Shown piece by piece: positions 1-53,702 of a stretch of 53,702 nucleotides of DNA; the first letter of the stretch is position 1, and each line of letters begins with the position of its first letter. The notes under the pieces are model-generated. The model had not been told where the DNA came from, ran no database searches, and saw only the letters and a list, made by a program, of their open reading frames with translations. The position numbers were made by a program, and so were the translations under genes. Source of the DNA: a virus (taxonomy: Duplodnaviria; Caudoviricetes); the IMG/VR virus record IMGVR_UViG_3300033153_001952, positions 1 to 53,702 of that record; one strand, written 5' to 3'.

Positions 1-175
1 GATAGAATGCAAGGGTTTATTGTGCCTAGCATACATAACAGCCGGACGCAAGAGCTTTAGCACAAGAGTTTTCTATGAGCCTATAAGTGCATAAGCCCCC
101 CTTATACCCCAATAGAGCGGACGAAGGACTGTCGCCTACCCAACCTCGCACTACAGAAAATTTGAAGTATGCGTT

Positions 176-355
176 TTAGCGAGCACTACTCTCCTTCTTC
201 AGCGACTTCTTTATAGGCTTAGCGCCACAGACAGAACACTTCTCATTAGGCCCAACTAAGTTCCTATCACAATTGTAGCACCAATACAAGCCGCTAGAGG
301 GCTCCATAGCCTGTTCTCTGTTACTCTTCTTGTACTCATAGTCATCATAGTCCAT
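176..355 (-). CDS. Small zinc-ribbon protein (start moved to MDYDD)
   Basis: CxxC...CxxC (CYNC, CSVC); GAGGAGG RBS upstream of ATG at 355. Confidence 0.6.
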   Translation of the reverse strand: MDYDDYEYKKSNREQAMEPSSGLYWCYNCDRNLVGPNEKCSVCGAKPIKKSLKKESSAR

Positions 356-382
356 ATTCACCTCCTCAGTTATAGTCGCTTT

Positions 383-444
383 AGTGTATAGAAAAAAATA
401 AATTAAGTCAACCCTTGACAACCCACCTTGCCGTGCTCTATACT
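383..444. promoter_or_regulatory. Back-to-back sigma70-type promoters
   Basis: Minus strand TTGACT-17-TACACT (411..383); plus strand TTGACA-18-TATACT (415..444). Confidence 0.6.
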
Positions 445-480
445 CGCCCCATATCAATATGAAAAGCCAGAGGAGAGATT

Positions 481-651
481 ATGATTAGTAGCGCAGATAT
501 GTACGGTTGGGCTTCAACTATGGAGCTTGCTTATTATAAACATAACACAGCACATGGAGCAATCACTGAAGTGGTGGCTAAGTTCCCACTAGCAGATAGG
601 CAGACACTGAGAGCTATGTGGGTTGTATTTAATATCAAAGAGGTAGAATAG
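481..651 (+). CDS. Hypothetical 56-aa protein (not in ORF track)
   Basis: GAGGAG RBS, ATG at 481, open to TAG at 651 (MISSADMYGW...KEVE). Confidence 0.55.
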   Translation: MISSADMYGWASTMELAYYKHNTAHGAITEVVAKFPLADRQTLRAMWVVFNIKEVE

Positions 652-1163
652 TGACTACAGCACAACTAATAAATCAAGATTCAGGGAATACAGAGTACTA
701 CACTCCACAAGAAATAGTTGAGATGGCAAGAGAGGTGATGGGCAGCATTAGCCTTGACCCCTTCAGTAGCGACATTGCTAATCTATCTGTAGGAGCTGAA
801 GAATACTTTGATGAGTGGCTTGATGGACTATCTCAGCTCTGGTGGGGTAATGTCTGGATGAACCACCCTTTCGGCAGAGCTATGAATAAGAAAGCTATTA
901 ACAAGTTGGTGTATGAGTATAGAATGGGTAATATTAATCAAGCCTGCTGCATTACCTTCAACTCTACTAGCGAGACATGGTTCAGACCGCTACTTCAGTA
1001 TCCTCAGTGCTTCATACACGGCAGAACTAATTACTACCTACCTGACGGCACTAAGAAGAAAGGGGTTACCAAAGGCAGTGTAGTCACTTACCTCGGAGGG
1101 GATGTAGATAAATTCGCAGAGGTGTTTTCTAGGATAGGGACAGTTAAGGTTAAAGGAGGGTAG
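651..1163 (+). CDS. Phage DNA N6-adenine methyltransferase (Dam-like)
   Basis: YYTPQEIV, LDPFS, and WMNHPF (NPPY-like motif IV). Confidence 0.85.
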   Translation: MTTAQLINQDSGNTEYYTPQEIVEMAREVMGSISLDPFSSDIANLSVGAEEYFDEWLDGLSQLWWGNVWMNHPFGRAMNKKAINKLVYEYRMGNINQACCITFNSTSETWFRPLLQYPQCFIHGRTNYYLPDGTKKKGVTKGSVVTYLGGDVDKFAEVFSRIGTVKVKGG

Positions 1164-1166
1164 AGT

Positions 1167-1487
1167 ATGCGAGAGATTAAGTTTAGAGGAAGAATATCAC
1201 AGTGCTTAGAAAATGCTGGGGCATGGGTATATTGGGGAATTAACGGAACCGATATGCTTGATGCTATTGACCCAGACACTATCGGGCAATACACCGGCCT
1301 AAAGGACAAGAATGGAGTAGAGATGTATGAGGGAGATATTGTTAAATGTAATAATTGTTTCATAGCCCCTATTGAATTCTCTAGTGGGGTTTTCTACGGT
1401 CATAATGGACTGGCGCTCAATCAATGGTACACTAAGGAAGTACTTGGCAACATCCACCAACACCCTGAACTATTAGAGGAGGCTTAA
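1167..1487 (+). CDS. YopX family protein
   Basis: MREIKFRG...GQYTGLKDKNGVEMYEGDIV...EVLGNIHQHPELL signature. Confidence 0.9.
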   Translation: MREIKFRGRISQCLENAGAWVYWGINGTDMLDAIDPDTIGQYTGLKDKNGVEMYEGDIVKCNNCFIAPIEFSSGVFYGHNGLALNQWYTKEVLGNIHQHPELLEEA

Positions 1488-1721
1488 ATGAGTATAGTAG
1501 GGAGAAATTGTAAAGCTAAGATAGACGGAGAACAGGTGATAGCTAGAGTAATCACTGACCCTGTACCTGCGAGTCTAGGCCGTCATGTGTATTTCTACAT
1601 CACAGTAGAGTATAACTTAGAGGTGTATAAGCTATCAGCGTCCGCTATTAGGCTAGAGCCTGCCGTCACTTACTCTATGCCAGTTGTCTTTCCACCGCAG
1701 CTTTATAGGAAGGTTGTATGA
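1488..1721 (+). CDS. Hypothetical protein
   Basis: RBS; ATGA overlap with the next gene. Confidence 0.6.
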   Translation: MSIVGRNCKAKIDGEQVIARVITDPVPASLGRHVYFYITVEYNLEVYKLSASAIRLEPAVTYSMPVVFPPQLYRKVV

Positions 1722-2578
1722 AATTTACAGTGAATGATAATAGAGATGTAGTTAAGGGGGTCTGTGACAGGGGCTCTGAAACCTGCGTGAAGAGCGTTGA
1801 TGAGGTGAGCACAGAGAAGAGTACAGTGTTTATCTCCAGCTCTGTAGGATGCCCTATGAAGTGTAAGTTCTGTCACCTGACAATTAATGACACTAAGTAC
1901 CAATCTCTATCTCAGGAAGAGATTGAAGCTAATACGATAGATGCAGTTGGTATGGCAGGCTACTGGAATAATGACATCATGAATAGAACTCTGAAGCTCT
2001 CTTGGATGGGTATGGGTGATGCTATGCTGCACCCTGAGATTATTCTGGATGCGTCTTCTTGGATTATAGATATTCTTGAGGATTGCGAAGATGTTAAGGG
2101 TTTGCAACGAATAGACGTATCAACTGTGATGCCTAAGTCTGTAAGCTTTAATGATATGGAGTATGTATCTAGACTGTACAAGATTATGGACAAAGACGGC
2201 TTCCGCATGTTCTATTCACTATTCTCAGCGATCCCCGAGACACGGGACTACATGATTCCTAACTGTAAGAGTGCTGAAGACGCTATGCAGATGTTCCGTG
2301 AGGCAGGTATGACTGTCACTATTCACCAGATATTTATTGAAGGGGTGAATGATAATATAGACGAAGTTAATGCTATGATTGAGTTTGTTAATGATAATAA
2401 AGATGTCATTGATGAGTTCCGTGTGCTAGAATACAATGAAGCAGATAATTCATGGTGGTTCGAGAGTGCTTGCTATGGCGCTATTGGCGAACACCTTATG
2501 TACCGCCTACAAGTGCCTGTTAAGTTCCAAGTAAGCCCCGGAAAAGAGATTAAGGCTGCTTGCGGGATGTTTAACTGA
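1718..2578 (+). CDS. RlmN/Cfr-like radical SAM enzyme
   Basis: ISSSVGCPMKCKFC (CX3CX2C), MGMGD, GVND, and C-terminal EIKAACG, colinear with RlmN motifs. Confidence 0.85.
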   Translation: MKFTVNDNRDVVKGVCDRGSETCVKSVDEVSTEKSTVFISSSVGCPMKCKFCHLTINDTKYQSLSQEEIEANTIDAVGMAGYWNNDIMNRTLKLSWMGMGDAMLHPEIILDASSWIIDILEDCEDVKGLQRIDVSTVMPKSVSFNDMEYVSRLYKIMDKDGFRMFYSLFSAIPETRDYMIPNCKSAEDAMQMFREAGMTVTIHQIFIEGVNDNIDEVNAMIEFVNDNKDVIDEFRVLEYNEADNSWWFESACYGAIGEHLMYRLQVPVKFQVSPGKEIKAACGMFN

Positions 2579-3027
2579 TGGATGTTCTAGGATCATTGAG
2601 AGGGCTCCTGACAGAGCCTGCACCTAAACACCCTAAATGTAAGCTCATATACTACGAGATGCAGGGAGATTATGATTGCACATACCCAAGTCATGTGTTA
2701 TCTTGTGATGAGTGTAAATATGGGGGCGGTAGGAAAGACCCTGAAGCTAAATGTAATAGACTATAAGGAGGGATGATGGATATATTTGATTTTGAAGAGT
2801 TGACAGCAGAGATGCTAGGTGTTACAGATGAGCAGCGAGAGGATGATGATTTCCTCCCTAATAAATTCTATTGTGAATTCGATATTGATTTTGAAACGGC
2901 TTTCGAGTTTGCACAAGCCTTGCTGCTACATACCGTACCTGTGGAGGCTGGACTGAGTGGGAAGAAGTATCATGCCTTCATTAGCAGGCAGCACCCCGCG
3001 ATGCTAATGAAGAGGGAGGCTGTATGA
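2578..3027 (+). CDS. Two hypothetical proteins (2578-2766 Cys-rich; 2773-3027)
   Basis: Tightly packed ORFs with RBS. Confidence 0.55.
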
Positions 3028-3425
3028 TTATTGAAACTAAATATAATTTAGGTGACTTCGTGTATGTCATCTTACGTAAGCAGAAGTCAACAACAGTGGA
3101 TTGCTCTGCGTGTAGTGGGACTGGACGTATTACGCTGAACAATGGTAAGGATAGATCCTGCCCCGAGTGCTACGGTAGGCGTACAGAAACCACTTGGGAA
3201 CCTGAAGCTTGGGCTCTCTCTTATGAGAGTAGTGGTAATATCGGGAGGATCGGTGTGGAGCGTTATGCTGTAGAGTATCAAGACATGGAAGATGTCACTC
3301 AATACATGCTAAACTCCACAGGTGTAGGTAGCGGCACTCTATGGAAAGAGGAGAGATTATTCCTTACTGTTGAATTGGCTCAAGCTGAATGTGATAGACT
3401 AAACGAGGAGGATGGTAATGTTTAA
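3024..3425 (+). CDS. DnaJ-type zinc-finger protein
   Basis: CSACSGTG and CPECYG motifs. Confidence 0.65.
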   Translation: MIIETKYNLGDFVYVILRKQKSTTVDCSACSGTGRITLNNGKDRSCPECYGRRTETTWEPEAWALSYESSGNIGRIGVERYAVEYQDMEDVTQYMLNSTGVGSGTLWKEERLFLTVELAQAECDRLNEEDGNV

Positions 3426-4041
3426 AGAAGGTGATAAGGTAGAACTAGTAGTTATAGGTATTCTTGATGGTTGGAGTATGGATTGGCCTGCTGAAGCTGG
3501 GTTACATATCGGAGATACTGCCACAATACTGATTAGCGTTATTTCTGGCGATGGTAACGAAGATGTTATACTGAAGGGCTACCCTTTCTTCATGGACTCG
3601 CGTTACTTCAAATTAGTAGAGGAGGTAGCATGAATACAAGCTTCAGAGTTAATGATGAGGTAGAGATTGTTGAGCTAGGCTGTCTCGACTGGGAAGATAT
3701 TGCTTGGCTGGAGGAAGCTGGGCTGGAGGTAGGAGATAGATTTATTATCAACTCTATAGGATTCTCAAAGACTAATGAACACCTTAGCTTAGTTGGAGAT
3801 ACTTCTGAGTTCCACTACTCACCTCTTCATTTTAAACTAGTGGAGAAACTTAGTTGTGAAGCCTAGCCTAGATAGTGGGAACAGACGGCGCATCGAGAAG
3901 GAAGTTAAGATAATGAAAGCTTACCTCAGAGGTGATAAGCTTGAAGCGCAGTATTGGATTAACTGTAAACCTACATGGATGGCTATGGCTGAAGATGAAG
4001 CCCTAATACTCGCAGAGTATGAATATCGTATTGCTAAATAA
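3412..4041 (+). CDS. Three small hypothetical proteins (3412-3633, 3630-3866, 3856-4041); first two are paralogous
   Basis: Shared F(K/R)xxDxVE...EAGLxxGD...FKLVE pattern; overlapping starts and stops. Confidence 0.6.
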
Positions 4042-4042
4042 C

Positions 4043-4070
4043 AAGAAGCCCCTTAATTGGGGTTTTCTTT
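4043..4070 (+). terminator. Intrinsic terminator
   Basis: AAGCCCC/GGGGTTT stem followed by a T-rich tract. Confidence 0.7.
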
Positions 4071-4080
4071 CGTCTAGCTA

Positions 4081-4109
4081 TTGACATTTAATTACTATTG
4101 ATATACATT
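4081..4109 (+). promoter_or_regulatory. sigma70-type promoter
   Basis: TTGACA-17-TACATT. Confidence 0.65.
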
Positions 4110-4139
4110 ACTAGTCCCGATAAGGAATAAGGAGAGAAT

Positions 4140-4364
4140 ATGAGTCAACTTGCAGATATAAAGAATGTGTTCACCAACGCACATATGGATGGGGTGCTAG
4201 ATAGGCGTATGGCTACAGATATGTACTTAAATATCCTTGGCGCTCTTGAATGGGATACATACGATTTTAATTGTAAGCTAGAAGGTAGGGAGTTTGAAGC
4301 GGCACTCAAGAACGAGCAGAATGATGCTTGTATGGATCTCTTCGGACTACGTTACTATGACTGA
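4140..4364 (+). CDS. Hypothetical protein
   Basis: AAGGAG RBS. Confidence 0.6.
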   Translation: MSQLADIKNVFTNAHMDGVLDRRMATDMYLNILGALEWDTYDFNCKLEGREFEAALKNEQNDACMDLFGLRYYD

Positions 4365-4731
4365 TCCACTAACATGCTTAGCACTAGCCATCTACTTCGA
4401 GGCTCGCAGTGAGTCTCTGGCAGGTCAGTACCTAGTTGTTAATACAATTATGAATAGGGTGGAGAGTGTACGGTATCCAAGCACAATCTGTGGTGTGGTA
4501 GCCCAGAAGCACCAGTTTAGTTTTTATTGGGACGGTATACCTGAGAGGATGTCAAATAAGCTTGCAGCTGACAGGTCGCTACGGGTAGCTACCAATGCAG
4601 TAGCAGTTGATATGTCTTACTACGATGGTTGTCACTACCACGGCGATTGGATTGCTAAGCCACATTGGGCATATAGCTACAAAGAAGTATTACGTGAAGG
4701 TAAACATATATTTTATGAAGGAGGTTGTTAA
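4357..4731 (+). CDS. SleB-like cell wall hydrolase (Hydrolase_2)
   Basis: CLALAIYFEARSE, VVNTIMNRV, ICGVV, QFS, GKHIFY; start moved to MTDPL. Confidence 0.9.
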   Translation: MTDPLTCLALAIYFEARSESLAGQYLVVNTIMNRVESVRYPSTICGVVAQKHQFSFYWDGIPERMSNKLAADRSLRVATNAVAVDMSYYDGCHYHGDWIAKPHWAYSYKEVLREGKHIFYEGGC

Positions 4732-5344
4732 TGAGTGAAGTAGAGAAGCAGTATAGTGAGGAAGAGAAGAAAGGATTGCCACGAATTGAAAACTGGCATG
4801 CAGGGCCAAGCTGGGACAATACTGAGGAAAGTTTTGTTATGTATGGAATCGTCTACAATGACTCAAGATTTCTGGATGGGGAGCCTATCCGTACTTCTAT
4901 TCTCAAGCATGTAAGTGATGATGGCGTTCTTGAGACTGCCAATACTACCTACCTACTAGGAGAGCCTTATGCAGGAGTTTAATAATGTGAAGTACGCTGT
5001 AATTGACAAGGAGGCTAATATCATTGCTGGCGCAGGCGGTGATGGGTATGCTTTATACAAGACGCTCAAACATGCAAATGCCAAGGCGGCTAGATGTGGC
5101 CGAGATAGGTACTTCGTAGTGCCAATTTATTGCGGGGAGCCCTTAAATGACTATTAACGTGACTGGCGATGAAGTTATTGAAGCTATGGAGAAGTATAGT
5201 GCAGGTATGATTTCAGGTAAGGATCTAGCTCTTCGTGATAAGGCTCGCGGCTATATGTTAGAAGCTAGGCAGCTGTACGCTGAAGGCGATCTCGATGGAG
5301 CGTACAAGTTACAACAAGAAGTTGTAGAGTATCTAGTAGGATAA
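4725..5344 (+). CDS. Three hypothetical proteins (4725/4731-4982, 4969-5157, 5147-5344)
   Basis: Overlapping ORFs with GGAG RBS. Confidence 0.55.
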
Positions 5345-5377
5345 CCACACTAGCAACGTGGTTTTACATTTGCATTA

Positions 5378-5407
5378 AACAAAAAAAAAAGGGGCTTTCG
5401 CCCCTTT
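5378..5407. terminator. Bidirectional terminator between convergent blocks
   Basis: A-tract, GGGGC-TTTC-GCCCC hairpin, TTT; same hairpin recurs at about 40286. Confidence 0.8.
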
Positions 5408-5469
5408 ACTGATTCTTCTAAGATAAATAATAATTTAAAATAAGAAATGCTACAGCTAATACAACAGCC

Positions 5470-6733
5470 TTAAGCATATTGCTTAGCGTCATCCAGCACT
5501 CCCTTAGCCCAAGCCTTATATTCATAAGCTTCACCGTCCATCTCAACTATACGTTTAAGTACGTGCTTATATATTGAAACTTGATTGGTTAGCTCGCGCA
5601 GCTTATCGTGCTGCTCTTGATAAGTTAGACATACAGTGTATTTATTACAAGAATCCCTAAGCTCGCCACCTACCATATGAGAGTACCTTATATCTCTACC
5701 ACACCCGCACATATTACTCATACGTCCTCCATATGTAAAAACGATAGGCTCTCTATGATTATATTACCACTACCCCACCCGCACTCAAGACGTACATGCT
5801 CCGTAAAATCAGTTAACCACGTCTCTGCACCCGCCTTCTCAACTAGTGCCACTATACCACCTGACACTTTGCGCTTATTACCGTCAATATCGTATAGAAC
5901 AGCACAGTAGTGATACACATATCTAGGATCTGGCGTATGAGGGGTCTGTAAGGGCGCTGAGTCGTCTTTCCTCTCTTCACCTATACCATCGGTAGGGGTA
6001 GGCCACGGTGTAGGGTTATACGGGACTTCGAGAAGAGGCCCATATACTCTATTACAATCGCAAGTCATGCTAAAACTCCTTCAAGAGCCTTTAGCTTACG
6101 TACTGCGCGTTCATACTCATCCAACTGTTCTGTAACACTCACAATTCATCTCCTTCTTTCATTAATGTCGAAATACATTCTGGCCCTGTACGCGGTGCAT
6201 ACCTCCACATGACACGTCTAACCACCATACCCTCCATTACATCTAAAAGCTGCTTACGCCTATATGGTGTATTTGCTTTACTCTTTGATGGGAGATAATA
6301 GGTAGAGTAGAAATGTCTGATAAGTGCTGCTTTGTTCTTGAAGATGGGGCTTGCACCTCCCCCATCTGCGGCATATGCTAAACTCCAACCGTAAGTCTCT
6401 ACTATCTTGTTAGGAGTGGTATTGAGTATATGATTCATTAAGCCTCTCCTGCTGCTCCTCAGCACAGCAACTTCCATGCACTAGGTGCGTAGGCTTATCA
6501 GCATTAATCTTGACATAAAGTTGAGCGAAGTCAGGAAACAACGGAAGCATAGTGCCATCACTGGCGCAAGGCCACCCACACCACCCGCAACGGTAGATCT
6601 CTTCTGGGTAGTTCACCATAGCAGCTTCTACGTGTTGATTTACTGGTAGAGAGCCTATCTCATATTCATAGTGAGCGTCGAACTCTTCAAGAGATAGCTC
6701 GTCACTACAGCTCATACACAAGAACCTCACCAC
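5470..6733 (-). CDS. Four hypothetical proteins (5470-5721, 5718-6068, 6139-~6435, 6410-6733)
   Basis: Contiguous minus-strand ORFs, several Cys-rich. Confidence 0.5.
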
Positions 6734-7172
6734 CTGTGTAGGGGTCTAGCTTCATAGCGATATGTACAGCCTCTTCTGGTGTGGCTCCAGCAAGCATTGC
6801 GCCCATGGCAAAAGTAGACCCGCTACCAACAGCCATAGGTACATCTAACTCGATAGGTTCACAATAACCTTCATATGAATACAGAGTACCATTATTGAAC
6901 ATAATAAGCTCACTACGCTCTCCCTCATCCTCAACATATTCATCTGGATCTGCGCCCCGACTAATCCAATCAAAGAACTTATGAATCTTTGCATATGTAC
7001 CGGCCCCTGCTAGTGTAACCTTACCAGCAGGCACTACCTCACAACCGCAGTTACTAGTCTCAGCCTCTACTTCATGCTGAATAACCTTAACTGCCTGTCC
7101 GGGCATGATGAATGCGCCTGTCATTCGTGTATCTGTAGCTAGTGTTTTTCCATCGGTTGCTATGGTTGTAAT
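6705..7172 (-). CDS. HslV/proteasome-beta-like Ntn peptidase, apparent ATT start
   Basis: In-frame extension (I)TTIATDGKTLATDTRMT; GAGGAG RBS 8 nt upstream; AGAG, AVGSGS and DPYTGG motifs. Confidence 0.75.
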   Translation of the reverse strand: MTTIATDGKTLATDTRMTGAFIMPGQAVKVIQHEVEAETSNCGCEVVPAGKVTLAGAGTYAKIHKFFDWISRGADPDEYVEDEGERSELIMFNNGTLYSYEGYCEPIELDVPMAVGSGSTFAMGAMLAGATPEEAVHIAMKLDPYTGGEVLVYEL

Positions 7173-7557
7173 AGTGTATTCTCCTCTTTAGGTTCAAACC
7201 AGCGGCCAGATCGGCCACATTCTTTAAACATGATAGCGTAAACCGTAATGAGTCTACGGGCATTCCAAGTGTACTTACGCAGTGGAGCTGTGCCACGCGA
7301 GTTCAAGCCGTTCTTTGGATTGCTGCACATATCGTATTCAGGCGTATGGTGCTTACAACCTTCGCATGTCACCATCTCATATGCTCAATATCTTCAACAT
7401 CATCCAGCAGGCATAAGATTGCACTATGCATCTCGTTTGCATCTAGATTTTGTGTGGAAGAGCGTAAAGCCCCTAGATTGTCGCGCAACACGCTGCCCAT
7501 GCAACTAGACATAAGCATCTCGATGCGCTCTTCTTCAGTTAATTCTAATTTTATCAT
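7160..7557 (-). CDS. Two hypothetical proteins (7160-7375 Cys-rich; 7369-~7557)
   Basis: RBS AAGGAGG; overlapping ORFs. Confidence 0.5.
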
Positions 7558-7577
7558 TAATACCTCCTTAATCAGTA

Positions 7578-7606
7578 AGACTACCATACTCTGTAGGTTG
7601 TGTCAA
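7578..7606 (-). promoter_or_regulatory. sigma70-type promoter
   Basis: TTGACA-17-TAGTCT with upstream TG. Confidence 0.55.
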
Positions 7607-7608
7607 CC

Positions 7609-8496
7609 TTAAAATTCAATCCAAGGATCACCAACATTAATAGTCTTGATACCGAGCTCCTGCCAAGTACGGCACATAACTGGTCGGTCATCAATAGCCA
7701 TGCAGACATTACACTTACCATCCAACTCATTCCAAAGAAGTTCTTCTTTAATGATTGAGTCTTTACGGTTGTCGCCAGCTTCGCGCATGTACAGTGAAAA
7801 GTGTATAGGTACGTTGATATCAAGCCATTGCTTAGTTTCATCATAGCAGCAGCCATCACGCCCAGACAAAAATACAATCTTGTAGCCGTCACGCTTAAGG
7901 CCAACAACTATATCAATCACTTCTTCAATAGGTTCATCCTCACCAACCTTATCCCAATGGAACGGCCCTCTACCAGCCATACGAGCCACTGTACCATCAA
8001 CATCTACGATAACAGTTTGTGGTAGTGACCAATCCTGTACATACTGCTTACGGCCCTTATACTTCAGCCACTGTCCATACATACGAGCAATTACAGAGTG
8101 GCCCACACCATTAGCACGACGAGCATCACGCTTCCAAGCCTCTTCTAGTGAGATGGGGAACTCTTTAATCTCTACTTCAAACCCAGCCTTCTCTAGATAC
8201 GCAATAAGCAACTTACGATACTTAGGGTTAATATTAGTGTCTGAGATAATAACATCATGACCAAAACCTCTGACAAGCTCAATCTCACTATACTGAATAT
8301 CAGTAACTTTAGATTCATTCTTCCATTTATACTTAGCCCAGTTGCGCTCACCCTTGCAGAAGATCTCGAAGCGGATATCATCACGATTGACATTATGCCA
8401 CTGCCTACAGTTTAACCGCCACTGCTCTTTGATAAACTCCTCTGCCCAAGTAGATTTGCCTGAGCATGGAATCCCTACTGTCACTATTGCTTTCAT
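7609..8496 (-). CDS. pseT: Polynucleotide 5'-kinase/3'-phosphatase (T4 PseT-like)
   Basis: P-loop GIPCSGKST, NRDDIR, HAD DVDGT, SGR, RKDSIIK, IDDR. Confidence 0.95.
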   Translation of the reverse strand: MKAIVTVGIPCSGKSTWAEEFIKEQWRLNCRQWHNVNRDDIRFEIFCKGERNWAKYKWKNESKVTDIQYSEIELVRGFGHDVIISDTNINPKYRKLLIAYLEKAGFEVEIKEFPISLEEAWKRDARRANGVGHSVIARMYGQWLKYKGRKQYVQDWSLPQTVIVDVDGTVARMAGRGPFHWDKVGEDEPIEEVIDIVVGLKRDGYKIVFLSGRDGCCYDETKQWLDINVPIHFSLYMREAGDNRKDSIIKEELLWNELDGKCNVCMAIDDRPVMCRTWQELGIKTINVGDPWIEF

Positions 8497-9794
8497 TCTG
8501 CGCTCTCCTCACTCTCAACATCAGCCTCACCCTTATCAAGCATCTTAGTCTCATGACCAAGGAACTTGAAGCTCTTGTACTTGAAGCATTCAATACCGTT
8601 TCCACGCTCCACTCGAACTACAATACCCTCCTCTGGCACTTTGTTATTGCAAAAGTAAGAGTCTTGGTCATACACATACTCGCGTCCTAGGTGACCAAAG
8701 AAGGATTCAGAGAAAGACTCGCCCTGATTGTATGCTTCGTCGTGTACACGATCATCCATGAGTTCATATGCATTTCCGTAGTAAATCTCAGGAACCGTCT
8801 TAAACCCCATCTCTTCACAACGATGCTTAACCTGATGCCAAGGCATCTCAATAACATCACCATCCTCATTGGTAGAGGTCATTCGGTATACGTAGATCTC
8901 GCTAGTATTCGGAGCACATTTATAATCGTAACCTTTCTGTATCTCTTTACCACCGTCCGTGTGACCGACAAGTTCATAATAGACGCTTTCACCTTTACGT
9001 AGTTTGGTCTTGAACATGTTACCTGCCATCGTCCACAAGTCGCTGTCATAGAAGTGGTGGTATACTTTATCGTCATTTTTAATCACCTTTCGTGAACTAA
9101 ACACGTAGTCGTAGTAAGTATCGACAATATCCAGACCGAGCTTCTTACCAATGAGGTTCCAGATGCTAAATTCAGTCTTCTTGCACTTGACATATGCCGC
9201 CACACCTGAAGTACCGTGGAACTTCCAAGTGATAGATATGAGATCGTCTGGCTGCACTTTGTGCATATTACGGCCAAGCTGAGCCGTATCGAAGTGGAAA
9301 TTAAACTGCCCCTCAACCACACGCGACTCGCGCTTAGCTTTCTTGCCGTTAAGGCTGTTGCCTTCGGACTGCATACGCTTTGGTAGTTCAAACTTCTTAC
9401 TAACTTGCATACCAGCTACGATGTCAAGGTCATCACCATCCTCAAGAATTAGAGCTGCAAACTCAGGTATCTTGAAGAAGTCAGTAATAGTCATGAAATA
9501 ACCCATAGACTTCTCACCACGGAAGCTCTGAGCCCGTACACGGCGGTTCTTATCGAACATACCACCAGCAGGCTTACCATCCTCATCTTTACGACGAATC
9601 AAATCATTAGCGTCTGCCAGCTCCTGCCCAATCTGAGCTTCAAGTGGGAAGTAGATCCCAACATCACCCTCTTTAGCATCTAAGCCTACGATGATGTTGT
9701 TACCGAAAATGGTGGTACACATAAGCCGGTCTGCATTACTATGCTTGCGTACTTCGCCTAGCCGTACCACAACTGCACTATAATTACTACTCAT
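8493..9794 (-). CDS. ATP-dependent RNA ligase with N-terminal OB-like domain (DRB0094/Rnl2-like)
   Basis: HSNADRL N-terminus, motif I KFHGTS, YYEL, EGIVVR, KYKS. Confidence 0.85.
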   Translation of the reverse strand: MSSNYSAVVVRLGEVRKHSNADRLMCTTIFGNNIIVGLDAKEGDVGIYFPLEAQIGQELADANDLIRRKDEDGKPAGGMFDKNRRVRAQSFRGEKSMGYFMTITDFFKIPEFAALILEDGDDLDIVAGMQVSKKFELPKRMQSEGNSLNGKKAKRESRVVEGQFNFHFDTAQLGRNMHKVQPDDLISITWKFHGTSGVAAYVKCKKTEFSIWNLIGKKLGLDIVDTYYDYVFSSRKVIKNDDKVYHHFYDSDLWTMAGNMFKTKLRKGESVYYELVGHTDGGKEIQKGYDYKCAPNTSEIYVYRMTSTNEDGDVIEMPWHQVKHRCEEMGFKTVPEIYYGNAYELMDDRVHDEAYNQGESFSESFFGHLGREYVYDQDSYFCNNKVPEEGIVVRVERGNGIECFKYKSFKFLGHETKMLDKGEADVESEESAE

Positions 9795-10796
9795 TTAAGC
9801 CTCCTTAGCTGTACAATCCCTACATACAATATTCTCGTAAATAGCGAGTAATTTATTATTAAAGAATTCAGGGTCTACTGAATCGGGTAAGTCGCTACTA
9901 TCCGCTAATTTGCTAACAATGTCAACAATACTTTCGAGCTCTGGCTGAACATTGGTTGTAAAGTCAAACCTACCTTGCTTCACATCGAGAATATACCGAG
10001 TCTCAGGTAGTGGATAAGAGAACGTGCCTTCTGAGTATAGATACTTTAGTTGGTAGCCAGCACGTAGTGCGTGAGATACAGCTTTCCAATCTACACCATT
10101 ATTCTCTTTAGCTAGCCGAGCTCTCTCACCATACTCACCCCACATCCTATCGAGGTGTCCACGAAACTCCTCTAACTTGACAGTAGATTGATACTTGCGA
10201 CCTAGAATCTCGTAGAATACATGGTTACCAGTACCAGTCTCCATAACAACAACACCTGAGTGGTCTGTCTTAGGGAGTAACCTGATAATATCACCTACAA
10301 TTGCGTACCTATCAGGTACACCTCCCTCTCTAAATATGTCGTCATGTTCGCTAACCTCTGAGATAGCTTCTTCAAGGGTCTTCATCCGTGAGCCTTTAAT
10401 ACCGTATTTATATGCCTGCTTCTTAACGTAGCCCATGTACGCGCTCATATCCTTGGATAGGAATAGCTCTCGGTTAGCCACAAGCCAATCCCACAAAGGG
10501 GATGATTCAAGGAAATGCGTGGCCGGTGCGTGGAGCATATCAATAGCAACAGTCTCTCCTTTGATAGCTAGTTTCAGGAATGCTTGGAGGGAGTACATCT
10601 CAGTATCTACATCGTCTGCACCATTCTTACTGTTATTATCTCCAGTGGATTCTGCATATGAGAAGTTACCCTCTCCTTTGAGAATCTGTTCCTTAGTAGG
10701 CAGAGAGATGCCCTTATAGTCACGGTCAGACTCTGGGGTATCCAATCCGTACATATGACTGCCGAACAGCATCTTTACAATTACTTTATTCTCCAT
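9795..10796 (-). CDS. DNA pol-beta superfamily nucleotidyltransferase (RlaP/T4 NrdC.11-like)
   Basis: FGSHMYGLDTPESDRDYKG; KAVSHALR; start moved to MENKV. Confidence 0.85.
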   Translation of the reverse strand: MENKVIVKMLFGSHMYGLDTPESDRDYKGISLPTKEQILKGEGNFSYAESTGDNNSKNGADDVDTEMYSLQAFLKLAIKGETVAIDMLHAPATHFLESSPLWDWLVANRELFLSKDMSAYMGYVKKQAYKYGIKGSRMKTLEEAISEVSEHDDIFREGGVPDRYAIVGDIIRLLPKTDHSGVVVMETGTGNHVFYEILGRKYQSTVKLEEFRGHLDRMWGEYGERARLAKENNGVDWKAVSHALRAGYQLKYLYSEGTFSYPLPETRYILDVKQGRFDFTTNVQPELESIVDIVSKLADSSDLPDSVDPEFFNNKLLAIYENIVCRDCTAKEA

Positions 10797-10953
10797 TATC
10801 AACCTCCTCTTCAATAAGTTTAGCATTCTCCATCCTCACTATACGCATAGCTTCCTCATAAGTCCAGTAGTTTGAGTCCTGAACCTCATACATAGTGCAA
10901 TAACCATCATCTTCAAAGTAGATGTTGTAGTAGCAACCTTCAAAATTAGACAT
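10786..10953 (-). CDS. Small acidic hypothetical protein (not in track)
   Basis: GGAGG RBS; MSNFEGCYYNIY...DNGE*. Confidence 0.5.
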   Translation of the reverse strand: MSNFEGCYYNIYFEDDGYCTMYEVQDSNYWTYEEAMRIVRMENAKLIEEEVDNGE

Positions 10954-10970
10954 TAACCCTCCTAAGTAAT

Positions 10971-11010
10971 TACTTCTTGACTTTAAGCTCTAAATATGTT
11001 ATAATCCGCC
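10971..11010 (+). promoter_or_regulatory. Strong promoter for the first structural block
   Basis: TTGACT-17-TATAAT with extended -10 TG; near copy at 17420-17459. Confidence 0.75.
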
Positions 11011-11011
11011 G

Positions 11012-11209
11012 CTAAATGTTCTTATGTTTGTCACATATAGAGAATAGGTCTTCAAGGACTATAAGGTTCTCTAGACAATAATCATCCCTGTCAGAATAAG
11101 TCTCTTCGTGGTGCTCGCAGTTAATGCAGCAGTCGGGGAATGCCACTGGGCGCAATGTCACAGCAGGCTTAAGTTCAATAGTTGGTTTCTTAAAATCAAC
11201 AACACTCAT
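11012..11209 (-). CDS. Cys-rich hypothetical protein
   Basis: CCINC...C...CDKH; own promoter TTGACA-17-TAGTAT at 11274..11246. Confidence 0.55.
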   Translation of the reverse strand: MSVVDFKKPTIELKPAVTLRPVAFPDCCINCEHHEETYSDRDDYCLENLIVLEDLFSICDKHKNI

Positions 11210-11294
11210 TTCAATACCACCCCTTTAGTTATTCAAGTTGCAGATATACTAGCAGCTTAGTAGAGGCGTGTCAACAATTAGGAGAATAATAATT

Positions 11295-11618
11295 ATGGGT
11301 CAATCAATATTAGAAGTAGCAGACTCTACAACTATTGCACTAGGAGATGCAGGTACTGTCGATGGTAACGGTAGAATGCACAAAGTCCTCAAACAGAATA
11401 CAACACTACAGCTCATTGCGACAGGTACTGTAACATTCCAAGTATACGGGGCCAGTTCGAGTGCCAGCACTTTTGGAGATGCAGCGCTAACTTTAGAGGT
11501 TACACTGACCGACGAAGCTCAGTTATATGATATAACCACATACGCTGAACATGTTGGTGTAGCTATCACGGCAAGCTCAGGGTCAGCTCGTGCTTTCCTT
11601 GGAGCAGAGTATGCGTAG
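11295..11618 (+). CDS. Putative virion protein
   Basis: AGGAG RBS before MGQSIL; beta-rich Thr/Ala/Gly composition. Confidence 0.55.
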   Translation: MGQSILEVADSTTIALGDAGTVDGNGRMHKVLKQNTTLQLIATGTVTFQVYGASSSASTFGDAALTLEVTLTDEAQLYDITTYAEHVGVAITASSGSARAFLGAEYA

Positions 11619-13989
11619 GATAGGTGGCGGGTCTTTAGTACCGCTTGCGCTGAGGGTGATAGCTCTTGCCGAGAGCGCAATATCACCACTTATGCGTTTA
11701 CTTGGTCTAAATAGATACATACGCACCTTTGACGGCACAGACACCTACGGTACGCTTGCAGACTCTGTGACGTTTACAGGGGATTTTGAGGTTGCGTTTG
11801 AGTTTGCCGCGCCTTCCTCAGCAACTGAAAGGAAGATAGTTGGTAGTTCAACATCTACACATTACATAGCTCTAAACACCTCTGGAGTGCTCTTCGCTGC
11901 ATTTAAGAATGCCGCTGGTGGTAATGCATTTCTAACTATACTAAATACCGATTGGGGAGACTCTAAGCTCCATAAAGGAAAGTTTACCCGAGTAGGTGAC
12001 ACCTTTACTTTGACCTGTGATGAGGGATCAGCTAATACTACCTCTGTGGGTGCGCTGTCCTGTTTTTATAGTCGGATAGGTATCTTAAATACAACGCAGT
12101 ATTTCAAAGGCGAAATCCTTTCTGTAGAGTTCACCGACAACGCCACAGAAGATGAGCTATTCCACGGTCTCACCCTCTCAGACTACCTCGATGCTGATGG
12201 AAGCTATGAGCGTGAGATAGCCACTTATGATGGGTCTGCTATGTATGGGACGCTTGGAGCGCCTGTTACGTTAGCGGCCTCTGATACTATTAAGATTAAG
12301 TTTGCGAATGTTACAACATACACATCAGCAACACATTTGACAGATGGGATTGACTCTAGTGATAGAGGGTACATATTTGCCTCTGCAACAAATAAAGTCA
12401 CATGGAATACTTCTGTATTCTCTGGGTGTACGCTTGACGGTGTAGCGGCCACCAGCGGTACTACAGTTATGCCCACGGATGGCAAAACGCACATATTTGA
12501 ATTAACCGCAAGCGCCACAGCAGTGCTAGGTACTGTTGGCTGCAACATCAATCAGACAGCAGGGACATTCTTTCTGGGAGAAATCCTCTCCCTCTCCACC
12601 ACCATCTCAAGCGTCACCACCACCTACCCCCTAAACTCAGGCTCCACTCTATACGAGATGCCAGAAGGGGAGGTGCTGGGAAGTGAGGAGGTTGCAGACC
12701 CAACCTTCGATACAGCCTGTGGAGTTAACTGGGGGTGTGAAACTGGATGGTCTATTGCTGGAGGTAAGGCAAGCTGTGACGGAACCCAAACAGGCAATTC
12801 AAGGGTTTCAGAAGTTATCACCGGCCTGTCAGCGGGGCAGACATACCAGCTTCAGGCAAATATCACACGGGTAGCAGGAGCCACTCGATTCTATGTCAGT
12901 GGGTTTGCCTCCGCCTCAGTCACGGACTCAGGGGTAAGAACTATCACCTTCACTGCTGGGGCATCAACCCTCGATATAGGTGTTCTTGGTGATGCCTCGT
13001 TTGTTGGTGATGTAGATGATCTCACCGTCAAACACATCCCCTCCGCCCTAATCTACACAGGCTTTGAGGCTGGAGACTGGAACACCTACGCTCGTAGCCC
13101 TGCCAGTGCTAACTACATCATTGATAATGATAGCACCCTGTATACACAGGCTCGTGGGTATGGGTTGGGGAGTGAGGAGGTTACTAATGGTGATGTCTCT
13201 GACGGCACTACAGGATGGACACCGGGCGATGCAGCCTCATTAGCGGCTGTCGATGATACATTAGAAGTTACCAACGGTAATGGGTATGACTGGGCACAAC
13301 AGTCATTCGCTACTGTGGCGGGCGAGTCATACTTTTTCGACATTGATCTACGGGCTGGAACAGGTAGCGCTGTAGCTGAGATTATCGGCATATCGGGAGC
13401 AGTTACAGCGGTAATCTCGTCAGGGACTTTTGTGAAGGAGTCGTTTACCTTTACGGCCACTGGATCAGCACATCAAATCAAACTGAAAGTCCAGTCAGCC
13501 ACAGCTAGTCACACAGCTTACTTCGATAACATATCCGTAAAGCACATCCCCAAAGCAATCCTCTGGACAAACTTCACCTCCTCAGACATCGAACTATTCA
13601 CCTACAACCAGCAGGCAGTACGATGGGAGGGCGTGGAGCGTATCACTAATGGTGGGTTTGGTGCTGATACAGATTGGAGTAAGCAGTCAGGGTGGAGTAT
13701 CGCAGGCGGGGTCAGTGTTGCTACCGCTGCTGATGGAACTTCACTATATCAAACAGGCGCTGTTGTCATCGGTCAAAGGTTTGCCGTCACCTACTCTTGT
13801 GTAAATATCACCGATGGAACTTTCACAACCATATGCGGTGGTACTTTTGGTGCAGGCCACACAGCAGTAGGTACTTACTCGGAAGTATTGGAGGCGGCAT
13901 CAAATACAAACATGAACTTGTTTGCTGCGGTGACCCTGACAGCGACATTCGACAACGTATCCGTCAAACGTGTATTGGAGTGCAGCTAA
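11611..13989 (+). CDS. Large modular virion/adhesion protein (LamG-like and carbohydrate-binding-like repeats)
   Basis: Internal repeats DGxxxYGTL, GEILS, GSEEV, D(D/N)xxVK. Confidence 0.6.
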   Translation: MRRIGGGSLVPLALRVIALAESAISPLMRLLGLNRYIRTFDGTDTYGTLADSVTFTGDFEVAFEFAAPSSATERKIVGSSTSTHYIALNTSGVLFAAFKNAAGGNAFLTILNTDWGDSKLHKGKFTRVGDTFTLTCDEGSANTTSVGALSCFYSRIGILNTTQYFKGEILSVEFTDNATEDELFHGLTLSDYLDADGSYEREIATYDGSAMYGTLGAPVTLAASDTIKIKFANVTTYTSATHLTDGIDSSDRGYIFASATNKVTWNTSVFSGCTLDGVAATSGTTVMPTDGKTHIFELTASATAVLGTVGCNINQTAGTFFLGEILSLSTTISSVTTTYPLNSGSTLYEMPEGEVLGSEEVADPTFDTACGVNWGCETGWSIAGGKASCDGTQTGNSRVSEVITGLSAGQTYQLQANITRVAGATRFYVSGFASASVTDSGVRTITFTAGASTLDIGVLGDASFVGDVDDLTVKHIPSALIYTGFEAGDWNTYARSPASANYIIDNDSTLYTQARGYGLGSEEVTNGDVSDGTTGWTPGDAASLAAVDDTLEVTNGNGYDWAQQSFATVAGESYFFDIDLRAGTGSAVAEIIGISGAVTAVISSGTFVKESFTFTATGSAHQIKLKVQSATASHTAYFDNISVKHIPKAILWTNFTSSDIELFTYNQQAVRWEGVERITNGGFGADTDWSKQSGWSIAGGVSVATAADGTSLYQTGAVVIGQRFAVTYSCVNITDGTFTTICGGTFGAGHTAVGTYSEVLEAASNTNMNLFAAVTLTATFDNVSVKRVLECS

Positions 13990-14237
13990 TGGTTATAGCT
14001 AAAGATAAGCTAATGCACTTCGGCGGCGGCATCGTTCTAGCTGCCTTTGGTGCTACTCTAACTTACCTTCCCCCTATAGAAGCTGGGCTGGCCTTGGCTG
14101 CTGCTGTGGGCATTGGTAAGGAGGTATGGGACAAGCTCACCGGACGCGGTACACCAGAGGTGATGGACGCGGTTGCTACATTTGCAGGAGGCGTGTTGCT
14201 GGTGGCTTTGTTAGGAGCCTTTACCTATAGCGCATAG
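13989..14237 (+). CDS. Small membrane protein (VanZ-like DKxxH)
   Basis: KDKLMHF, KEVWD, D..AT..GG, three hydrophobic segments; TAATG overlap. Confidence 0.65.
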   Translation: MVIAKDKLMHFGGGIVLAAFGATLTYLPPIEAGLALAAAVGIGKEVWDKLTGRGTPEVMDAVATFAGGVLLVALLGAFTYSA

Positions 14238-14360
14238 GCTCCTTACCAAAGAGTCTAACTGGAGTTTTAAAATAAAGTTAACACTAATCATAGCTTATTA
14301 ATAAAGATAAGCTAATTACACTACCCAATATGGGTTTATTTAATAATCAGGAGAAACAAA

Positions 14361-15050
14361 ATGGCTAATAAGACATACCTAACACAAGACGATGCACCGA
14401 GCACACTGCAAGCAATCCGCGCAGGTAACGGTGGTCAACCTGAATCAGTAACTGCTGGCGGCGTACAGGCCGCAGGTTCTGTTCAATTCTCAGCTAACCC
14501 TACCGATGGTGATACTATCGTTATGAATGGCGTAACAGTTACCTTTGGTGCTGCTGGTGATGTTGCAGTCGTAACAGACCTTGCAACTACGCTTGACGAC
14601 CTACGCATCTTCCTCGAAGCTTCTGTAGATGCTCTGTTGACTGTTGCTACATACACCGACGACAACACAGATCTACTCACTGTCACTTATGATACTAATG
14701 CTGCTGCTGGTAATGAGTACACCATCGACGTATCTGACCTAACTGCTACACCTACTGCTGCTGATGCAACTCTGGAAGGTGGTTCTGATACGGAAGAAGT
14801 GTCTCTCGACACAGAGAACAGCACTTATGCTATGACAGCTGCTGTTGCACAAGACTTCACCCTTGCTGATGGTATTGAATTCCAGCGTAAGGCTCTCGTG
14901 ATGACTGCTACTAGCGGCTCTGTTGTAATCACTCCTACTAATCTGACAGGTGGTACTACTATCACTCTGGATGCCGCAGCTGAGTATTCTAATCTGCAAT
15001 TCCTGAATGGTTCGTGGGTTCAGGTAGCAGGTACAGCTACTGTAGCTTAA
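14361..15050 (+). CDS. Putative abundant virion (decoration) protein
   Basis: AGGAG RBS; Thr/Ala/Asp-rich; codon usage resembles the capsid gene; followed by a hairpin. Confidence 0.55.
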   Translation: MANKTYLTQDDAPSTLQAIRAGNGGQPESVTAGGVQAAGSVQFSANPTDGDTIVMNGVTVTFGAAGDVAVVTDLATTLDDLRIFLEASVDALLTVATYTDDNTDLLTVTYDTNAAAGNEYTIDVSDLTATPTAADATLEGGSDTEEVSLDTENSTYAMTAAVAQDFTLADGIEFQRKALVMTATSGSVVITPTNLTGGTTITLDAAAEYSNLQFLNGSWVQVAGTATVA

Positions 15051-15059
15051 TAAGCTTCT

Positions 15060-15085
15060 AATAGCTCTTCTCACGAGGGGCTATT
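15060..15085 (+). terminator. Hairpin / possible terminator
   Basis: AATAGCTCTT / GAGGGGCTATT inverted repeat. Confidence 0.5.
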
Positions 15086-15108
15086 GTAGGTTTAACTAGA
15101 GAATAATT

Positions 15109-16443
15109 ATGACTGAAGATGAGATTAGGTTTAATAAGAAGTTCATATGGATGCGCGAGAATGAGCCCGAGAAGTTGGCTAAAGTATTACGCGCAATGTC
15201 TGAAGAAGAGCTTAAGTCGATTCTTTATGATTGGAACTTATGGGCAAGACCTAATCAGCTAGCACCGAAGGGTGACTGGCGTACTTGGCTTGTTCTAGCA
15301 GGAAGAGGTTTTGGGAAGACGCGATGCGCTAATGAGTGGGTAATTCAGAGAGCTCGTGAAGGTAAGGGGCCGATTGCATTGATTGGCAAGACTACATCGG
15401 ATGTACGTGATACTATCATAGAGGTAGGTGAGTCTTCTATAATGAAGATTTCACATCCAGACTTCAAACCTATCTACGAGCCTTCTAAGCGCCGCTTGAC
15501 GTGGCCTAACGGTGTTACAGCCACTACCTTCTCTGGTGATGAGTGGGATCAGCTACGTGGCCCACAGCATAGAACTGTACTAATTGATGAGCTACCTAAG
15601 TTCGCTAATCCTGAAGAACTCTACACTCAGATGGATATGGGATTACGTATTGGTGATGATGCTCAGTGTATTGTATCTACAACACCATTACCAATTAAAA
15701 TAATCAAAGAGCTGTATGAGAAGTCTCAAATTGAAGGTAGCGATGTAGTACTCTCCACTGGCTCCACAATGGATAATGCAGCTAACCTAGGAAAGCGCTC
15801 AGTGGCCTCAATGGTGGCTAGATACAAAGGTACACGTATGGAGCGTCAGGAGCTCTATGGTGAGATTTTATGGTCTAGTGAAGATGCTCTATTTACTAAT
15901 GAGAATTTAGATGAGTTTAGAATTAGTCTAGAAGCTCTACCTGAGATGGTTAGAATAGTAGTTGCTGTTGACCCTGCTGTTACAAACAATAAGAATAGTG
16001 ACTCTACAGCTATCGTAGTGGCTGGTATGGATGCGCGTGGTCATGGCTATGTATTATTTGATGGTACTATGAAGGGTACACCCTCGGCATGGGCTAAGCG
16101 CACTGTAGCGTTATATGATGAGTATTGTGCAGATGTTGTATCTGTAGAGACTAATCAGGGCGGTGACTTGGTAGTAAGCACATTAGAGCAGCAGCGTAGG
16201 AATCTCCCAATCAAGAAGATACATGCGTCTAAGAGTAAGATTGCAAGAATGGAGCCTATCTCACTCTTAGCAGAGCAAGGTAAGGTTCACATGGTTGGAT
16301 ACTTTAAAGAGCTTGAGCAGCAATGCGTAGAGTATTCTGGCAAAGGCCCAAGTCCAGATAGATATGATGCTATGTGTTATGCACTCTCTGAGCTTATGTT
16401 AGGTAAAGTTAGCTCAGCTAGCACTAGCCAGTTTCATTATTGA
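15109..16443 (+). CDS. terL: Terminase large subunit
   Basis: GRGFGKT Walker A, VLIDE Walker B, VAVDPA and PDRYDA nuclease motifs. Confidence 0.95.
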   Translation: MTEDEIRFNKKFIWMRENEPEKLAKVLRAMSEEELKSILYDWNLWARPNQLAPKGDWRTWLVLAGRGFGKTRCANEWVIQRAREGKGPIALIGKTTSDVRDTIIEVGESSIMKISHPDFKPIYEPSKRRLTWPNGVTATTFSGDEWDQLRGPQHRTVLIDELPKFANPEELYTQMDMGLRIGDDAQCIVSTTPLPIKIIKELYEKSQIEGSDVVLSTGSTMDNAANLGKRSVASMVARYKGTRMERQELYGEILWSSEDALFTNENLDEFRISLEALPEMVRIVVAVDPAVTNNKNSDSTAIVVAGMDARGHGYVLFDGTMKGTPSAWAKRTVALYDEYCADVVSVETNQGGDLVVSTLEQQRRNLPIKKIHASKSKIARMEPISLLAEQGKVHMVGYFKELEQQCVEYSGKGPSPDRYDAMCYALSELMLGKVSSASTSQFHY

Positions 16444-17358
16444 TTACATATACTCCATATCACGCCAGCCGTAGTACCTAGGGAAGCGTGGCTTATCCTT
16501 AACCCCATAACCAAAGAAGCGCATTGTGAAGGTTCTTCCCTCACTGGCCTCTTGACCTGCATCCCAGATCTCCTTCCTCTCATCGTGTTTAAGGATGCCA
16601 CAACCTACATCTAAGGTAAGGCCATCCATATCGACAATAAACCCGCCCAACGTGTTTGCAGGAACCATACCAGCCTTGTGTGAACTACGCTGTGACCGGC
16701 CAAGCTCATTAGTGGTCTTCTTATTGGTGTTGGTCATTTGCTCAACTAGTGAGATGACAGTTACCTCCACATCAGTGAAGCGCTTGAGCTTAAACAGTGA
16801 ACCTTGCTTCATAGTAGCTCGACCATACTTATAAGTGCCATCTACACTACGGCCCATGATTCCTTCATAGCCAGCATCGAGCTGAGTTTTCTCAAATACT
16901 TCTAAGTCAGTTAAGTTTCCGATAAGGCTGTGCGGGACTAGTTTAACTTGCGGGTGACTATAAGCTTCTACTAAATCTCTTGCGCGAGCATATCTCACAT
17001 GGAACGGCTCATCTTTATACTCATCTTCATTAGTGTCAAATACATAGAGAGTTACATCGTCAATAGAGCGAGCTTCTTTCTTCTTCATGATTACGCGCTG
17101 AGTGTTGTTGTACACATCCTCATCTGTAGGGCTACCAACTATAAACTCACCATCAAGACCGTGAAAGCTTCCAAACGTACCTACTAGTAAGGTGTTAGGT
17201 AAATCTTTCAAAGTACGACTCAGGACGCGCCCATCGCGTATATTGGTACGAATACCATCTAATTTAGGCGAAGCCATTGTAGGGAGTTGAACCAAGTCAA
17301 AGAACGCTGGGTTCTTTAGTGGGTCATCGTTTGGTGCAAGCATTGTCTTGAATGTCAT
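16444..17358 (-). CDS. ATP-dependent DNA ligase
   Basis: SPKLDGIR (KxDG), LDGE, YVFD, EGIM, KLK, PRFP; GGAGG RBS before MTFKTMLA. Confidence 0.93.
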   Translation of the reverse strand: MTFKTMLAPNDDPLKNPAFFDLVQLPTMASPKLDGIRTNIRDGRVLSRTLKDLPNTLLVGTFGSFHGLDGEFIVGSPTDEDVYNNTQRVIMKKKEARSIDDVTLYVFDTNEDEYKDEPFHVRYARARDLVEAYSHPQVKLVPHSLIGNLTDLEVFEKTQLDAGYEGIMGRSVDGTYKYGRATMKQGSLFKLKRFTDVEVTVISLVEQMTNTNKKTTNELGRSQRSSHKAGMVPANTLGGFIVDMDGLTLDVGCGILKHDERKEIWDAGQEASEGRTFTMRFFGYGVKDKPRFPRYYGWRDMEYM

Positions 17359-17385
17359 AAAACCTCCTTCGATAGTTAATAAATC

Positions 17386-17459
17386 ACTATAACACACTAC
17401 AAACTAGTATGCAAGCAAATACTTCTTGACTTTATAAGCTAATTATGTTATACTCCGCC
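17386..17459. promoter_or_regulatory. Divergent promoters (ligase leftward; tRNA/head genes rightward)
   Basis: Minus TTGCAT-17-TATAGT (17414..17386); plus TTGACT-17-TATACT (17426..17454). Confidence 0.7.
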
Positions 17460-17468
17460 TCTTGTATT

Positions 17469-17545
17469 GCTTGTGTAGCTCCAATTGGTAGAGCACCTGT
17501 TTTGTAATCAGGATGTTGTAGGTTCAAGTCCTATCATAAGCTCCA
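17469..17545 (+). tRNA. tRNA-Thr(TGT)
   Basis: Cloverleaf, loop TT-TGT-AA, GGTTCAAGTCC, encoded CCA; T:T mismatch at the last anticodon-stem pair. Confidence 0.9.
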
Positions 17546-17551
17546 AACAAT

Positions 17552-17626
17552 TCCTCGGAACGTATAGGGTATACGGGCTGACTGTTAATCAGTTGTTACT
17601 TGGTTCGATGCCAAGTCGGGGAGCCA
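17552..17626 (+). tRNA. tRNA-Asn(GTT)
   Basis: Anticodon arm GCTGA-CTGTTAA-TCAGT, GGTTCGATGCC, GCCA end; atypical D arm. Confidence 0.85.
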
Positions 17627-17719
17627 ATAAGTAAAGTGTAGCAGAGTGGAATGAGTTTAGCAACTATCTTTCCCCACTATAAATAATAATAAAGAAAGTG
17701 TTCGTTTAGTAGTTCATCT

Positions 17720-17890
17720 TTAGAGGGTGGATGTGCCTGACCTCACTCAGAGTGCTCAGGATAAAACAGCGATTATGTGGTGTCAACTAGTTATTTAGAT
17801 TAGTTGCTAGGATTCCTCACGGATGAGGACGGGGTTTATGAGTATCCCTCGACAGTAGATTCACTATCTATTCAAAACTGCGCTGATAAT
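17720..17890 (+). ncRNA. Candidate structured RNA
   Basis: ORF-free tract with at least four hand-found hairpins. Confidence 0.4.
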
Positions 17891-18009
17891 AACTACTAAC
17901 TGATTAGAGTAACTAATTTAAGTAATAGAGAAGTATAAGAGGTAGGGTCACTAATATCCCTAACCACTATATACCCTCTAAGTGACAACTATATCTTGGA
18001 GAAAATAGC

Positions 18010-18315
18010 TTGGCCTTAATTAATAGTTTATATAACTACCACCCTGATGAGCATCCCACAGAAGAGGAAGCATGTCAGCCTGATTTTCATTATGAACTAT
18101 TCTCCATCTTACGTAAACAAGTTAGAAAAGACAAGCCTAAGTACAAGGTAAGGTCACTACATCAAATATACAAATATTTCTGTGAGCAATCACAAACCCG
18201 CATGAGACATAAAACTCGTGACGGTAAGACACTCTGGCTGTATCAAGTAGCTAGATATATAGAACGCCATCAATATGTCCACTGTGACATGAGGGCTTTC
18301 AAAACAAACATCTAG
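18010..18315 (+). CDS. Basic hypothetical protein upstream of portal
   Basis: GGAG RBS before TTG start. Confidence 0.55.
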   Translation: MALINSLYNYHPDEHPTEEEACQPDFHYELFSILRKQVRKDKPKYKVRSLHQIYKYFCEQSQTRMRHKTRDGKTLWLYQVARYIERHQYVHCDMRAFKTNI

Positions 18316-18326
18316 GGACTTCGCTT

Positions 18327-19769
18327 ATGCCAAGAAAAAAGAAAGCAACAGTTGCTACTCCATGCCCTCAGTACGTAAAAATGACTGAGAGTTGGGCATT
18401 ACCAGATGCCTTATTGGGTAGTACACCAGCAATGAAGGCTGGAGGCCGTACATGGTTACCTAAAGATCCTAAAGAATCTGACGGTGCTTACAAAGTAAGG
18501 TTAGAGAGGACAGTCCTCTACGGCGCTTACAAACGCACTGTACAAGCTTTATCAGGGTTACCTTTCCACAGGGCTGTAGTAGTTACTAAAGCACCAGCCG
18601 ACTTAGACTATTTATCGGAGGACTGCGATAGTGATAACAGCGACATTACAGATTTTTCACACACTCTTACAAAAGACCTTAATACCTACGGACTATCTCA
18701 CTTCCTTGTTGATAATCCTGACGTAGAAGCAGAGGTAACTCTTGCTTACAAAGAGAAGTATAAAGTCAGACCTTACTTCACTCACATATCACCAAAGAAT
18801 ATCATATCATGGAGTACAGAGTTAGTTGGCGGAGCCACTATCCTTCGTTCCATACGGATACTTGAAACAGTAACCGAAGATGTTGATGAGTGGGAAGTCG
18901 TAGAGGTTCAGCAGATTCGGGTAATCACTGAAGACTCTCATACTTTATATAGGCAAGCAAGTAGAGATAAGTGGGAAGTGTACGGCGTTCCTCTTATTAA
19001 TAACTTGGGGTATATACCTTTAGTAACTATATATGGTGAACGTACAGGGTATATGACAGCAAGCGTACCGTTAGAGGATTTGGCTTGGCTTAACTTAAGA
19101 CATTATCAGAAACTGTCTGACTTGGATAATATTGAGCATGTTGCTAATGTTCCACTACTCTTAGCTACAGGTGTAGAAGAGGGTCAGTTGGAAGGTATAA
19201 CTATCGGGCCTAACACGCTTATCAATCTATCAGACTCCTCAGCAACGCTTAAGTATGTAGAGCACTCAGGACAAGCCATTACAGCCTCTCAGAAGTCCAT
19301 AGACAAGCTCGAAGAGCGTATGGCTAGTATGGGTGCTGACCAAGTGATACGTAAGAGCGTAGACAGACAGACAGCCACTGCACGAGCACTTGATGCTAGT
19401 GAGAGTGTGAGTATGTTGCAATTGTTCATCAATAACGTAGAGACTGGTATTAAACGTGGATACGAGATTGCCGGTGATTGGATTGACGTAGAAGCTGAAG
19501 ACGTTAACGTAAGCATTGGTAGTTGGATGGATAGCGGTGCTGGTGGGCCTAACTTTATAGACTTGTTAGCCAATTACTTAATAGAGAACGAAGGTATGCC
19601 GTTAGACGAGGCAGTTAAAGAATTACAACGCAGGGGTTCATTATCAGATACGTTTGAGTTGCCGAAAGGCACTAAGCTTATTCCAGAACCAGCGCCAGTA
19701 CCTGCTGCATTTGCAGTTGCTGGTGAAGAAGAGATTAAACCTCTTGAAGAGGAACAACCGTCAGAGTGA
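18327..19769 (+). CDS. Portal protein (DUF4055-like)
   Basis: WLPK...ESDGAYKVRLER, IPLVTIY, PLEDLAWLNLRHYQ; precedes scaffold and capsid genes. Confidence 0.9.
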   Translation: MPRKKKATVATPCPQYVKMTESWALPDALLGSTPAMKAGGRTWLPKDPKESDGAYKVRLERTVLYGAYKRTVQALSGLPFHRAVVVTKAPADLDYLSEDCDSDNSDITDFSHTLTKDLNTYGLSHFLVDNPDVEAEVTLAYKEKYKVRPYFTHISPKNIISWSTELVGGATILRSIRILETVTEDVDEWEVVEVQQIRVITEDSHTLYRQASRDKWEVYGVPLINNLGYIPLVTIYGERTGYMTASVPLEDLAWLNLRHYQKLSDLDNIEHVANVPLLLATGVEEGQLEGITIGPNTLINLSDSSATLKYVEHSGQAITASQKSIDKLEERMASMGADQVIRKSVDRQTATARALDASESVSMLQLFINNVETGIKRGYEIAGDWIDVEAEDVNVSIGSWMDSGAGGPNFIDLLANYLIENEGMPLDEAVKELQRRGSLSDTFELPKGTKLIPEPAPVPAAFAVAGEEEIKPLEEEQPSE

Positions 19770-19814
19770 TTCTGACACAACCCAATAGTGGGACACTAAA
19801 AAGGTAAACAAACA

Positions 19815-20615
19815 ATGGCATTAGAAGCATTCGTAGAAAATCTAGACTCTGTTGCAGAGACTATCCGTGGTGAGTACACCGAAGTAGAAGGTGGCTTTCA
19901 ACTTGACGTAACTAGCGTCAATGGGCTTCGGCTTGAAAATGTGGATAACTTGAAGAGCGCAGTTGCTAAAGAACGCTCGGCACATAAAGAGTTCGAGACT
20001 AAGTATAACGCTCTAGCTACTTCATTCGAGGGCATTGAACCAACTGATGTTATCTCTGCTCAAGCAGACCTCAAGAATCTGCAAACACGTTACGATAAGC
20101 TAGCTGCACTAGACCCAGAAGCAGAGGCAGATAAGATTGTTTCGGTTAAGGTTAAAGACCAAGTGGCTAAGAAGCAGAGAGAGTGGCAGACGAAATACGA
20201 TGAAGAGATCGGTAGCCGTGATATTAAGCAAGCTGCAACTACTAAGCAGCTAGAAGATATTATGATTAAGTCTGCCGCAGTCTCTGCTCTCTCTGAAGCT
20301 GGTGGAGGTAAGAACGTAGATTTGCTTACACCACATGTACTTGCCAATACACGACTTGCATTCGACAATGGAGTTTATGTCGTAGAGGTTGTGGATAGTG
20401 ACGGTAATGCTCGCGTAGGTGCTAACGGACAGAACATGGGTATCAGCGACCTGATGCCAGAGCTAAAAGAGAAGTGGCCTACAGCCTTTAACGTAACTGT
20501 CAAGCCCGGTGGTGGCAGTAAAGGCGGCGGTGGTGGTAAGCCAGTGCCTGTATCCGAAATGACCTCTAGCCAGAAAATTTCTGACGGCCTTAAGAAGCGT
20601 CAGGCAGGTGGCTAA
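19815..20615 (+). CDS. Capsid scaffolding protein
   Basis: Coiled coil, Gly-rich linker and short C-terminal helix; position. Confidence 0.8.
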   Translation: MALEAFVENLDSVAETIRGEYTEVEGGFQLDVTSVNGLRLENVDNLKSAVAKERSAHKEFETKYNALATSFEGIEPTDVISAQADLKNLQTRYDKLAALDPEAEADKIVSVKVKDQVAKKQREWQTKYDEEIGSRDIKQAATTKQLEDIMIKSAAVSALSEAGGGKNVDLLTPHVLANTRLAFDNGVYVVEVVDSDGNARVGANGQNMGISDLMPELKEKWPTAFNVTVKPGGGSKGGGGGKPVPVSEMTSSQKISDGLKKRQAGG

Positions 20616-20810
20616 TGAGCACTGAAACTATTTAGTTATAATAACACGGATAATAATAACAAGGAAGTAACTAATTCGTTGTGTTGCAATGGTGCAGCAC
20701 GGCAAATGAAATTTCATAGTGGGGGAGCCACTTAGAAAGAGTCGAAAGACTCAAAACTGTTTGGTCACAATATGTGGCTTCCATAGGTAAATCTCATAAG
20801 GAGAAGTATT

Positions 20811-21740
20811 ATGCCTAGTATTACACTCGCAGAATCCGCAAAGTTGTCTAATGATACCCTGATTGCAGGCGTTATCGAGAACATTGTGACAGTTAATCAG
20901 TCTTTCCAAGTAATGCCTTTTGAAGGTATTGTTGGTAACTCTCTCGCTTACAACCGTGAGCTGGCTCTTGGCGATGTTGAAGTTATCGCAGTTGGTGATT
21001 CTATCACTGCTAACAACGCTGCTACAAGCACTCGTGTTACTTCCGAGCTGACCACAATCATCGGTGAAGCTTACATCAACAACCTGATTCAATCTACTCG
21101 TAGCAACTACACCGATCAAGCTGAGAACCAAATCCGTTCTAAAGCAAAGTCTGTTGGTCGTGAGTATCAGGACATGTTCATCAACGGCGATAGCGGCACA
21201 ACTGCTACTGACTTTGACGGCCTCCTGACTCTGGCTACTGTTGGTAACACAGTTAGTGCTACAGCTACCGATGGTGATGCACTTACTCTAGCTAAACTCG
21301 ATACAGCAATGTCTCTTGTAACTGCTAAAGACGGTGAGATTGACTTCATCATGATGAATGACCGTGAGCTGAATACCTACTTCGGTATCCTTCGCGCACA
21401 TGGTGGTGTTGGTATCGGTGAAGTAGTTACCCTGCCTAACGGCGCACAGGTTCCTACCTATCGTGGTACTCCTATCTTCCGTAACAACTACATCCCTGTT
21501 ACTCAGACTCAAGGCGGTAGCTCTGCTGCTTCCAGTGTCATCATGGGTTGCTGGGACGATGGTAGCATGGATAACGGTATCGTTGGTCTGACTGCTGAGA
21601 ATGACTTCGGCATCGCAGTTAACGAGCTGGGCCGTATTCCGGGCAAGGACGAGTCTGGTTGGCAGATCACCATGTATGCAGGTCTGGCCTGCTTCAATAA
21701 CAACGCTCTCGTTGTTGTAGACGGTATCGTAGTCGCCTAA
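20811..21740 (+). CDS. Major capsid protein
   Basis: MPSITLAESAKL, MPF..I.GNSLAYNRE, FINGD...FDGL; strong RBS. Confidence 0.92.
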   Translation: MPSITLAESAKLSNDTLIAGVIENIVTVNQSFQVMPFEGIVGNSLAYNRELALGDVEVIAVGDSITANNAATSTRVTSELTTIIGEAYINNLIQSTRSNYTDQAENQIRSKAKSVGREYQDMFINGDSGTTATDFDGLLTLATVGNTVSATATDGDALTLAKLDTAMSLVTAKDGEIDFIMMNDRELNTYFGILRAHGGVGIGEVVTLPNGAQVPTYRGTPIFRNNYIPVTQTQGGSSAASSVIMGCWDDGSMDNGIVGLTAENDFGIAVNELGRIPGKDESGWQITMYAGLACFNNNALVVVDGIVVA

Positions 21741-21751
21741 TAAGGCATTGT

Positions 21752-21766
21752 AGGGGTTTCGGCCCC
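21752..21766 (+). terminator. Hairpin after the capsid gene
   Basis: AGGGGT-TTC-GGCCCCT. Confidence 0.55.
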
Positions 21767-21831
21767 TGCTCTCAAATGGGCTTACTAAGGTGAGCCTATC
21801 TCAGAGCAAATAACTAATTAACGGAGTTGTA

Positions 21832-22355
21832 ATGAAAGCTTATATTCACGGTGTACGCGCAGGTCAGACTATCAAACTTGGCAGAGTAAAGTTCATTAGA
21901 GGTGTTGCAAATGTAATTGCAATTACCGATACACTAGCACGTTACGATATAAAAAATTATGCGCCGGAAGTTGAGAAAGAAGATGAAGAAGTTACATCAC
22001 AGGATATGCCTGTTGTAATCTTAGAAGCTGATAAAGAAGAATCTGAAGAAGCTGATAAAGAAGAATCTGAAGAAGCTGATAAAGAAGAATCTGAAGAAGC
22101 TGATAAAGAAGAATCTGAAGAAGCTGATAAAGAAGATCTGAAGATGAGGATAACCTCGACGCTGAAAAAGAACTTGCTTCTGTAGTTGCAGAGCTGAAGG
22201 CTGAAGTTACTACCCCAACTTATAAAACAATTGAAGATTTCGGGAATATGACTGAGTGGCGCTCTTATGTTAAAGAGGTTACAGGCATACGCCCTAAGAA
22301 CAAAAACGAGGGTACAGAAATTATGAATAAGTTCCTTGAAGGTAAGGCTGAATAA
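21832..22355 (+). CDS. Head-associated acidic protein, frameshifted near 22136
   Basis: Restoring one A in the fifth repeat extends the ORF to TAA at 22355, overlapping the next ATG. Confidence 0.65.
22024..22142 (+). repeat. 24-bp tandem repeat x5 (EADKEESE), last copy 23 bp
   Basis: GAAGCTGATAAAGAAGAATCTGAA four perfect copies plus one lacking an A. Confidence 0.95.
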
Positions 22356-22861
22356 TGGCCTTTGTTGTCGAGACTGGTGACGGGGCTGACCCGTTAGCCA
22401 ATTCGTTTGTTAGTCTCGTGGAGGCTGATGCTTATTTCGTAGATAGAAACAATACAGACTGGGCTGGTTACACAGATGAAGAGAAGCAAGCTACCTTAAT
22501 CTACGCTACAGGTTATTTAAACAATCTCTTGCAGTGGTATGGCAGCTTGGTAGCAACAACGCAACCTCTATCATGGCCCCGTAGTGAATTCATTGATAGC
22601 GAGGGACGTACAGTTGAAACGCTTACAGTTCCAAAAGACTTAAAGAATGCAACGTGTGAGCTAGCATATCAAGACTCTGTAGAAGGTTTAAACACTGTAG
22701 CAACTACAGGCGTAGCTTCTGAGAAGATAGGTAGCAGCTCTATCACTTATGCTAACGGCGGTGGTCATAGCCCATCACGTAGCTTTGCATTTGTAAAATC
22801 AATGGTTAAACATCTAGGTATCACAGGAGCATCTAGCACCTCTAATATCTACAGGGGGTAA
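22355..22861 (+). CDS. Head-tail adaptor (DnaT-like family)
   Basis: ANSFVSLVEADAYF, QPLSWPR, VPKDLKNATCELA. Confidence 0.85.
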   Translation: MAFVVETGDGADPLANSFVSLVEADAYFVDRNNTDWAGYTDEEKQATLIYATGYLNNLLQWYGSLVATTQPLSWPRSEFIDSEGRTVETLTVPKDLKNATCELAYQDSVEGLNTVATTGVASEKIGSSSITYANGGGHSPSRSFAFVKSMVKHLGITGASSTSNIYRG

Positions 22862-22866
22862 TTGGT

Positions 22867-23193
22867 ATGGCATTTGTAACTAGAAATCATAAGCAAAACT
22901 TAACCTACTGGACTAGAGGGGCGAATGATGCTTACGGAAACCCCTCGTGGAATAACCCTATTCAAGTTAAATGTAGATGGGAAGATAGAAATGATAAAGC
23001 AGTTGATTTCCAAGGTAACGAGGTTATTACAAGATCTGTTGTTTATGTTGGTGTTGATATGGGAATCGGTACGTATCTATTTGAAGGGCTTAGCACAGAC
23101 CTTACACCTCCTACAGATGCGCTGGAGCTGAAGGGCTTCAGTAAGATACCTAGCATTAGCGGTAAGGTGTTTGAACGTAAGGCTATCCTCTAA
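22867..23193 (+). CDS. Head closure / stopper protein
   Basis: DAYGNP motif, size, position. Confidence 0.7.
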   Translation: MAFVTRNHKQNLTYWTRGANDAYGNPSWNNPIQVKCRWEDRNDKAVDFQGNEVITRSVVYVGVDMGIGTYLFEGLSTDLTPPTDALELKGFSKIPSISGKVFERKAIL

Positions 23194-23618
23194 TGGGTGT
23201 TGTAGTTAAGACTGCCGACTCCTATGTAGCCACACAACGTGATGTTAAGCGAGCTATGGCCGGAGTGCAGAATAACCTCCTATCTGTTATCGAGCAATTA
23301 GGCAATATCTCAGCAGAGGCTTTATTAGCTATAGGCGAAGATATTGAGACTCGTTCTAATGAGCTTGCTCCTAAAGATACAGGTGAGCTCAGAGAATCTT
23401 CTTATGTTGTATCAGCAAGAGAGGGTAATGAGCATACTGTCGAGATTGGGTATACAGACGATAAAGCACCATACGTTCATGAGAACACACCTAGTCACGA
23501 AGATTACAAAAACCCTACCACGAGTGGAACGCATTATAAGTTCTTACAAAGAGCCTCTACAGAGGTGGAAGCTAGATTAGCTAAGATACTAGCTGAGAGG
23601 CTTAAACGAGAATTCTAA
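23193..23618 (+). CDS. HK97 gp10-like tail completion protein
   Basis: APKDTGELRES, APYVHE, KFLQRA. Confidence 0.8.
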   Translation: MGVVVKTADSYVATQRDVKRAMAGVQNNLLSVIEQLGNISAEALLAIGEDIETRSNELAPKDTGELRESSYVVSAREGNEHTVEIGYTDDKAPYVHENTPSHEDYKNPTTSGTHYKFLQRASTEVEARLAKILAERLKREF

Positions 23619-23627
23619 GGAGGCTGT

Positions 23628-24047
23628 ATGGCAAGTCCAGCATTTGATATAGCCACTATGCTTGTCTCTGACGGTGTAGGGACGCTAGGAACAGATTTAT
23701 TCGTAGGAAGAATACCAGAAGAAGCAACAAACTTTTCAGTTGGCGTAATGGACGCTGGTGGAATAGAACCTAATCCGGCTTATGTACGTGACGATTATGA
23801 TGTGCAAGTTATTGTACGTGGTGATGTTAACGGTTATAGCGCAGGCTGGGATAAAGCAGTAGTAATTAAGAATCTCCTGTTAGGACGTGCTCCTGAAACG
23901 GTTGGCACTGATATCTACGCAAGATTCATAATGAGAGGTAATGTTGGTTTCATAGGGTATGACACATTACAAAGACCTAAGTTTTCAATTAATTTTAGGA
24001 TAACAATTGATGGTGTCGATACAGGCAACCGTTCAGAAATAGCATAA
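23628..24047 (+). CDS. Tail terminator protein
   Basis: VQVIVRG, G.D...RP.FSINF; precedes tail tube. Confidence 0.75.
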   Translation: MASPAFDIATMLVSDGVGTLGTDLFVGRIPEEATNFSVGVMDAGGIEPNPAYVRDDYDVQVIVRGDVNGYSAGWDKAVVIKNLLLGRAPETVGTDIYARFIMRGNVGFIGYDTLQRPKFSINFRITIDGVDTGNRSEIA

Positions 24048-24060
24048 CAGGAGAATTAAT

Positions 24061-25095
24061 ATGGCTAAAACAATTTCCGTATCAGCTGATGATATTACAT
24101 ACGCAGGACTTCCGGGTAGCTCAGGCGACTTCAACGTAGAAGGTGAGGGCTTGGATGATACAATCTTTGGTCAATCCTTTAGCTCCTCAGAGACTGGCCT
24201 CATGTCTTGGACAGTTAGTGCTAACGCATACTGGAAAGGTTTTGCGGGTTACACTGCAACAATCAAGAAGACTGGTACAAGCACAGTAATGACAGGCGAA
24301 GCAATGAGCGTAGTAGCTGGTCAAGAGTATCAAGTAGATGCTCCAGCTAAAGAAGTGTTTGACAGAGCAACCACAATCGTAGTTCTTGACGGCGTAACTG
24401 ATGTAACTGATGAAGTGGAAACTATTAGTTACCTATACGGTAAAGTTACTTTTGTAGGTACTTACTCAGTAGTAGGCGCAATAACAATCGACGGTGCTTA
24501 CCTCCCACTAGAAGCTTACGGTAAGGCTCAAGAGTTTACACTTACTCAGGCAGCTGAGAGTGTAGATACCACTGACTTCGATACAGCTCAGAGCAATGGC
24601 GGCTTCCGTACATTTAATCCCGGTCTGCGTCAAGTTAGTCTAGACCTCTCAGGCTTCTTCGCTACAGCTAATGCATTTAAAGCTTTGCTGGCAGCTCGTG
24701 AAGAGACTGTAATCGAGATTAGTCCTGATGGCGCTGGTGCATCTATGTGCCGTGGCTTCTTCAAACCTATGACCACAGGCCAATCTGGCGATGTTGGTGG
24801 TAATGAAACTGAGACAGTTACCTTTGAGCTTAGTGTTCCTTATGTTGCTGGTTCGGCTATTACACCGTTTGATTGGGCTCATACAGCATCTTCCGGTATC
24901 CCTGATGGCGTTAAGACTTGTCTTGATGCTTGGGAAGCTGAGACAGCTATCTATACTAAGTACCTGCATGACGGTACGAATGGTTGGAAAGGAACTACTG
25001 TAATTACTGACTTCTCCCTCTCCAGTGGCTTGTCAGCTATGAACGAGTTCAGCTTCTCAGGTCAAGGTAGCGGTGAGTACACAGTAGTACCCTAA
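24061..25095 (+). CDS. Major tail tube protein
   Basis: ESVDTTDF...RTFNPGLRQVSLDLSGF, FSFSGQGSG; position. Confidence 0.85.
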   Translation: MAKTISVSADDITYAGLPGSSGDFNVEGEGLDDTIFGQSFSSSETGLMSWTVSANAYWKGFAGYTATIKKTGTSTVMTGEAMSVVAGQEYQVDAPAKEVFDRATTIVVLDGVTDVTDEVETISYLYGKVTFVGTYSVVGAITIDGAYLPLEAYGKAQEFTLTQAAESVDTTDFDTAQSNGGFRTFNPGLRQVSLDLSGFFATANAFKALLAAREETVIEISPDGAGASMCRGFFKPMTTGQSGDVGGNETETVTFELSVPYVAGSAITPFDWAHTASSGIPDGVKTCLDAWEAETAIYTKYLHDGTNGWKGTTVITDFSLSSGLSAMNEFSFSGQGSGEYTVVP

Positions 25096-25156
25096 TAACT
25101 AATTAAACAATCTGGCTAGCCAATGGTGGTTAGCCTAACTTAATAAAGGTAATAAA

Positions 25157-25513
25157 ATGTCTAATCGTGATGATATTCGTAAAGCTCTTCTATCAGGTAA
25201 ATCAGAGTTTAAGTCTAAGTCTGTAACAGTTTGTGGTATTGATGTAGAGGTGCGACAGCCTAGCGTTAAATCTCGTCGTGACCTTATGAAGAGAGCTACT
25301 AACGAAGATGGCGTTATTGATACAGGCGAATTCCTCGTATGGAGTGTAATCTTTAATACTTTCGTACCTGATTCAAAAGAGCTTGTGTTTGAACCTGCTG
25401 ATTATGACGCTCTGGTTGAAAAGCCTGTAGGTGGTTTCATGGACGGCATTGCCGAGGTTGCTGCTGAGATGATGAACGTGGATAGTGACCTGAAGGCAGA
25501 GGCAAAAAACTAA
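25157..25513 (+). CDS. Tail assembly chaperone (gpG-like)
   Basis: Between tube and tape measure; ends in slippery A AAA AAC. Confidence 0.85.
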   Translation: MSNRDDIRKALLSGKSEFKSKSVTVCGIDVEVRQPSVKSRRDLMKRATNEDGVIDTGEFLVWSVIFNTFVPDSKELVFEPADYDALVEKPVGGFMDGIAEVAAEMMNVDSDLKAEAKN

Positions 25514-25686
25514 GACACGATCCTGATGAAGTAAACATACTCAGGGTCTGCGATAAACTAAATAAGTTTCCAAGTGAAGTAGAAGCTTTACCTATTGAAG
25601 AGTTTGATAGGTTAGTTGTCTACTACTTGTTTGAAGCTGAAGAGATGGAGAAAGCCAGAAAAAAGGCTGCTAGAAGAACAAAATAG
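25504..25686 (+). CDS. -1 frameshift extension (gpGT-like)
   Basis: -1 frame open: LRHDPDEVNILRVCDKLNKFPSEV...RRTK*. Confidence 0.8.
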   Translation, partial: KKLRHDPDEVNILRVCDKLNKFPSEVEALPIEEFDRLVVYYLFEAEEMEKARKKAARRTK

Positions 25687-25698
25687 TTTGAACATTAT

Positions 25699-25741
25699 AA
25701 GCTGGCGTGTCCTACATGGTGCGACCAGCTTTTTTATTATT
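25699..25741 (+). terminator. Intrinsic terminator before the tape measure gene
   Basis: AAGCTGG...CCAGCTT followed by a T tract. Confidence 0.6.
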
Positions 25742-25765
25742 TGAAGTAAAGAGGAGTTGTAAGAT

Positions 25766-28700
25766 ATGGCAATTGATTTAGGTACGATCTATACAACCCT
25801 AGTTACGAAGTCAGAAGGTCAGGAGAAAGCTGCGAAGGCAACAGATAAGACCAGCAAAGCTTTAATCAGACAGGCAGATGCTTTAGCTAAGGCTAGGCTC
25901 GCTATAGATAAAATGAAGGCAGAGTTGAAAGGTGTTAAGGAAGCAGCGCCGCACGTAAAGAAAGCAGAAGATGCCTTAAAGCAGTTTGAGCGTAGAGCAC
26001 AAGCAGCTAAGAAAAGCTCTATAGCCTTTACAGCTGCACAGAAAGATTTCAAGAATAAAATAACTAAGACACGCATAGGTATGACCAAAGCTGGCGTTGC
26101 CACTAATGGCTGGCAAGACCGTATGCAGGAACTTACCAAGTCAGTGCAATTGGCGTTAGGCCCACTGTCAGGAGTTGCAGCGAGAATCACAGCATTGAGC
26201 TCTCTGTTCAATAAAGCCACATTAATATGGGCAGGCTTCTTCGCTAGTATAACAGGCGTTGTAGTTGCTATGCATAAAGCCGTAGGCGCTGGCGCATTGT
26301 ATGAAAACTCTATGGCTAAGATACAGAGGCAGCTAGAGCTTACAAGACATGCTTCAGGGCAGACTACAGGCTCTATAGACGATATGACTAAGGCTCTGGC
26401 ACGTAACACCTTAGCTTCTGTACAGGGAGCTCGTGACGCAGCCACAGCGATACTTACATTTACCTCCATAACAGGTAAGAATGTAGAGCGCACATTGTCG
26501 TTAGCACAGGATTTAACTGACTCACTTGGTGGTGACTTATTAGGTAATGCCAAGAAGCTTGGTAAAGCTATTGAAGATCCTAGTGAAGCATTCAAAACTC
26601 TTAATGAAATGGGAGCTCGCTTAGCTCAATCAGAGAAAGATAGATTGAAGAGTATGGTTGCTATGGGCAAACATGCTGAGGCTCAAGAGTTCTTATTCGG
26701 TAAGATTGAGGAGCGTATTGAAGGTATTGGTAAAGCTGGCGGAACAGGTACTCTCGCTGGAGCTATGGATACACTCGGTGTAAACGTAACATTGTTCTTT
26801 GAAGCCTTGTCTAAGAATTCAGGCATGATAGATAACTTCAAGAAGACTATCGAGAACGTATCTGAGACGGTGCTGCGCTGGACTTCTTCCGTAGAGAGGG
26901 GCGTACCAGCTCTAGAGGCATTCGGTTCTGCTGTGGGCGCTGTAAGTAATGCAGGTGCTTTCCTTATTAGGAACTTGGATTCTGTAATTAATGCATTAGG
27001 TGGTCTAGCTATACTGAAGGTTGCCACAGCTTCCGTTAGCCTATTAAGACTTTCTTACAGTAAGTTAACTACAAGTATAGCTGCTAATGTTGCTGCCACT
27101 AAGGTTGCTACCCTCGCTACTGGAACTTACACTAAAGTTACCATAGCTCAAACTGTAGCTACGCGAGGCGTGACAGCAGCTACCAGCACATTCAATAAAG
27201 TAATGAGAGCTACCCCTTGGGGTATGGTTGCTAGTTTAGCTGCTATGGCTGCTGCTGCTATATGGGGCTACAGCGATGCTACTGACGGTGCAGCAGAGAG
27301 TACTAAAAGACTTTCTATGACTATGAATGAAGTTGCTGATGCTGCTATGGCTAGGCAAGTTGCAGCTACAAAACTTCGCCTTCAAGAGACAGCTGCTACG
27401 ATAGTACACTTAACTGCTAAACTCGTAGAGCTTGAACGCATGAATGGTAAAGGTACAGCCGGTTGGAACAGATGGACAATGCAACTGTCTGATGCAAAGG
27501 TTGCAATGAAGAGAGTGTCTGGTGAGCTGGCAGCTATGCTTACCCTCCAGAAGAATACATCCAGCGAGACTAAAACTTCAACCAAAGCTACACTAAAGCA
27601 AATAGATGCTTTGAACGCACTGACTGCTTCTTACAATCCATCAGTAGCTGCTCTCAAGAAGTACAATCAAGATGTAGCTGTAATGAAGGCTGCTCTCACA
27701 GGTACTAATGGAGAGCTGATGACCTTAGAAAGGTTCTTAGCCGCTAACACTAAAAAGCAAAAACTCAACGGTAAAGAAGTTGAAGAGCTGACAGCTAAGT
27801 ATAAAATGATGGCAGCTGTATGGAAAGGTACAGAGTCTGTTATGTCTGATGCCGATCCGTTCAAGAAAGCTAAAGTAACGCTTGAGAACATGATTAAAGA
27901 GCAACGTAATGCCGCAGCTTCTGCTGGTGGTAGCGGAGCTATGATTGATCTTAACTTCAGCACAGATAATGACCGCATCACTAAAACCATTAACACGGCT
28001 ATGGGTCTTATCAACGATGGTAAAGATATTGCAGGGTTGAAGATACATCTTGATAGCGGAGTTCTGGTAGAAACTAAGGATCAGTTGGCTCAGTTCATGC
28101 GAGAGACTGACGCAGAGATTAAGCAGACAAATAAGATTGCTCCATTCTCAGCTATGCTTGAGAGTGCTAGAGTTAAGATTGATTCTGTAGCCAAAGCAAC
28201 TAGCGGAGATATATTCGGTAGGTTATTTAATACTAAAGCATATCAAGATGCAGTTAAGCTTGAGCAGAGCATTGATGGAATCGGTAAGAGGTTATCATCC
28301 CAGAACATTAAAGAGGGCTCAGCCGAGTTCGCAAGAATGGGCAAAGAGCTGCAAGAGATGGCTGGTAATAGAGGCTTAGGCGACTTAGTAGATGACGAAG
28401 CTATCAAGAATCTGGACGGCTACTCTACAGCGTTAGCTAAAGTACTGGAGGCTTCCAATAAAGCTCCTGTGTCTATGGCTAAGATTATGGGTGGCGTACA
28501 AACTATGATGGGTCAGTTAGAGACTATCATGGGCGGTATCGTAGATAGATACGGCGAGATGGCTTCTGCATCCACTGAAGCTGCTCAACGAGCTCTTGAG
28601 AATGCTAAGAGCCAGAGCGAGTTTTATATGGAGCTTGCTAACTCTGTTCACTATTCTAATAACGAACAGGCTAGATCTTTCGAGGACAAAGCAAAGGCCG

Positions 28701-29215
28701 CTGCTGAAGCTGGAGCTATGGAGTATGCAGCTCAGAAAGCTGCTGCTGCTAAAGCTAATGCGTTGGCCGCTGCTGCGTTTGAGAATCAGAAGAAGCTACA
28801 GATAGCTCAAGTAATAATGTCAACAGCAACCGCAGCGATGAAAGCTTACGAGCAGTTCGGTGTATACGGTGCAATTGCTGCTGCTGGTATGGCTGCTGTA
28901 GGCGCTATGCAAATCTCTGCTATCTCATCCCAACAGTACACTCCTCGTGAGAAGGGTGGAAGTTTGACAGGTGGTAAGCCTTATCTGGTTGGTGAGAAAG
29001 GCCCAGAGTTAATGATTCCCGGTGCTGGTGGTACGATGATCCCCAACAATAAGCTTGATGATTTCGCCGGAGGCGGTGGTGGAGCTAGCAATATCACATT
29101 CGAGATACATGCTAACGATACCAAAGACTTCGATAAGCTACTTACAAGCCGTAGAAGTATTATTCAGAACATGGTAGCAGAAGCTAACGATAGAAATATG
29201 AGGAATGAAAGATAA
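25766..29215 (+). CDS. Tail tape measure protein
   Basis: 1149 aa, Ala/Lys-rich helical; C-terminal GG...YLVGEKGPEL. Confidence 0.95.
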   Translation: MAIDLGTIYTTLVTKSEGQEKAAKATDKTSKALIRQADALAKARLAIDKMKAELKGVKEAAPHVKKAEDALKQFERRAQAAKKSSIAFTAAQKDFKNKITKTRIGMTKAGVATNGWQDRMQELTKSVQLALGPLSGVAARITALSSLFNKATLIWAGFFASITGVVVAMHKAVGAGALYENSMAKIQRQLELTRHASGQTTGSIDDMTKALARNTLASVQGARDAATAILTFTSITGKNVERTLSLAQDLTDSLGGDLLGNAKKLGKAIEDPSEAFKTLNEMGARLAQSEKDRLKSMVAMGKHAEAQEFLFGKIEERIEGIGKAGGTGTLAGAMDTLGVNVTLFFEALSKNSGMIDNFKKTIENVSETVLRWTSSVERGVPALEAFGSAVGAVSNAGAFLIRNLDSVINALGGLAILKVATASVSLLRLSYSKLTTSIAANVAATKVATLATGTYTKVTIAQTVATRGVTAATSTFNKVMRATPWGMVASLAAMAAAAIWGYSDATDGAAESTKRLSMTMNEVADAAMARQVAATKLRLQETAATIVHLTAKLVELERMNGKGTAGWNRWTMQLSDAKVAMKRVSGELAAMLTLQKNTSSETKTSTKATLKQIDALNALTASYNPSVAALKKYNQDVAVMKAALTGTNGELMTLERFLAANTKKQKLNGKEVEELTAKYKMMAAVWKGTESVMSDADPFKKAKVTLENMIKEQRNAAASAGGSGAMIDLNFSTDNDRITKTINTAMGLINDGKDIAGLKIHLDSGVLVETKDQLAQFMRETDAEIKQTNKIAPFSAMLESARVKIDSVAKATSGDIFGRLFNTKAYQDAVKLEQSIDGIGKRLSSQNIKEGSAEFARMGKELQEMAGNRGLGDLVDDEAIKNLDGYSTALAKVLEASNKAPVSMAKIMGGVQTMMGQLETIMGGIVDRYGEMASASTEAAQRALENAKSQSEFYMELANSVHYSNNEQARSFEDKAKAAAEAGAMEYAAQKAAAAKANALAAAAFENQKKLQIAQVIMSTATAAMKAYEQFGVYGAIAAAGMAAVGAMQISAISSQQYTPREKGGSLTGGKPYLVGEKGPELMIPGAGGTMIPNNKLDDFAGGGGGASNITFEIHANDTKDFDKLLTSRRSIIQNMVAEANDRNMRNER

Positions 29216-29811
29216 TGATTGACTACCCAGTAGATCCAGCATTCAGGGAAATAACTGTCAGTTCTAAAGACCCTACTGTAATACACAGGGCTCAGAACGG
29301 CAGACGTATTGCACGTAAGGTTGATGGTCATATCTGGACATTAACTCTCACGTACCCTCCAATGAAGCGTAGCACTTTTGCACCTGTATTAGGAGCGATT
29401 GCTGCTGCTCGTGGAGCTTACGATACGTTCACTGTAATTGCACCTAACCTACGTACACCAGAAGGCTCGCAAACTGCTGACACGGCTGTTGCTGCAAATG
29501 CAGGGGCTGGTAGTACATCGGTGGATATCTCTGGTGCAGGAGCAGGGGCTACCTTTTATGCTGGCGATATAATGAAGCTAAGTAATAGCTCTAAAGTTTA
29601 TATGTTAACAGCCAGTGAGACAGCAGATGGTGGTGGACTAGCTACGGTGAGTTTCATGCCTCCTTTAGTTGAGGCTTGCACTACAGCCGACACCATGAAG
29701 CATAGTGAAGTGTTTTTCACTGTAGGTATGACAGCCGATGTTCAGGAGTTTAAGACTAGCGTATCTGGTTACATTAAATATGAGCTAGATGTTGAGGAGG
29801 TATTCCAGTGA
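29215..29811 (+). CDS. Distal tail protein
   Basis: Follows tape measure; WTLTLTYPPM, G.YDTF. Confidence 0.7.
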   Translation: MIDYPVDPAFREITVSSKDPTVIHRAQNGRRIARKVDGHIWTLTLTYPPMKRSTFAPVLGAIAAARGAYDTFTVIAPNLRTPEGSQTADTAVAANAGAGSTSVDISGAGAGATFYAGDIMKLSNSSKVYMLTASETADGGGLATVSFMPPLVEACTTADTMKHSEVFFTVGMTADVQEFKTSVSGYIKYELDVEEVFQ

Positions 29812-30401
29812 GTCGTGATTTACATGCACAAACAAGCGCAGCATTAAGTAATAGTGATTTACAAATATTTCATCTAGTTACATTTTATTTCGATACAGAG
29901 ATGAGACTCACTGATCATGCTCATGATATTAGTTATGACCTTGGAGCTGGTACTGAGACTTTCACATCTTCAGGTAGACTATCTAGTGCAACAGATGTAA
30001 CAGAAGATTTAGAAATGTCGAATCAGAAGTTCACTATTGTACTTACAGGTGCTAATGAAGCTGACATAGCTCTAGCACTTGCTGAGAACTATAACAACAA
30101 GCGCGTAGTGGTTTATAGAGGCTTCTACGACGACACTGGAGCGACTACTGACGCTAACATCATACCTACACCCTTTATACTATTTGAAGGCACTGTAGAC
30201 TCATTCTCAATCAATGATGACCCAGAGGCAGGAGAGAGTAATGTTGCTTGGAAGATAGCATCCCATTGGGCAGATTGGGACAGGGTTACAGGTAGACGGT
30301 GTAACACACAAAACGCACAAGCTTACTTTGCTGATGAAGAAGGCTTTAGTCATGTATATGATCAAGTTGGCGAGAAGACTTGGGGTAGAATTAGGAGTTA
30401 A
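29808..30401 (+). CDS. Tail hub protein (DUF2163/gpL-like)
   Basis: RLTD, LFEGTVD, C-terminal GF...WG. Confidence 0.7.
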   Translation: MSRDLHAQTSAALSNSDLQIFHLVTFYFDTEMRLTDHAHDISYDLGAGTETFTSSGRLSSATDVTEDLEMSNQKFTIVLTGANEADIALALAENYNNKRVVVYRGFYDDTGATTDANIIPTPFILFEGTVDSFSINDDPEAGESNVAWKIASHWADWDRVTGRRCNTQNAQAYFADEEGFSHVYDQVGEKTWGRIRS

Positions 30402-30403
30402 TA

Positions 30404-33400
30404 ATGGGCTGGATTAATTTAATAATAGCAATATTTGCGGTAGTTACAGCACTCAATACTAAGACACCTAAGCTCAGTATGGATGAACGAGAGTCGAGGG
30501 TTAAGAATGTACTCAACCCCGATTACCATGTACCTGTTATATATGGAGAGGGCCGCACTGACGGTAACTTAATCTTCTATAACACAGCTAACGATGCTGA
30601 AGAGGATGAGATAAATAACGACTTCTTAGATGTAGTTGTAGTTGTTGCCGAAGGTGAGATTGACGGCTTCACTAAAATATTCATGGATGACGGTGAATAT
30701 CCAATATTTGATGCTAGTGAGTATAGCAGAACAACTCTTGAGGCAGGTGTTGAGTTGGAGTCCACGCACCCTCTCTATGGAGAGACTGTTGCTCGCACTA
30801 CGTTGAGAGTTGATCTCGATAAGTTAAGTGAATCTACTTTCTATTATGGCAACCACCTTAAGGCTACAGGAAACACCATACAAGAAGTTGCTGATAACCT
30901 CAGTGCAGCAGCATCTGCTTGGGTGACGGTAACCGTCCGCGATAATACCGATGACGTGTTAAGTATACGTGCTCTGGTAACTGGTAAGCGGGAGAACGGC
31001 CAATCGGTCAGGCAGCAGTGGTATGAAACGAGTACCGATGATTATGGCACATACAGCAACAGAAAAAAATTAGTAGCTAACATGAAGGGTGGCAGAGAAA
31101 CAATACATGCTTATGGTACGTTCTACAACGGCACTGAAGATCAAACAGCTAATGCTACATTAGTAGATTCCTACGCACCAACAGCAACTAGTGACGGCTG
31201 GACTACAGACCACAAGCTAGACGGCTTTGCATATATCTACATACGTCTGCGCCATAACGCTGATTTATTTGGTGGCGGCATACCTAAATTTTCTTGTGAG
31301 TTACGTGGCAAGAAGGTACTTGATACGAGAACTTCAATAACAGCTTACTCTGAGAATACAGCAATGTGTCTCAGAGATTACCTGCTTAGTGGGAGATATG
31401 GGAAGGCGCTTGAAGTTTCTGATATAGACGAAGCCACTTTCATAACTGCTGCTAACGATTGCGATACAGTTAGGGATGGCAAAAACGTAGCAGGCGACCC
31501 GATAACTTACACTGCATACACAATTGGTGCGGTAGTGGATACATCTAAGAAAGTGAAGGATAATGTGGGTCACTTCTTGCAAGCAATGAACGGAGCTCTA
31601 CCCTACTTCAACGGCATCTACTCACTGACAGTTATGAAGGCGGGCAATGCAACTGTAACTCTAGATAAGACTAATATCATAGGTAAAGTGAGTCTAACAT
31701 CCTCCTCCAAAAGAGATAGGATGAACAAGAGCTTAATGACTTTCCCTGATAAGAACAGACATTATGCTAAGGGCGATGCGGTTATTGATCCTGTCACTCC
31801 CGGCACATCTTCTTATAGTGCAGAGGCAGCTGCTTTCTTAGTTATTGATAATGACCAACTACTAGAGACTAGAACAGAGCTTCCATACGTTAACTATTAC
31901 CCGCAAGCTAGAGATGCAGCTGAGCTAGCTATGAACTTGTCACGTATTGGTTTGGTTATCAACTTAACGACTACATTAGAAATTCTTGATAATGTCGTAG
32001 GCGATATAACAGCAGTAACTTACGAGCCGTTTGGATGGACAGGTAAAGAGTTCAGGATAGAGCAGATTATATCACGCCTTGATGGCATGTGCGATGTGTC
32101 TTTATCTGAGCATAGCGATGCTTTGTATGATCTAGTAGATAAGCAAGAGCTACCTGAGCCAAACGTAACCAGCTTACAGACAACATCAGAGGTTATGGAA
32201 CCTGTAATTACAAGCGTACTCTCAGATGCTAGTACAGCGTTAGTCAGCACTGACGGCATCGTGAGTCCACGTATCCTTGTACAATGGGATAACTATGACG
32301 CTTACCCGTTAGAGCACAAGATATATGCTAAGAAGTCCGATGAGGATTTGTTTGTAAGAGCTGGGCAAGTTACAGCTGGCGATGATTTGACTTTCTATAT
32401 TAATAATATTGATTGGGATACCAGTTACGATGTAGCAGTAACTACAGTAAACACACTAGGCTACGAGTCTATTAAGGTTGTACGCAGCTTGGCAATCGCT
32501 AATCCGCTTGCACTAGCAACATACAACTATCCAGATGTTATCGGCTTAGAGTTGATTGGTGCTGGCACGGATTTAGGCGCGGGTCTTAGTGACGAGTTCA
32601 CTGGTCAAGATATAAGACTGCAATGGAGACTCAGCTCTGAGAATGTAGAGTTTGAGTGGGGCAGTGATGTATCAGAATCTCTTGGTGGTGTAGGCGGCGT
32701 AGTTCCATTGACACTCACAGGCTATAGAGTAGAGGTGTTCCACTCAGGCGATACAGAGCCTAGGCAGGAGTACACAGTTACTGATCCAAACTTCACATAC
32801 ACATATGATAAGAACTTCGAGGATGGTGATGGTAGTGCGGCTCGTGATGTGTCTTTCAAGGTATATGCTTTCGGTAGCGTAACTAATGCTGGAGTGAGCG
32901 GCGAGTCCGATATACCAGCGACAATATCAGTTAGTAATCCACAACCTGAGCTACCAACTAATTTATCTATCAGCGCTAGATACCAAGTTATTACAGTAGA
33001 CTTTGATGTACCTGTTGACAACGACTATGCGGGTATATTGGTTTGGGCATCTGAGAGCACAAGCTTTACTCCAGACGCTTCTACACTGGTTTATGATGGT
33101 AGTGATAGCTCAATAACTATTGACGGATTAGAGAAAGATACGCCGTACTTCATAATTGTAGCTCCTTATGATGGCTTCGGTATAGCAGGTATTAATTACT
33201 CATCTGAATATTCAGTAACTACACTCAACACTATAGATAATGATGATTTATCTGGGCTATCTAATTGGGCTCTTGAGACAGACCCTGTTGATCTCACGTT
33301 CATCACAGATAACATGGCTGACGATGCTATTAGCTCAACACAGATTGAAGGCGTAGTTGCTGGCAAGATTCAGGCAGGTACGATTGCTTCTGTAGTCAAT

Positions 33401-34192
33401 ATTTCTGGCGTGTTTACAGCTGTTGGTGGAGGTACACCAGAGGCAGTGTTTAATAAGACACTATCAGTTGGTGATTGGCGAATGGATATGGGGCCGGTAG
33501 CTGATACTGGTGCTACATACTTGTTACGTTATTACAACGGGTACGACGATGCTCATGGTAGTTACGAAGAGGCGTTTAGTATTGATGATAGTGGCAGTGC
33601 TAAGTTTAGTGGTGCTGTGCAGGCATCTAGTTTTATTACGGCAACTACTGGTAAGCGGATGGAGATCAACCCTTCCGATGATAATGAGATGCACTTCTAC
33701 GGCGATCAAGGCGATACGAATATAACGGAATTAGCTACTATAGGTATTCGATCTTATGGTGGTGATAACACGATAGGATTTTTTGGTAATTACCAATTAA
33801 CCTATACAGCTGTTGCTGCCTTGTCTGGGACTGGCACAGGTTTATTTGCAAGGTCTGAAGGTACAGCTATCCTTGCGCTATCTGTAGATGGTAGTCCTAT
33901 CGAAACGGAATCTACGAATGGTATAGCAGGGAGATTTGAAAGCCAAACCTCATTTGGTATGGCAGGCTTTTCCACTGATAGTTATGGATCTTATGCCTAC
34001 TCAGGGCTTGATGTTGGAGGCTTCTTCGGCTGCGGTTCAGGTGGTAAAGGGCCAATCTACTTACTCCCCTCAACTTCAAGCTCAGCGCCGGTACACTCTG
34101 CTGATAAAGGTACGTTGTGGGTAACAAGTACTGCGGTGTTGTACATCAATACAAATGGCTCAACAACTTGGGGTAAAGTAGGGGCTCAGTAA
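30404..34192 (+). CDS. Central tail tip / host-specificity protein (J-like, Fn3 domains)
   Basis: VPVIYG, AEGEI, HKLDGFAYIYIRL, CLRDYL...RYG. Confidence 0.9.
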   Translation: MGWINLIIAIFAVVTALNTKTPKLSMDERESRVKNVLNPDYHVPVIYGEGRTDGNLIFYNTANDAEEDEINNDFLDVVVVVAEGEIDGFTKIFMDDGEYPIFDASEYSRTTLEAGVELESTHPLYGETVARTTLRVDLDKLSESTFYYGNHLKATGNTIQEVADNLSAAASAWVTVTVRDNTDDVLSIRALVTGKRENGQSVRQQWYETSTDDYGTYSNRKKLVANMKGGRETIHAYGTFYNGTEDQTANATLVDSYAPTATSDGWTTDHKLDGFAYIYIRLRHNADLFGGGIPKFSCELRGKKVLDTRTSITAYSENTAMCLRDYLLSGRYGKALEVSDIDEATFITAANDCDTVRDGKNVAGDPITYTAYTIGAVVDTSKKVKDNVGHFLQAMNGALPYFNGIYSLTVMKAGNATVTLDKTNIIGKVSLTSSSKRDRMNKSLMTFPDKNRHYAKGDAVIDPVTPGTSSYSAEAAAFLVIDNDQLLETRTELPYVNYYPQARDAAELAMNLSRIGLVINLTTTLEILDNVVGDITAVTYEPFGWTGKEFRIEQIISRLDGMCDVSLSEHSDALYDLVDKQELPEPNVTSLQTTSEVMEPVITSVLSDASTALVSTDGIVSPRILVQWDNYDAYPLEHKIYAKKSDEDLFVRAGQVTAGDDLTFYINNIDWDTSYDVAVTTVNTLGYESIKVVRSLAIANPLALATYNYPDVIGLELIGAGTDLGAGLSDEFTGQDIRLQWRLSSENVEFEWGSDVSESLGGVGGVVPLTLTGYRVEVFHSGDTEPRQEYTVTDPNFTYTYDKNFEDGDGSAARDVSFKVYAFGSVTNAGVSGESDIPATISVSNPQPELPTNLSISARYQVITVDFDVPVDNDYAGILVWASESTSFTPDASTLVYDGSDSSITIDGLEKDTPYFIIVAPYDGFGIAGINYSSEYSVTTLNTIDNDDLSGLSNWALETDPVDLTFITDNMADDAISSTQIEGVVAGKIQAGTIASVVNISGVFTAVGGGTPEAVFNKTLSVGDWRMDMGPVADTGATYLLRYYNGYDDAHGSYEEAFSIDDSGSAKFSGAVQASSFITATTGKRMEINPSDDNEMHFYGDQGDTNITELATIGIRSYGGDNTIGFFGNYQLTYTAVAALSGTGTGLFARSEGTAILALSVDGSPIETESTNGIAGRFESQTSFGMAGFSTDSYGSYAYSGLDVGGFFGCGSGGKGPIYLLPSTSSSAPVHSADKGTLWVTSTAVLYINTNGSTTWGKVGAQ

Positions 34193-34211
34193 TAATTCAA
34201 CTAGGAATAAA

Positions 34212-34382
34212 ATGGAAAACTTAAAACAAAGCATCAAACAAGAAGCAGCTTCAGTAGCATTATCTCTCTATGAAGTTAACAAAGAGAAAGAGAAGCTTGA
34301 GAAACGTATGGACGAGCTAGCAATAGCTCTCTCTACTATAGCAGCTATTCCTACAGGAGAAGAGAAAGATGGCTCAGTATAA
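34212..34382 (+). CDS. Small coiled-coil protein (not in track)
   Basis: AGGA RBS; MENLKQSIKQ...DGSV*. Confidence 0.6.
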   Translation: MENLKQSIKQEAASVALSLYEVNKEKEKLEKRMDELAIALSTIAAIPTGEEKDGSV

Positions 34383-36834
34383 AACAGGTACAGTTGAAGT
34401 CACTAATGGCTCTACTGTAGTTACAGGCACTTCTACCACTTGGGTTACTAGCTTGATTACAGCTGGCTACTCATTCTTAGTAACTATAGCTAACGGCGGT
34501 GATGGCATTCTTTATGATGTCGCTAGTGTAGATAGTGAGACTCAAATCACTCTAACAACAGTTTACAATGGTGATACAAACGCCACTGCCTTGTATGCTA
34601 TTCAGAAGGACTATACAAGCCCTGATAACATCCCTGAACTTACTAATGGCGATGTTGGTATGGCTGCAATCTTTACAAGAGCTATGCGTGTAATCCAATC
34701 ATCTATCAGCAGCTTCTTATCAGCGTCTGATATAGGTGTTACGGTACAAGGGTACGATGCTGATACAGTGATTGATGCTGACTATGTAGCTACAGATAAT
34801 AACTACACTACACCAGAGAAGACTAAGCTTGGTTATATAACTGTAACACAAGCTGTTGACCTAGACGCAATAGAGCTACGAGTTAATGAGTTAGATGCTG
34901 CCGTTGTTTTGGTAGGCGAGTGGGACGCTTCTGTAGGTACTTTCCCCGGAGCTGGTATAGCTGAAAGTGGCTGGTCATATATTGTCTCTGTTGGCGGTAC
35001 GGTAGATGGTGTTGTGTTCACAGCAGAAGACCGTATTGTTGCACTTACAGATAATGCTTCAACATCGGTGTACGCAAGCAACTGGCATCACTTAGATTAT
35101 ACAGACCAAGTATCATCTGTTGCTGGTAGAACAGGAGCTGTTGTAATAACTGCTAGCGACCTTGCTGATTTCGCAGATGGCATTGCAGATGGTATTCACG
35201 GTGCTTCAGCTAAGACAACATTAGTAGATGCTGATGAGCTGGGACTATCTGATAGTGCTGCAACATGGGGTATTAAGAAAGTCACTTGGGCGAATGTTAA
35301 AGCTACTTTAGAGACATACTTCGACTCTGTTTATGCAGCAATCGTACATAGACATGAAACTGATGAGATCGACTTGTCAAACATCATTGGCTCTCCTACA
35401 CATGCAGACACTTTAGATAGAACACTAGACCACATCTACTCGGCTGGTATTGTTGATGGCGGAGCAGTCACTGATAATACAGATGGTACGGTAGCGATAA
35501 CTTCTGGTGAATGTTTTATACGAGCGACTGACGATAGTCACGTTGCTTTAATTTATGCTACATTTACAGCTAACAGTAGCATAACCTTGACAGATAATGC
35601 AACAAACTATATATATGTTGATTATAATTCTGGCTCTCCTATACCCGGTGTAACTTTAGATCCTACCACAATCAATATGACAACCCGCATAGCTGGTGCT
35701 GTTGTAACGAGAGAGGATTCACACCTTCACATATTAGATGTTGGGGATGATTCTGTAGATGCTAATGCAAAACTACGAAAACGCTTATTCTATACTGAAA
35801 CCTTTAAAAGAACATCTGGCGGCATTATATCTAACCCATCTGCACTATATCTTGGCTGTACAGAAGCACAGTTTTATTTTGGATTGACTCTATTAGATTT
35901 ACCTGCTTTAGATACATCTGGAGCAGATACTTTTATGTACTACTATACTACAGATGGGACAACATGGGTACATAATGATACATCATCGTCCCTTAGTAAC
36001 ACACAGTATAATGATGTAAATTCTGGCCTTGTTACATTAGGTAATAATCAGTATATGAACCATTGGATTTATGCAGCAATGAGCTCAGGGGGGGCTACTC
36101 ACTATACGGTAGTATACGGCCAAGATGAATTTACGTCTGTAGCTAATGCATCAAACGAGGCTCCACCAGTAATAGTACCGCCTGCAATTAAAGTAGTTGG
36201 AATTCTATTAGGTGTAATTACTACGCAAGAAGGTTCATCAGTAGTTCATAGAGTAGATACTTCTTTTACAGAAACATTTAATACGGCTCAAGTAACAAGT
36301 CATACTGAGCTCACTGATATTGGCGTTACTTCTCATGCCGCAATTGATACGCATGTTGGTTTGACTGATGAGCATATTAATTGGACTTCAGATCAAGGCG
36401 CTACTAATATCCATACAGGGAACTATGTAAATACTACTTACTCAGTAGGTGATGGCGGGTTGACTGAAATTAATTTCACTACGACCATTCGTGATAATAT
36501 AGCTAGTATAAACACAATAAATACGTTTACATTGCAGCAGAATTTTAAAGAAATATCTGAGACTGTTTATAGCTTAACTGGTACAGTAATTGACCCTGCT
36601 AACGGGACTATCCAGTATAAAACTTTAGGCTCAAACACAACATTCACAGAGTCATTAGAGGATGGTCAATCAGTTACATTACAAATTGATGATGGTACTG
36701 TATACACTATTACATGGCCTACGATGACATGGGTTGGTGGTTCAGCTCCAACACTACCAACTACGGGATATGCCGTCATTGTTATATGGCAGGTTGCTGG
36801 TGTTGTGTATGGCCTACATACAGGAAATGTATAA
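34369..36834 (+). CDS. Tail fiber protein
   Basis: YKTGTVEVTNGSTVVTGTSTTW N-terminus, VSSVAGRTGAV, C-terminal TITWP..TWVGGSAPTL. Confidence 0.85.
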   Translation: MAQYKTGTVEVTNGSTVVTGTSTTWVTSLITAGYSFLVTIANGGDGILYDVASVDSETQITLTTVYNGDTNATALYAIQKDYTSPDNIPELTNGDVGMAAIFTRAMRVIQSSISSFLSASDIGVTVQGYDADTVIDADYVATDNNYTTPEKTKLGYITVTQAVDLDAIELRVNELDAAVVLVGEWDASVGTFPGAGIAESGWSYIVSVGGTVDGVVFTAEDRIVALTDNASTSVYASNWHHLDYTDQVSSVAGRTGAVVITASDLADFADGIADGIHGASAKTTLVDADELGLSDSAATWGIKKVTWANVKATLETYFDSVYAAIVHRHETDEIDLSNIIGSPTHADTLDRTLDHIYSAGIVDGGAVTDNTDGTVAITSGECFIRATDDSHVALIYATFTANSSITLTDNATNYIYVDYNSGSPIPGVTLDPTTINMTTRIAGAVVTREDSHLHILDVGDDSVDANAKLRKRLFYTETFKRTSGGIISNPSALYLGCTEAQFYFGLTLLDLPALDTSGADTFMYYYTTDGTTWVHNDTSSSLSNTQYNDVNSGLVTLGNNQYMNHWIYAAMSSGGATHYTVVYGQDEFTSVANASNEAPPVIVPPAIKVVGILLGVITTQEGSSVVHRVDTSFTETFNTAQVTSHTELTDIGVTSHAAIDTHVGLTDEHINWTSDQGATNIHTGNYVNTTYSVGDGGLTEINFTTTIRDNIASINTINTFTLQQNFKEISETVYSLTGTVIDPANGTIQYKTLGSNTTFTESLEDGQSVTLQIDDGTVYTITWPTMTWVGGSAPTLPTTGYAVIVIWQVAGVVYGLHTGNV

Positions 36835-38165
36835 TGTTGTTAACGAAGAAGTTATTAGCTGAAACGATTGGAGCTGGTGGTGTTACTTTTGTTGGAAAAA
36901 CTTCGGTTAACTCTGAGACAGAAGTTTATACTTTACCTTTACCAGTAGGTACACAAGAAGGGGATATGTGTCTTTTAGTTGCTGGAGCTGGTCATAAATT
37001 TACAGCTTATGAAATTCCTACAGGATTTATGGTACTGCAAGTAAAAGCAGAATTACTCGAAGATATTGACAGAGTTTCATATATCAAATATTTAGATGCT
37101 GCTGATATAACCGCTGATGAGATAGTTCTTGATGAGGGTAATGCTAGTCAGGTACGAAGAGGAGCAGCAGCAATATTTGTATTTCATGGGGCAGGTATAC
37201 CTAATATTAAAGCTATAGAGAATACTGGGAATGATGCTACTCTTGAATTGAATGCTATAGATACAGTGGCAGATAGTTTTTATGTAGGTATTGGTGGTCT
37301 TGATGATGATAAAGCTGTAACAGTTAGTGCTTACCCTACATCATTCACTGATGAGAGATTTATTCAATTATCGTACAGACAAAATACTGACTATTCTTTT
37401 TCATTAGTAGGTGCAATATTTAAAGAGGATACAGGAACTACTGTAACTGGAGAGTCCTTTACCGTATCCCTTGCAGATGAGTGGTATACTGATATATTCG
37501 AGATACCTCCATATGATTCTACTGCACCTGTTTCAGAATTTCTTGGTGAGGCTAATATAGAATCTGTATTGACAATATATACTTATTCATCACAAGCTTT
37601 AGGGGATGTTTCAGATAATCGGCATATATTGGTAGGTGTATCCTACGGTGCTGAAGCTAATAGAGATGTGGATACCGTGAGTGTAGATGGTATCTCTGCC
37701 ATACAGCTAACAAATGAATATGTACCTAACCTAACATCATCTCATGGAGGAGCAACTTGGTGGATGGCAGATCTAAGTAGTAATAGTAATACTTCAGGTG
37801 ATATTGTTATTACAGGAACTGCTGCACTAGCTCGTACCGGTATTTCCTTATATAGTTTGGATACCGGAGCCACACCAACAGTATACGCATCTTCAACAGA
37901 TCAAGATTTAGATAATTTAACTTTGGATGTTAATGTCCCTGCAAATGCAGCAGTATTATTTGGTTGTTCTTATGCTAGTGGTGATCCAACGCTAGCACAT
38001 TGGGTAGGTATGGGAACAAGCCATGCTACCGAGTTTGGGGGTGGTAGTACTAGATGGCATACAGGAGCGATGAATAGATCTACGGCGGCAGAAACACCAA
38101 AGAGTATAGAGCTTCAATTTATATCTGGTACTTATGAATTAGCATCAGTAATTGTAATGGAATAG
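36834..38165 (+). CDS. Fiber-associated / receptor-binding protein
   Basis: TAATG overlap, LPxGxxxGDxxL motif, beta-rich. Confidence 0.6.
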   Translation: MLLTKKLLAETIGAGGVTFVGKTSVNSETEVYTLPLPVGTQEGDMCLLVAGAGHKFTAYEIPTGFMVLQVKAELLEDIDRVSYIKYLDAADITADEIVLDEGNASQVRRGAAAIFVFHGAGIPNIKAIENTGNDATLELNAIDTVADSFYVGIGGLDDDKAVTVSAYPTSFTDERFIQLSYRQNTDYSFSLVGAIFKEDTGTTVTGESFTVSLADEWYTDIFEIPPYDSTAPVSEFLGEANIESVLTIYTYSSQALGDVSDNRHILVGVSYGAEANRDVDTVSVDGISAIQLTNEYVPNLTSSHGGATWWMADLSSNSNTSGDIVITGTAALARTGISLYSLDTGATPTVYASSTDQDLDNLTLDVNVPANAAVLFGCSYASGDPTLAHWVGMGTSHATEFGGGSTRWHTGAMNRSTAAETPKSIELQFISGTYELASVIVME

Positions 38166-38176
38166 GGTGATATATA

Positions 38177-38665
38177 ATGAAATATGTAAATATAGAAACT
38201 AATGAAATATGTTCTTTACAAGAGGTTCGTAGGTTACATAGTAATATGTCCATACCTCAGAATATAGACCTTACTGTATTAGGGTATAAGCTTCTAATAG
38301 AGACACCTCGGCCAACTGCATTACCTTGGCATACTATAAGTGAAGGTGCAATTGTTGATTTTACTCAAACTTGGGAACAAGTACCACAATCAATAGAGAG
38401 CATTGAACAGAAGTTTATTAGGGCAATTCAACACCATCTTGATACTACAGCAAAGAAGCGAGGCTATGACAGTATCCTCTCAGCGTGTAGCTATGCCACT
38501 TCATCTAATCCAGTCTTTGCAGCTGAAGGTCAGGCATGTGTAGAGTGGAGAGATGCGGTTTGGGGGTATTGCTACCAGCTACTTGCTGATGTTAAGGCTG
38601 ACGTTACACCTATGCCCGAAACTACTGATGAATTAATATCAAACTTACCAGTAATTAAGTGGTAA
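38177..38665 (+). CDS. Tail fiber assembly-like protein
   Basis: HLDTTAKKRGYDSILSACSY...EGQACVEWRDAVW...LPVIKW. Confidence 0.75.
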   Translation: MKYVNIETNEICSLQEVRRLHSNMSIPQNIDLTVLGYKLLIETPRPTALPWHTISEGAIVDFTQTWEQVPQSIESIEQKFIRAIQHHLDTTAKKRGYDSILSACSYATSSNPVFAAEGQACVEWRDAVWGYCYQLLADVKADVTPMPETTDELISNLPVIKW

Positions 38666-38677
38666 TAAGGAAATAAA

Positions 38678-38980
38678 ATGAACATCGACGAGCAAATAAG
38701 AGAGCTTGAAATAAAACAAGCCAAAATAGACGGGAAGCTTGAAGCTCAAGACGGGTTTCAGGATAAAGTTATTGAAGAGCTAGCTTACCTTAGAAAACGA
38801 AACGCTGATGTGTATCGTTACATGGAAGCTCACATGAGAGAGAGTCAAGCAAAAGCAGATATGGCTATGAATATTAAGTCTAAGATAATCATATCTGGAG
38901 TTTGGGGAACTATTGTGATAATGGCTGGTGTAGGCTGGTATGCTCTGAAAGCCTTCTTACTATCTGGAGGTGCTAACTAA
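38678..38980 (+). CDS. Coiled-coil protein with C-terminal TM (holin-like)
   Basis: Single TM segment, directly before the endolysin. Confidence 0.55.
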   Translation: MNIDEQIRELEIKQAKIDGKLEAQDGFQDKVIEELAYLRKRNADVYRYMEAHMRESQAKADMAMNIKSKIIISGVWGTIVIMAGVGWYALKAFLLSGGAN

Positions 38981-39369
38981 TGTCCTTTGCATTGAGTAAA
39001 CGCTCTAAGGAACGGATGGTAGGAGTGCATCCCTATCTCGTCCTAGTTGCTAATAGAGCCATTCAGATTACACAAGTTGACTTCGGGATTCCGCAGGATG
39101 GTGGTGTAAGGACTGCCGAAAGGCAGAGAGTATTATTCGATGATAAGGCTTCCAAGTGTGACGGTACAGTTAAGAAGTCTTACCATCAATCAGCACGAGC
39201 TCTCGACTTCTACGCTTATGTAGATGGAAAGGCAAGCTGGGACAAGGGTCACCTTGCTCAAGTGGCAGCAGCGTGCTTACAGGCAGCTATAGAGCTGGAT
39301 ATTGATATTGAGTGGGGAGGCTTGTGGAATAACTTCCCAGACTTCCCTCACATACAACTTAAGAAGTAG
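38980..39369 (+). CDS. Endolysin, M15 family L-Ala-D-Glu peptidase
   Basis: GVRTAERQ, SYHQSARALD, WGG.W..F.D.PHIQL. Confidence 0.92.
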   Translation: MSFALSKRSKERMVGVHPYLVLVANRAIQITQVDFGIPQDGGVRTAERQRVLFDDKASKCDGTVKKSYHQSARALDFYAYVDGKASWDKGHLAQVAAACLQAAIELDIDIEWGGLWNNFPDFPHIQLKK

Positions 39370-39522
39370 GTTATGACAGAAGATAAAGATAAGTCCCTTG
39401 AGCGTAAGCTTGAACGTGAAGAGCGTAATGACTATAAGCGACAGAGGGAAGAGGATAAGGAAGAAGTTTATGACGACCTTCCTGATTCTATCTATAATAA
39501 ACTGTATAAATAGAGGTAGCAA

Positions 39523-39739
39523 TATGATTAAGCTAAAAGACAGTAGAGGTCAGGACAGCCTTACTTTAGGATTCGTAGTGTTGTCATGGATAGCAGGGAC
39601 AATTACATTCATGTTAGCCGCGTACAAGGGCGAATACTTCCTAGCTGAATATGGGATGTTCGTAGGAACTAGCTTAGCTCCTTTCATGTTTAGAGAGTGG
39701 CAAAACAAAGGTAATAAAACAGATGATGTTCTTACTTAA
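39523..39739 (+). CDS. Putative holin (2 TM)
   Basis: GAGG RBS before MIKLKDSRG; two hydrophobic segments. Confidence 0.6.
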
Positions 39740-40061
39740 GAGATATTGGAAGATCATAGCCTTAGCACTTATGATTGGGGCAGCTGGATTAGCCGGTGTA
39801 ACCTTGTATAAGAAGAACGTAGCTCTGGAGGTGGAGGTGTCTGCTGTTACAATGCAGCTGAAGGCTTCTGAGAGCACGGTAGAGGCTATGGAAGACGATA
39901 AGCGTACACTTGATGCTATTCACATAGGTAATAAGCGTGAGCAGGCTCTGGTGGGACGTAAGATGGATGCATTAGAGAGTGAATTAGAGAGGTTAGCAAA
40001 TGAAAGCACTGATGAGTGCCTTGGCAGGGATATTCCTAGCGATATTTCTGACAGGTTGTAG
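39723..40061 (+). CDS. i-spanin (Rz-like)
   Basis: N-terminal TM, coiled coil, C-terminal C...IP. Confidence 0.8.
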   Translation: MMFLLKRYWKIIALALMIGAAGLAGVTLYKKNVALEVEVSAVTMQLKASESTVEAMEDDKRTLDAIHIGNKREQALVGRKMDALESELERLANESTDECLGRDIPSDISDRL

Positions 40062-40281
40062 TGAGCGCATTGTTTATAGGGATGTGTATAAGCTCCCTTC
40101 TAAAGAATGGTCACAACCCACACAATATGGTAGCTTCAGAGAGCTAGGGCTCAAGAGCTATGAAGAACTGATTGTTGTTTATGTACCTTATCTAAAAGCT
40201 GCTGTTGGTAGCTGCAATGTAGATAAAGGCTCAACGCTTGAGTACATACTTAAAGCAGAGAGTGAACAGGAAGAGAAATAG
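40000..40281 (+). CDS. o-spanin (Rz1-like lipoprotein)
   Basis: Lipobox LTGC; overlaps the Rz 3' end. Confidence 0.85.
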   Translation: MKALMSALAGIFLAIFLTGCSERIVYRDVYKLPSKEWSQPTQYGSFRELGLKSYEELIVVYVPYLKAAVGSCNVDKGSTLEYILKAESEQEEK

Positions 40282-40283
40282 AG

Positions 40284-40305
40284 AGGGGGCTTTCGCCCCT
40301 TTTTT
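40284..40305. terminator. Terminator ending the late operon
   Basis: GGGGC-TTTC-GCCCC followed by a T run. Confidence 0.85.
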
Positions 40306-41340
40306 ATCGTCTATAGAAATGTTCGCATTCCACTTCACCAGTGTGATCTGAGATAATTATATACTCAAAGGGAGCCCAATACTGATACTCACTCGCTACA
40401 GCTTGTTGCCTGTAGCACTTCTCAGCTAACGGGCAATCTTCATTCGTACACATAGTAATATCAGCCATGATGTTTGCCTCCTATCAGTTGTAAATTCTCT
40501 TCTAGCATCTCATCTAGCTCACTAGCTATGCTTGGATGTGAGTCTACATGGAATCCGATATAGTGCTTGTTATCGTGAAGCCACTGAACAATCTCATTCT
40601 CATTAAGCATACGCTCATAAGCTCTCTCATATTGCAGGCAACTCACGAGAACAACTCACTAAACACCCAGTATAAAGCAAGGAAGCCAGTCGTAACAGCA
40701 AAGAGTGCAAACGTAGCTTCCTTCCTGTACAGGCTCATAGCTTCTTCACCATAGCTTCAGAGGCAGCTACCAATGCAGCTTTAAGCTCTTCTACACTGTT
40801 ACAGCGTACAGCAGTCTTATCCACTATCGCATCACACACTTGAATCAGCGTAGGGTGGTAGGTGGTGGAGCTCTGACGCTTAGGCTTACCATGACGGTCT
40901 GTTCCATCACGCCACTGATGAAGAGCCCAACCATGATTGTCGCCCTCACATTCAAACTCCTCATTGAATTTAATCATCTGACCCCTCTCTGTTCCCGTAT
41001 AAATCTTCGTAAGCGTCGATAGCTGCAAGCATTACTTCAGCAAACTCGTAACTACAACCGTCTATTGTTGCCATCTCAGCAGCTGCATCATCTAGTCGTG
41101 AACATGCACGATAAGCTTCTACGGCAGCGTATGCTAAGTTGCTAAGATCTTCCACTAATCCACCTCATCCGTATCAACCCAGACAGTAGCAAGACTAACT
41201 ACAGGTATGAGCCCTACACCGTGAACAACTTCACATTTGTATGGAGACTCGAAATCACACTGTGTGAATTTGTAGGCATTAGTTGCCCAACAAGTAATAA
41301 TCGCAATGACTAAAGTAATACCAAATAATCCAGCATTCAT
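40304..41340 (-). CDS. Cluster of small hypothetical ORFs (40304-40468, 40461-~40632, 40735-~40977, 40970-41155, 41155-41340)
   Basis: Packed minus-strand ORFs downstream of promoter TTGACG-17-TAGGCT (41403..41375). Confidence 0.5.
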
Positions 41341-41406
41341 AATAATAACCTCTCTGTTTTGTTAATGTGTGCGTAGCCTACCACTATAGATAAGCCACGT
41401 CAACAG

Positions 41407-41589
41407 TTAATTTAATCTCTGTCCAGCAGTAAGCCAAGCTTCTGTACGCTGAATCTTAAACGTAGAAGCTATTTGCTTAGACATATCGTAGCCACATGCA
41501 GGGCATGACTGAGGAGGATCTGATAATTTACTCAGCTTGTCAAGCACTTCCTCACCACATGCAGAGCACTTCCAATCGAATATTGGCAC
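41407..41589 (-). CDS. FmdB-like zinc-ribbon protein
   Basis: MPIFDWKCSACG...CPACG. Confidence 0.8.
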   Translation of the reverse strand: MPIFDWKCSACGEEVLDKLSKLSDPPQSCPACGYDMSKQIASTFKIQRTEAWLTAGQRLN

Positions 41590-41813
41590 TAAGCTATCAG
41601 GTTAGCCAGAGTACTACGTAGCATGTACGTGCTAGCATTCCTACCAACTACACGACACTTACGTTTAGCTTTAAGCAATGCAAACGGGCCTCGGCTACCG
41701 AGCAGCTTACGAGCTGTGTTAACATTAACCTTAGCATACTTCGCAATCTCTGACAAGGTTGCACCAGTGGTACGTGCGCTCATATATCTAATCATCATTT
41801 GTTGTGTGTTCAT
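41589..41813 (-). CDS. Small HTH DNA-binding protein
   Basis: TLSEIAKYAKVNVNTARKLL. Confidence 0.6.
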   Translation of the reverse strand: MNTQQMMIRYMSARTTGATLSEIAKYAKVNVNTARKLLGSRGPFALLKAKRKCRVVGRNASTYMLRSTLANLIA

Positions 41814-41826
41814 TTGTTTCTCCTAA

Positions 41827-42030
41827 TTAAAATTTAATATTAATATGAGCTCTACCAACAACATAGCTAGGGCTCGAACTACTTATGGTATGTGTCTCTA
41901 ACACTTCTATACCTATATCAGATACAGCCAACCCTGTACTGTTGGAAAACTTAGCTACTAACTCACTAACTGAAGCAGCTATGTTACGTTCCAGTTCAGT
42001 TTTTAACCTTAGTGCGTCTGACACCTCCAT
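41827..42030 (-). CDS. Hypothetical protein
   Basis: TGATG overlap with the NAMPT-like gene. Confidence 0.55.
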   Translation of the reverse strand: MEVSDALRLKTELERNIAASVSELVAKFSNSTGLAVSDIGIEVLETHTISSSSPSYVVGRAHINIKF

Positions 42031-43760
42031 CAGAGAGTGCCTAGACGCTTACGAATCCCACTGAGAGTCTGTGGATCAGTGTGTACACCATCCTCAAACA
42101 CTGTAGTCAATAGTGACTCAGCTTCCTGCTCAGGTGTAGCCGAGTTTCGTAGCTTAAGCTCACCGTCCTCGCTATACACTTGCAGCAGACCTTTAGCAGA
42201 CTTCTTTGTGCCATCATCTGTAGCAGGGTCTTTAAACAGCTCACGCGGTACACCATTCACTTCACCGTAGGTAGCTTTCACCGCCATGCCGAAAGTATCT
42301 CGTGTAACATATTGGTAAGTGTATGAGCCAATACCAAATACTACATTAGTGGAAGCAAAGCCTTTAGCCTCAAGTCGCTTGAAGATATCAGCAGCTCGTG
42401 CAAGGGTGATAGAGTCGCCGTAGATGAGTCCAATGTGCTCATCAAGCTCCTTGTATCCCTTCTCGTTAACAGAGCCTCCAAAGGTGTTCCAGAGGCACTG
42501 TACGCTGCCTAGCATTGCTGGAGTTGCTTCAACACCCGTACCCTTAGTGAGTCCTGCATCGCCGTAGCAGTCTATATAATAAAACTCTTTATCGTGACGA
42601 TTATACTCAAAAGTAGTTGACAACGAGACTGCCTCTCCCTCTACAAGGACTACTGTAGTGTACTCTTCATTACCACAACAGTACGAACCTTCGCAAGCCT
42701 CTTTAGCTTCGTACCAGTGACGGTCATTAATCTCTGCGATTGCATCATCAAGAGTTTTGAAGCTCTCAGCAGTGCCACAAATAATATCAGCAGGATCTCC
42801 ACTGTCAGGACGAATCACTACCTTATTGAAGCCAGCAGCATCTGGTGTACGTGCCATAATCTCATCCTTCAATGAGGGGATGGTTACAGTAAGTACGTTC
42901 CAGTAGTCCCAAGTATCACTCACAATAGAAATGATACCTGTCGGGTAGAGCTCAGTGATAAGGCGCTTGTAAGTATCAAACTCACCTTCCAAACTGCCCA
43001 TACACATTACGCTGTGCTCAGTAGCATTAACGCTGCCACCAATAAACTCACAACTAGCATCAGCTTGGTAGTAGCCTTCCAGATAATCAATAGCTGGAAT
43101 AGTGTCAGTGCCTAAGAATGACAGCAGGTGACCAGCTCCGCACTTAGCAGCATCATCTACACCGGACATACCGCGCATACTGAAATCGTGACCTTGGAAA
43201 GGTACAAAGCCAGCAAACCCGCCAGTGTCAGCAGCCCACTTATCAAACAGCAGCCGGTACTCATACGCAATGGTAGCGATAGTGGCAGGCTTCCACAGCT
43301 CAGCAGACATAGCAGTTTCAACAAAGTTAGTCAGCCAGAAGAAATTCGGCAGAGTATTAACAATGGTGAACATAGGGATGCCGATGGGTACACGAGTACC
43401 TTCTGGCAGAGCCTTAATCTTCAATGGTAGGAAGCCCAGATCGTGCAGAGCTTCAATGTGCTCTACAGGAGGCATACCATTACTGAGTGATGTACCTAGA
43501 CGATGCTTATAGCGCTCCACTACAGAACTCTTAGGCTGATTGAAGAACATATCATTCCACCAATCAATCAGATTATACTGAATGAAGCCACTCAAGCCAA
43601 ACTGGACAACCTTGTTGTCGAATGTTGCCTTATCCACAGGAGCATGTTTAGCACTACGTGGTGTCATGTTTGAGTACACCAGATCAGTATTGTCTGGATA
43701 CTGTGGTGGGTGACCTGTCTTGTAGAAATCAGCACCTGTAATTGGGTATGTCTTAATCAT
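42030..43760 (-). CDS. Nicotinamide phosphoribosyltransferase-like (Namat/NadV family)
   Basis: DFYKTGH, HDFSMRG, ATEHSVM, SIVSDTWD, IRPDSGDP, IYGDSIT, KKSAKG. Confidence 0.93.
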   Translation of the reverse strand: MIKTYPITGADFYKTGHPPQYPDNTDLVYSNMTPRSAKHAPVDKATFDNKVVQFGLSGFIQYNLIDWWNDMFFNQPKSSVVERYKHRLGTSLSNGMPPVEHIEALHDLGFLPLKIKALPEGTRVPIGIPMFTIVNTLPNFFWLTNFVETAMSAELWKPATIATIAYEYRLLFDKWAADTGGFAGFVPFQGHDFSMRGMSGVDDAAKCGAGHLLSFLGTDTIPAIDYLEGYYQADASCEFIGGSVNATEHSVMCMGSLEGEFDTYKRLITELYPTGIISIVSDTWDYWNVLTVTIPSLKDEIMARTPDAAGFNKVVIRPDSGDPADIICGTAESFKTLDDAIAEINDRHWYEAKEACEGSYCCGNEEYTTVVLVEGEAVSLSTTFEYNRHDKEFYYIDCYGDAGLTKGTGVEATPAMLGSVQCLWNTFGGSVNEKGYKELDEHIGLIYGDSITLARAADIFKRLEAKGFASTNVVFGIGSYTYQYVTRDTFGMAVKATYGEVNGVPRELFKDPATDDGTKKSAKGLLQVYSEDGELKLRNSATPEQEAESLLTTVFEDGVHTDPQTLSGIRKRLGTL

Positions 43761-44155
43761 TTACCACCTCCGTTTAAATAGTTAGCTACATCTTGAAGGT
43801 CTGTAGTGAAGATACCTCCGTTACGAACAACCATCTTACCAACCTCTGTTAGACTGTGCAACTCTTTTTCTTCAAAAGCATACCACCCGTCTTCAGCTAG
43901 CACACAAAATACAGTTTTTTCGGGCCGCTTGTTACTGTCATCAATAACTTCCGCTAGCGAGTAGTACCCCTGCATACGTGGAGTAATAACATATAGGCAG
44001 TAGTCACATACCTCACGCTGGTGAAGCTCTTCAGCTTTACAATCCTCATTCCAATCATCAACTACAGGATTGAAATAAACAATCTCAAGAAGTCCGATAA
44101 GCTCCTCACGCCATGTTGAATCAGCGCAAGTGCCTCCTAAAAATACCTTATCCAT
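43757..44155 (-). CDS. Nucleoside 2-deoxyribosyltransferase-like protein
   Basis: VFLGG...WRE...FNP...W...E and SLAE (putative catalytic Glu). Confidence 0.75.
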   Translation of the reverse strand: MDKVFLGGTCADSTWREELIGLLEIVYFNPVVDDWNEDCKAEELHQREVCDYCLYVITPRMQGYYSLAEVIDDSNKRPEKTVFCVLAEDGWYAFEEKELHSLTEVGKMVVRNGGIFTTDLQDVANYLNGGGK

Positions 44156-44984
44156 TATAACCTTCTCCTTCTACTCTACCGCCACTCTGATATACTGAAT
44201 CTGTGGTGTATATATTATCATAAATACCATACAAAGCAGACGTACCTTTAGTGAAGAATCCATGAGTGATGAATAAGTTCAGGTGGCACTGCTCATTCAA
44301 ATCTCGCATTGCGCTTCCAAGTCCGAGGAAAGTTCCCCCGCCATCACAGATATCATCTACAACTAGGAAGTGCATATTACTACGCACAAGCTCTGGGTTG
44401 CGGATATCTATAGAAGTTATCTGCCCTGTCGATACATCACGTACCTTATCAGCATAAACAATATCAGTGATACCAAACTCCTTAGCGATAGCTTGAGTCT
44501 TTTTAACTGAACCTGCATCTGGCGATACTAATGTATAGCCAACCATACCATCAGCCCCTAGAGTCTCGTCTAGGATATCTCTCTGGTGTATGTTAAAGCA
44601 ATTATCAATTAAGGCTGTAGCAACATCACTGTGGTTATCCCAAGTAGTTACTTGATTAAAGCCCATATCATTGATGATGTTAGCGAACACCTTCAGTGAA
44701 AAGCTCTCTCCTACATTACACACTCTATCCTGTCGAGAGTATGGTACGTAAGGCATCACTAACTCAGTGAAGTAGATGAACTTAAACTTTGAGCGTAGTG
44801 CTTCAAGCAGTTGAGCTACAACAATTATGCCGTTGTTACCAAGCAGCCTCCAGTCATACACGATGCGTACACTCACTGCGCGAGCTAGATTTATCTCAGG
44901 AATAACAACACCAAGCTCCCCTGAAGGGAACTCATTAATGTGCGCCTCAAACTCTCTATCGTTTATGAAGAAGTTAAGCTTCAT
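44148..44984 (-). CDS. Ribose-phosphate pyrophosphokinase-like (Adps/Prs family)
   Basis: FPSGE, MPYVPYSRQDR, DNHS, SPDAG, VDDICDGGGTF, THG. Confidence 0.92.
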   Translation of the reverse strand: MKLNFFINDREFEAHINEFPSGELGVVIPEINLARAVSVRIVYDWRLLGNNGIIVVAQLLEALRSKFKFIYFTELVMPYVPYSRQDRVCNVGESFSLKVFANIINDMGFNQVTTWDNHSDVATALIDNCFNIHQRDILDETLGADGMVGYTLVSPDAGSVKKTQAIAKEFGITDIVYADKVRDVSTGQITSIDIRNPELVRSNMHFLVVDDICDGGGTFLGLGSAMRDLNEQCHLNLFITHGFFTKGTSALYGIYDNIYTTDSVYQSGGRVEGEGYNG

Positions 44985-45128
44985 TGATAGAACCCTCGAC
45001 TTGCTTAGCAACTCCATCAAGAATCTCCATCACGTTGCTAATAATCCCTACCTTGTACGATTCAGTACGGACAAGGATATTCTTAACAGTGGTTAGCTCA
45101 CGCAGGATATCTTCTGGCGTTGCTTCTT

Positions 45129-45323
45129 TTAATTCAGACATAGTTTATACCCCTTATCATGTAAGTCTCTTTTAGTTTGTGTATACCAGTCAGTACCTCG
45201 CTGAGAATCCCAGTTTCTTAGGGCTGCATGACAGAACTTCGATAGTTGCTCGTCATTACTACACTTTCCTTCTACAAGAGTACTAATCAGCCACCGCAAT
45301 GCCGTGTTAAAATCTCCAGTCAT
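45129..45323 (-). CDS. Hypothetical protein
   Basis: GGAGG RBS; promoter TTGACA-17-CATCAT at 45379..45351. Confidence 0.55.
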   Translation of the reverse strand: MTGDFNTALRWLISTLVEGKCSNDEQLSKFCHAALRNWDSQRGTDWYTQTKRDLHDKGYKLCLN

Positions 45324-45432
45324 AATACCTCCTAGTTAATTCGTATGGGGATGATGGCACAGATAACCAGCCGTGTCAAGGCTAATTATCACTTTAATGT
45401 GATAGTTTAATCTATATATTATCACACCAACT

Positions 45433-46020
45433 TTATCCGCACTTACTATCACCGCAGTTAAGGCAAGCATTGCAGCCATCCATAAGTATCACAGCCTTCT
45501 CACCACACTCATTACACACCGTAGCTGACTCAGGGTATTGCCCTTCCTCTATAACCTCTACAGGCTCTTGTACTACGGCCTGCACAGGCTCCTTTACATG
45601 GTGCTCAAGCACATAACCAATAGCTGCTGGGATGGAGGCAATAAACTTCGGCTTATCCATACCTACAACCTTCATGAACCCTACACCACCCGAAGGATCT
45701 GCCGTAGCCTTTAGCTCCTCTATCATAAATGCAACATCATCTGCTCTTCTGAACACAGCTGACATCATCCGCATTAGCGAGGTTACCCACTGGAAGTTCT
45801 TAGTATCTTTAGTGTTAATGAATATCTCGGCTGGTTTACCTTCATCATCATTATTGATAGTGATATAATAAGCATCCTGCATCGACCCACCCTTAACCTT
45901 GTAGGTGAATCCTCGCAGAGTCTCAGGCCGCGCCTTAAGCTTAAATGGCTCACTTACAATCTTCTTTTCAGTAGTGCTACCAACACTGTAGCTTACAATT
46001 TTACTTTTAATTATTACCAT
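45433..46020 (-). CDS. nrdJb: Class II ribonucleotide reductase, small (TSCPD/NrdJb) subunit
   Basis: RPETLRG.TYK, YITIN, EIFIN, C-terminal CNECG...CNACLNCGDSKCG. Confidence 0.88.
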   Translation of the reverse strand: MVIIKSKIVSYSVGSTTEKKIVSEPFKLKARPETLRGFTYKVKGGSMQDAYYITINNDDEGKPAEIFINTKDTKNFQWVTSLMRMMSAVFRRADDVAFMIEELKATADPSGGVGFMKVVGMDKPKFIASIPAAIGYVLEHHVKEPVQAVVQEPVEVIEEGQYPESATVCNECGEKAVILMDGCNACLNCGDSKCG

Positions 46021-48038
46021 TAATATTTACCGTAAGTACCTTCTTTAAGTGAATCGAAAAGATTAGACGCTTTGTGTGTTTCACCATCATAGAGCACATC
46101 CTCATTACCAGCCGCTTCGTACTCAGTTCCGTCCTCCGATGTAAAGGTATAGATTGTATTTGCCAAGTCTTCATCCTTAACAAGCACACCACTGAATGCT
46201 TCTGGGTTATATCTGAAAGTAGTGCAACCTTTCAAGCCCTTCTCATAAGCATACAGATAGATATCTTTGAAGTCCTCGAAAGGATAGTCAGTTGGTACGT
46301 TGCAAGTTTTACTGATGGAACTATCTATCCAGTACTGTGCAGCTGCCTGAATATCTACGTGAGCTTTGGGACTAATAGTATTAGTATCCACAAAGTAATC
46401 TGGTAGTTTAGCATCCTCACCGTACATGTGGGTGTAGAGAAGCTTCTCGTAAGACATAACTTTAACTTGCTCTTTAGTCTTCTTACCTTCACGAATAATG
46501 TTACGTAAATACTCGTGAGCAAAGCTAGGCTCAATACCGTTACTTGCATTGTTGGCTAGAGATAGAGCTATGGTTCCGGTTGGTGCAATAGAGCTATGGT
46601 GCGTGAATCTACATCCATACTCTTTAGCTTTAACTAGTAAGTCAGGACGCTCTGCCCAGATACGCTCCATGTACTTCGACTCTACCCACAAATTAGCGCC
46701 ATGAGTGTTGTACTCTTCAAACCACTCGGCCATAATAGGTGCAGCGCCCTTCTCTTTAGCTAACTCAATACCCACTTCAAAACCTGTGATAGCCAAGTCA
46801 TGAGTTACATTTGATGTGAACTTTATAGACTCTTCAGATCCATACTTAATACCTAGCATAGTTAGTGCTGAGCCTAGACCTAAATAACCCATACCGTGAC
46901 GGCGCTTACGAATAATCTCAGCACGCTGCTCTTCAAGAGGTAAGCCATTAATCTCTACCACGTTATCAAGCATACGTGTGAATATCTTAACTACCTTTTT
47001 AAATTCTTCGTAGTCGAAACTAGCTTCACTTGTAAATGGATTCTTAACAAACTTAGTTAGATTAACTGAGCCTAGTAGGCAAGCACCGTACGGAGGGAGT
47101 GGTTGCTCTCCGCATGGATTCGTAGCTCTAACATCTTCACAGAACCAGTTATTGTTTAGATCATTAATCTCATCAATCAATATGAATCCCGGCTCAGCGA
47201 AGTCATAGGTGGATTCCATTATTAAATCCCATAACCACCGCGCCTTGACTACCTCATATACTTTACAAGCTACCTTACCAGCATCGTCGTAGGTATAGCC
47301 TTCGCTCTTTAAAGGCCAGTTATCTTCCCACACAACCGAATCAGTATTAAGCAGATTAGTCTCTTTGATATGCAAAGGAAAAACTAACTTCCATTCAGTA
47401 TCGTTCTTTACTGCTTCCATGAAATTCTTAGTAATAAGAGCTGAGAGGTTAAACTGACGTAAACGACCATCCTCTCTCTTAGCCGTAATGAAGTCTGCAA
47501 TGTCTGGATGTCGTACATCAAACGTCATCATTTGTGCGCCTCTACGGCCACCAGCAGAGCTAATGGTGAAGCACATCTTATCGTATATATCAGCAAAGGT
47601 AAGTGGGCCTGAAGTGTGAGCACCAACGCCAGCTACTAATGCGCCACTCGGACGTAGAGTGGAGAACTCGTAACCAATACCGCAACCGCCATGCAATGTA
47701 AGACCAGCTTCATGCGACTTACGCATAATGTCGTCGATAGAGTCCTCAATAGTACCACTCACTGTGCAGTTAATAGTAGAGGTAGATGGTTTATATTCTC
47801 CGGCCCCTGCATTAGCTATGATTCTTCCAGCAGGGGTAGCACCCATACGCATAGCGTACATGAATTGATCATACCAGAAATCACTGTCTTCTGGCTCTTG
47901 GTTAGCCAACTCACGAGCTACCCTTGAGAAAGTACCTTCAATGTCTGCATCTACGGGATTTTGTTCTTGATCTTTCAACCTGTACTTCTTATCCCAAATA
48001 TCTTCCGAAGCTGGTTGCAGCTTAATGTTTTCTACCAC
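46020..48038 (-). CDS. nrdJa: Class II (B12-dependent) ribonucleotide reductase, large subunit
   Basis: PAGRI, INC, GGRRGAQM, TNPCGEQ, IAPTGT, SISKT. Confidence 0.93.
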   Translation of the reverse strand: MVENIKLQPASEDIWDKKYRLKDQEQNPVDADIEGTFSRVARELANQEPEDSDFWYDQFMYAMRMGATPAGRIIANAGAGEYKPSTSTINCTVSGTIEDSIDDIMRKSHEAGLTLHGGCGIGYEFSTLRPSGALVAGVGAHTSGPLTFADIYDKMCFTISSAGGRRGAQMMTFDVRHPDIADFITAKREDGRLRQFNLSALITKNFMEAVKNDTEWKLVFPLHIKETNLLNTDSVVWEDNWPLKSEGYTYDDAGKVACKVYEVVKARWLWDLIMESTYDFAEPGFILIDEINDLNNNWFCEDVRATNPCGEQPLPPYGACLLGSVNLTKFVKNPFTSEASFDYEEFKKVVKIFTRMLDNVVEINGLPLEEQRAEIIRKRRHGMGYLGLGSALTMLGIKYGSEESIKFTSNVTHDLAITGFEVGIELAKEKGAAPIMAEWFEEYNTHGANLWVESKYMERIWAERPDLLVKAKEYGCRFTHHSSIAPTGTIALSLANNASNGIEPSFAHEYLRNIIREGKKTKEQVKVMSYEKLLYTHMYGEDAKLPDYFVDTNTISPKAHVDIQAAAQYWIDSSISKTCNVPTDYPFEDFKDIYLYAYEKGLKGCTTFRYNPEAFSGVLVKDEDLANTIYTFTSEDGTEYEAAGNEDVLYDGETHKASNLFDSLKEGTYGKY

Positions 48039-48050
48039 TTCTGTACCTCC

Positions 48051-48359
48051 TCAATCATCTTTAACAAACACCCCATTAACCATCTCACCGCTGCGTTTAC
48101 TTATCACATTGTAAGCTGACTGCAAACAATCTGTAGCATTGAGTCCATACAGTTCTGATAAAATTAATAGTGTGACTTGGATATCACCGATAGCATCAAT
48201 AATCTCATCTCTGTCTTCGTGGTTTACTGCATCTGCCAACTCACCAACTTCACTTACAGTTTTAAGCAGCTGACTCTTAGGATCTGAGTTTTGCAGGATA
48301 CCTTTACGTCCTGCCCATACCAGCACATCGTGGTATAGGTCTTCATAGTCTTTTAGCAT
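48051..48359 (-). CDS. MazG-like nucleotide pyrophosphohydrolase
   Basis: KTVSEVGELA...DAIGD...R.G.MVNG.FVK. Confidence 0.85.
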   Translation of the reverse strand: MLKDYEDLYHDVLVWAGRKGILQNSDPKSQLLKTVSEVGELADAVNHEDRDEIIDAIGDIQVTLLILSELYGLNATDCLQSAYNVISKRSGEMVNGVFVKDD

Positions 48360-49063
48360 TACAAACCCTCCGTATCGTCCGAATATATATCATCAAAAGC
48401 GTCTAGGTTACTCATAATAGCCACCTGTAATTGAACACAGATAGTTTCAGAAGTCATCCCAAGCCTATCAATAATTTCCTCTGGATCTAGTGTATCAGCA
48501 ATTCGTTGCATAATGTCACTTTGTAATAGTGTCATACCCAATCGCCTGTTCTAATGAACTTACCACTAGAGTCAAACGTGAACGTGAACTCGCCGCCCAC
48601 TACAACATCTGATACACCGTCATGATTATCCACGTAGAATACATCACCCTCTGTATCAGTGCTTTGTACCATGCCGAAACTCTTCAACAGTAGTTGCAGC
48701 TTTTTCAAATCTGTACCTATAATATTACTCATCATACTTCTCCAGTCGCTCTATTTCAGCGTCGATGTAGAAACGAATCTTCTTAGCATCTCGTAGCTTA
48801 GGGGAGTGCTCCACTTCACCGTAGCGGTAGCAAGCTCTCACGATCTCAGCTATTTGCCCGTTCATATCTTTGTAGGATATTAAGTCCTGAAGCTCTTTGG
48901 CATTCTCTGGTAGCTCGTAGTAACTAGCTGTACTGCCATCTGAAGCTTCTTTAGTCAGGATGTCTTGCGGCAACCAATTAACATACTCACCAGTACATTG
49001 ATAGCACGGAGGGAAGCTAGCTTCCTCTTCCGCATATTTACAGTTCACGCATGACTCAATCAC
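48359..49063 (-). CDS. Three hypothetical proteins (48359-48541, 48532-48735, 48725-49063)
   Basis: Overlapping minus-strand ORFs. Confidence 0.55.
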
Positions 49064-49845
49064 TTACCACCTCCTTTGTTTCCATACTTCCTAAGTAAGA
49101 AGTTTAGTGATAGTTCAAGCAAACAATAATCACCATTAGCTACTTCACTTAGATGGATACATCCTTGCCAGTGATCGTTAGCTTGATACCCTTTATAATC
49201 TTCAAAGTGCTGATAGTAACTACCAACTACCAAAGCTCTTATTGTTCTACCATTAGCAAGGTGCTTCATAGCCATATCCAAGCCCTGCTGATGTCCCATC
49301 ACAAAACTAAATCCAATGTTGTTTAGCTTAGTAGTTGCCTTACCACCATAAGCTTTACCTGACATTGGCTGATAGAAGTAATGAGAGTAGGTTAAACCAT
49401 CAATCTCTACTGGCTGCAAGAAGTCATAAACTTCCCAGCCCATCTCCTCTAGTTTCAAGTCCTGATAGCCTAGCTTACCATGCAGCTCTGGATGAGCGTT
49501 CACATGGCGCACAATCCTATACTCATGATTACCTAGTAAGAACACCATACGCGGGTTGTACGTCTTATGTTTACTCTTGCGCTGTCGTTTATTGAAGTCG
49601 TTAATCGGTTTCAAGAACTCCTTCATCGCCTTAATACCGGCATTAATATCTTTCTGGTACGTCTTACCCTCTGCCCGCTTAGTGCCTTTATCGTAAGAAC
49701 TTAGTGACGGCATATCAAAGAAGTCACCCAAGCATACAATTACTTTCGGTCTTTTAGCTAAGCAATACCTTCCAGCTGCAAACAAGTGGTTAGTTTTTAC
49801 ACCGTCCTTAACTTGTGCGTCTGGTAATATAAAATGGTCACGCAT
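49060..49845 (-). CDS. Calcineurin-like metallophosphoesterase
   Basis: PDAQ, LGDFFD, GNHE, SH, GHQQ. Confidence 0.88.
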   Translation of the reverse strand: MRDHFILPDAQVKDGVKTNHLFAAGRYCLAKRPKVIVCLGDFFDMPSLSSYDKGTKRAEGKTYQKDINAGIKAMKEFLKPINDFNKRQRKSKHKTYNPRMVFLLGNHEYRIVRHVNAHPELHGKLGYQDLKLEEMGWEVYDFLQPVEIDGLTYSHYFYQPMSGKAYGGKATTKLNNIGFSFVMGHQQGLDMAMKHLANGRTIRALVVGSYYQHFEDYKGYQANDHWQGCIHLSEVANGDYCLLELSLNFLLRKYGNKGGGK

Positions 49846-50368
49846 CTACATAACTCCTGTAAATATCTAAAATTGTTTCTGGTGCAAACTTATCAGCTTT
49901 CACTGTATAGAAACCACCGTATCTATTTGTCAATAGAGCCTTCATATCCGCGTCTATAGCTAGAGCCTCTTCTTCTGTCTGCATACGCCCGACAGGGTTA
50001 TAAGGTTTAACTCTTTCTAGCAAGATATTAATATTACTGTAGGTATCAAATGTATCTGACACATAAGGCCTAAATGTGTCTAACTGTGCATAGTCACCAT
50101 AGTAAGCATAGAGTGCTGCTAGTGGTAAAGGAGAATCAGTTACACATACATCAACCTTATCTTTCAATATCTGCAAACTGTGGTTCTGTTTAGCAAACAC
50201 ATATCCGGGCTCATCTAACATTGAGGTGCGTCCTGACCATACCAAATACTTAGCATACTCAGTTACCAACTCACTCTCGTATCCGCAGAGCTTCAATAAA
50301 TGAAACACACCCGCAGCTGTTGTTGACTTACCTGTTCCCGGCCCTCCATAAAGATTAAGTACCTTCAT
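49838..50368 (-). CDS. P-loop kinase (AAA_28/NadR-like)
   Basis: GGPGTGKST, TEYAK, TDSPL, GRMQ. Confidence 0.8.
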   Translation of the reverse strand: MKVLNLYGGPGTGKSTTAAGVFHLLKLCGYESELVTEYAKYLVWSGRTSMLDEPGYVFAKQNHSLQILKDKVDVCVTDSPLPLAALYAYYGDYAQLDTFRPYVSDTFDTYSNINILLERVKPYNPVGRMQTEEEALAIDADMKALLTNRYGGFYTVKADKFAPETILDIYRSYVDA

Positions 50369-51030
50369 GTCAAGATCGCGTAAATAATCACAACAGGTAT
50401 TGATAGGAACCACAGCCTAGATAATACCTTATCCACTATACTAGGCACTTTCCACTTCGTAGTTAGAACTATGAATACCCAAGCCCAGAACACTACAGTC
50501 CATACCCAGAACACATCTATCCAATCAATCATCCTCAAACACCTCATCATCTATATAATTGAGTGGGTTATATCCTGATATGGTTGTCCCTAGCAGGTCA
50601 GCCAGCTTAGTAATGAACTCATCATCCTCAGATAACACTTCAAAGTCCTTAGCGCTTAGTGTACCGTATACCTCTGAATGCTTACCCAGAATCTCTCCGA
50701 AATAAACCTCCCTACCCAAGCTACCTGCAACGTCATCACTGTCAGCTACAAACAGTCCCTCTACTTCACCCTGTCTTCCATAGTCCCAGAAGAATCTGTA
50801 TAATCGTTTGCTCATCGTATTTTATAAGAGAAACTAATCTCCACCTCGCTGTTATCTATTGTCCGGTAACTATTCTCCATGTACTTTGACACAGATACTT
50901 TAGCTACAAAACCATCGCATTCAATTACCGTCTGTTTGAGCTCTATGTACTGAGACTCACCTTGTCCTCGCAAACCGTCAGATGCAGACATAGCTCCAAT
51001 TAGGTACAGAGCTGTCATTGTATTACACAT
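50365..51030 (-). CDS. Three hypothetical proteins (50365-~50528 membrane, 50525-50815, 50812-51030)
   Basis: ATGA-coupled ORFs. Confidence 0.5.
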
Positions 51031-51125
51031 AACACTCCCTTTAGTAGTAATGCTTTACTAGTACCAATATAGTACCAGCAGCAAAACATAAACTACCCAC
51101 CAAATAAAACCAGTACGGTAGCATA

Positions 51126-51491
51126 CTATTTACCCCTCTCAGAGTTAGTCTTAATCTGGTGACATGGTTTACAAAGTACCTGAAAACCGTCTTCGGGAGT
51201 TAATCTCTCCAAAAACTCTTTCAAATCATCGCCACACTTTAACGAGCCAACTGGAGTTATGTGGTCAATCTGTACTTCTTTATCCATAAACCACTCTTCG
51301 CAATGATTACACTGATACTCAAACTTCTGCCTTTTATTCGGCCCTTTGTATGGCCGCTTAGCTTCTTGCTTGCAATGTGTTGCTGGTTTCCAATATCTGA
51401 AATGTCTGCGTAATGCGGATCTCACTGAGCCCCAATATGCAGCTTCAGACATCGTACCTTTATTGCGTGTCTTCTCTACACGTCTACCCAT
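51126..51491 (-). CDS. HNH endonuclease
   Basis: CNHC...QIDHITP...QVLCKPCH. Confidence 0.85.
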   Translation of the reverse strand: MGRRVEKTRNKGTMSEAAYWGSVRSALRRHFRYWKPATHCKQEAKRPYKGPNKRQKFEYQCNHCEEWFMDKEVQIDHITPVGSLKCGDDLKEFLERLTPEDGFQVLCKPCHQIKTNSERGK

Positions 51492-51706
51492 TAGTAAACC
51501 ACCTCTAACTTAACTTCGTCAGTAAGTCGGTCTTTAGACATACTCCAACCATGCTCTGAAATGAGCGCTAGTCTACTATTGCCTGTTAACCTAGCAAGAG
51601 CTATAGCCATATCCTTTAGAATGTCTTCAGCGCCCTTACAGAAGCCTTTGTTACGCTCTGCAACCAAGTGTGCTGACACTCGCATACTCTCATTAGTTAC
51701 TGGCAC
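51491..51706 (-). CDS. Hypothetical protein
   Basis: GGAGG RBS. Confidence 0.5.
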   Translation of the reverse strand: MPVTNESMRVSAHLVAERNKGFCKGAEDILKDMAIALARLTGNSRLALISEHGWSMSKDRLTDEVKLEVVY

Positions 51707-52677
51707 TAGGAACCTCCCACATCTTGTAACTACTATCTTCGTTATACTCTCTAACCATCCACAATAAAATAGCGTTCTCCTTTAATTGCGGTACAGCGAT
51801 CTTCAGTGCATTATCTGCATCTGGGTATAGAGCTACATATTGAGCCAATACAGCTTCATACATTTCAAACTCAGTGTTACAGTCAGCTAACACTTCAATA
51901 GCTTTAGCTGGGCCTACACCTACACGCCTGACTCTCCACTGCCCCTTCTTCTTTCCTGACTTATACTCACCACCTACTTTAAGCCCACACCCTACGATAT
52001 TATCAGTGTCATCTCCGGTTAGTAGTTGCTTGTAGAAGTTATAGATAGCTTCTTCCTCTGATATCCAAACAACACCTGCATCTGGATACTGCCAGTTAAA
52101 GTGCAAGCCAGCAGAGTTCTTCAGGTCTTTATCCTTAGTTGCTATGATTGTCTTAGCTGTTTTATCAGTCTTCACTATATAAGTCCTCATACTGAGCAAT
52201 ACTCAGCATATCGTCAGCCTCTGCACCCTCAATAATCTCTGCACCCCATTCACTTACTAAGTGGTCACGGATAACTTGATGATGTATTGGCTTAGCAGAA
52301 GTACGGTTACCTTTGTATGGGACTATTGTTGCAACGTCTATACGGTAGTTACCATCACCTGTTAGGAATCCTCTATGGAATTGAGCGTTTGTTTTAAATA
52401 TCAATCCATTAATGAAAACATCTACGGCAGCTAGACATAGCTCTACCTTATCTGGGATTATCTTAGTATCATACTCTTCGTTTACGATTACTTTATGAGT
52501 TTTTGGATAGGCTTCATAGAGGGACTTCTTTGATTTATAATCGACACCTTTATACGAATAAATAGTGGACTGTGCTGCAAAACCAAGCTGGTATGCAATC
52601 ACGTCCATATCAATTAGTAGTGTGATGCCTGAGTTACATTTTACTGGTTCATTGTTGAACGTAAAACTCAGTGACAT
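51693..52677 (-). CDS. 5'-3' exonuclease (T7 gp6/FEN-like), split across two frames near 52175
   Basis: N-half LIDMD, YKGNR, EADD; C-half DKDL, GDDTDNIVG, GVGPAKA. Confidence 0.85.
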
Positions 52678-52693
52678 ATTACACTTCCTTAAA

Positions 52694-52930
52694 TTACATA
52701 AAACCTAGTTGCTTAACCTCGTCAATAACATCTGATGCTTTCTCAGCAGCTTCCTCAGCAGCATAGATATCATAAGCAGCTTTGACACGAGCATTAAAAT
52801 CAACTGCTGCCATATCGAACCCTTCCTTGACATCCTCTCCTAGCATCTTACGGAAATCTTGCTCTGCTCTAACTCGTGCCATAGAGTCTACACCCTTCTG
52901 CACTTGTTCTTTAAATGCTTCTTTGTTCAT
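52694..52930 (-). CDS. Small helical protein, possibly T4 DsbA-like DNA-binding
   Basis: AGGAG RBS; weak pattern similarity only. Confidence 0.45.
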   Translation of the reverse strand: MNKEAFKEQVQKGVDSMARVRAEQDFRKMLGEDVKEGFDMAAVDFNARVKAAYDIYAAEEAAEKASDVIDEVKQLGFM

Positions 52931-52964
52931 ACATTCTCCTAGTGTTATGTAATGGCTATACCGA

Positions 52965-53084
52965 TGTGTGACGCAATGGGACTCGAACCCATGACCAGCA
53001 GGTTCTCAGCAACTTTAAGATAGGATATCTCCTACCAGCTATTACTGAGTTTACCTGTTGCTCTTCCAACTGAGCTACACGCCT
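52965..53084 (-). ncRNA. tRNA-like RNA with a 44-nt insertion in the anticodon loop
   Basis: D arm GCTC-AGTTGGAA-GAGC, T arm ATGGG-TTCGAGT-CCCAT, 51-nt anticodon loop region. Confidence 0.75.
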
Positions 53085-53140
53085 CGCCTCTATCTAGAAT
53101 GAGACTTGTTACACATCTATATAACCACTACTGTTTAAAT

Positions 53141-53224
53141 CGGTGCGAAAATAGATTAGAATCCGTATAGAAAGAGGAGACACCCTCTGATCTACTTTGA
53201 CATGGACTTTCACCTATTCTCGCA
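53141..53224 (-). ncRNA. Rod-like RNA with acceptor-like terminal stem
   Basis: 13-bp stem TGCGAGAATAGGT/ATCTATTTTCGCA, nested helices, ACCG end. Confidence 0.6.
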
Positions 53225-53228
53225 TGTT

Positions 53229-53342
53229 TGGCAGATAGTGATGGATTCTCACCACCGAGTAGCCTCATTGGCCGAGACTAGCATAAGTTCAGCTCGTGTG
53301 TACACACTCTCTTTTTGGTCGCTTACTTCCTGCTTACTATCT
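53229..53342 (-). ncRNA. CCA-ended tRNA-like RNA lacking a canonical D/anticodon arm
   Basis: Acceptor AGATAGT/ACTATCT + GCCA; T-like arm GGTGG-TGAGAAT-CCATC. Confidence 0.7.
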
Positions 53343-53348
53343 ATTGTC

Positions 53349-53475
53349 CGGTGCGGATGGCAGGGCTCGAACCTACACTCTCTTAATAGAACCGTTTTCG
53401 CCCTACCTCGCATTGAATAAGCAATACTTAGTAGTTAGCTACTCACAGCGTGTCTACCAATTCCACCACATCCGC
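53349..53475 (-). ncRNA. tRNA-Leu-like RNA with expanded anticodon region
   Basis: GCGGATGTGGTGGAATTGGTAGACAC 5' half, GTAGG-TTCGAGC-CCTGC-CATCCGC-A 3' half, 47-nt loop region. Confidence 0.78.
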
Positions 53476-53480
53476 ATTAT

Positions 53481-53557
53481 TGGTTCCCCCGACTGGATTC
53501 AAACCAGTGACCCGCACCTTAGAAGGGTGCTGCTCTATTCAGCTGAGCTACAGGGGA
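53481..53557 (-). tRNA. tRNA-Arg(TCT)
   Basis: Cloverleaf; GCACC-CTTCTAA-GGTGC; encoded CCA. Confidence 0.92.
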
Positions 53558-53702
53558 ATTGTCTAGTTACTCGTCAAGCATTGCTTGAAGGTCTGCAATA
53601 TCTGTATCCTCAAGTGCAGCATCCTGCTTCGTAGCAATGATGGAGCGGATACGATCTTTGCGTTGCTTAGTCACTGCGGCCTTCTCTGCCTTCTCAGCAG
53701 CT

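Follow-up and report, generated by a model that had tools for sequence, protein, structure and literature searches.

A mostly viral family of RlmN/Cfr-like radical SAM proteins that lacks the second catalytic cysteine of class A methylases

Introduction

Two enzymes represent the class A radical SAM methylases: RlmN, the dual-specificity C2-methyltransferase acting on A2503 of 23S rRNA and A37 of tRNA (E. coli; PDB 3rfa, 5hr7), and Cfr, the C8-methyltransferase of A2503 in 23S rRNA (PDB 9p0p). Where it delimits the class, a review defines it by two conserved cysteines (PMC9692996). One of these is the methyl carrier in the C-terminal (A)ACGQ loop (RlmN Cys355, Cfr Cys338); the other is Cys118 in RlmN and Cys105 in Cfr, and one report on Cfr describes a loss of resistance in the C105A mutant (PMC2836569). 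A 53,702-nucleotide stretch of tailed-virus DNA (IMG/VR record IMGVR_UViG_3300033153_001952; hereafter the window) encodes a protein that resembles both enzymes and has a phenylalanine where the second cysteine is expected. This raises the question of whether an enzyme of the class A type could operate with only the methyl-carrier cysteine, and, if so, on what substrate and to what end.

Results and Discussion

An RlmN-type protein with phenylalanine at the Cys118 site

The open reading frame in question had been read from the sequence alone as an RlmN/Cfr-like radical SAM enzyme, and this is confirmed, the likeness to RlmN being far above chance (Table 1). It overlaps both of its neighbors: the stop codon upstream and its own start share the letters ATGA, and its stop and the start of the next frame share TGATG. 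The product has a single radical SAM domain with the CX3CX2C motif, recovered by the Pfam Radical_SAM model at 30.2 bits (cut-off 29.5); the three cysteines are kept in 117-119 of 120 relatives, the remainder being gaps. The AlphaFold model (pLDDT 92.7) predicts an RlmN-type fold, with the additional strands at the N-terminus and the loop at the C-terminus: VIA-align superimposes it on E. coli RlmN (5hr7) with a Z score of 25.8 and an rmsd of 2.6 A over 259 residues, and the best Foldseek matches are likewise RlmN structures (TM about 0.75, E 9e-15). The VIA-align scores are 24-25.8 for seven RlmN-type entries, 18.5 for Cfr and 17.9 for the next family, that of the PFL activase. Residue 1 of the model aligns with RlmN residue 82, and Radical_SAM is the sole Pfam match in the query, the RlmN_N domain (PF21016) having no Pfam match either in it or in 8 relatives; both results bear out the earlier claim that the protein lacks the N-terminal domain. 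No fused domains were found in five longer relatives (340-460 aa).

Four alignments agree in placing Phe38 opposite Cys118 of E. coli RlmN, as had originally been proposed by eye: a phmmer comparison with the RlmN entries of the PDB, a search of the PDB with the family profile, an hhalign comparison of the family with E. coli RlmN (98.7%, E 1.7e-16, 248 columns) and a local hmmsearch (97 bits). Of the two cysteines of the RlmN/Cfr class, therefore, the protein has phenylalanine at one site and retains the other: Cys282, in the motif AACGMF, aligns with the methyl carrier Cys355. The further residues singled out in the sequence-only reading also proved correct, in that WMGMGDA (residues 96-102) matches MMGMGEP of RlmN, with MGMGEP changed to MGMGDA, and Cys16 and Cys23 are both present. 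M97, G98 and G100 occur in all 120 relatives examined and M99 in 119 of these. In its treatment of the radical intermediates, the above review names Met176 of RlmN as a stabilizer of the thiyl radical (PMC9692996); Met97 aligns with this residue, and by this alignment the machinery around the carrier cysteine is kept.

Table 1. Features of the window that bear on the RlmN/Cfr-like gene and its surroundings
Feature	Position	Strand	Remarks
RlmN/Cfr-like radical SAM enzyme, open reading frame	1718..2578	+	286 aa; ATG start, TGA stop; without the RlmN N-terminal domain
Cys16 codon	1763..1765	+	in place of a near-invariant family His; family alignment
Cys23 codon	1784..1786	+	two residues after Glu21, motif SETCVK; subclade-specific; codon present
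Phe38 codon	1829..1831	+	site of RlmN Cys118 / Cfr Cys105; four alignments
CX3CX2C motif (Cys45, Cys49, Cys52)	1850..1873	+	radical SAM [4Fe-4S] cluster; aligned with RlmN C125/C129/C132
MGMGDA (residues 97-102)	2006..2023	+	counterpart of RlmN MGMGEP, Met97 aligning with RlmN Met176; alignments
Ala242 codon	2441..2443	+	Cys (motif RYNxC) in 151/218 relatives and 7/7 close relatives; aligns with RlmN Phe314; alignments
Cys282 codon in AACGMF	2561..2563	+	counterpart of the methyl-carrier Cys355 of RlmN; alignments
62-aa open reading frame with 5 Cys	2578..2766	+	start overlaps the enzyme stop; no family match; ORF calls, profile searches
RNA-repair set	7609..10826	-	polynucleotide kinase 7609-8496, RNA ligase 8493-9794, RlaP-type nucleotidyltransferase 9795-10826
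Phage tRNA-Thr(TGT) and tRNA-Asn(GTT)	17469..17626	+	tRNA search
Phage tRNA-Arg(TCT)	53481-53557	-	tRNA search

A sister family of RlmN and Cfr

The replacement of the second cysteine extends across the clade. Among 210 main-clade relatives the Cys118 site is occupied by Phe in 173, Val in 21, Ile in 8, Met in 3, Leu and Tyr in 2 each and Ser in 1, with Cys in none; a check for a clade-wide Cys-to-Phe change, which had been proposed with the initial reading, thus came out positive, with Phe or another hydrophobic residue as the replacement. The same picture is seen in an alignment of 120 relatives, where position 38 is Phe in 104, Val in 9, Ile in 4 and a gap in 3. The methyl-carrier cysteine is present in 209 of the 210 main-clade members and in 217 of all 218 relatives. 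Three relatives do have a cysteine at the Cys118 site, and these belong to a basal group of 8 that lies outside the main clade (support 96) in a FastTree phylogeny rooted with E. coli RlmN. By this tree, the Cys118-type residue is lost at the root of the family.

Judged from its sequences, the family is set apart from RlmN and Cfr as a sister group, and most of its members are viral. The query stays far below the cut-offs of the RlmN/Cfr family models (TIGR00048, 49.4 versus 290 bits; NF011024, 46.0 versus 468; TIGR04432, 43.6 versus 550), and the family profile, when run against the PDB, scores Cfr (66.9 bits) and RlmN (66.3 bits) equally. The family amounts to 138 50%-identity representatives (E<=1e-30) among 1.84 billion. 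We found its gene in 29 viral loci; viral proteins make up 75-89% of the protein-atlas clusters closest to the query, and a pattern scan over the genomes of 185,579 species gave one match, which is on a MAG contig. In the full-text literature, searched largely outside subscription journals, we found no publication on this phage family.

With RlmN the phage enzyme shares the fold from RlmN residue 82 to the C-terminus, the CX3CX2C and MGMG(E/D) motifs, the equivalent of Met176, the SLH-like and ND motifs and the AACGQ-type C-terminal loop with the carrier cysteine. It differs from RlmN in the Phe for Cys118, the missing RlmN_N domain, an identity of about 20%, a set of family-specific invariant residues (K13, H16, K25, K34, H53, R163, R235, Q271) and the mostly viral distribution of its family. 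With Cfr it has in common the class A architecture and the ACGQ motif, and the family also possesses the RYN motif that Cfr displays after strand 6; Cfr, however, retains Cys105 and has an N-terminal domain.

The cluster phrog_27142 (21 phage records, labeled 'Fe-S-cluster redox domain-containing') consists of uncharacterized phage proteins that have the enzyme's length and motifs; its profile was matched with an E-value of 2.8e-23 and 84 bits (residues 35-285 on positions 42-298 of 300), in a collection, PHROGs, that has no curated cut-off and under a label that assigns no tested function. These proteins are distinguished from the query by an identity of 22-30%, and those of the Psa21 type belong to the basal group, not to the main clade. 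Examples are Pseudomonas phage Psa21 gp398, Caulobacter phage CcrColossus gp283 and Klebsiella phage 05F01 gene_104, the CcrColossus protein being of the basal type and that of 05F01 of the main type. The Cys118 site is Tyr in Psa21 and Val in 05F01, and both keep a C-terminal SCG motif.

The glycyl-radical activases of the PflA and NrdG type share a small single-domain radical SAM fold with the phage enzyme (Z 17-18) but have no AACGQ loop. A reading of the enzyme as such an activase was rejected: the matches to TIGR02494 (25.5 bits, cut-off 174) and TIGR02493 (22 bits, cut-off 232) are confined to the C-terminal third. A reading as an SPL-like DNA-modifying radical SAM enzyme was also rejected, on scores and motifs.

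Gene neighborhoods

When the loci are grouped into 16 lineages by clustering at >=60% identity, 7 of these have phage tRNA genes or genes for tRNA/RNA repair no more than 10 kb from the enzyme gene, a raw count uncorrected for a large-phage background rate. tRNA genes are present inside the retrieved flanks of 11 of 29 viral loci, and in four of five records examined the enzyme gene is within a tRNA array, such arrays making up about 3-20% of each record; in 10 other records the nearest tRNA gene, where there is one at all, is over 15 kb away. The proteins encoded next to it include a Thg1-like protein directly upstream (loci L009-L012), an RNA ligase directly downstream (L020) and YqeY directly upstream (6 loci); in addition, 8 of 30 loci have RlaP homologs no more than 10 kb away. 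The copy of Psa21 adjoins 4 tRNAs and RtcB, and that of CcrColossus is 1.7 kb from a tRNA nucleotidyltransferase. In the window itself the kinase/ligase/RlaP set is 5-8 kb away. The neighborhoods are otherwise variable, and we did not find a partner common to all loci. The association of the enzyme gene with tRNA/RNA repair is a partial one, and its placement among genes of tRNA maturation and repair suggests that the enzyme serves the functioning of tRNA.

Other aspects of these loci are more individual. In 05F01 the enzyme gene adjoins nrdD, yet this phage carries a separate annotated NrdG. The small cysteine-containing frame downstream of the enzyme gene in the window is not conserved beside its relatives in the loci with flanking DNA that were compared. 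A metagenome scan for members of the 8-member subclade around the window's enzyme that come with flanking DNA yielded one distant match, on a 1.9-kb contig, and a second viral scan yielded none above 35% identity. Among cultured phages we found no close DNA relatives of the window; its portal protein shares only 40% identity with its counterpart in Nitrincola phage 1M3-16.

A proposed one-cysteine variant of RlmN/Cfr chemistry

The explanation we favor, with a probability of roughly one half, is that these proteins form an uncharacterized one-cysteine branch of the class A radical SAM methylases, with tRNA as the probable substrate. They probably modify RNA by a variant of the known RlmN/Cfr chemistry, because the carrier cysteine is kept and the second catalytic cysteine is absent family-wide. 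In the proposed reaction a first SAM would methylate Cys282; a second would be cleaved to the 5'-deoxyadenosyl radical, which would abstract a hydrogen from methyl-Cys282; the methylene radical would then add to an sp2 carbon of a nucleobase; and the adduct would be resolved by a base other than the cysteine of RlmN, or in some other way. In the passages of two articles that deal with this step, Cys118 is now regarded as a general base (PMC9692996, PMC12871812), and a base other than cysteine could therefore take its place. With resolution by means other than an RlmN-type cysteine, the site, and perhaps also the product, would differ from m2A/m8A at the RlmN/Cfr targets. The substrate would most likely be tRNA, of phage or host, because the gene recurs within phage tRNA arrays or next to tRNA-end or RNA-repair genes; in these neighborhoods the earlier suggestion of new chemistry on phage tRNA finds some support.

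Alternative explanations

The enzyme would be an ordinary two-cysteine class A methylase if a relocated cysteine, most plausibly Cys23, did the job of Cys118. Throughout the close subclade of 8 proteins Cys23 is retained, and a match by motif and strand order of SETCVK to VETVYI of RlmN and VETVIM of Cfr would put it two residues past the equivalent of Glu105, on the same strand face and in register with RlmN Val107; in the portion of a Cfr-rRNA model that concerns this strand, residues +4 and +6 from that glutamate are within 5 A of the target adenine (10.1101/2025.09.18.677109). However, HMMER against Cfr and MAFFT --add give registers for the N-terminal strand that conflict with this match, and for this reason the equivalence of Cys23 and Val107 is a putative one; moreover, Cys23 occurs in 16 of 218 relatives overall, with Ala, Ser or Thr at the position in 182. 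Most relatives do have some extra cysteine at strand ends facing the active site, at position 242 (the commonest), 95 (62/218) or 41 (30/218), but these sites are labile: Cys242 undergoes at least 20 changes of state on the tree, and we dropped the idea, prompted by an alternation in the raw counts, that Cys95 or Cys41 compensates for it, since phylogenetically independent pairs give a median p of 1. Against relocation there are also 21 of 218 relatives without a cysteine at position 23, 38, 41, 95 or 242, and a second cysteine appears dispensable in the family because three members (P0043, P0048, P0058) have just four cysteines, namely the cluster triad and the carrier. The sequence-only suggestion that Cys16 or Cys23 resolves the adduct is thus a weak one: Cys23 has in its favor its constancy within the subclade, and Cys16 is found in the window's protein only, with His there in 201 of 218 relatives; on balance we regard a relocated cysteine as unlikely. 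Alternatively, the adduct might be left unresolved by a single-use enzyme that stays covalently on its RNA, as a means, for instance, of inactivating the host's tRNA or ribosomes. The hydrophobic residue at the Cys118 site across the family is in keeping with this, as is the trapping of RlmN C118A on tRNA stated in the titles of PDB 5hr6 and 5hr7 and in the relevant part of a review (PMC9692996). The same source presents Cys118 as a base, so that a different base could stand in for it; furthermore, a stoichiometric suicide protein would have to equal abundant tRNAs or ribosomes in number, and the neighboring genes are those of tRNA maturation and repair. We therefore hold such trapping to be highly improbable.

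A different substrate, either the DNA of phage or host or else a free nucleotide, with a new C-methyl-type DNA modification as the outcome, would agree with the absence of the RNA-binding N-terminal domain of RlmN, the Dam-like methyltransferase (651-1163) two genes upstream in the window and the D12-class DNA adenine methylase encoded no more than 10 kb away in 5 loci, all from a single lineage. There is also a precedent in the phage radical SAM enzyme M6 gp53, which modifies DNA; the main text of the source, however, likens it to spore photoproduct lyase and makes no mention of RlmN or Cfr (PMC8989533). The linkage to DNA methylases is limited to that one lineage and the window, and neighbors of the tRNA/RNA-repair kind occur in more lineages. 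DNA methylases are in any case common in the early regions of phages, and we consider a DNA substrate distinctly unlikely. Finally, whatever the function of the family, the window's copy could itself be decaying or inactive. It shows the changes H16C, D130Q, R238E and C242A, where 7 of 7 close relatives keep all four residues; of the 58 positions at which >=85% of the members agree, it deviates at 3; and its terminal branch is the longest in its subclade (0.70 versus 0.23-0.56). The three unique changes at near-invariant positions, the loss of Cys242 and the long branch make it conceivable that function is being lost. Against this, the frame is intact in a tightly packed operon with overlapping start and stop codons, the other 55 of the 58 positions, including the cluster cysteines, MGMG, N211/D212 and AACG, are kept, and the structural model is a confident one. 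Decay thus seems very unlikely; this copy is a fast-evolving member, and a shift in specificity may have taken place.

Biological implications

On the preferred interpretation of a one-cysteine class A branch, the family, which naturally keeps the carrier cysteine and lacks the second cysteine in 210 main-clade members, represents a natural experiment on the resolution of protein-nucleic acid adducts, and it could bring to light a general base or a product not known before. The placement of the gene in tRNA arrays and near genes for Thg1-like proteins, RNA ligase, RtcB, CCA-adding/RlaP enzymes and YqeY hints at a phage-encoded step of tRNA modification. It is tempting, if rather speculative, to see in this family a third branch of class A, carried by viruses and working with one catalytic cysteine, that installs an uncatalogued modification of a tRNA nucleobase, be it at a different carbon, on a different base or as a non-methyl group derived from the methylene, and that takes part in phage tRNA supply or repair, for instance by rendering tRNAs refractory to host anticodon nucleases. 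If a phage-encoded modification step of this kind is real, it would add to our understanding of how large phages maintain or protect the tRNA pool.

The protein and its relation to RlmN and Cfr

The query is encoded by an intact ORF within a compact plus-strand operon, where its ATG start overlaps the stop of a 77-aa upstream ORF and its TGA stop overlaps the ATG of a downstream Cys-rich 62-aa ORF that matches no family. In the viral loci L005-L008, L015, L018, L024 and L029, too, small Cys-rich ORFs lie 3' of the family gene, with no detectable relationship to the one in the window. The source record has an estimated completeness of 56% (IMG/VR) and siphovirus-like structural genes; a search found no close cultured relative, and the portal proteins of this phage and Nitrincola phage 1M3-16 share 40% identity.

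Four alignments (phmmer against PDB, a family profile against PDB, hhalign and a local hmmsearch) agree in placing Phe38 opposite RlmN Cys118, the resolving cysteine, and Cys282 (AACGMF) opposite the methyl-carrying Cys355; hhalign against E. coli RlmN gives 98.7% (E 1.7e-16) and the local hmmsearch 97 bits. C45/C49/C52 form the cluster motif, and WMGMGDA corresponds to RlmN MMGMGEP. A confident AlphaFold model (pLDDT 92.7), for which 117 relatives were used, has RlmN structures as its top matches in both Foldseek (E 9e-15 to 6e-14, TM about 0.75) and VIA-align (Z 25.8, rmsd 2.6 Å over 259 residues), the latter scoring Cfr at Z 18.5 and PFL activase, the next family, at 17.9. Residue 1 of the model aligns with RlmN residue 82 in VIA-align, and therefore the N-terminal helical domain is missing; Pfam RlmN_N likewise matches neither the query nor any of 8 relatives. 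Sequence and model thus bear out the sequence-only reading, which had described an RlmN-like enzyme with these very features.

The query shares with RlmN and Cfr a similar fold and a predicted similarity in its way of working. However, it lacks the second cysteine and the N-terminal domain, and its best NCBIfam scores lie far below the curated cut-offs (RlmN TIGR00048, 49.4 bits against 290; Cfr, 46 bits against 468); for these three reasons we do not file it as either. Its sole Pfam match is Radical_SAM (30.2 bits), and in PHROGs it falls into phrog_27142, 'Fe-S-cluster redox domain-containing' (E 2.8e-23). One protein atlas cluster (50 members, 491 aa; the 9 of known phylum are Bacillota) has cytidine/deoxycytidylate-type deaminase domains, and 270 residues of its model can be aligned with the query model (TM by query 0.84); its proteins may be fusions of a deaminase with an RlmN-like fold.

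Features of the window and of viral loci (L handles) carrying family members
Sequence	Positions	Strand	Feature
Window	651-1163	+	Dam-like DNA adenine methyltransferase, phrog_111 (Pfam Dam score below its cut-off); lies two genes upstream of the query
Window	1167-1487		YopX protein, next after the methyltransferase
Window	1718-2578	+	Radical SAM protein (query), 286 aa
Window	2578-2766	+	62-aa ORF, 5 cysteines; start overlaps radical SAM stop codon
Window	7609-10826	-	RNA-repair set: polynucleotide kinase phrog_505, RNA ligase phrog_968, RlaP-type nucleotidyltransferase PF10127/phrog_388
Window	34369-36834	+	Long tail-fibre-region ORF
Window	36714-38165	+	Long tail-fibre-region ORF; ~120-base overlap with the preceding one, different frame
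Window	42030-45020, 45433-48038	-	NAD salvage genes (nicotinamide phosphoribosyltransferase, ribose-phosphate pyrophosphokinase) adjoining ribonucleotide reductase genes
L013	9-83		tRNA (ARAGORN), anticodon CTA, reported as tRNA-Pyl
L022	8590-9585	+	Caspase-domain protein (Peptidase_C14, E 2.9e-34)
L027	12504-12899		Phage tmRNA
L027	18269-18344		tRNA (ARAGORN), anticodon CTA, reported as tRNA-Pyl
L028	11183-12007	+	Second, distinct radical SAM protein, 274 aa, motif CPVRCKFC

Absence of the Cys118-type residue across the family

A word-indexed search returned 148 relatives, the best 120 of which were listed, and a profile search of 1.84 billion representatives returned 138 at E<=1e-30, 2144 at E<=1e-10 and 4911 at E<=1e-3. 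From 260 proteins, 222 were of 270-470 aa, and 218 of these aligned at the three cluster cysteines. The Cys118 column reads F173, V21, I8, Y7, M3, C3, L2 and S1, while the carrier cysteine is kept in 217. In a FastTree phylogeny rooted on E. coli RlmN, the three Cys-bearing sequences join five with Tyr, resembling the homologue of Pseudomonas phage Psa21, to make up a basal group of 8, and the remaining 210 sequences constitute a main clade (support 96). Whether the Cys-to-Phe change is clade-wide had been left as a check: Cys occupies the site in 0/210 main-clade members, 209 of which keep the carrier. Among cultured phages, Psa21 has Tyr there and Klebsiella phage 05F01 Val. Judged from these alignments, the missing residue is a family trait, and the query belongs to an uncharacterised phage family, phrog_27142 and relatives. 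A full-text literature search, with subscription journals mostly outside its scope, found no description of phrog_27142. When genomes from 185,579 species were scanned with a pattern, a single match came up, on a MAG contig with three tRNAs nearby.

Candidate substitute cysteines

Cysteines recur at position 242 (RYNxC, aligned with RlmN Phe314; 151/218), 95 (aligned with Cfr Ser153; 62/218), 41 (30/218) and 23 (16/218), all near the predicted active-site face. In the model, strands 1, 2 and 6 have positions 38, 95 and 242 at or just past their C-terminal ends, with 41 in the loop after strand 1. A paper on a Cfr-rRNA model lists Cys105 and Ser153 within 5 Å of A2503 (10.1101/2025.09.18.677109). 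Because three relatives (P0043, P0048 and P0058) have four cysteines in total, the cluster triad and the carrier, because 21/218 have no Cys at positions 23, 38, 41, 95 or 242, and because Cys242 is labile (at least 20 state changes on the tree) and uncompensated, the family does not require a fixed second cysteine. An alternation of Cys95 or Cys41 with Cys242 in raw counts reflects shared ancestry: across 11 well-supported independent pairs differing in Cys242 the others almost never co-change (median p 1).

The query itself is an outlier. Of the 58 positions at which >=85% of the 218 sequences agree, it differs at three (H16C, D130Q, R238E), and it has Ala at 242; its seven closest relatives (49-52% identity) retain His16, Asp130, Arg238 and Cys242, and no other member of the subclade has so long a terminal branch (0.70; the others 0.23-0.56). 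Cys16, one of two substitutes proposed from sequence, is therefore a one-off replacement of a near-invariant His. The other, Cys23, is invariant throughout the 8-member subclade. Going by the motif, the three-strand order of the model and residue counts between a shared Lys and the cluster motif, we infer that SETCVK lies opposite RlmN VETVYI, with Glu21 equivalent to Glu105. On this register Cys23 would share a strand face with Glu21 and with the equivalent of a Cfr residue placed within 5 Å of the adenine in the same Cfr-rRNA model (10.1101/2025.09.18.677109).

Gene neighbourhoods

The context set comprised 29 viral loci and the window, in 16 lineages at >=60% identity. tRNA genes occur inside the fetched flanks of 11/29 loci (4 lineages). 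In 4/5 records examined the gene lies inside a tRNA array (arrays covering about 9%, 3%, 11% and 20% of the record) and in the fifth 6 kb outside one; of ten further records, nine have their nearest tRNA >15 kb away and one has none. In L009-L012 the gene directly upstream is Thg1-like, and in L020 the one directly downstream encodes an RNA ligase (representatives scanned); YqeY is directly upstream in 6 loci, and an RlaP-type nucleotidyltransferase lies within 10 kb in 8/30 loci, window counted. The Psa21 copy adjoins four tRNAs and RtcB, and that of Caulobacter phage CcrColossus has a tRNA nucleotidyltransferase at 1.7 kb; the Tunturi_5 and Bajun copies have no suggestive neighbours. The window has three tRNA genes besides its RNA-repair set; such kinase/ligase/nucleotidyltransferase modules serve phages in mending cleaved tRNAs. 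Altogether 7/16 lineages, as a raw count, have tRNA or tRNA/RNA-repair genes within 10 kb, and no partner gene is universal across the examined loci.

Other genes were seen in these loci. In L022 a phage tRNA array contains the caspase-domain gene, which lies two genes upstream from the family gene. The second radical SAM gene of L028, a 276-kb phage, is two genes downstream of the family member, and no C-terminal ACG motif was seen in its product. The CTA tRNAs are amber-suppressor-like, and these large phages could translate TAG as a residue.

Mechanistic interpretation

In the established RlmN cycle, SAM methylates Cys355, a second SAM yields a 5'-deoxyadenosyl radical that takes H from methyl-Cys355, and the methylene radical adds to adenine C2 to form a protein-RNA crosslink; Cys118, indispensable for its resolution, is currently viewed as a general base, its deprotonation setting off fragmentation, and not as a disulfide partner (PMC9692996, PMC12871812). 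Up to the crosslink, the phage family retains all that such a cycle needs: cluster, SAM motifs, a Met176 equivalent and the carrier Cys. The reading we favour, at roughly even odds (about 0.5), is that a methyl-type transfer would be completed with another base, on a differently presented nucleobase, most likely in tRNA.

A second cysteine relocated to Cys23 is unlikely: its invariance in the subclade speaks for it, but HMMER and MAFFT give N-terminal strand registers that differ from the preferred one, and the four-cysteine relatives and those devoid of all candidates count against any relocated cysteine. That the substrate is DNA or a nucleotide seems rather improbable. The query's three substitutions, Ala242 and long branch would fit a decaying copy, which we consider improbable, and deliberate covalent trapping appears more doubtful still. 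The phage family offers radical SAM enzymology a natural class A example with one cysteine, and it also bears on phage tRNA biology.

What the first reader, a model, noticed from the sequence alone, without database searches (positions are those of the whole stretch)
52965..53084. tRNA whose own insert base-pairs with and hides a canonical-looking anticodon loop
Seen: between anticodon-stem halves ACAGG and CCTGC lie 51 nt. The last seven, CT-GAG-AA, fit a canonical loop (C32 U33, anticodon GAG, A37 A38). The preceding 44 nt contain CTCAGTAAT, which pairs with GTTGCTGAG (9 bp) and covers the anticodon, topped by a GGTAGGA/TCCTATC hairpin. The short variable loop is not Leu-type, the acceptor stem is G-U rich, and CCA is not encoded. 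Inference: either a caged tRNA activated by excision and ligation (the phage encodes PNK and an RNA ligase), or a nuclease-proof mimic. The insert is far too short for a group I intron.
Basis: partly seen in the sequence, partly recalled or inferred. Interest (0 to 1): 0.78.

Follow-up and report, generated by a model that had tools for sequence, protein, structure and literature searches.

The report
Phage tRNA gene with rod-shaped insert
A phage tRNA-derived gene has its anticodon loop replaced by a long, stable hairpin, as does its neighbour, so as transcribed it cannot read codons and is either an unusual spliced tRNA or a tRNA look-alike.

Summary
On the minus strand, 53084-52968 is a tRNA-like gene (Rfam 33.8 bits, cut-off 29). 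It has 51 nt between the anticodon-stem halves, folded into 5+9+7 bp of helix (-26.8 kcal/mol; 0 of 1000 shuffles as stable; antisense -16.6). The "canonical loop" is not significant, since 36% of shuffled inserts give one.

New findings:
- A second interrupted tRNA, derived from Leu(UAG), lies at 53475-53352 with a 19-bp rod and no canonical loop.
- A 20-bp leader-trailer helix brackets the first gene.
- The first gene's body is closest to a phage tRNA-Ala and keeps G3.U70, which conflicts with the GAG anticodon.
- There is no group I intron, ribozyme or BHB motif, and EndA and RtcB are absent from the window. PNKP, RNA ligase and RlaP are present.
- No homologue of either insert was found.

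Interrupted tRNA genes are common in IMG/VR. However, 7 of 13 near-complete phages carrying them lack all three RNA ligase families tested.

My reading is a non-decoding tRNA mimic (0.40), a spliced intron (0.30) or a decaying pseudogene (0.25). It is a new variant of the "enigmatic" phage tRNA introns reported in Lak megaphages.

The parts
52968..53084 (-). tRNA-derived gene #1 (the finding). Position 1 is 53084 and discriminator C73 is 52968. D arm, T arm, variable loop and all core tertiary positions are canonical. The acceptor stem has an A1.A72 mismatch, G3.U70 and two further G.U pairs. No CCA is encoded.
   Evidence: Rfam RF00005 at 33.8 bits; ARAGORN with introns allowed; fold.
53010..53053 (-). 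44-nt intervening sequence as ARAGORN delimits it, between G31 (53054) and C32 (53009). Shifting the boundary by one base gives the same anticodon.
53003..53009 (-). CTGAGAA, the 'canonical-looking' loop, with GAG at 53007-53005. Directly 5' of it lies TTGC (53012-53009), which can equally be aligned with the UGC anticodon loop of the closest tRNA-Ala.
   Evidence: Chance expectation for such a loop is 36%.
52999..53057 (-). Rod of 5 bp (53057-53053 with 53003-52999), 9 bp (53049-53041 with 53013-53005) and 7 bp (53036-53030 with 53025-53019). A 3-nt AAA bulge and an AGCU/UUAAA internal loop interrupt it, and a GAUA loop caps it.
   Evidence: Energy -26.8 kcal/mol, with 0 of 1000 shuffles as stable.
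53111..53131 (-). 5' arm of a 20-bp leader-trailer helix (13 + 7 bp, three G.U) that brackets gene #1.
   Evidence: Inverted repeat I1; folds of 201 nt (-76.8 kcal/mol, z -6.63, 0 of 200 shuffles). The helix coexists with an enforced acceptor stem at -72.3.
52949..52969 (-). 3' arm of the leader-trailer helix. It overlaps tRNA positions 72-73 and ends 19 nt before the ATG (52930) of the next ORF.
53352..53475 (-). Second interrupted tRNA (#2), with a Leu-type body: perfect acceptor stem, A73, A15/U48 and a long variable arm. 47 nt (53443-53397) lie between stem halves CTGTG (53448-53444) and AACGG (53396-53392), folded as a 19-bp rod. TAG is kept at positions 34-36, but with G33 and C37.
   Evidence: Rfam 39.1 bits; fold; alignment to tRNA-Leu(TAG) of three phages; no clean excision; coordinates.
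53481..53557 (-). Intact tRNA-Arg(TCT) heading the array. It starts 9 nt after the stop codon of the upstream ORF.
53085..53351 (-). 267-nt non-coding spacer with a long irregular hairpin (53224-53144) and a T-arm-like hairpin (53256-53240) that has a non-canonical loop.
   Evidence: No Rfam family matches. Similarity to the tRNAs is not significant.
7609..10826 (-). RNA-repair cassette: PNKP (7609-8496), RNA ligase (8493-9794) and RlaP nucleotidyltransferase (9795-10826). It is 42 kb from the tRNA array, and any link to the array is inferred only.
   Evidence: Pfam; weak similarity to the DRB0094-type ligase; no PDB relative by sequence.

Best explanation
The element is a tRNA-derived gene with an alanine-type body and G3.U70. 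Its anticodon loop has been opened by a 40-44-nt insertion. The insertion and what is left of the loop pair into a 21-bp irregular rod. A 20-bp leader-trailer helix brackets the whole gene. It is one of two such genes in tandem; the other derives from tRNA-Leu(UAG).

Shown: it sits in an unusually structured 620-nt non-coding array, embedded between ORFs with no predicted promoter or terminator.

Inferred:
- The array is transcribed with its neighbours.
- The acceptor, D and T elements let the ordinary tRNA end-processing enzymes release the RNA.
- It persists with its rod as an anticodon-less tRNA mimic rather than becoming a standard decoder.
- The rod, not a 7-nt loop, is the selected feature.

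Its role is guessed with low confidence. It may be a decoy for host factors that bind or cut tRNAs, or a processing and stability module of the operon transcript. Because AlaRS (via G3.U70) and LeuRS do not read the anticodon (established knowledge, recalled), both RNAs could still be aminoacylated.
For: - All tertiary-core positions and the D and T arms are canonical.
- Relative to the closest tRNA-Ala (55 of 73 positions identical), changed stem pairs are mostly pair-preserving: 29:41, 50:64, 4:69, 6:67 and 7:66.
- In contrast, the loop nucleotides have changed to pair with the insert. In #2, TAG is kept but U33 is G and position 37 is C, relative to intact phage tRNA-Leu(TAG). No single excision gives a canonical loop for #2 (best score 3.9 against 7.2 for good cases).
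- Both rods are of similar size (21 and 19 bp) and are strand-specific (-26.8 against -16.6, and -18.1 against -5.2 kcal/mol).
- The 201-nt and 636-nt regions fold far better than shuffles (z -6.6 with 0 of 200; z -7.9 with 0 of 20).
- The excised product of #1 would combine a GAG anticodon with G3.U70, C73 and a class I body.
- In IMG/VR, 49 of 97 distinct interrupted class I candidates likewise give no canonical tRNA by one excision.
Against: - No RNA evidence exists at all.
- No homologue was found, so selection on the rod rests on thermodynamics and G.U asymmetry only.
- A 7-nt loop with U33 and A37 can be recovered for #1.
- Rod-shaped anticodon-insert helices are the normal look of spliced pre-tRNAs.
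- 48 of 97 interrupted IMG/VR candidates do become perfect tRNAs in silico, against 0.8% of shuffles.
- The Ala-plus-Leu 'anticodon-blind' argument is post hoc. It was not borne out more widely: G3.U70 occurs in 2 of 49 unclean and 1 of 48 clean candidates.
- No function for such a mimic is demonstrated.
Confidence: 0.4

Rival explanations
1. It is an intron-containing pre-tRNA. The 44-nt insert (53053-53010) is cut out by a protein endonuclease, possibly RNase III acting on the rod or another enzyme. The exons are then joined by the phage PNKP/RNA ligase or by host RtcB. The product is a class I tRNA with anticodon GAG that becomes active only after splicing, which is the reader's 'caged tRNA'.
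For: - ARAGORN finds a 76-nt cloverleaf after excision.
- My excision score of 5.5 is reached by only 3.2% of shuffled arms.
- Inserts on the 5' side of the anticodon at 31/32 occur in clean IMG/VR tRNAs, for example the L026 family.
- 48 of 97 interrupted candidates become canonical against 39 of 4850 shuffles.
- The phage encodes PNKP, a ligase and RlaP.
- CTT plus CTC make up 269 of 853 Leu codons in 28 phage ORFs.
- Lak megaphage tRNAs carry short unexplained introns.
Against: - Given the stem halves, the loop arises in 36% of shuffled inserts.
- There is an identity conflict: G3.U70, C73 and no long variable arm alongside a Leu anticodon.
- The 1:72 pair is weak, there is an A27.C43 mismatch, and no CCA is encoded.
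- Its Rfam score of 33.8 is lower than that of 9 interrupted tRNAs longer than 100 nt elsewhere, which score 43.3-49.8.
- Neighbour #2 yields no canonical loop.
- There is no BHB geometry: the 3' junction lies inside a 9-bp helix.
- EndA and RtcB are absent from the window, and no ribozyme family matches.
- 7 of 13 near-complete phages with interrupted tRNAs lack PF09414, PF09511 and RtcB.
Confidence: 0.3
2. It is a decaying tRNA pseudogene. A tRNA-Ala gene was disrupted by insertion of a palindromic DNA segment and is drifting, as are #2 and the spacer. The structure is a relic of the palindrome and has no function.
For: - Multiple defects: A1.A72, A27.C43, C73, and no CCA although 3 of 3 intact tRNAs encode it.
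- #2 has G33 and C37.
- The spacer holds a T-arm-like hairpin with a broken T loop.
- The insert is centred on a GATATC palindrome, seen directly in the sequence.
- No homologue was found anywhere.
Against: - Non-Watson-Crick positions in the rod and the bracketing helix are mostly G.U on the transcribed strand: 6 G.U in 41 bp. This makes the sense fold 10 kcal/mol better than the antisense fold.
- Stems changed relative to the nearest tRNA-Ala keep pairing.
- All tertiary-core bases are intact.
- 620 nt of dead DNA would be unusual in a densely coded phage genome (inference).
- The hairpin sequence is not repeated elsewhere in the window: 1 match at up to 3 mismatches.
Confidence: 0.25

Closest known systems
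Short 'enigmatic' introns in Lak megaphage tRNAs (Devoto et al. 2019, PMC6784885; preprint 10.1101/356790; passages read)
   Same: These are phage tRNA genes longer than expected and missed by bacterial-mode tRNA finders. Their inserts are tens of nucleotides long, match no Rfam family, and have an unknown mechanism.
   Different: The Lak cases were delimited with eukaryote-mode tRNAscan and include Tyr(GTA) at the canonical position and a tRNA-within-tRNA. Here the insert lies on the 5' side of the loop, the product has an identity conflict, and a leader-trailer helix is present. Their intron sequences are in a supplementary table that I could not see.
Archaeal and eukaryotic protein-spliced pre-tRNA introns (review PMC4090602; search listing and start of abstract only; details recalled)
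   Same: Size range is similar. The insert pairs with the anticodon to extend the anticodon helix, and a heal-and-seal route by PNK plus ligase is possible.
   Different: There is no bulge-helix-bulge: a 3-nt bulge is followed by 9 bp, and the 3' junction lies inside the helix. No EndA is in the window. The host appears bacterial (portal and tRNA relatives).
Group I introns in bacterial tRNA anticodon loops (10.1101/2020.01.27.920355; listing and start of abstract only)
   Same: They interrupt the anticodon loop of bacterial-type tRNAs, including tRNA-Leu.
   Different: 44 nt is far below a catalytic core, and no Rfam intron match appears at E up to 10.
T4-type tRNA repair by Pnkp and RNA ligase (review PMC3400036, listing only; biology recalled)
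   Same: The window encodes PNKP, an RNA ligase and RlaP. These enzymes could join tRNA halves.
   Different: That system repairs damage done by host anticodon nucleases, which suffices to explain the cassette. No link to this gene is shown.
tRNA-like domains of tmRNA and bacterial Y RNA (YrlA)
   Same: They are tRNA-shaped RNAs without a decoding anticodon loop. tmRNA is charged through G3.U70 (recalled).
   Different: ARAGORN finds no tmRNA. Neither tmRNA nor YrlA (RF02553) matches in 52800-53702 at E up to 10. Here the D arm is complete and there is no tag reading frame.
'Hairpin + ACAGCAA' insert family seen here in IMG/VR phage tRNAs
   Same: The insert has the same size (41-56 nt) and the same side of the anticodon arm. 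Some members sit at 31/32 exactly as here.
   Different: The window's insert lacks the motif after its hairpin and pairs with the loop instead of closing on itself. It is not a member.

Membership tests
tRNA (Rfam RF00005) | Cloverleaf with conserved D/T-loop and core nucleotides, scoring above the gathering cut-off | tested here: met
   33.8 bits against a cut-off of 29; all core positions present.
tRNA (Rfam RF00005) | 7-nt anticodon loop in the gene as encoded | tested here: not met
   51 nt lie between the stem halves.
tRNA-Leu (as ARAGORN names it) | Long variable arm and A73 (bacterial Leu identity, recalled) | tested here: not met
   5-nt variable loop and C73. The closest body is tRNA-Ala, with G3.U70 present.
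Group I intron in tRNA | Catalytic core of roughly 200 nt or more, matching the Rfam intron model | tested here: not met
   The insert is 44 nt. Only tRNA and a weak DnaX match appear at E up to 10.
Small self-cleaving ribozymes (hammerhead, twister, pistol, hatchet and others) | Match to the Rfam covariance model | tested here: not met
   No match at E up to 10 in 52800-53702.
BHB (archaeal-type) tRNA intron | Two 3-nt bulges separated by a 4-bp helix at the junctions | tested here: not met
   The fold has a 3-nt bulge, then 9 bp, with the 3' junction inside the helix.
BHB (archaeal-type) tRNA intron | Splicing endonuclease EndA available | tested here: inconclusive
   PF01974 is absent from the window, but the record is only 56% complete and the host is unknown.
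Phage tRNA with short unexplained intron (Lak type) | Phage tRNA gene that becomes a canonical tRNA when an internal non-group-I segment is removed | tested here: inconclusive
   A cloverleaf with a U33/A37 loop results, but with A27.C43, A1.A72 and an isotype conflict. Score 5.5 against 7.2 for clean cases.
Phage tRNA with short unexplained intron (Lak type) | Insert conserved in related phages, or alleles with and without it | not testable with these tools
   No homologue in 8 scans of viral contigs, 80 metagenome loci or 2.97 Mb of fetched loci.
   The sequence after the hairpin is TTAAAGTTGCTGAG, which pairs with the 5' part of the insert.
tmRNA / YrlA tRNA-like RNAs | Match to the family model, with a tag ORF or Ro-binding stem | tested here: not met
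   ARAGORN finds no tmRNA. No Rfam match to either.

The most novel reading that the evidence does not exclude
Bacteriophages may have their own protein-dependent tRNA splicing. In this reading, the rod-type inserts of the two tandem genes hide the anticodon from host anticodon nucleases. An endonuclease acting on the rod cuts them out. The exons are healed and sealed by the phage PNKP-ligase-RlaP cassette, so the tRNA becomes active only in infected cells.

A bolder extension I put at about 0.04. The mature product keeps G3.U70, so it would carry alanine to CUC/CUU codons, which would be sense-codon recoding by a phage.
Probability: 0.18. Interest if true: 0.85.

Novelty: new variant of a known kind. 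Interest (0 to 1): 0.55.

Why it matters
Bacteria and their viruses are thought to lack protein-spliced tRNA introns, and the only report found for phages calls them enigmatic. This locus offers a compact test case. It holds two tandem interrupted tRNAs with strong, strand-specific rods, a bracketing helix, and an RNA heal-and-seal cassette in the same genome.

Either outcome would add a new element to the tRNA-centred arms race between phages and hosts, whether that is a phage tRNA-splicing route or a class of anticodon-less tRNA mimics.

The pattern scans also show that such genes are numerous in viral metagenomes and are invisible to default tRNA finders. Phage tRNA repertoires are therefore being undercounted.

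Tried and rejected
Searches for relatives:
- Homologues sought through the neighbouring exonuclease gave 0.
- Ribonucleotide reductase gave 15 loci with no tRNA synteny. One ARAGORN 'intron' call in L008 was not confirmed by Rfam.
- A 261-aa neighbour protein in metagenome contigs gave 80 loci at about 50% identity, 638,626 nt in all, with 0 tRNAs.
- Exact or degenerate DNA patterns from the gene gave 0, 0, 6 unrelated and 1 unrelated hits.
- blastn of both inserts and the spacer against 2.97 Mb of fetched loci gave chance-level hits only.

Tools and data that gave nothing:
- Public sequencing runs: none was listed and no RNA holder was listed.
- The scan of genome contigs gave no answer three times.

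Ideas tested and dropped:
- Isotype by similarity of the halves to phage tRNAs was not diagnostic on its own.
- Spacer as a decayed copy of the tRNAs: local alignments were no better than shuffles.
- Insert as a repeated mobile palindrome: only a single copy in the window.
- 'Anticodon-blind synthetase' rule as a general property: G3.U70 is not enriched among unclean candidates, 2 of 49 against 1 of 48.
- Neighbouring small ORFs as RNA endonuclease candidates: only an HNH and a MazG-like hit.

Step not completed: a count of hairpin stems in the ACAGCAA family. That script was not run and I did not repeat it.

Literature: seven full-text searches found no description of phage tRNA inserts beyond the Lak megaphage paper. 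Supplementary tables could not be seen.

Full report
WHAT IS THERE

The window is a complete IMG/VR virus record of 53,702 nt, judged 56% complete. Its closest cultured relatives are distant: the portal protein is 39.6% identical to that of Nitrincola phage 1M3-16.

On the minus strand, 53084-52968 matches the Rfam tRNA model at 33.8 bits (cut-off 29), with about 50 nt inserted in the anticodon loop.
- ARAGORN misses it in default mode.
- With introns allowed, ARAGORN reports a 76-nt tRNA(gag) plus a 44-nt intron (53053-53010) directly after position 31.
- The D arm, T arm, 5-nt variable loop and all tertiary-core positions are canonical.
- The acceptor stem has an A1.A72 mismatch and three G.U pairs, among them G3.U70.
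- The discriminator is C, and a G at -1 could pair with it.
- No CCA is encoded, whereas all three intact tRNAs of the window encode it.

IS IT MORE THAN CHANCE?

- A 9-bp helix (53049-53041 with 53013-53005) buries CTGAG.
- It is topped by a 7-bp hairpin and rests on the 5-bp stem, which gives 21 bp in all.
- The 61-nt arm has -26.8 kcal/mol against -9.7 +/- 2.7 for shuffles, and 0 of 1000 shuffles are as stable. The antisense strand reaches only -16.6.
- The loop with U33 and a purine at 37 is weak evidence. Given the stem halves, 7129 of 20000 shuffled inserts (36%) give such a loop by a single excision.

SURROUNDINGS

The gene is the last of an array on the minus strand.
- The array runs: intact tRNA-Arg(TCT) at 53557-53481, a second interrupted tRNA at 53475-53352 (Rfam 39.1 bits), a 267-nt spacer without credible ORFs, and then the gene in question.
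- The array begins 9 nt after the stop codon of the upstream ORF and ends 37 nt before the ATG of the next ORF. No promoter-like or terminator-like site is predicted on that strand between them. Co-transcription is therefore likely, though inferred.
- A 24-nt inverted repeat forms a 20-bp leader-trailer helix (53131-53111 with 52969-52949, three G.U) that brackets the gene.
- The 201-nt region folds at -76.8 kcal/mol (z -6.63; 0 of 200 shuffles).
- With the acceptor stem enforced, the helix stacks on it at -72.3.
- The whole 636-nt array gives z -7.9 (0 of 20 shuffles).

ANCESTRY

The Arg(TCT)-Leu tandem recurs in Aeromonas, Synechococcus and Salmonella phages, where the Leu gene is intact.
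- Alignment shows that gene #2 is a tRNA-Leu(TAG) derivative.
- It keeps a perfect acceptor stem, A73, A15/U48 and the long variable arm. TAG is still at positions 34-36.
- But position 33 is G and position 37 is C, and 47 nt form a 19-bp rod.
- No single excision gives a canonical loop: the best score is 3.9, against 7.2 for good cases.

For gene #1, the best-matching body is tRNA-Ala(TGC) of Aeromonas phage avDM12-TAAL.
- 55 of 73 positions are identical, giving a score of 35.
- The best of 409 IMG/VR tRNAs scores 31, and 26 other tRNAs from the named phage records and locus L332 score at most 26.
- Stem differences from that tRNA are mostly pair-preserving.
- TTGC, directly 5' of the 'canonical' loop, can be aligned with the Ala loop.

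So two candidate anticodons, TGC and GAG, are both buried in the 9-bp helix. The only single-excision product would put a Leu anticodon on a G3.U70, C73, class I body.

COULD IT BE SPLICED?

Against splicing:
- Nothing in 52800-53702 matches a group I intron, a small ribozyme, tmRNA or YrlA at E up to 10.
- The junction geometry is not bulge-helix-bulge.
- EndA and RtcB are absent from the window.
- Neighbouring small ORFs give only HNH and MazG-like hits.

For splicing:
- The phage encodes PNKP, an RNA ligase (PF09414; weakly like the DRB0094 type) and RlaP.
- These enzymes could seal exons, but they are sufficiently explained as a tRNA-repair cassette (recalled biology).
- CTT plus CTC make up 269 of 853 Leu codons in 28 ORFs. 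That is compatible with a decoder role but does not show it.

RELATIVES

I found none.
- All eight scans of viral contigs gave no sequence like either insert.
- The same holds for 80 metagenome loci and for blastn against 2.97 Mb of fetched loci.
- No sequencing run was listed.

THE WIDER POPULATION

- Of 97 distinct class I candidates, 48 become perfect stem-loops by one excision, against 39 of 4850 shuffles. The other 49 do not.
- With a stricter cloverleaf filter, 88 of 201 candidates are clean.
- 37 of those 88 share a hairpin followed by an ACAGCAA-like motif. In 34 of the 37 it is inserted on the 5' side of the anticodon arm.
- Rfam names none of these inserts.
- Position 31/32 therefore has precedents, but the window's insert lacks that motif.
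- Nine interrupted tRNAs longer than 100 nt elsewhere score 43.3-49.8 bits, higher than 33.8 and 39.1 here.

Among 50 virus records with interrupted tRNAs:
- PF09414 ligase occurs in 12, RtcB in 4 and Rnl1 in 7.
- Of the 13 records that are at least 90% complete, 6 have at least one of the three, one of them only by a sub-threshold match.
- The other 7 have none, and 5 of those 7 carry clean interrupted tRNAs.
- A phage-encoded ligase is therefore not a general partner.

LITERATURE

Seven full-text searches found one relevant report. Lak megaphages carry tRNAs with 'enigmatic' introns, said there to be the first in phage tRNAs (passages read). Its intron table is supplementary and was not visible.

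WEIGHING THE EXPLANATIONS

In both genes the tRNA body is kept, through the core bases and pair-preserving changes. The loop, in contrast, has been remodelled to pair with the insert, and the rods are strand-specific and of like size. I therefore favour a non-decoding tRNA mimic (0.40).
- A spliced, 'caged' tRNA remains quite possible for gene #1 (0.30).
- A decaying pseudogene pair also remains possible (0.25).
- The argument that Ala and Leu synthetases ignore the anticodon is post hoc and did not generalise.

All functional statements are inferences, and no RNA was observed.

Noticed in passing
window 53352-53475 (-): A second interrupted tRNA, derived from tRNA-Leu(TAG). It has a 19-bp rod. 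At the base of the rod an AGUA/GAA internal loop resembles a loop-E/sarcin-ricin motif; that motif name is recalled and was not tested.
   Followed up: yes
window 53085-53351 (-): A 267-nt non-coding spacer (z -2.0). It has an 81-nt irregular hairpin (53224-53144) and a T-arm-like hairpin with a broken T loop (53256-53240). A 10-nt exact repeat (53304-53313 and 53375-53384) is shared with gene #2. No Rfam family matches.
   Followed up: partly
IMG/VR loci such as L026:6304-6878, L031:329-445, L032, L043, L070, L076, L121, L131: A family of 41-56-nt inserts in phage tRNA genes, each a hairpin followed by an ACAGCAA-like motif. There are 37 distinct clean cases, and 34 of them sit on the 5' side of the anticodon arm, often inside the stem at 28/29. 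Their removal restores perfect tRNAs of many isotypes. Several lie side by side in one array. The family is not in Rfam, and my literature searches did not find it.
   Followed up: partly
IMG/VR loci L223-L331 (for example L226, L229, L236, L303): Dozens of genes with a tRNA-Leu-type acceptor stem, D arm and T arm but a 60-90-nt central region. Some are Leu(TAA/CAA) genes with inserts at 32/33 or 34/35. Others have no recognisable anticodon arm.
   Followed up: no
L037, L039, L056, L061, L071, L082, L083, L090, L106, L122: Regex hits in which a second T-arm-like or tRNA-like sequence lies inside the span. These may be a tRNA within a tRNA, as reported for Lak phage tRNA-Thr, or closely packed genes.
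   Followed up: no
L008:4510-4649 and L219:2014-2223: L008 holds a tRNA-like element with a perfect 7-bp acceptor stem and two T-arm-like hairpins, which Rfam does not detect. L219 holds a permuted tmRNA (RF04321, 66.3 bits) about 1 kb from an interrupted tRNA.
   Followed up: no
window 51693-52677 (-): An exonuclease (phrog_107) is split into two ORFs that overlap by 35 nt in different frames. An HNH endonuclease gene lies just downstream (51126-51491). The split could be a frameshift, a sequencing error or a true split gene.
   Followed up: no
window 42030-48359 (-): A nucleotide-metabolism block: NAPRTase-family protein, PRPP-synthetase-like protein, nucleoside deoxyribosyltransferase-like protein, TSCPD protein, class I/II-type ribonucleotide reductase large subunit and a MazG-like protein.
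   Followed up: no
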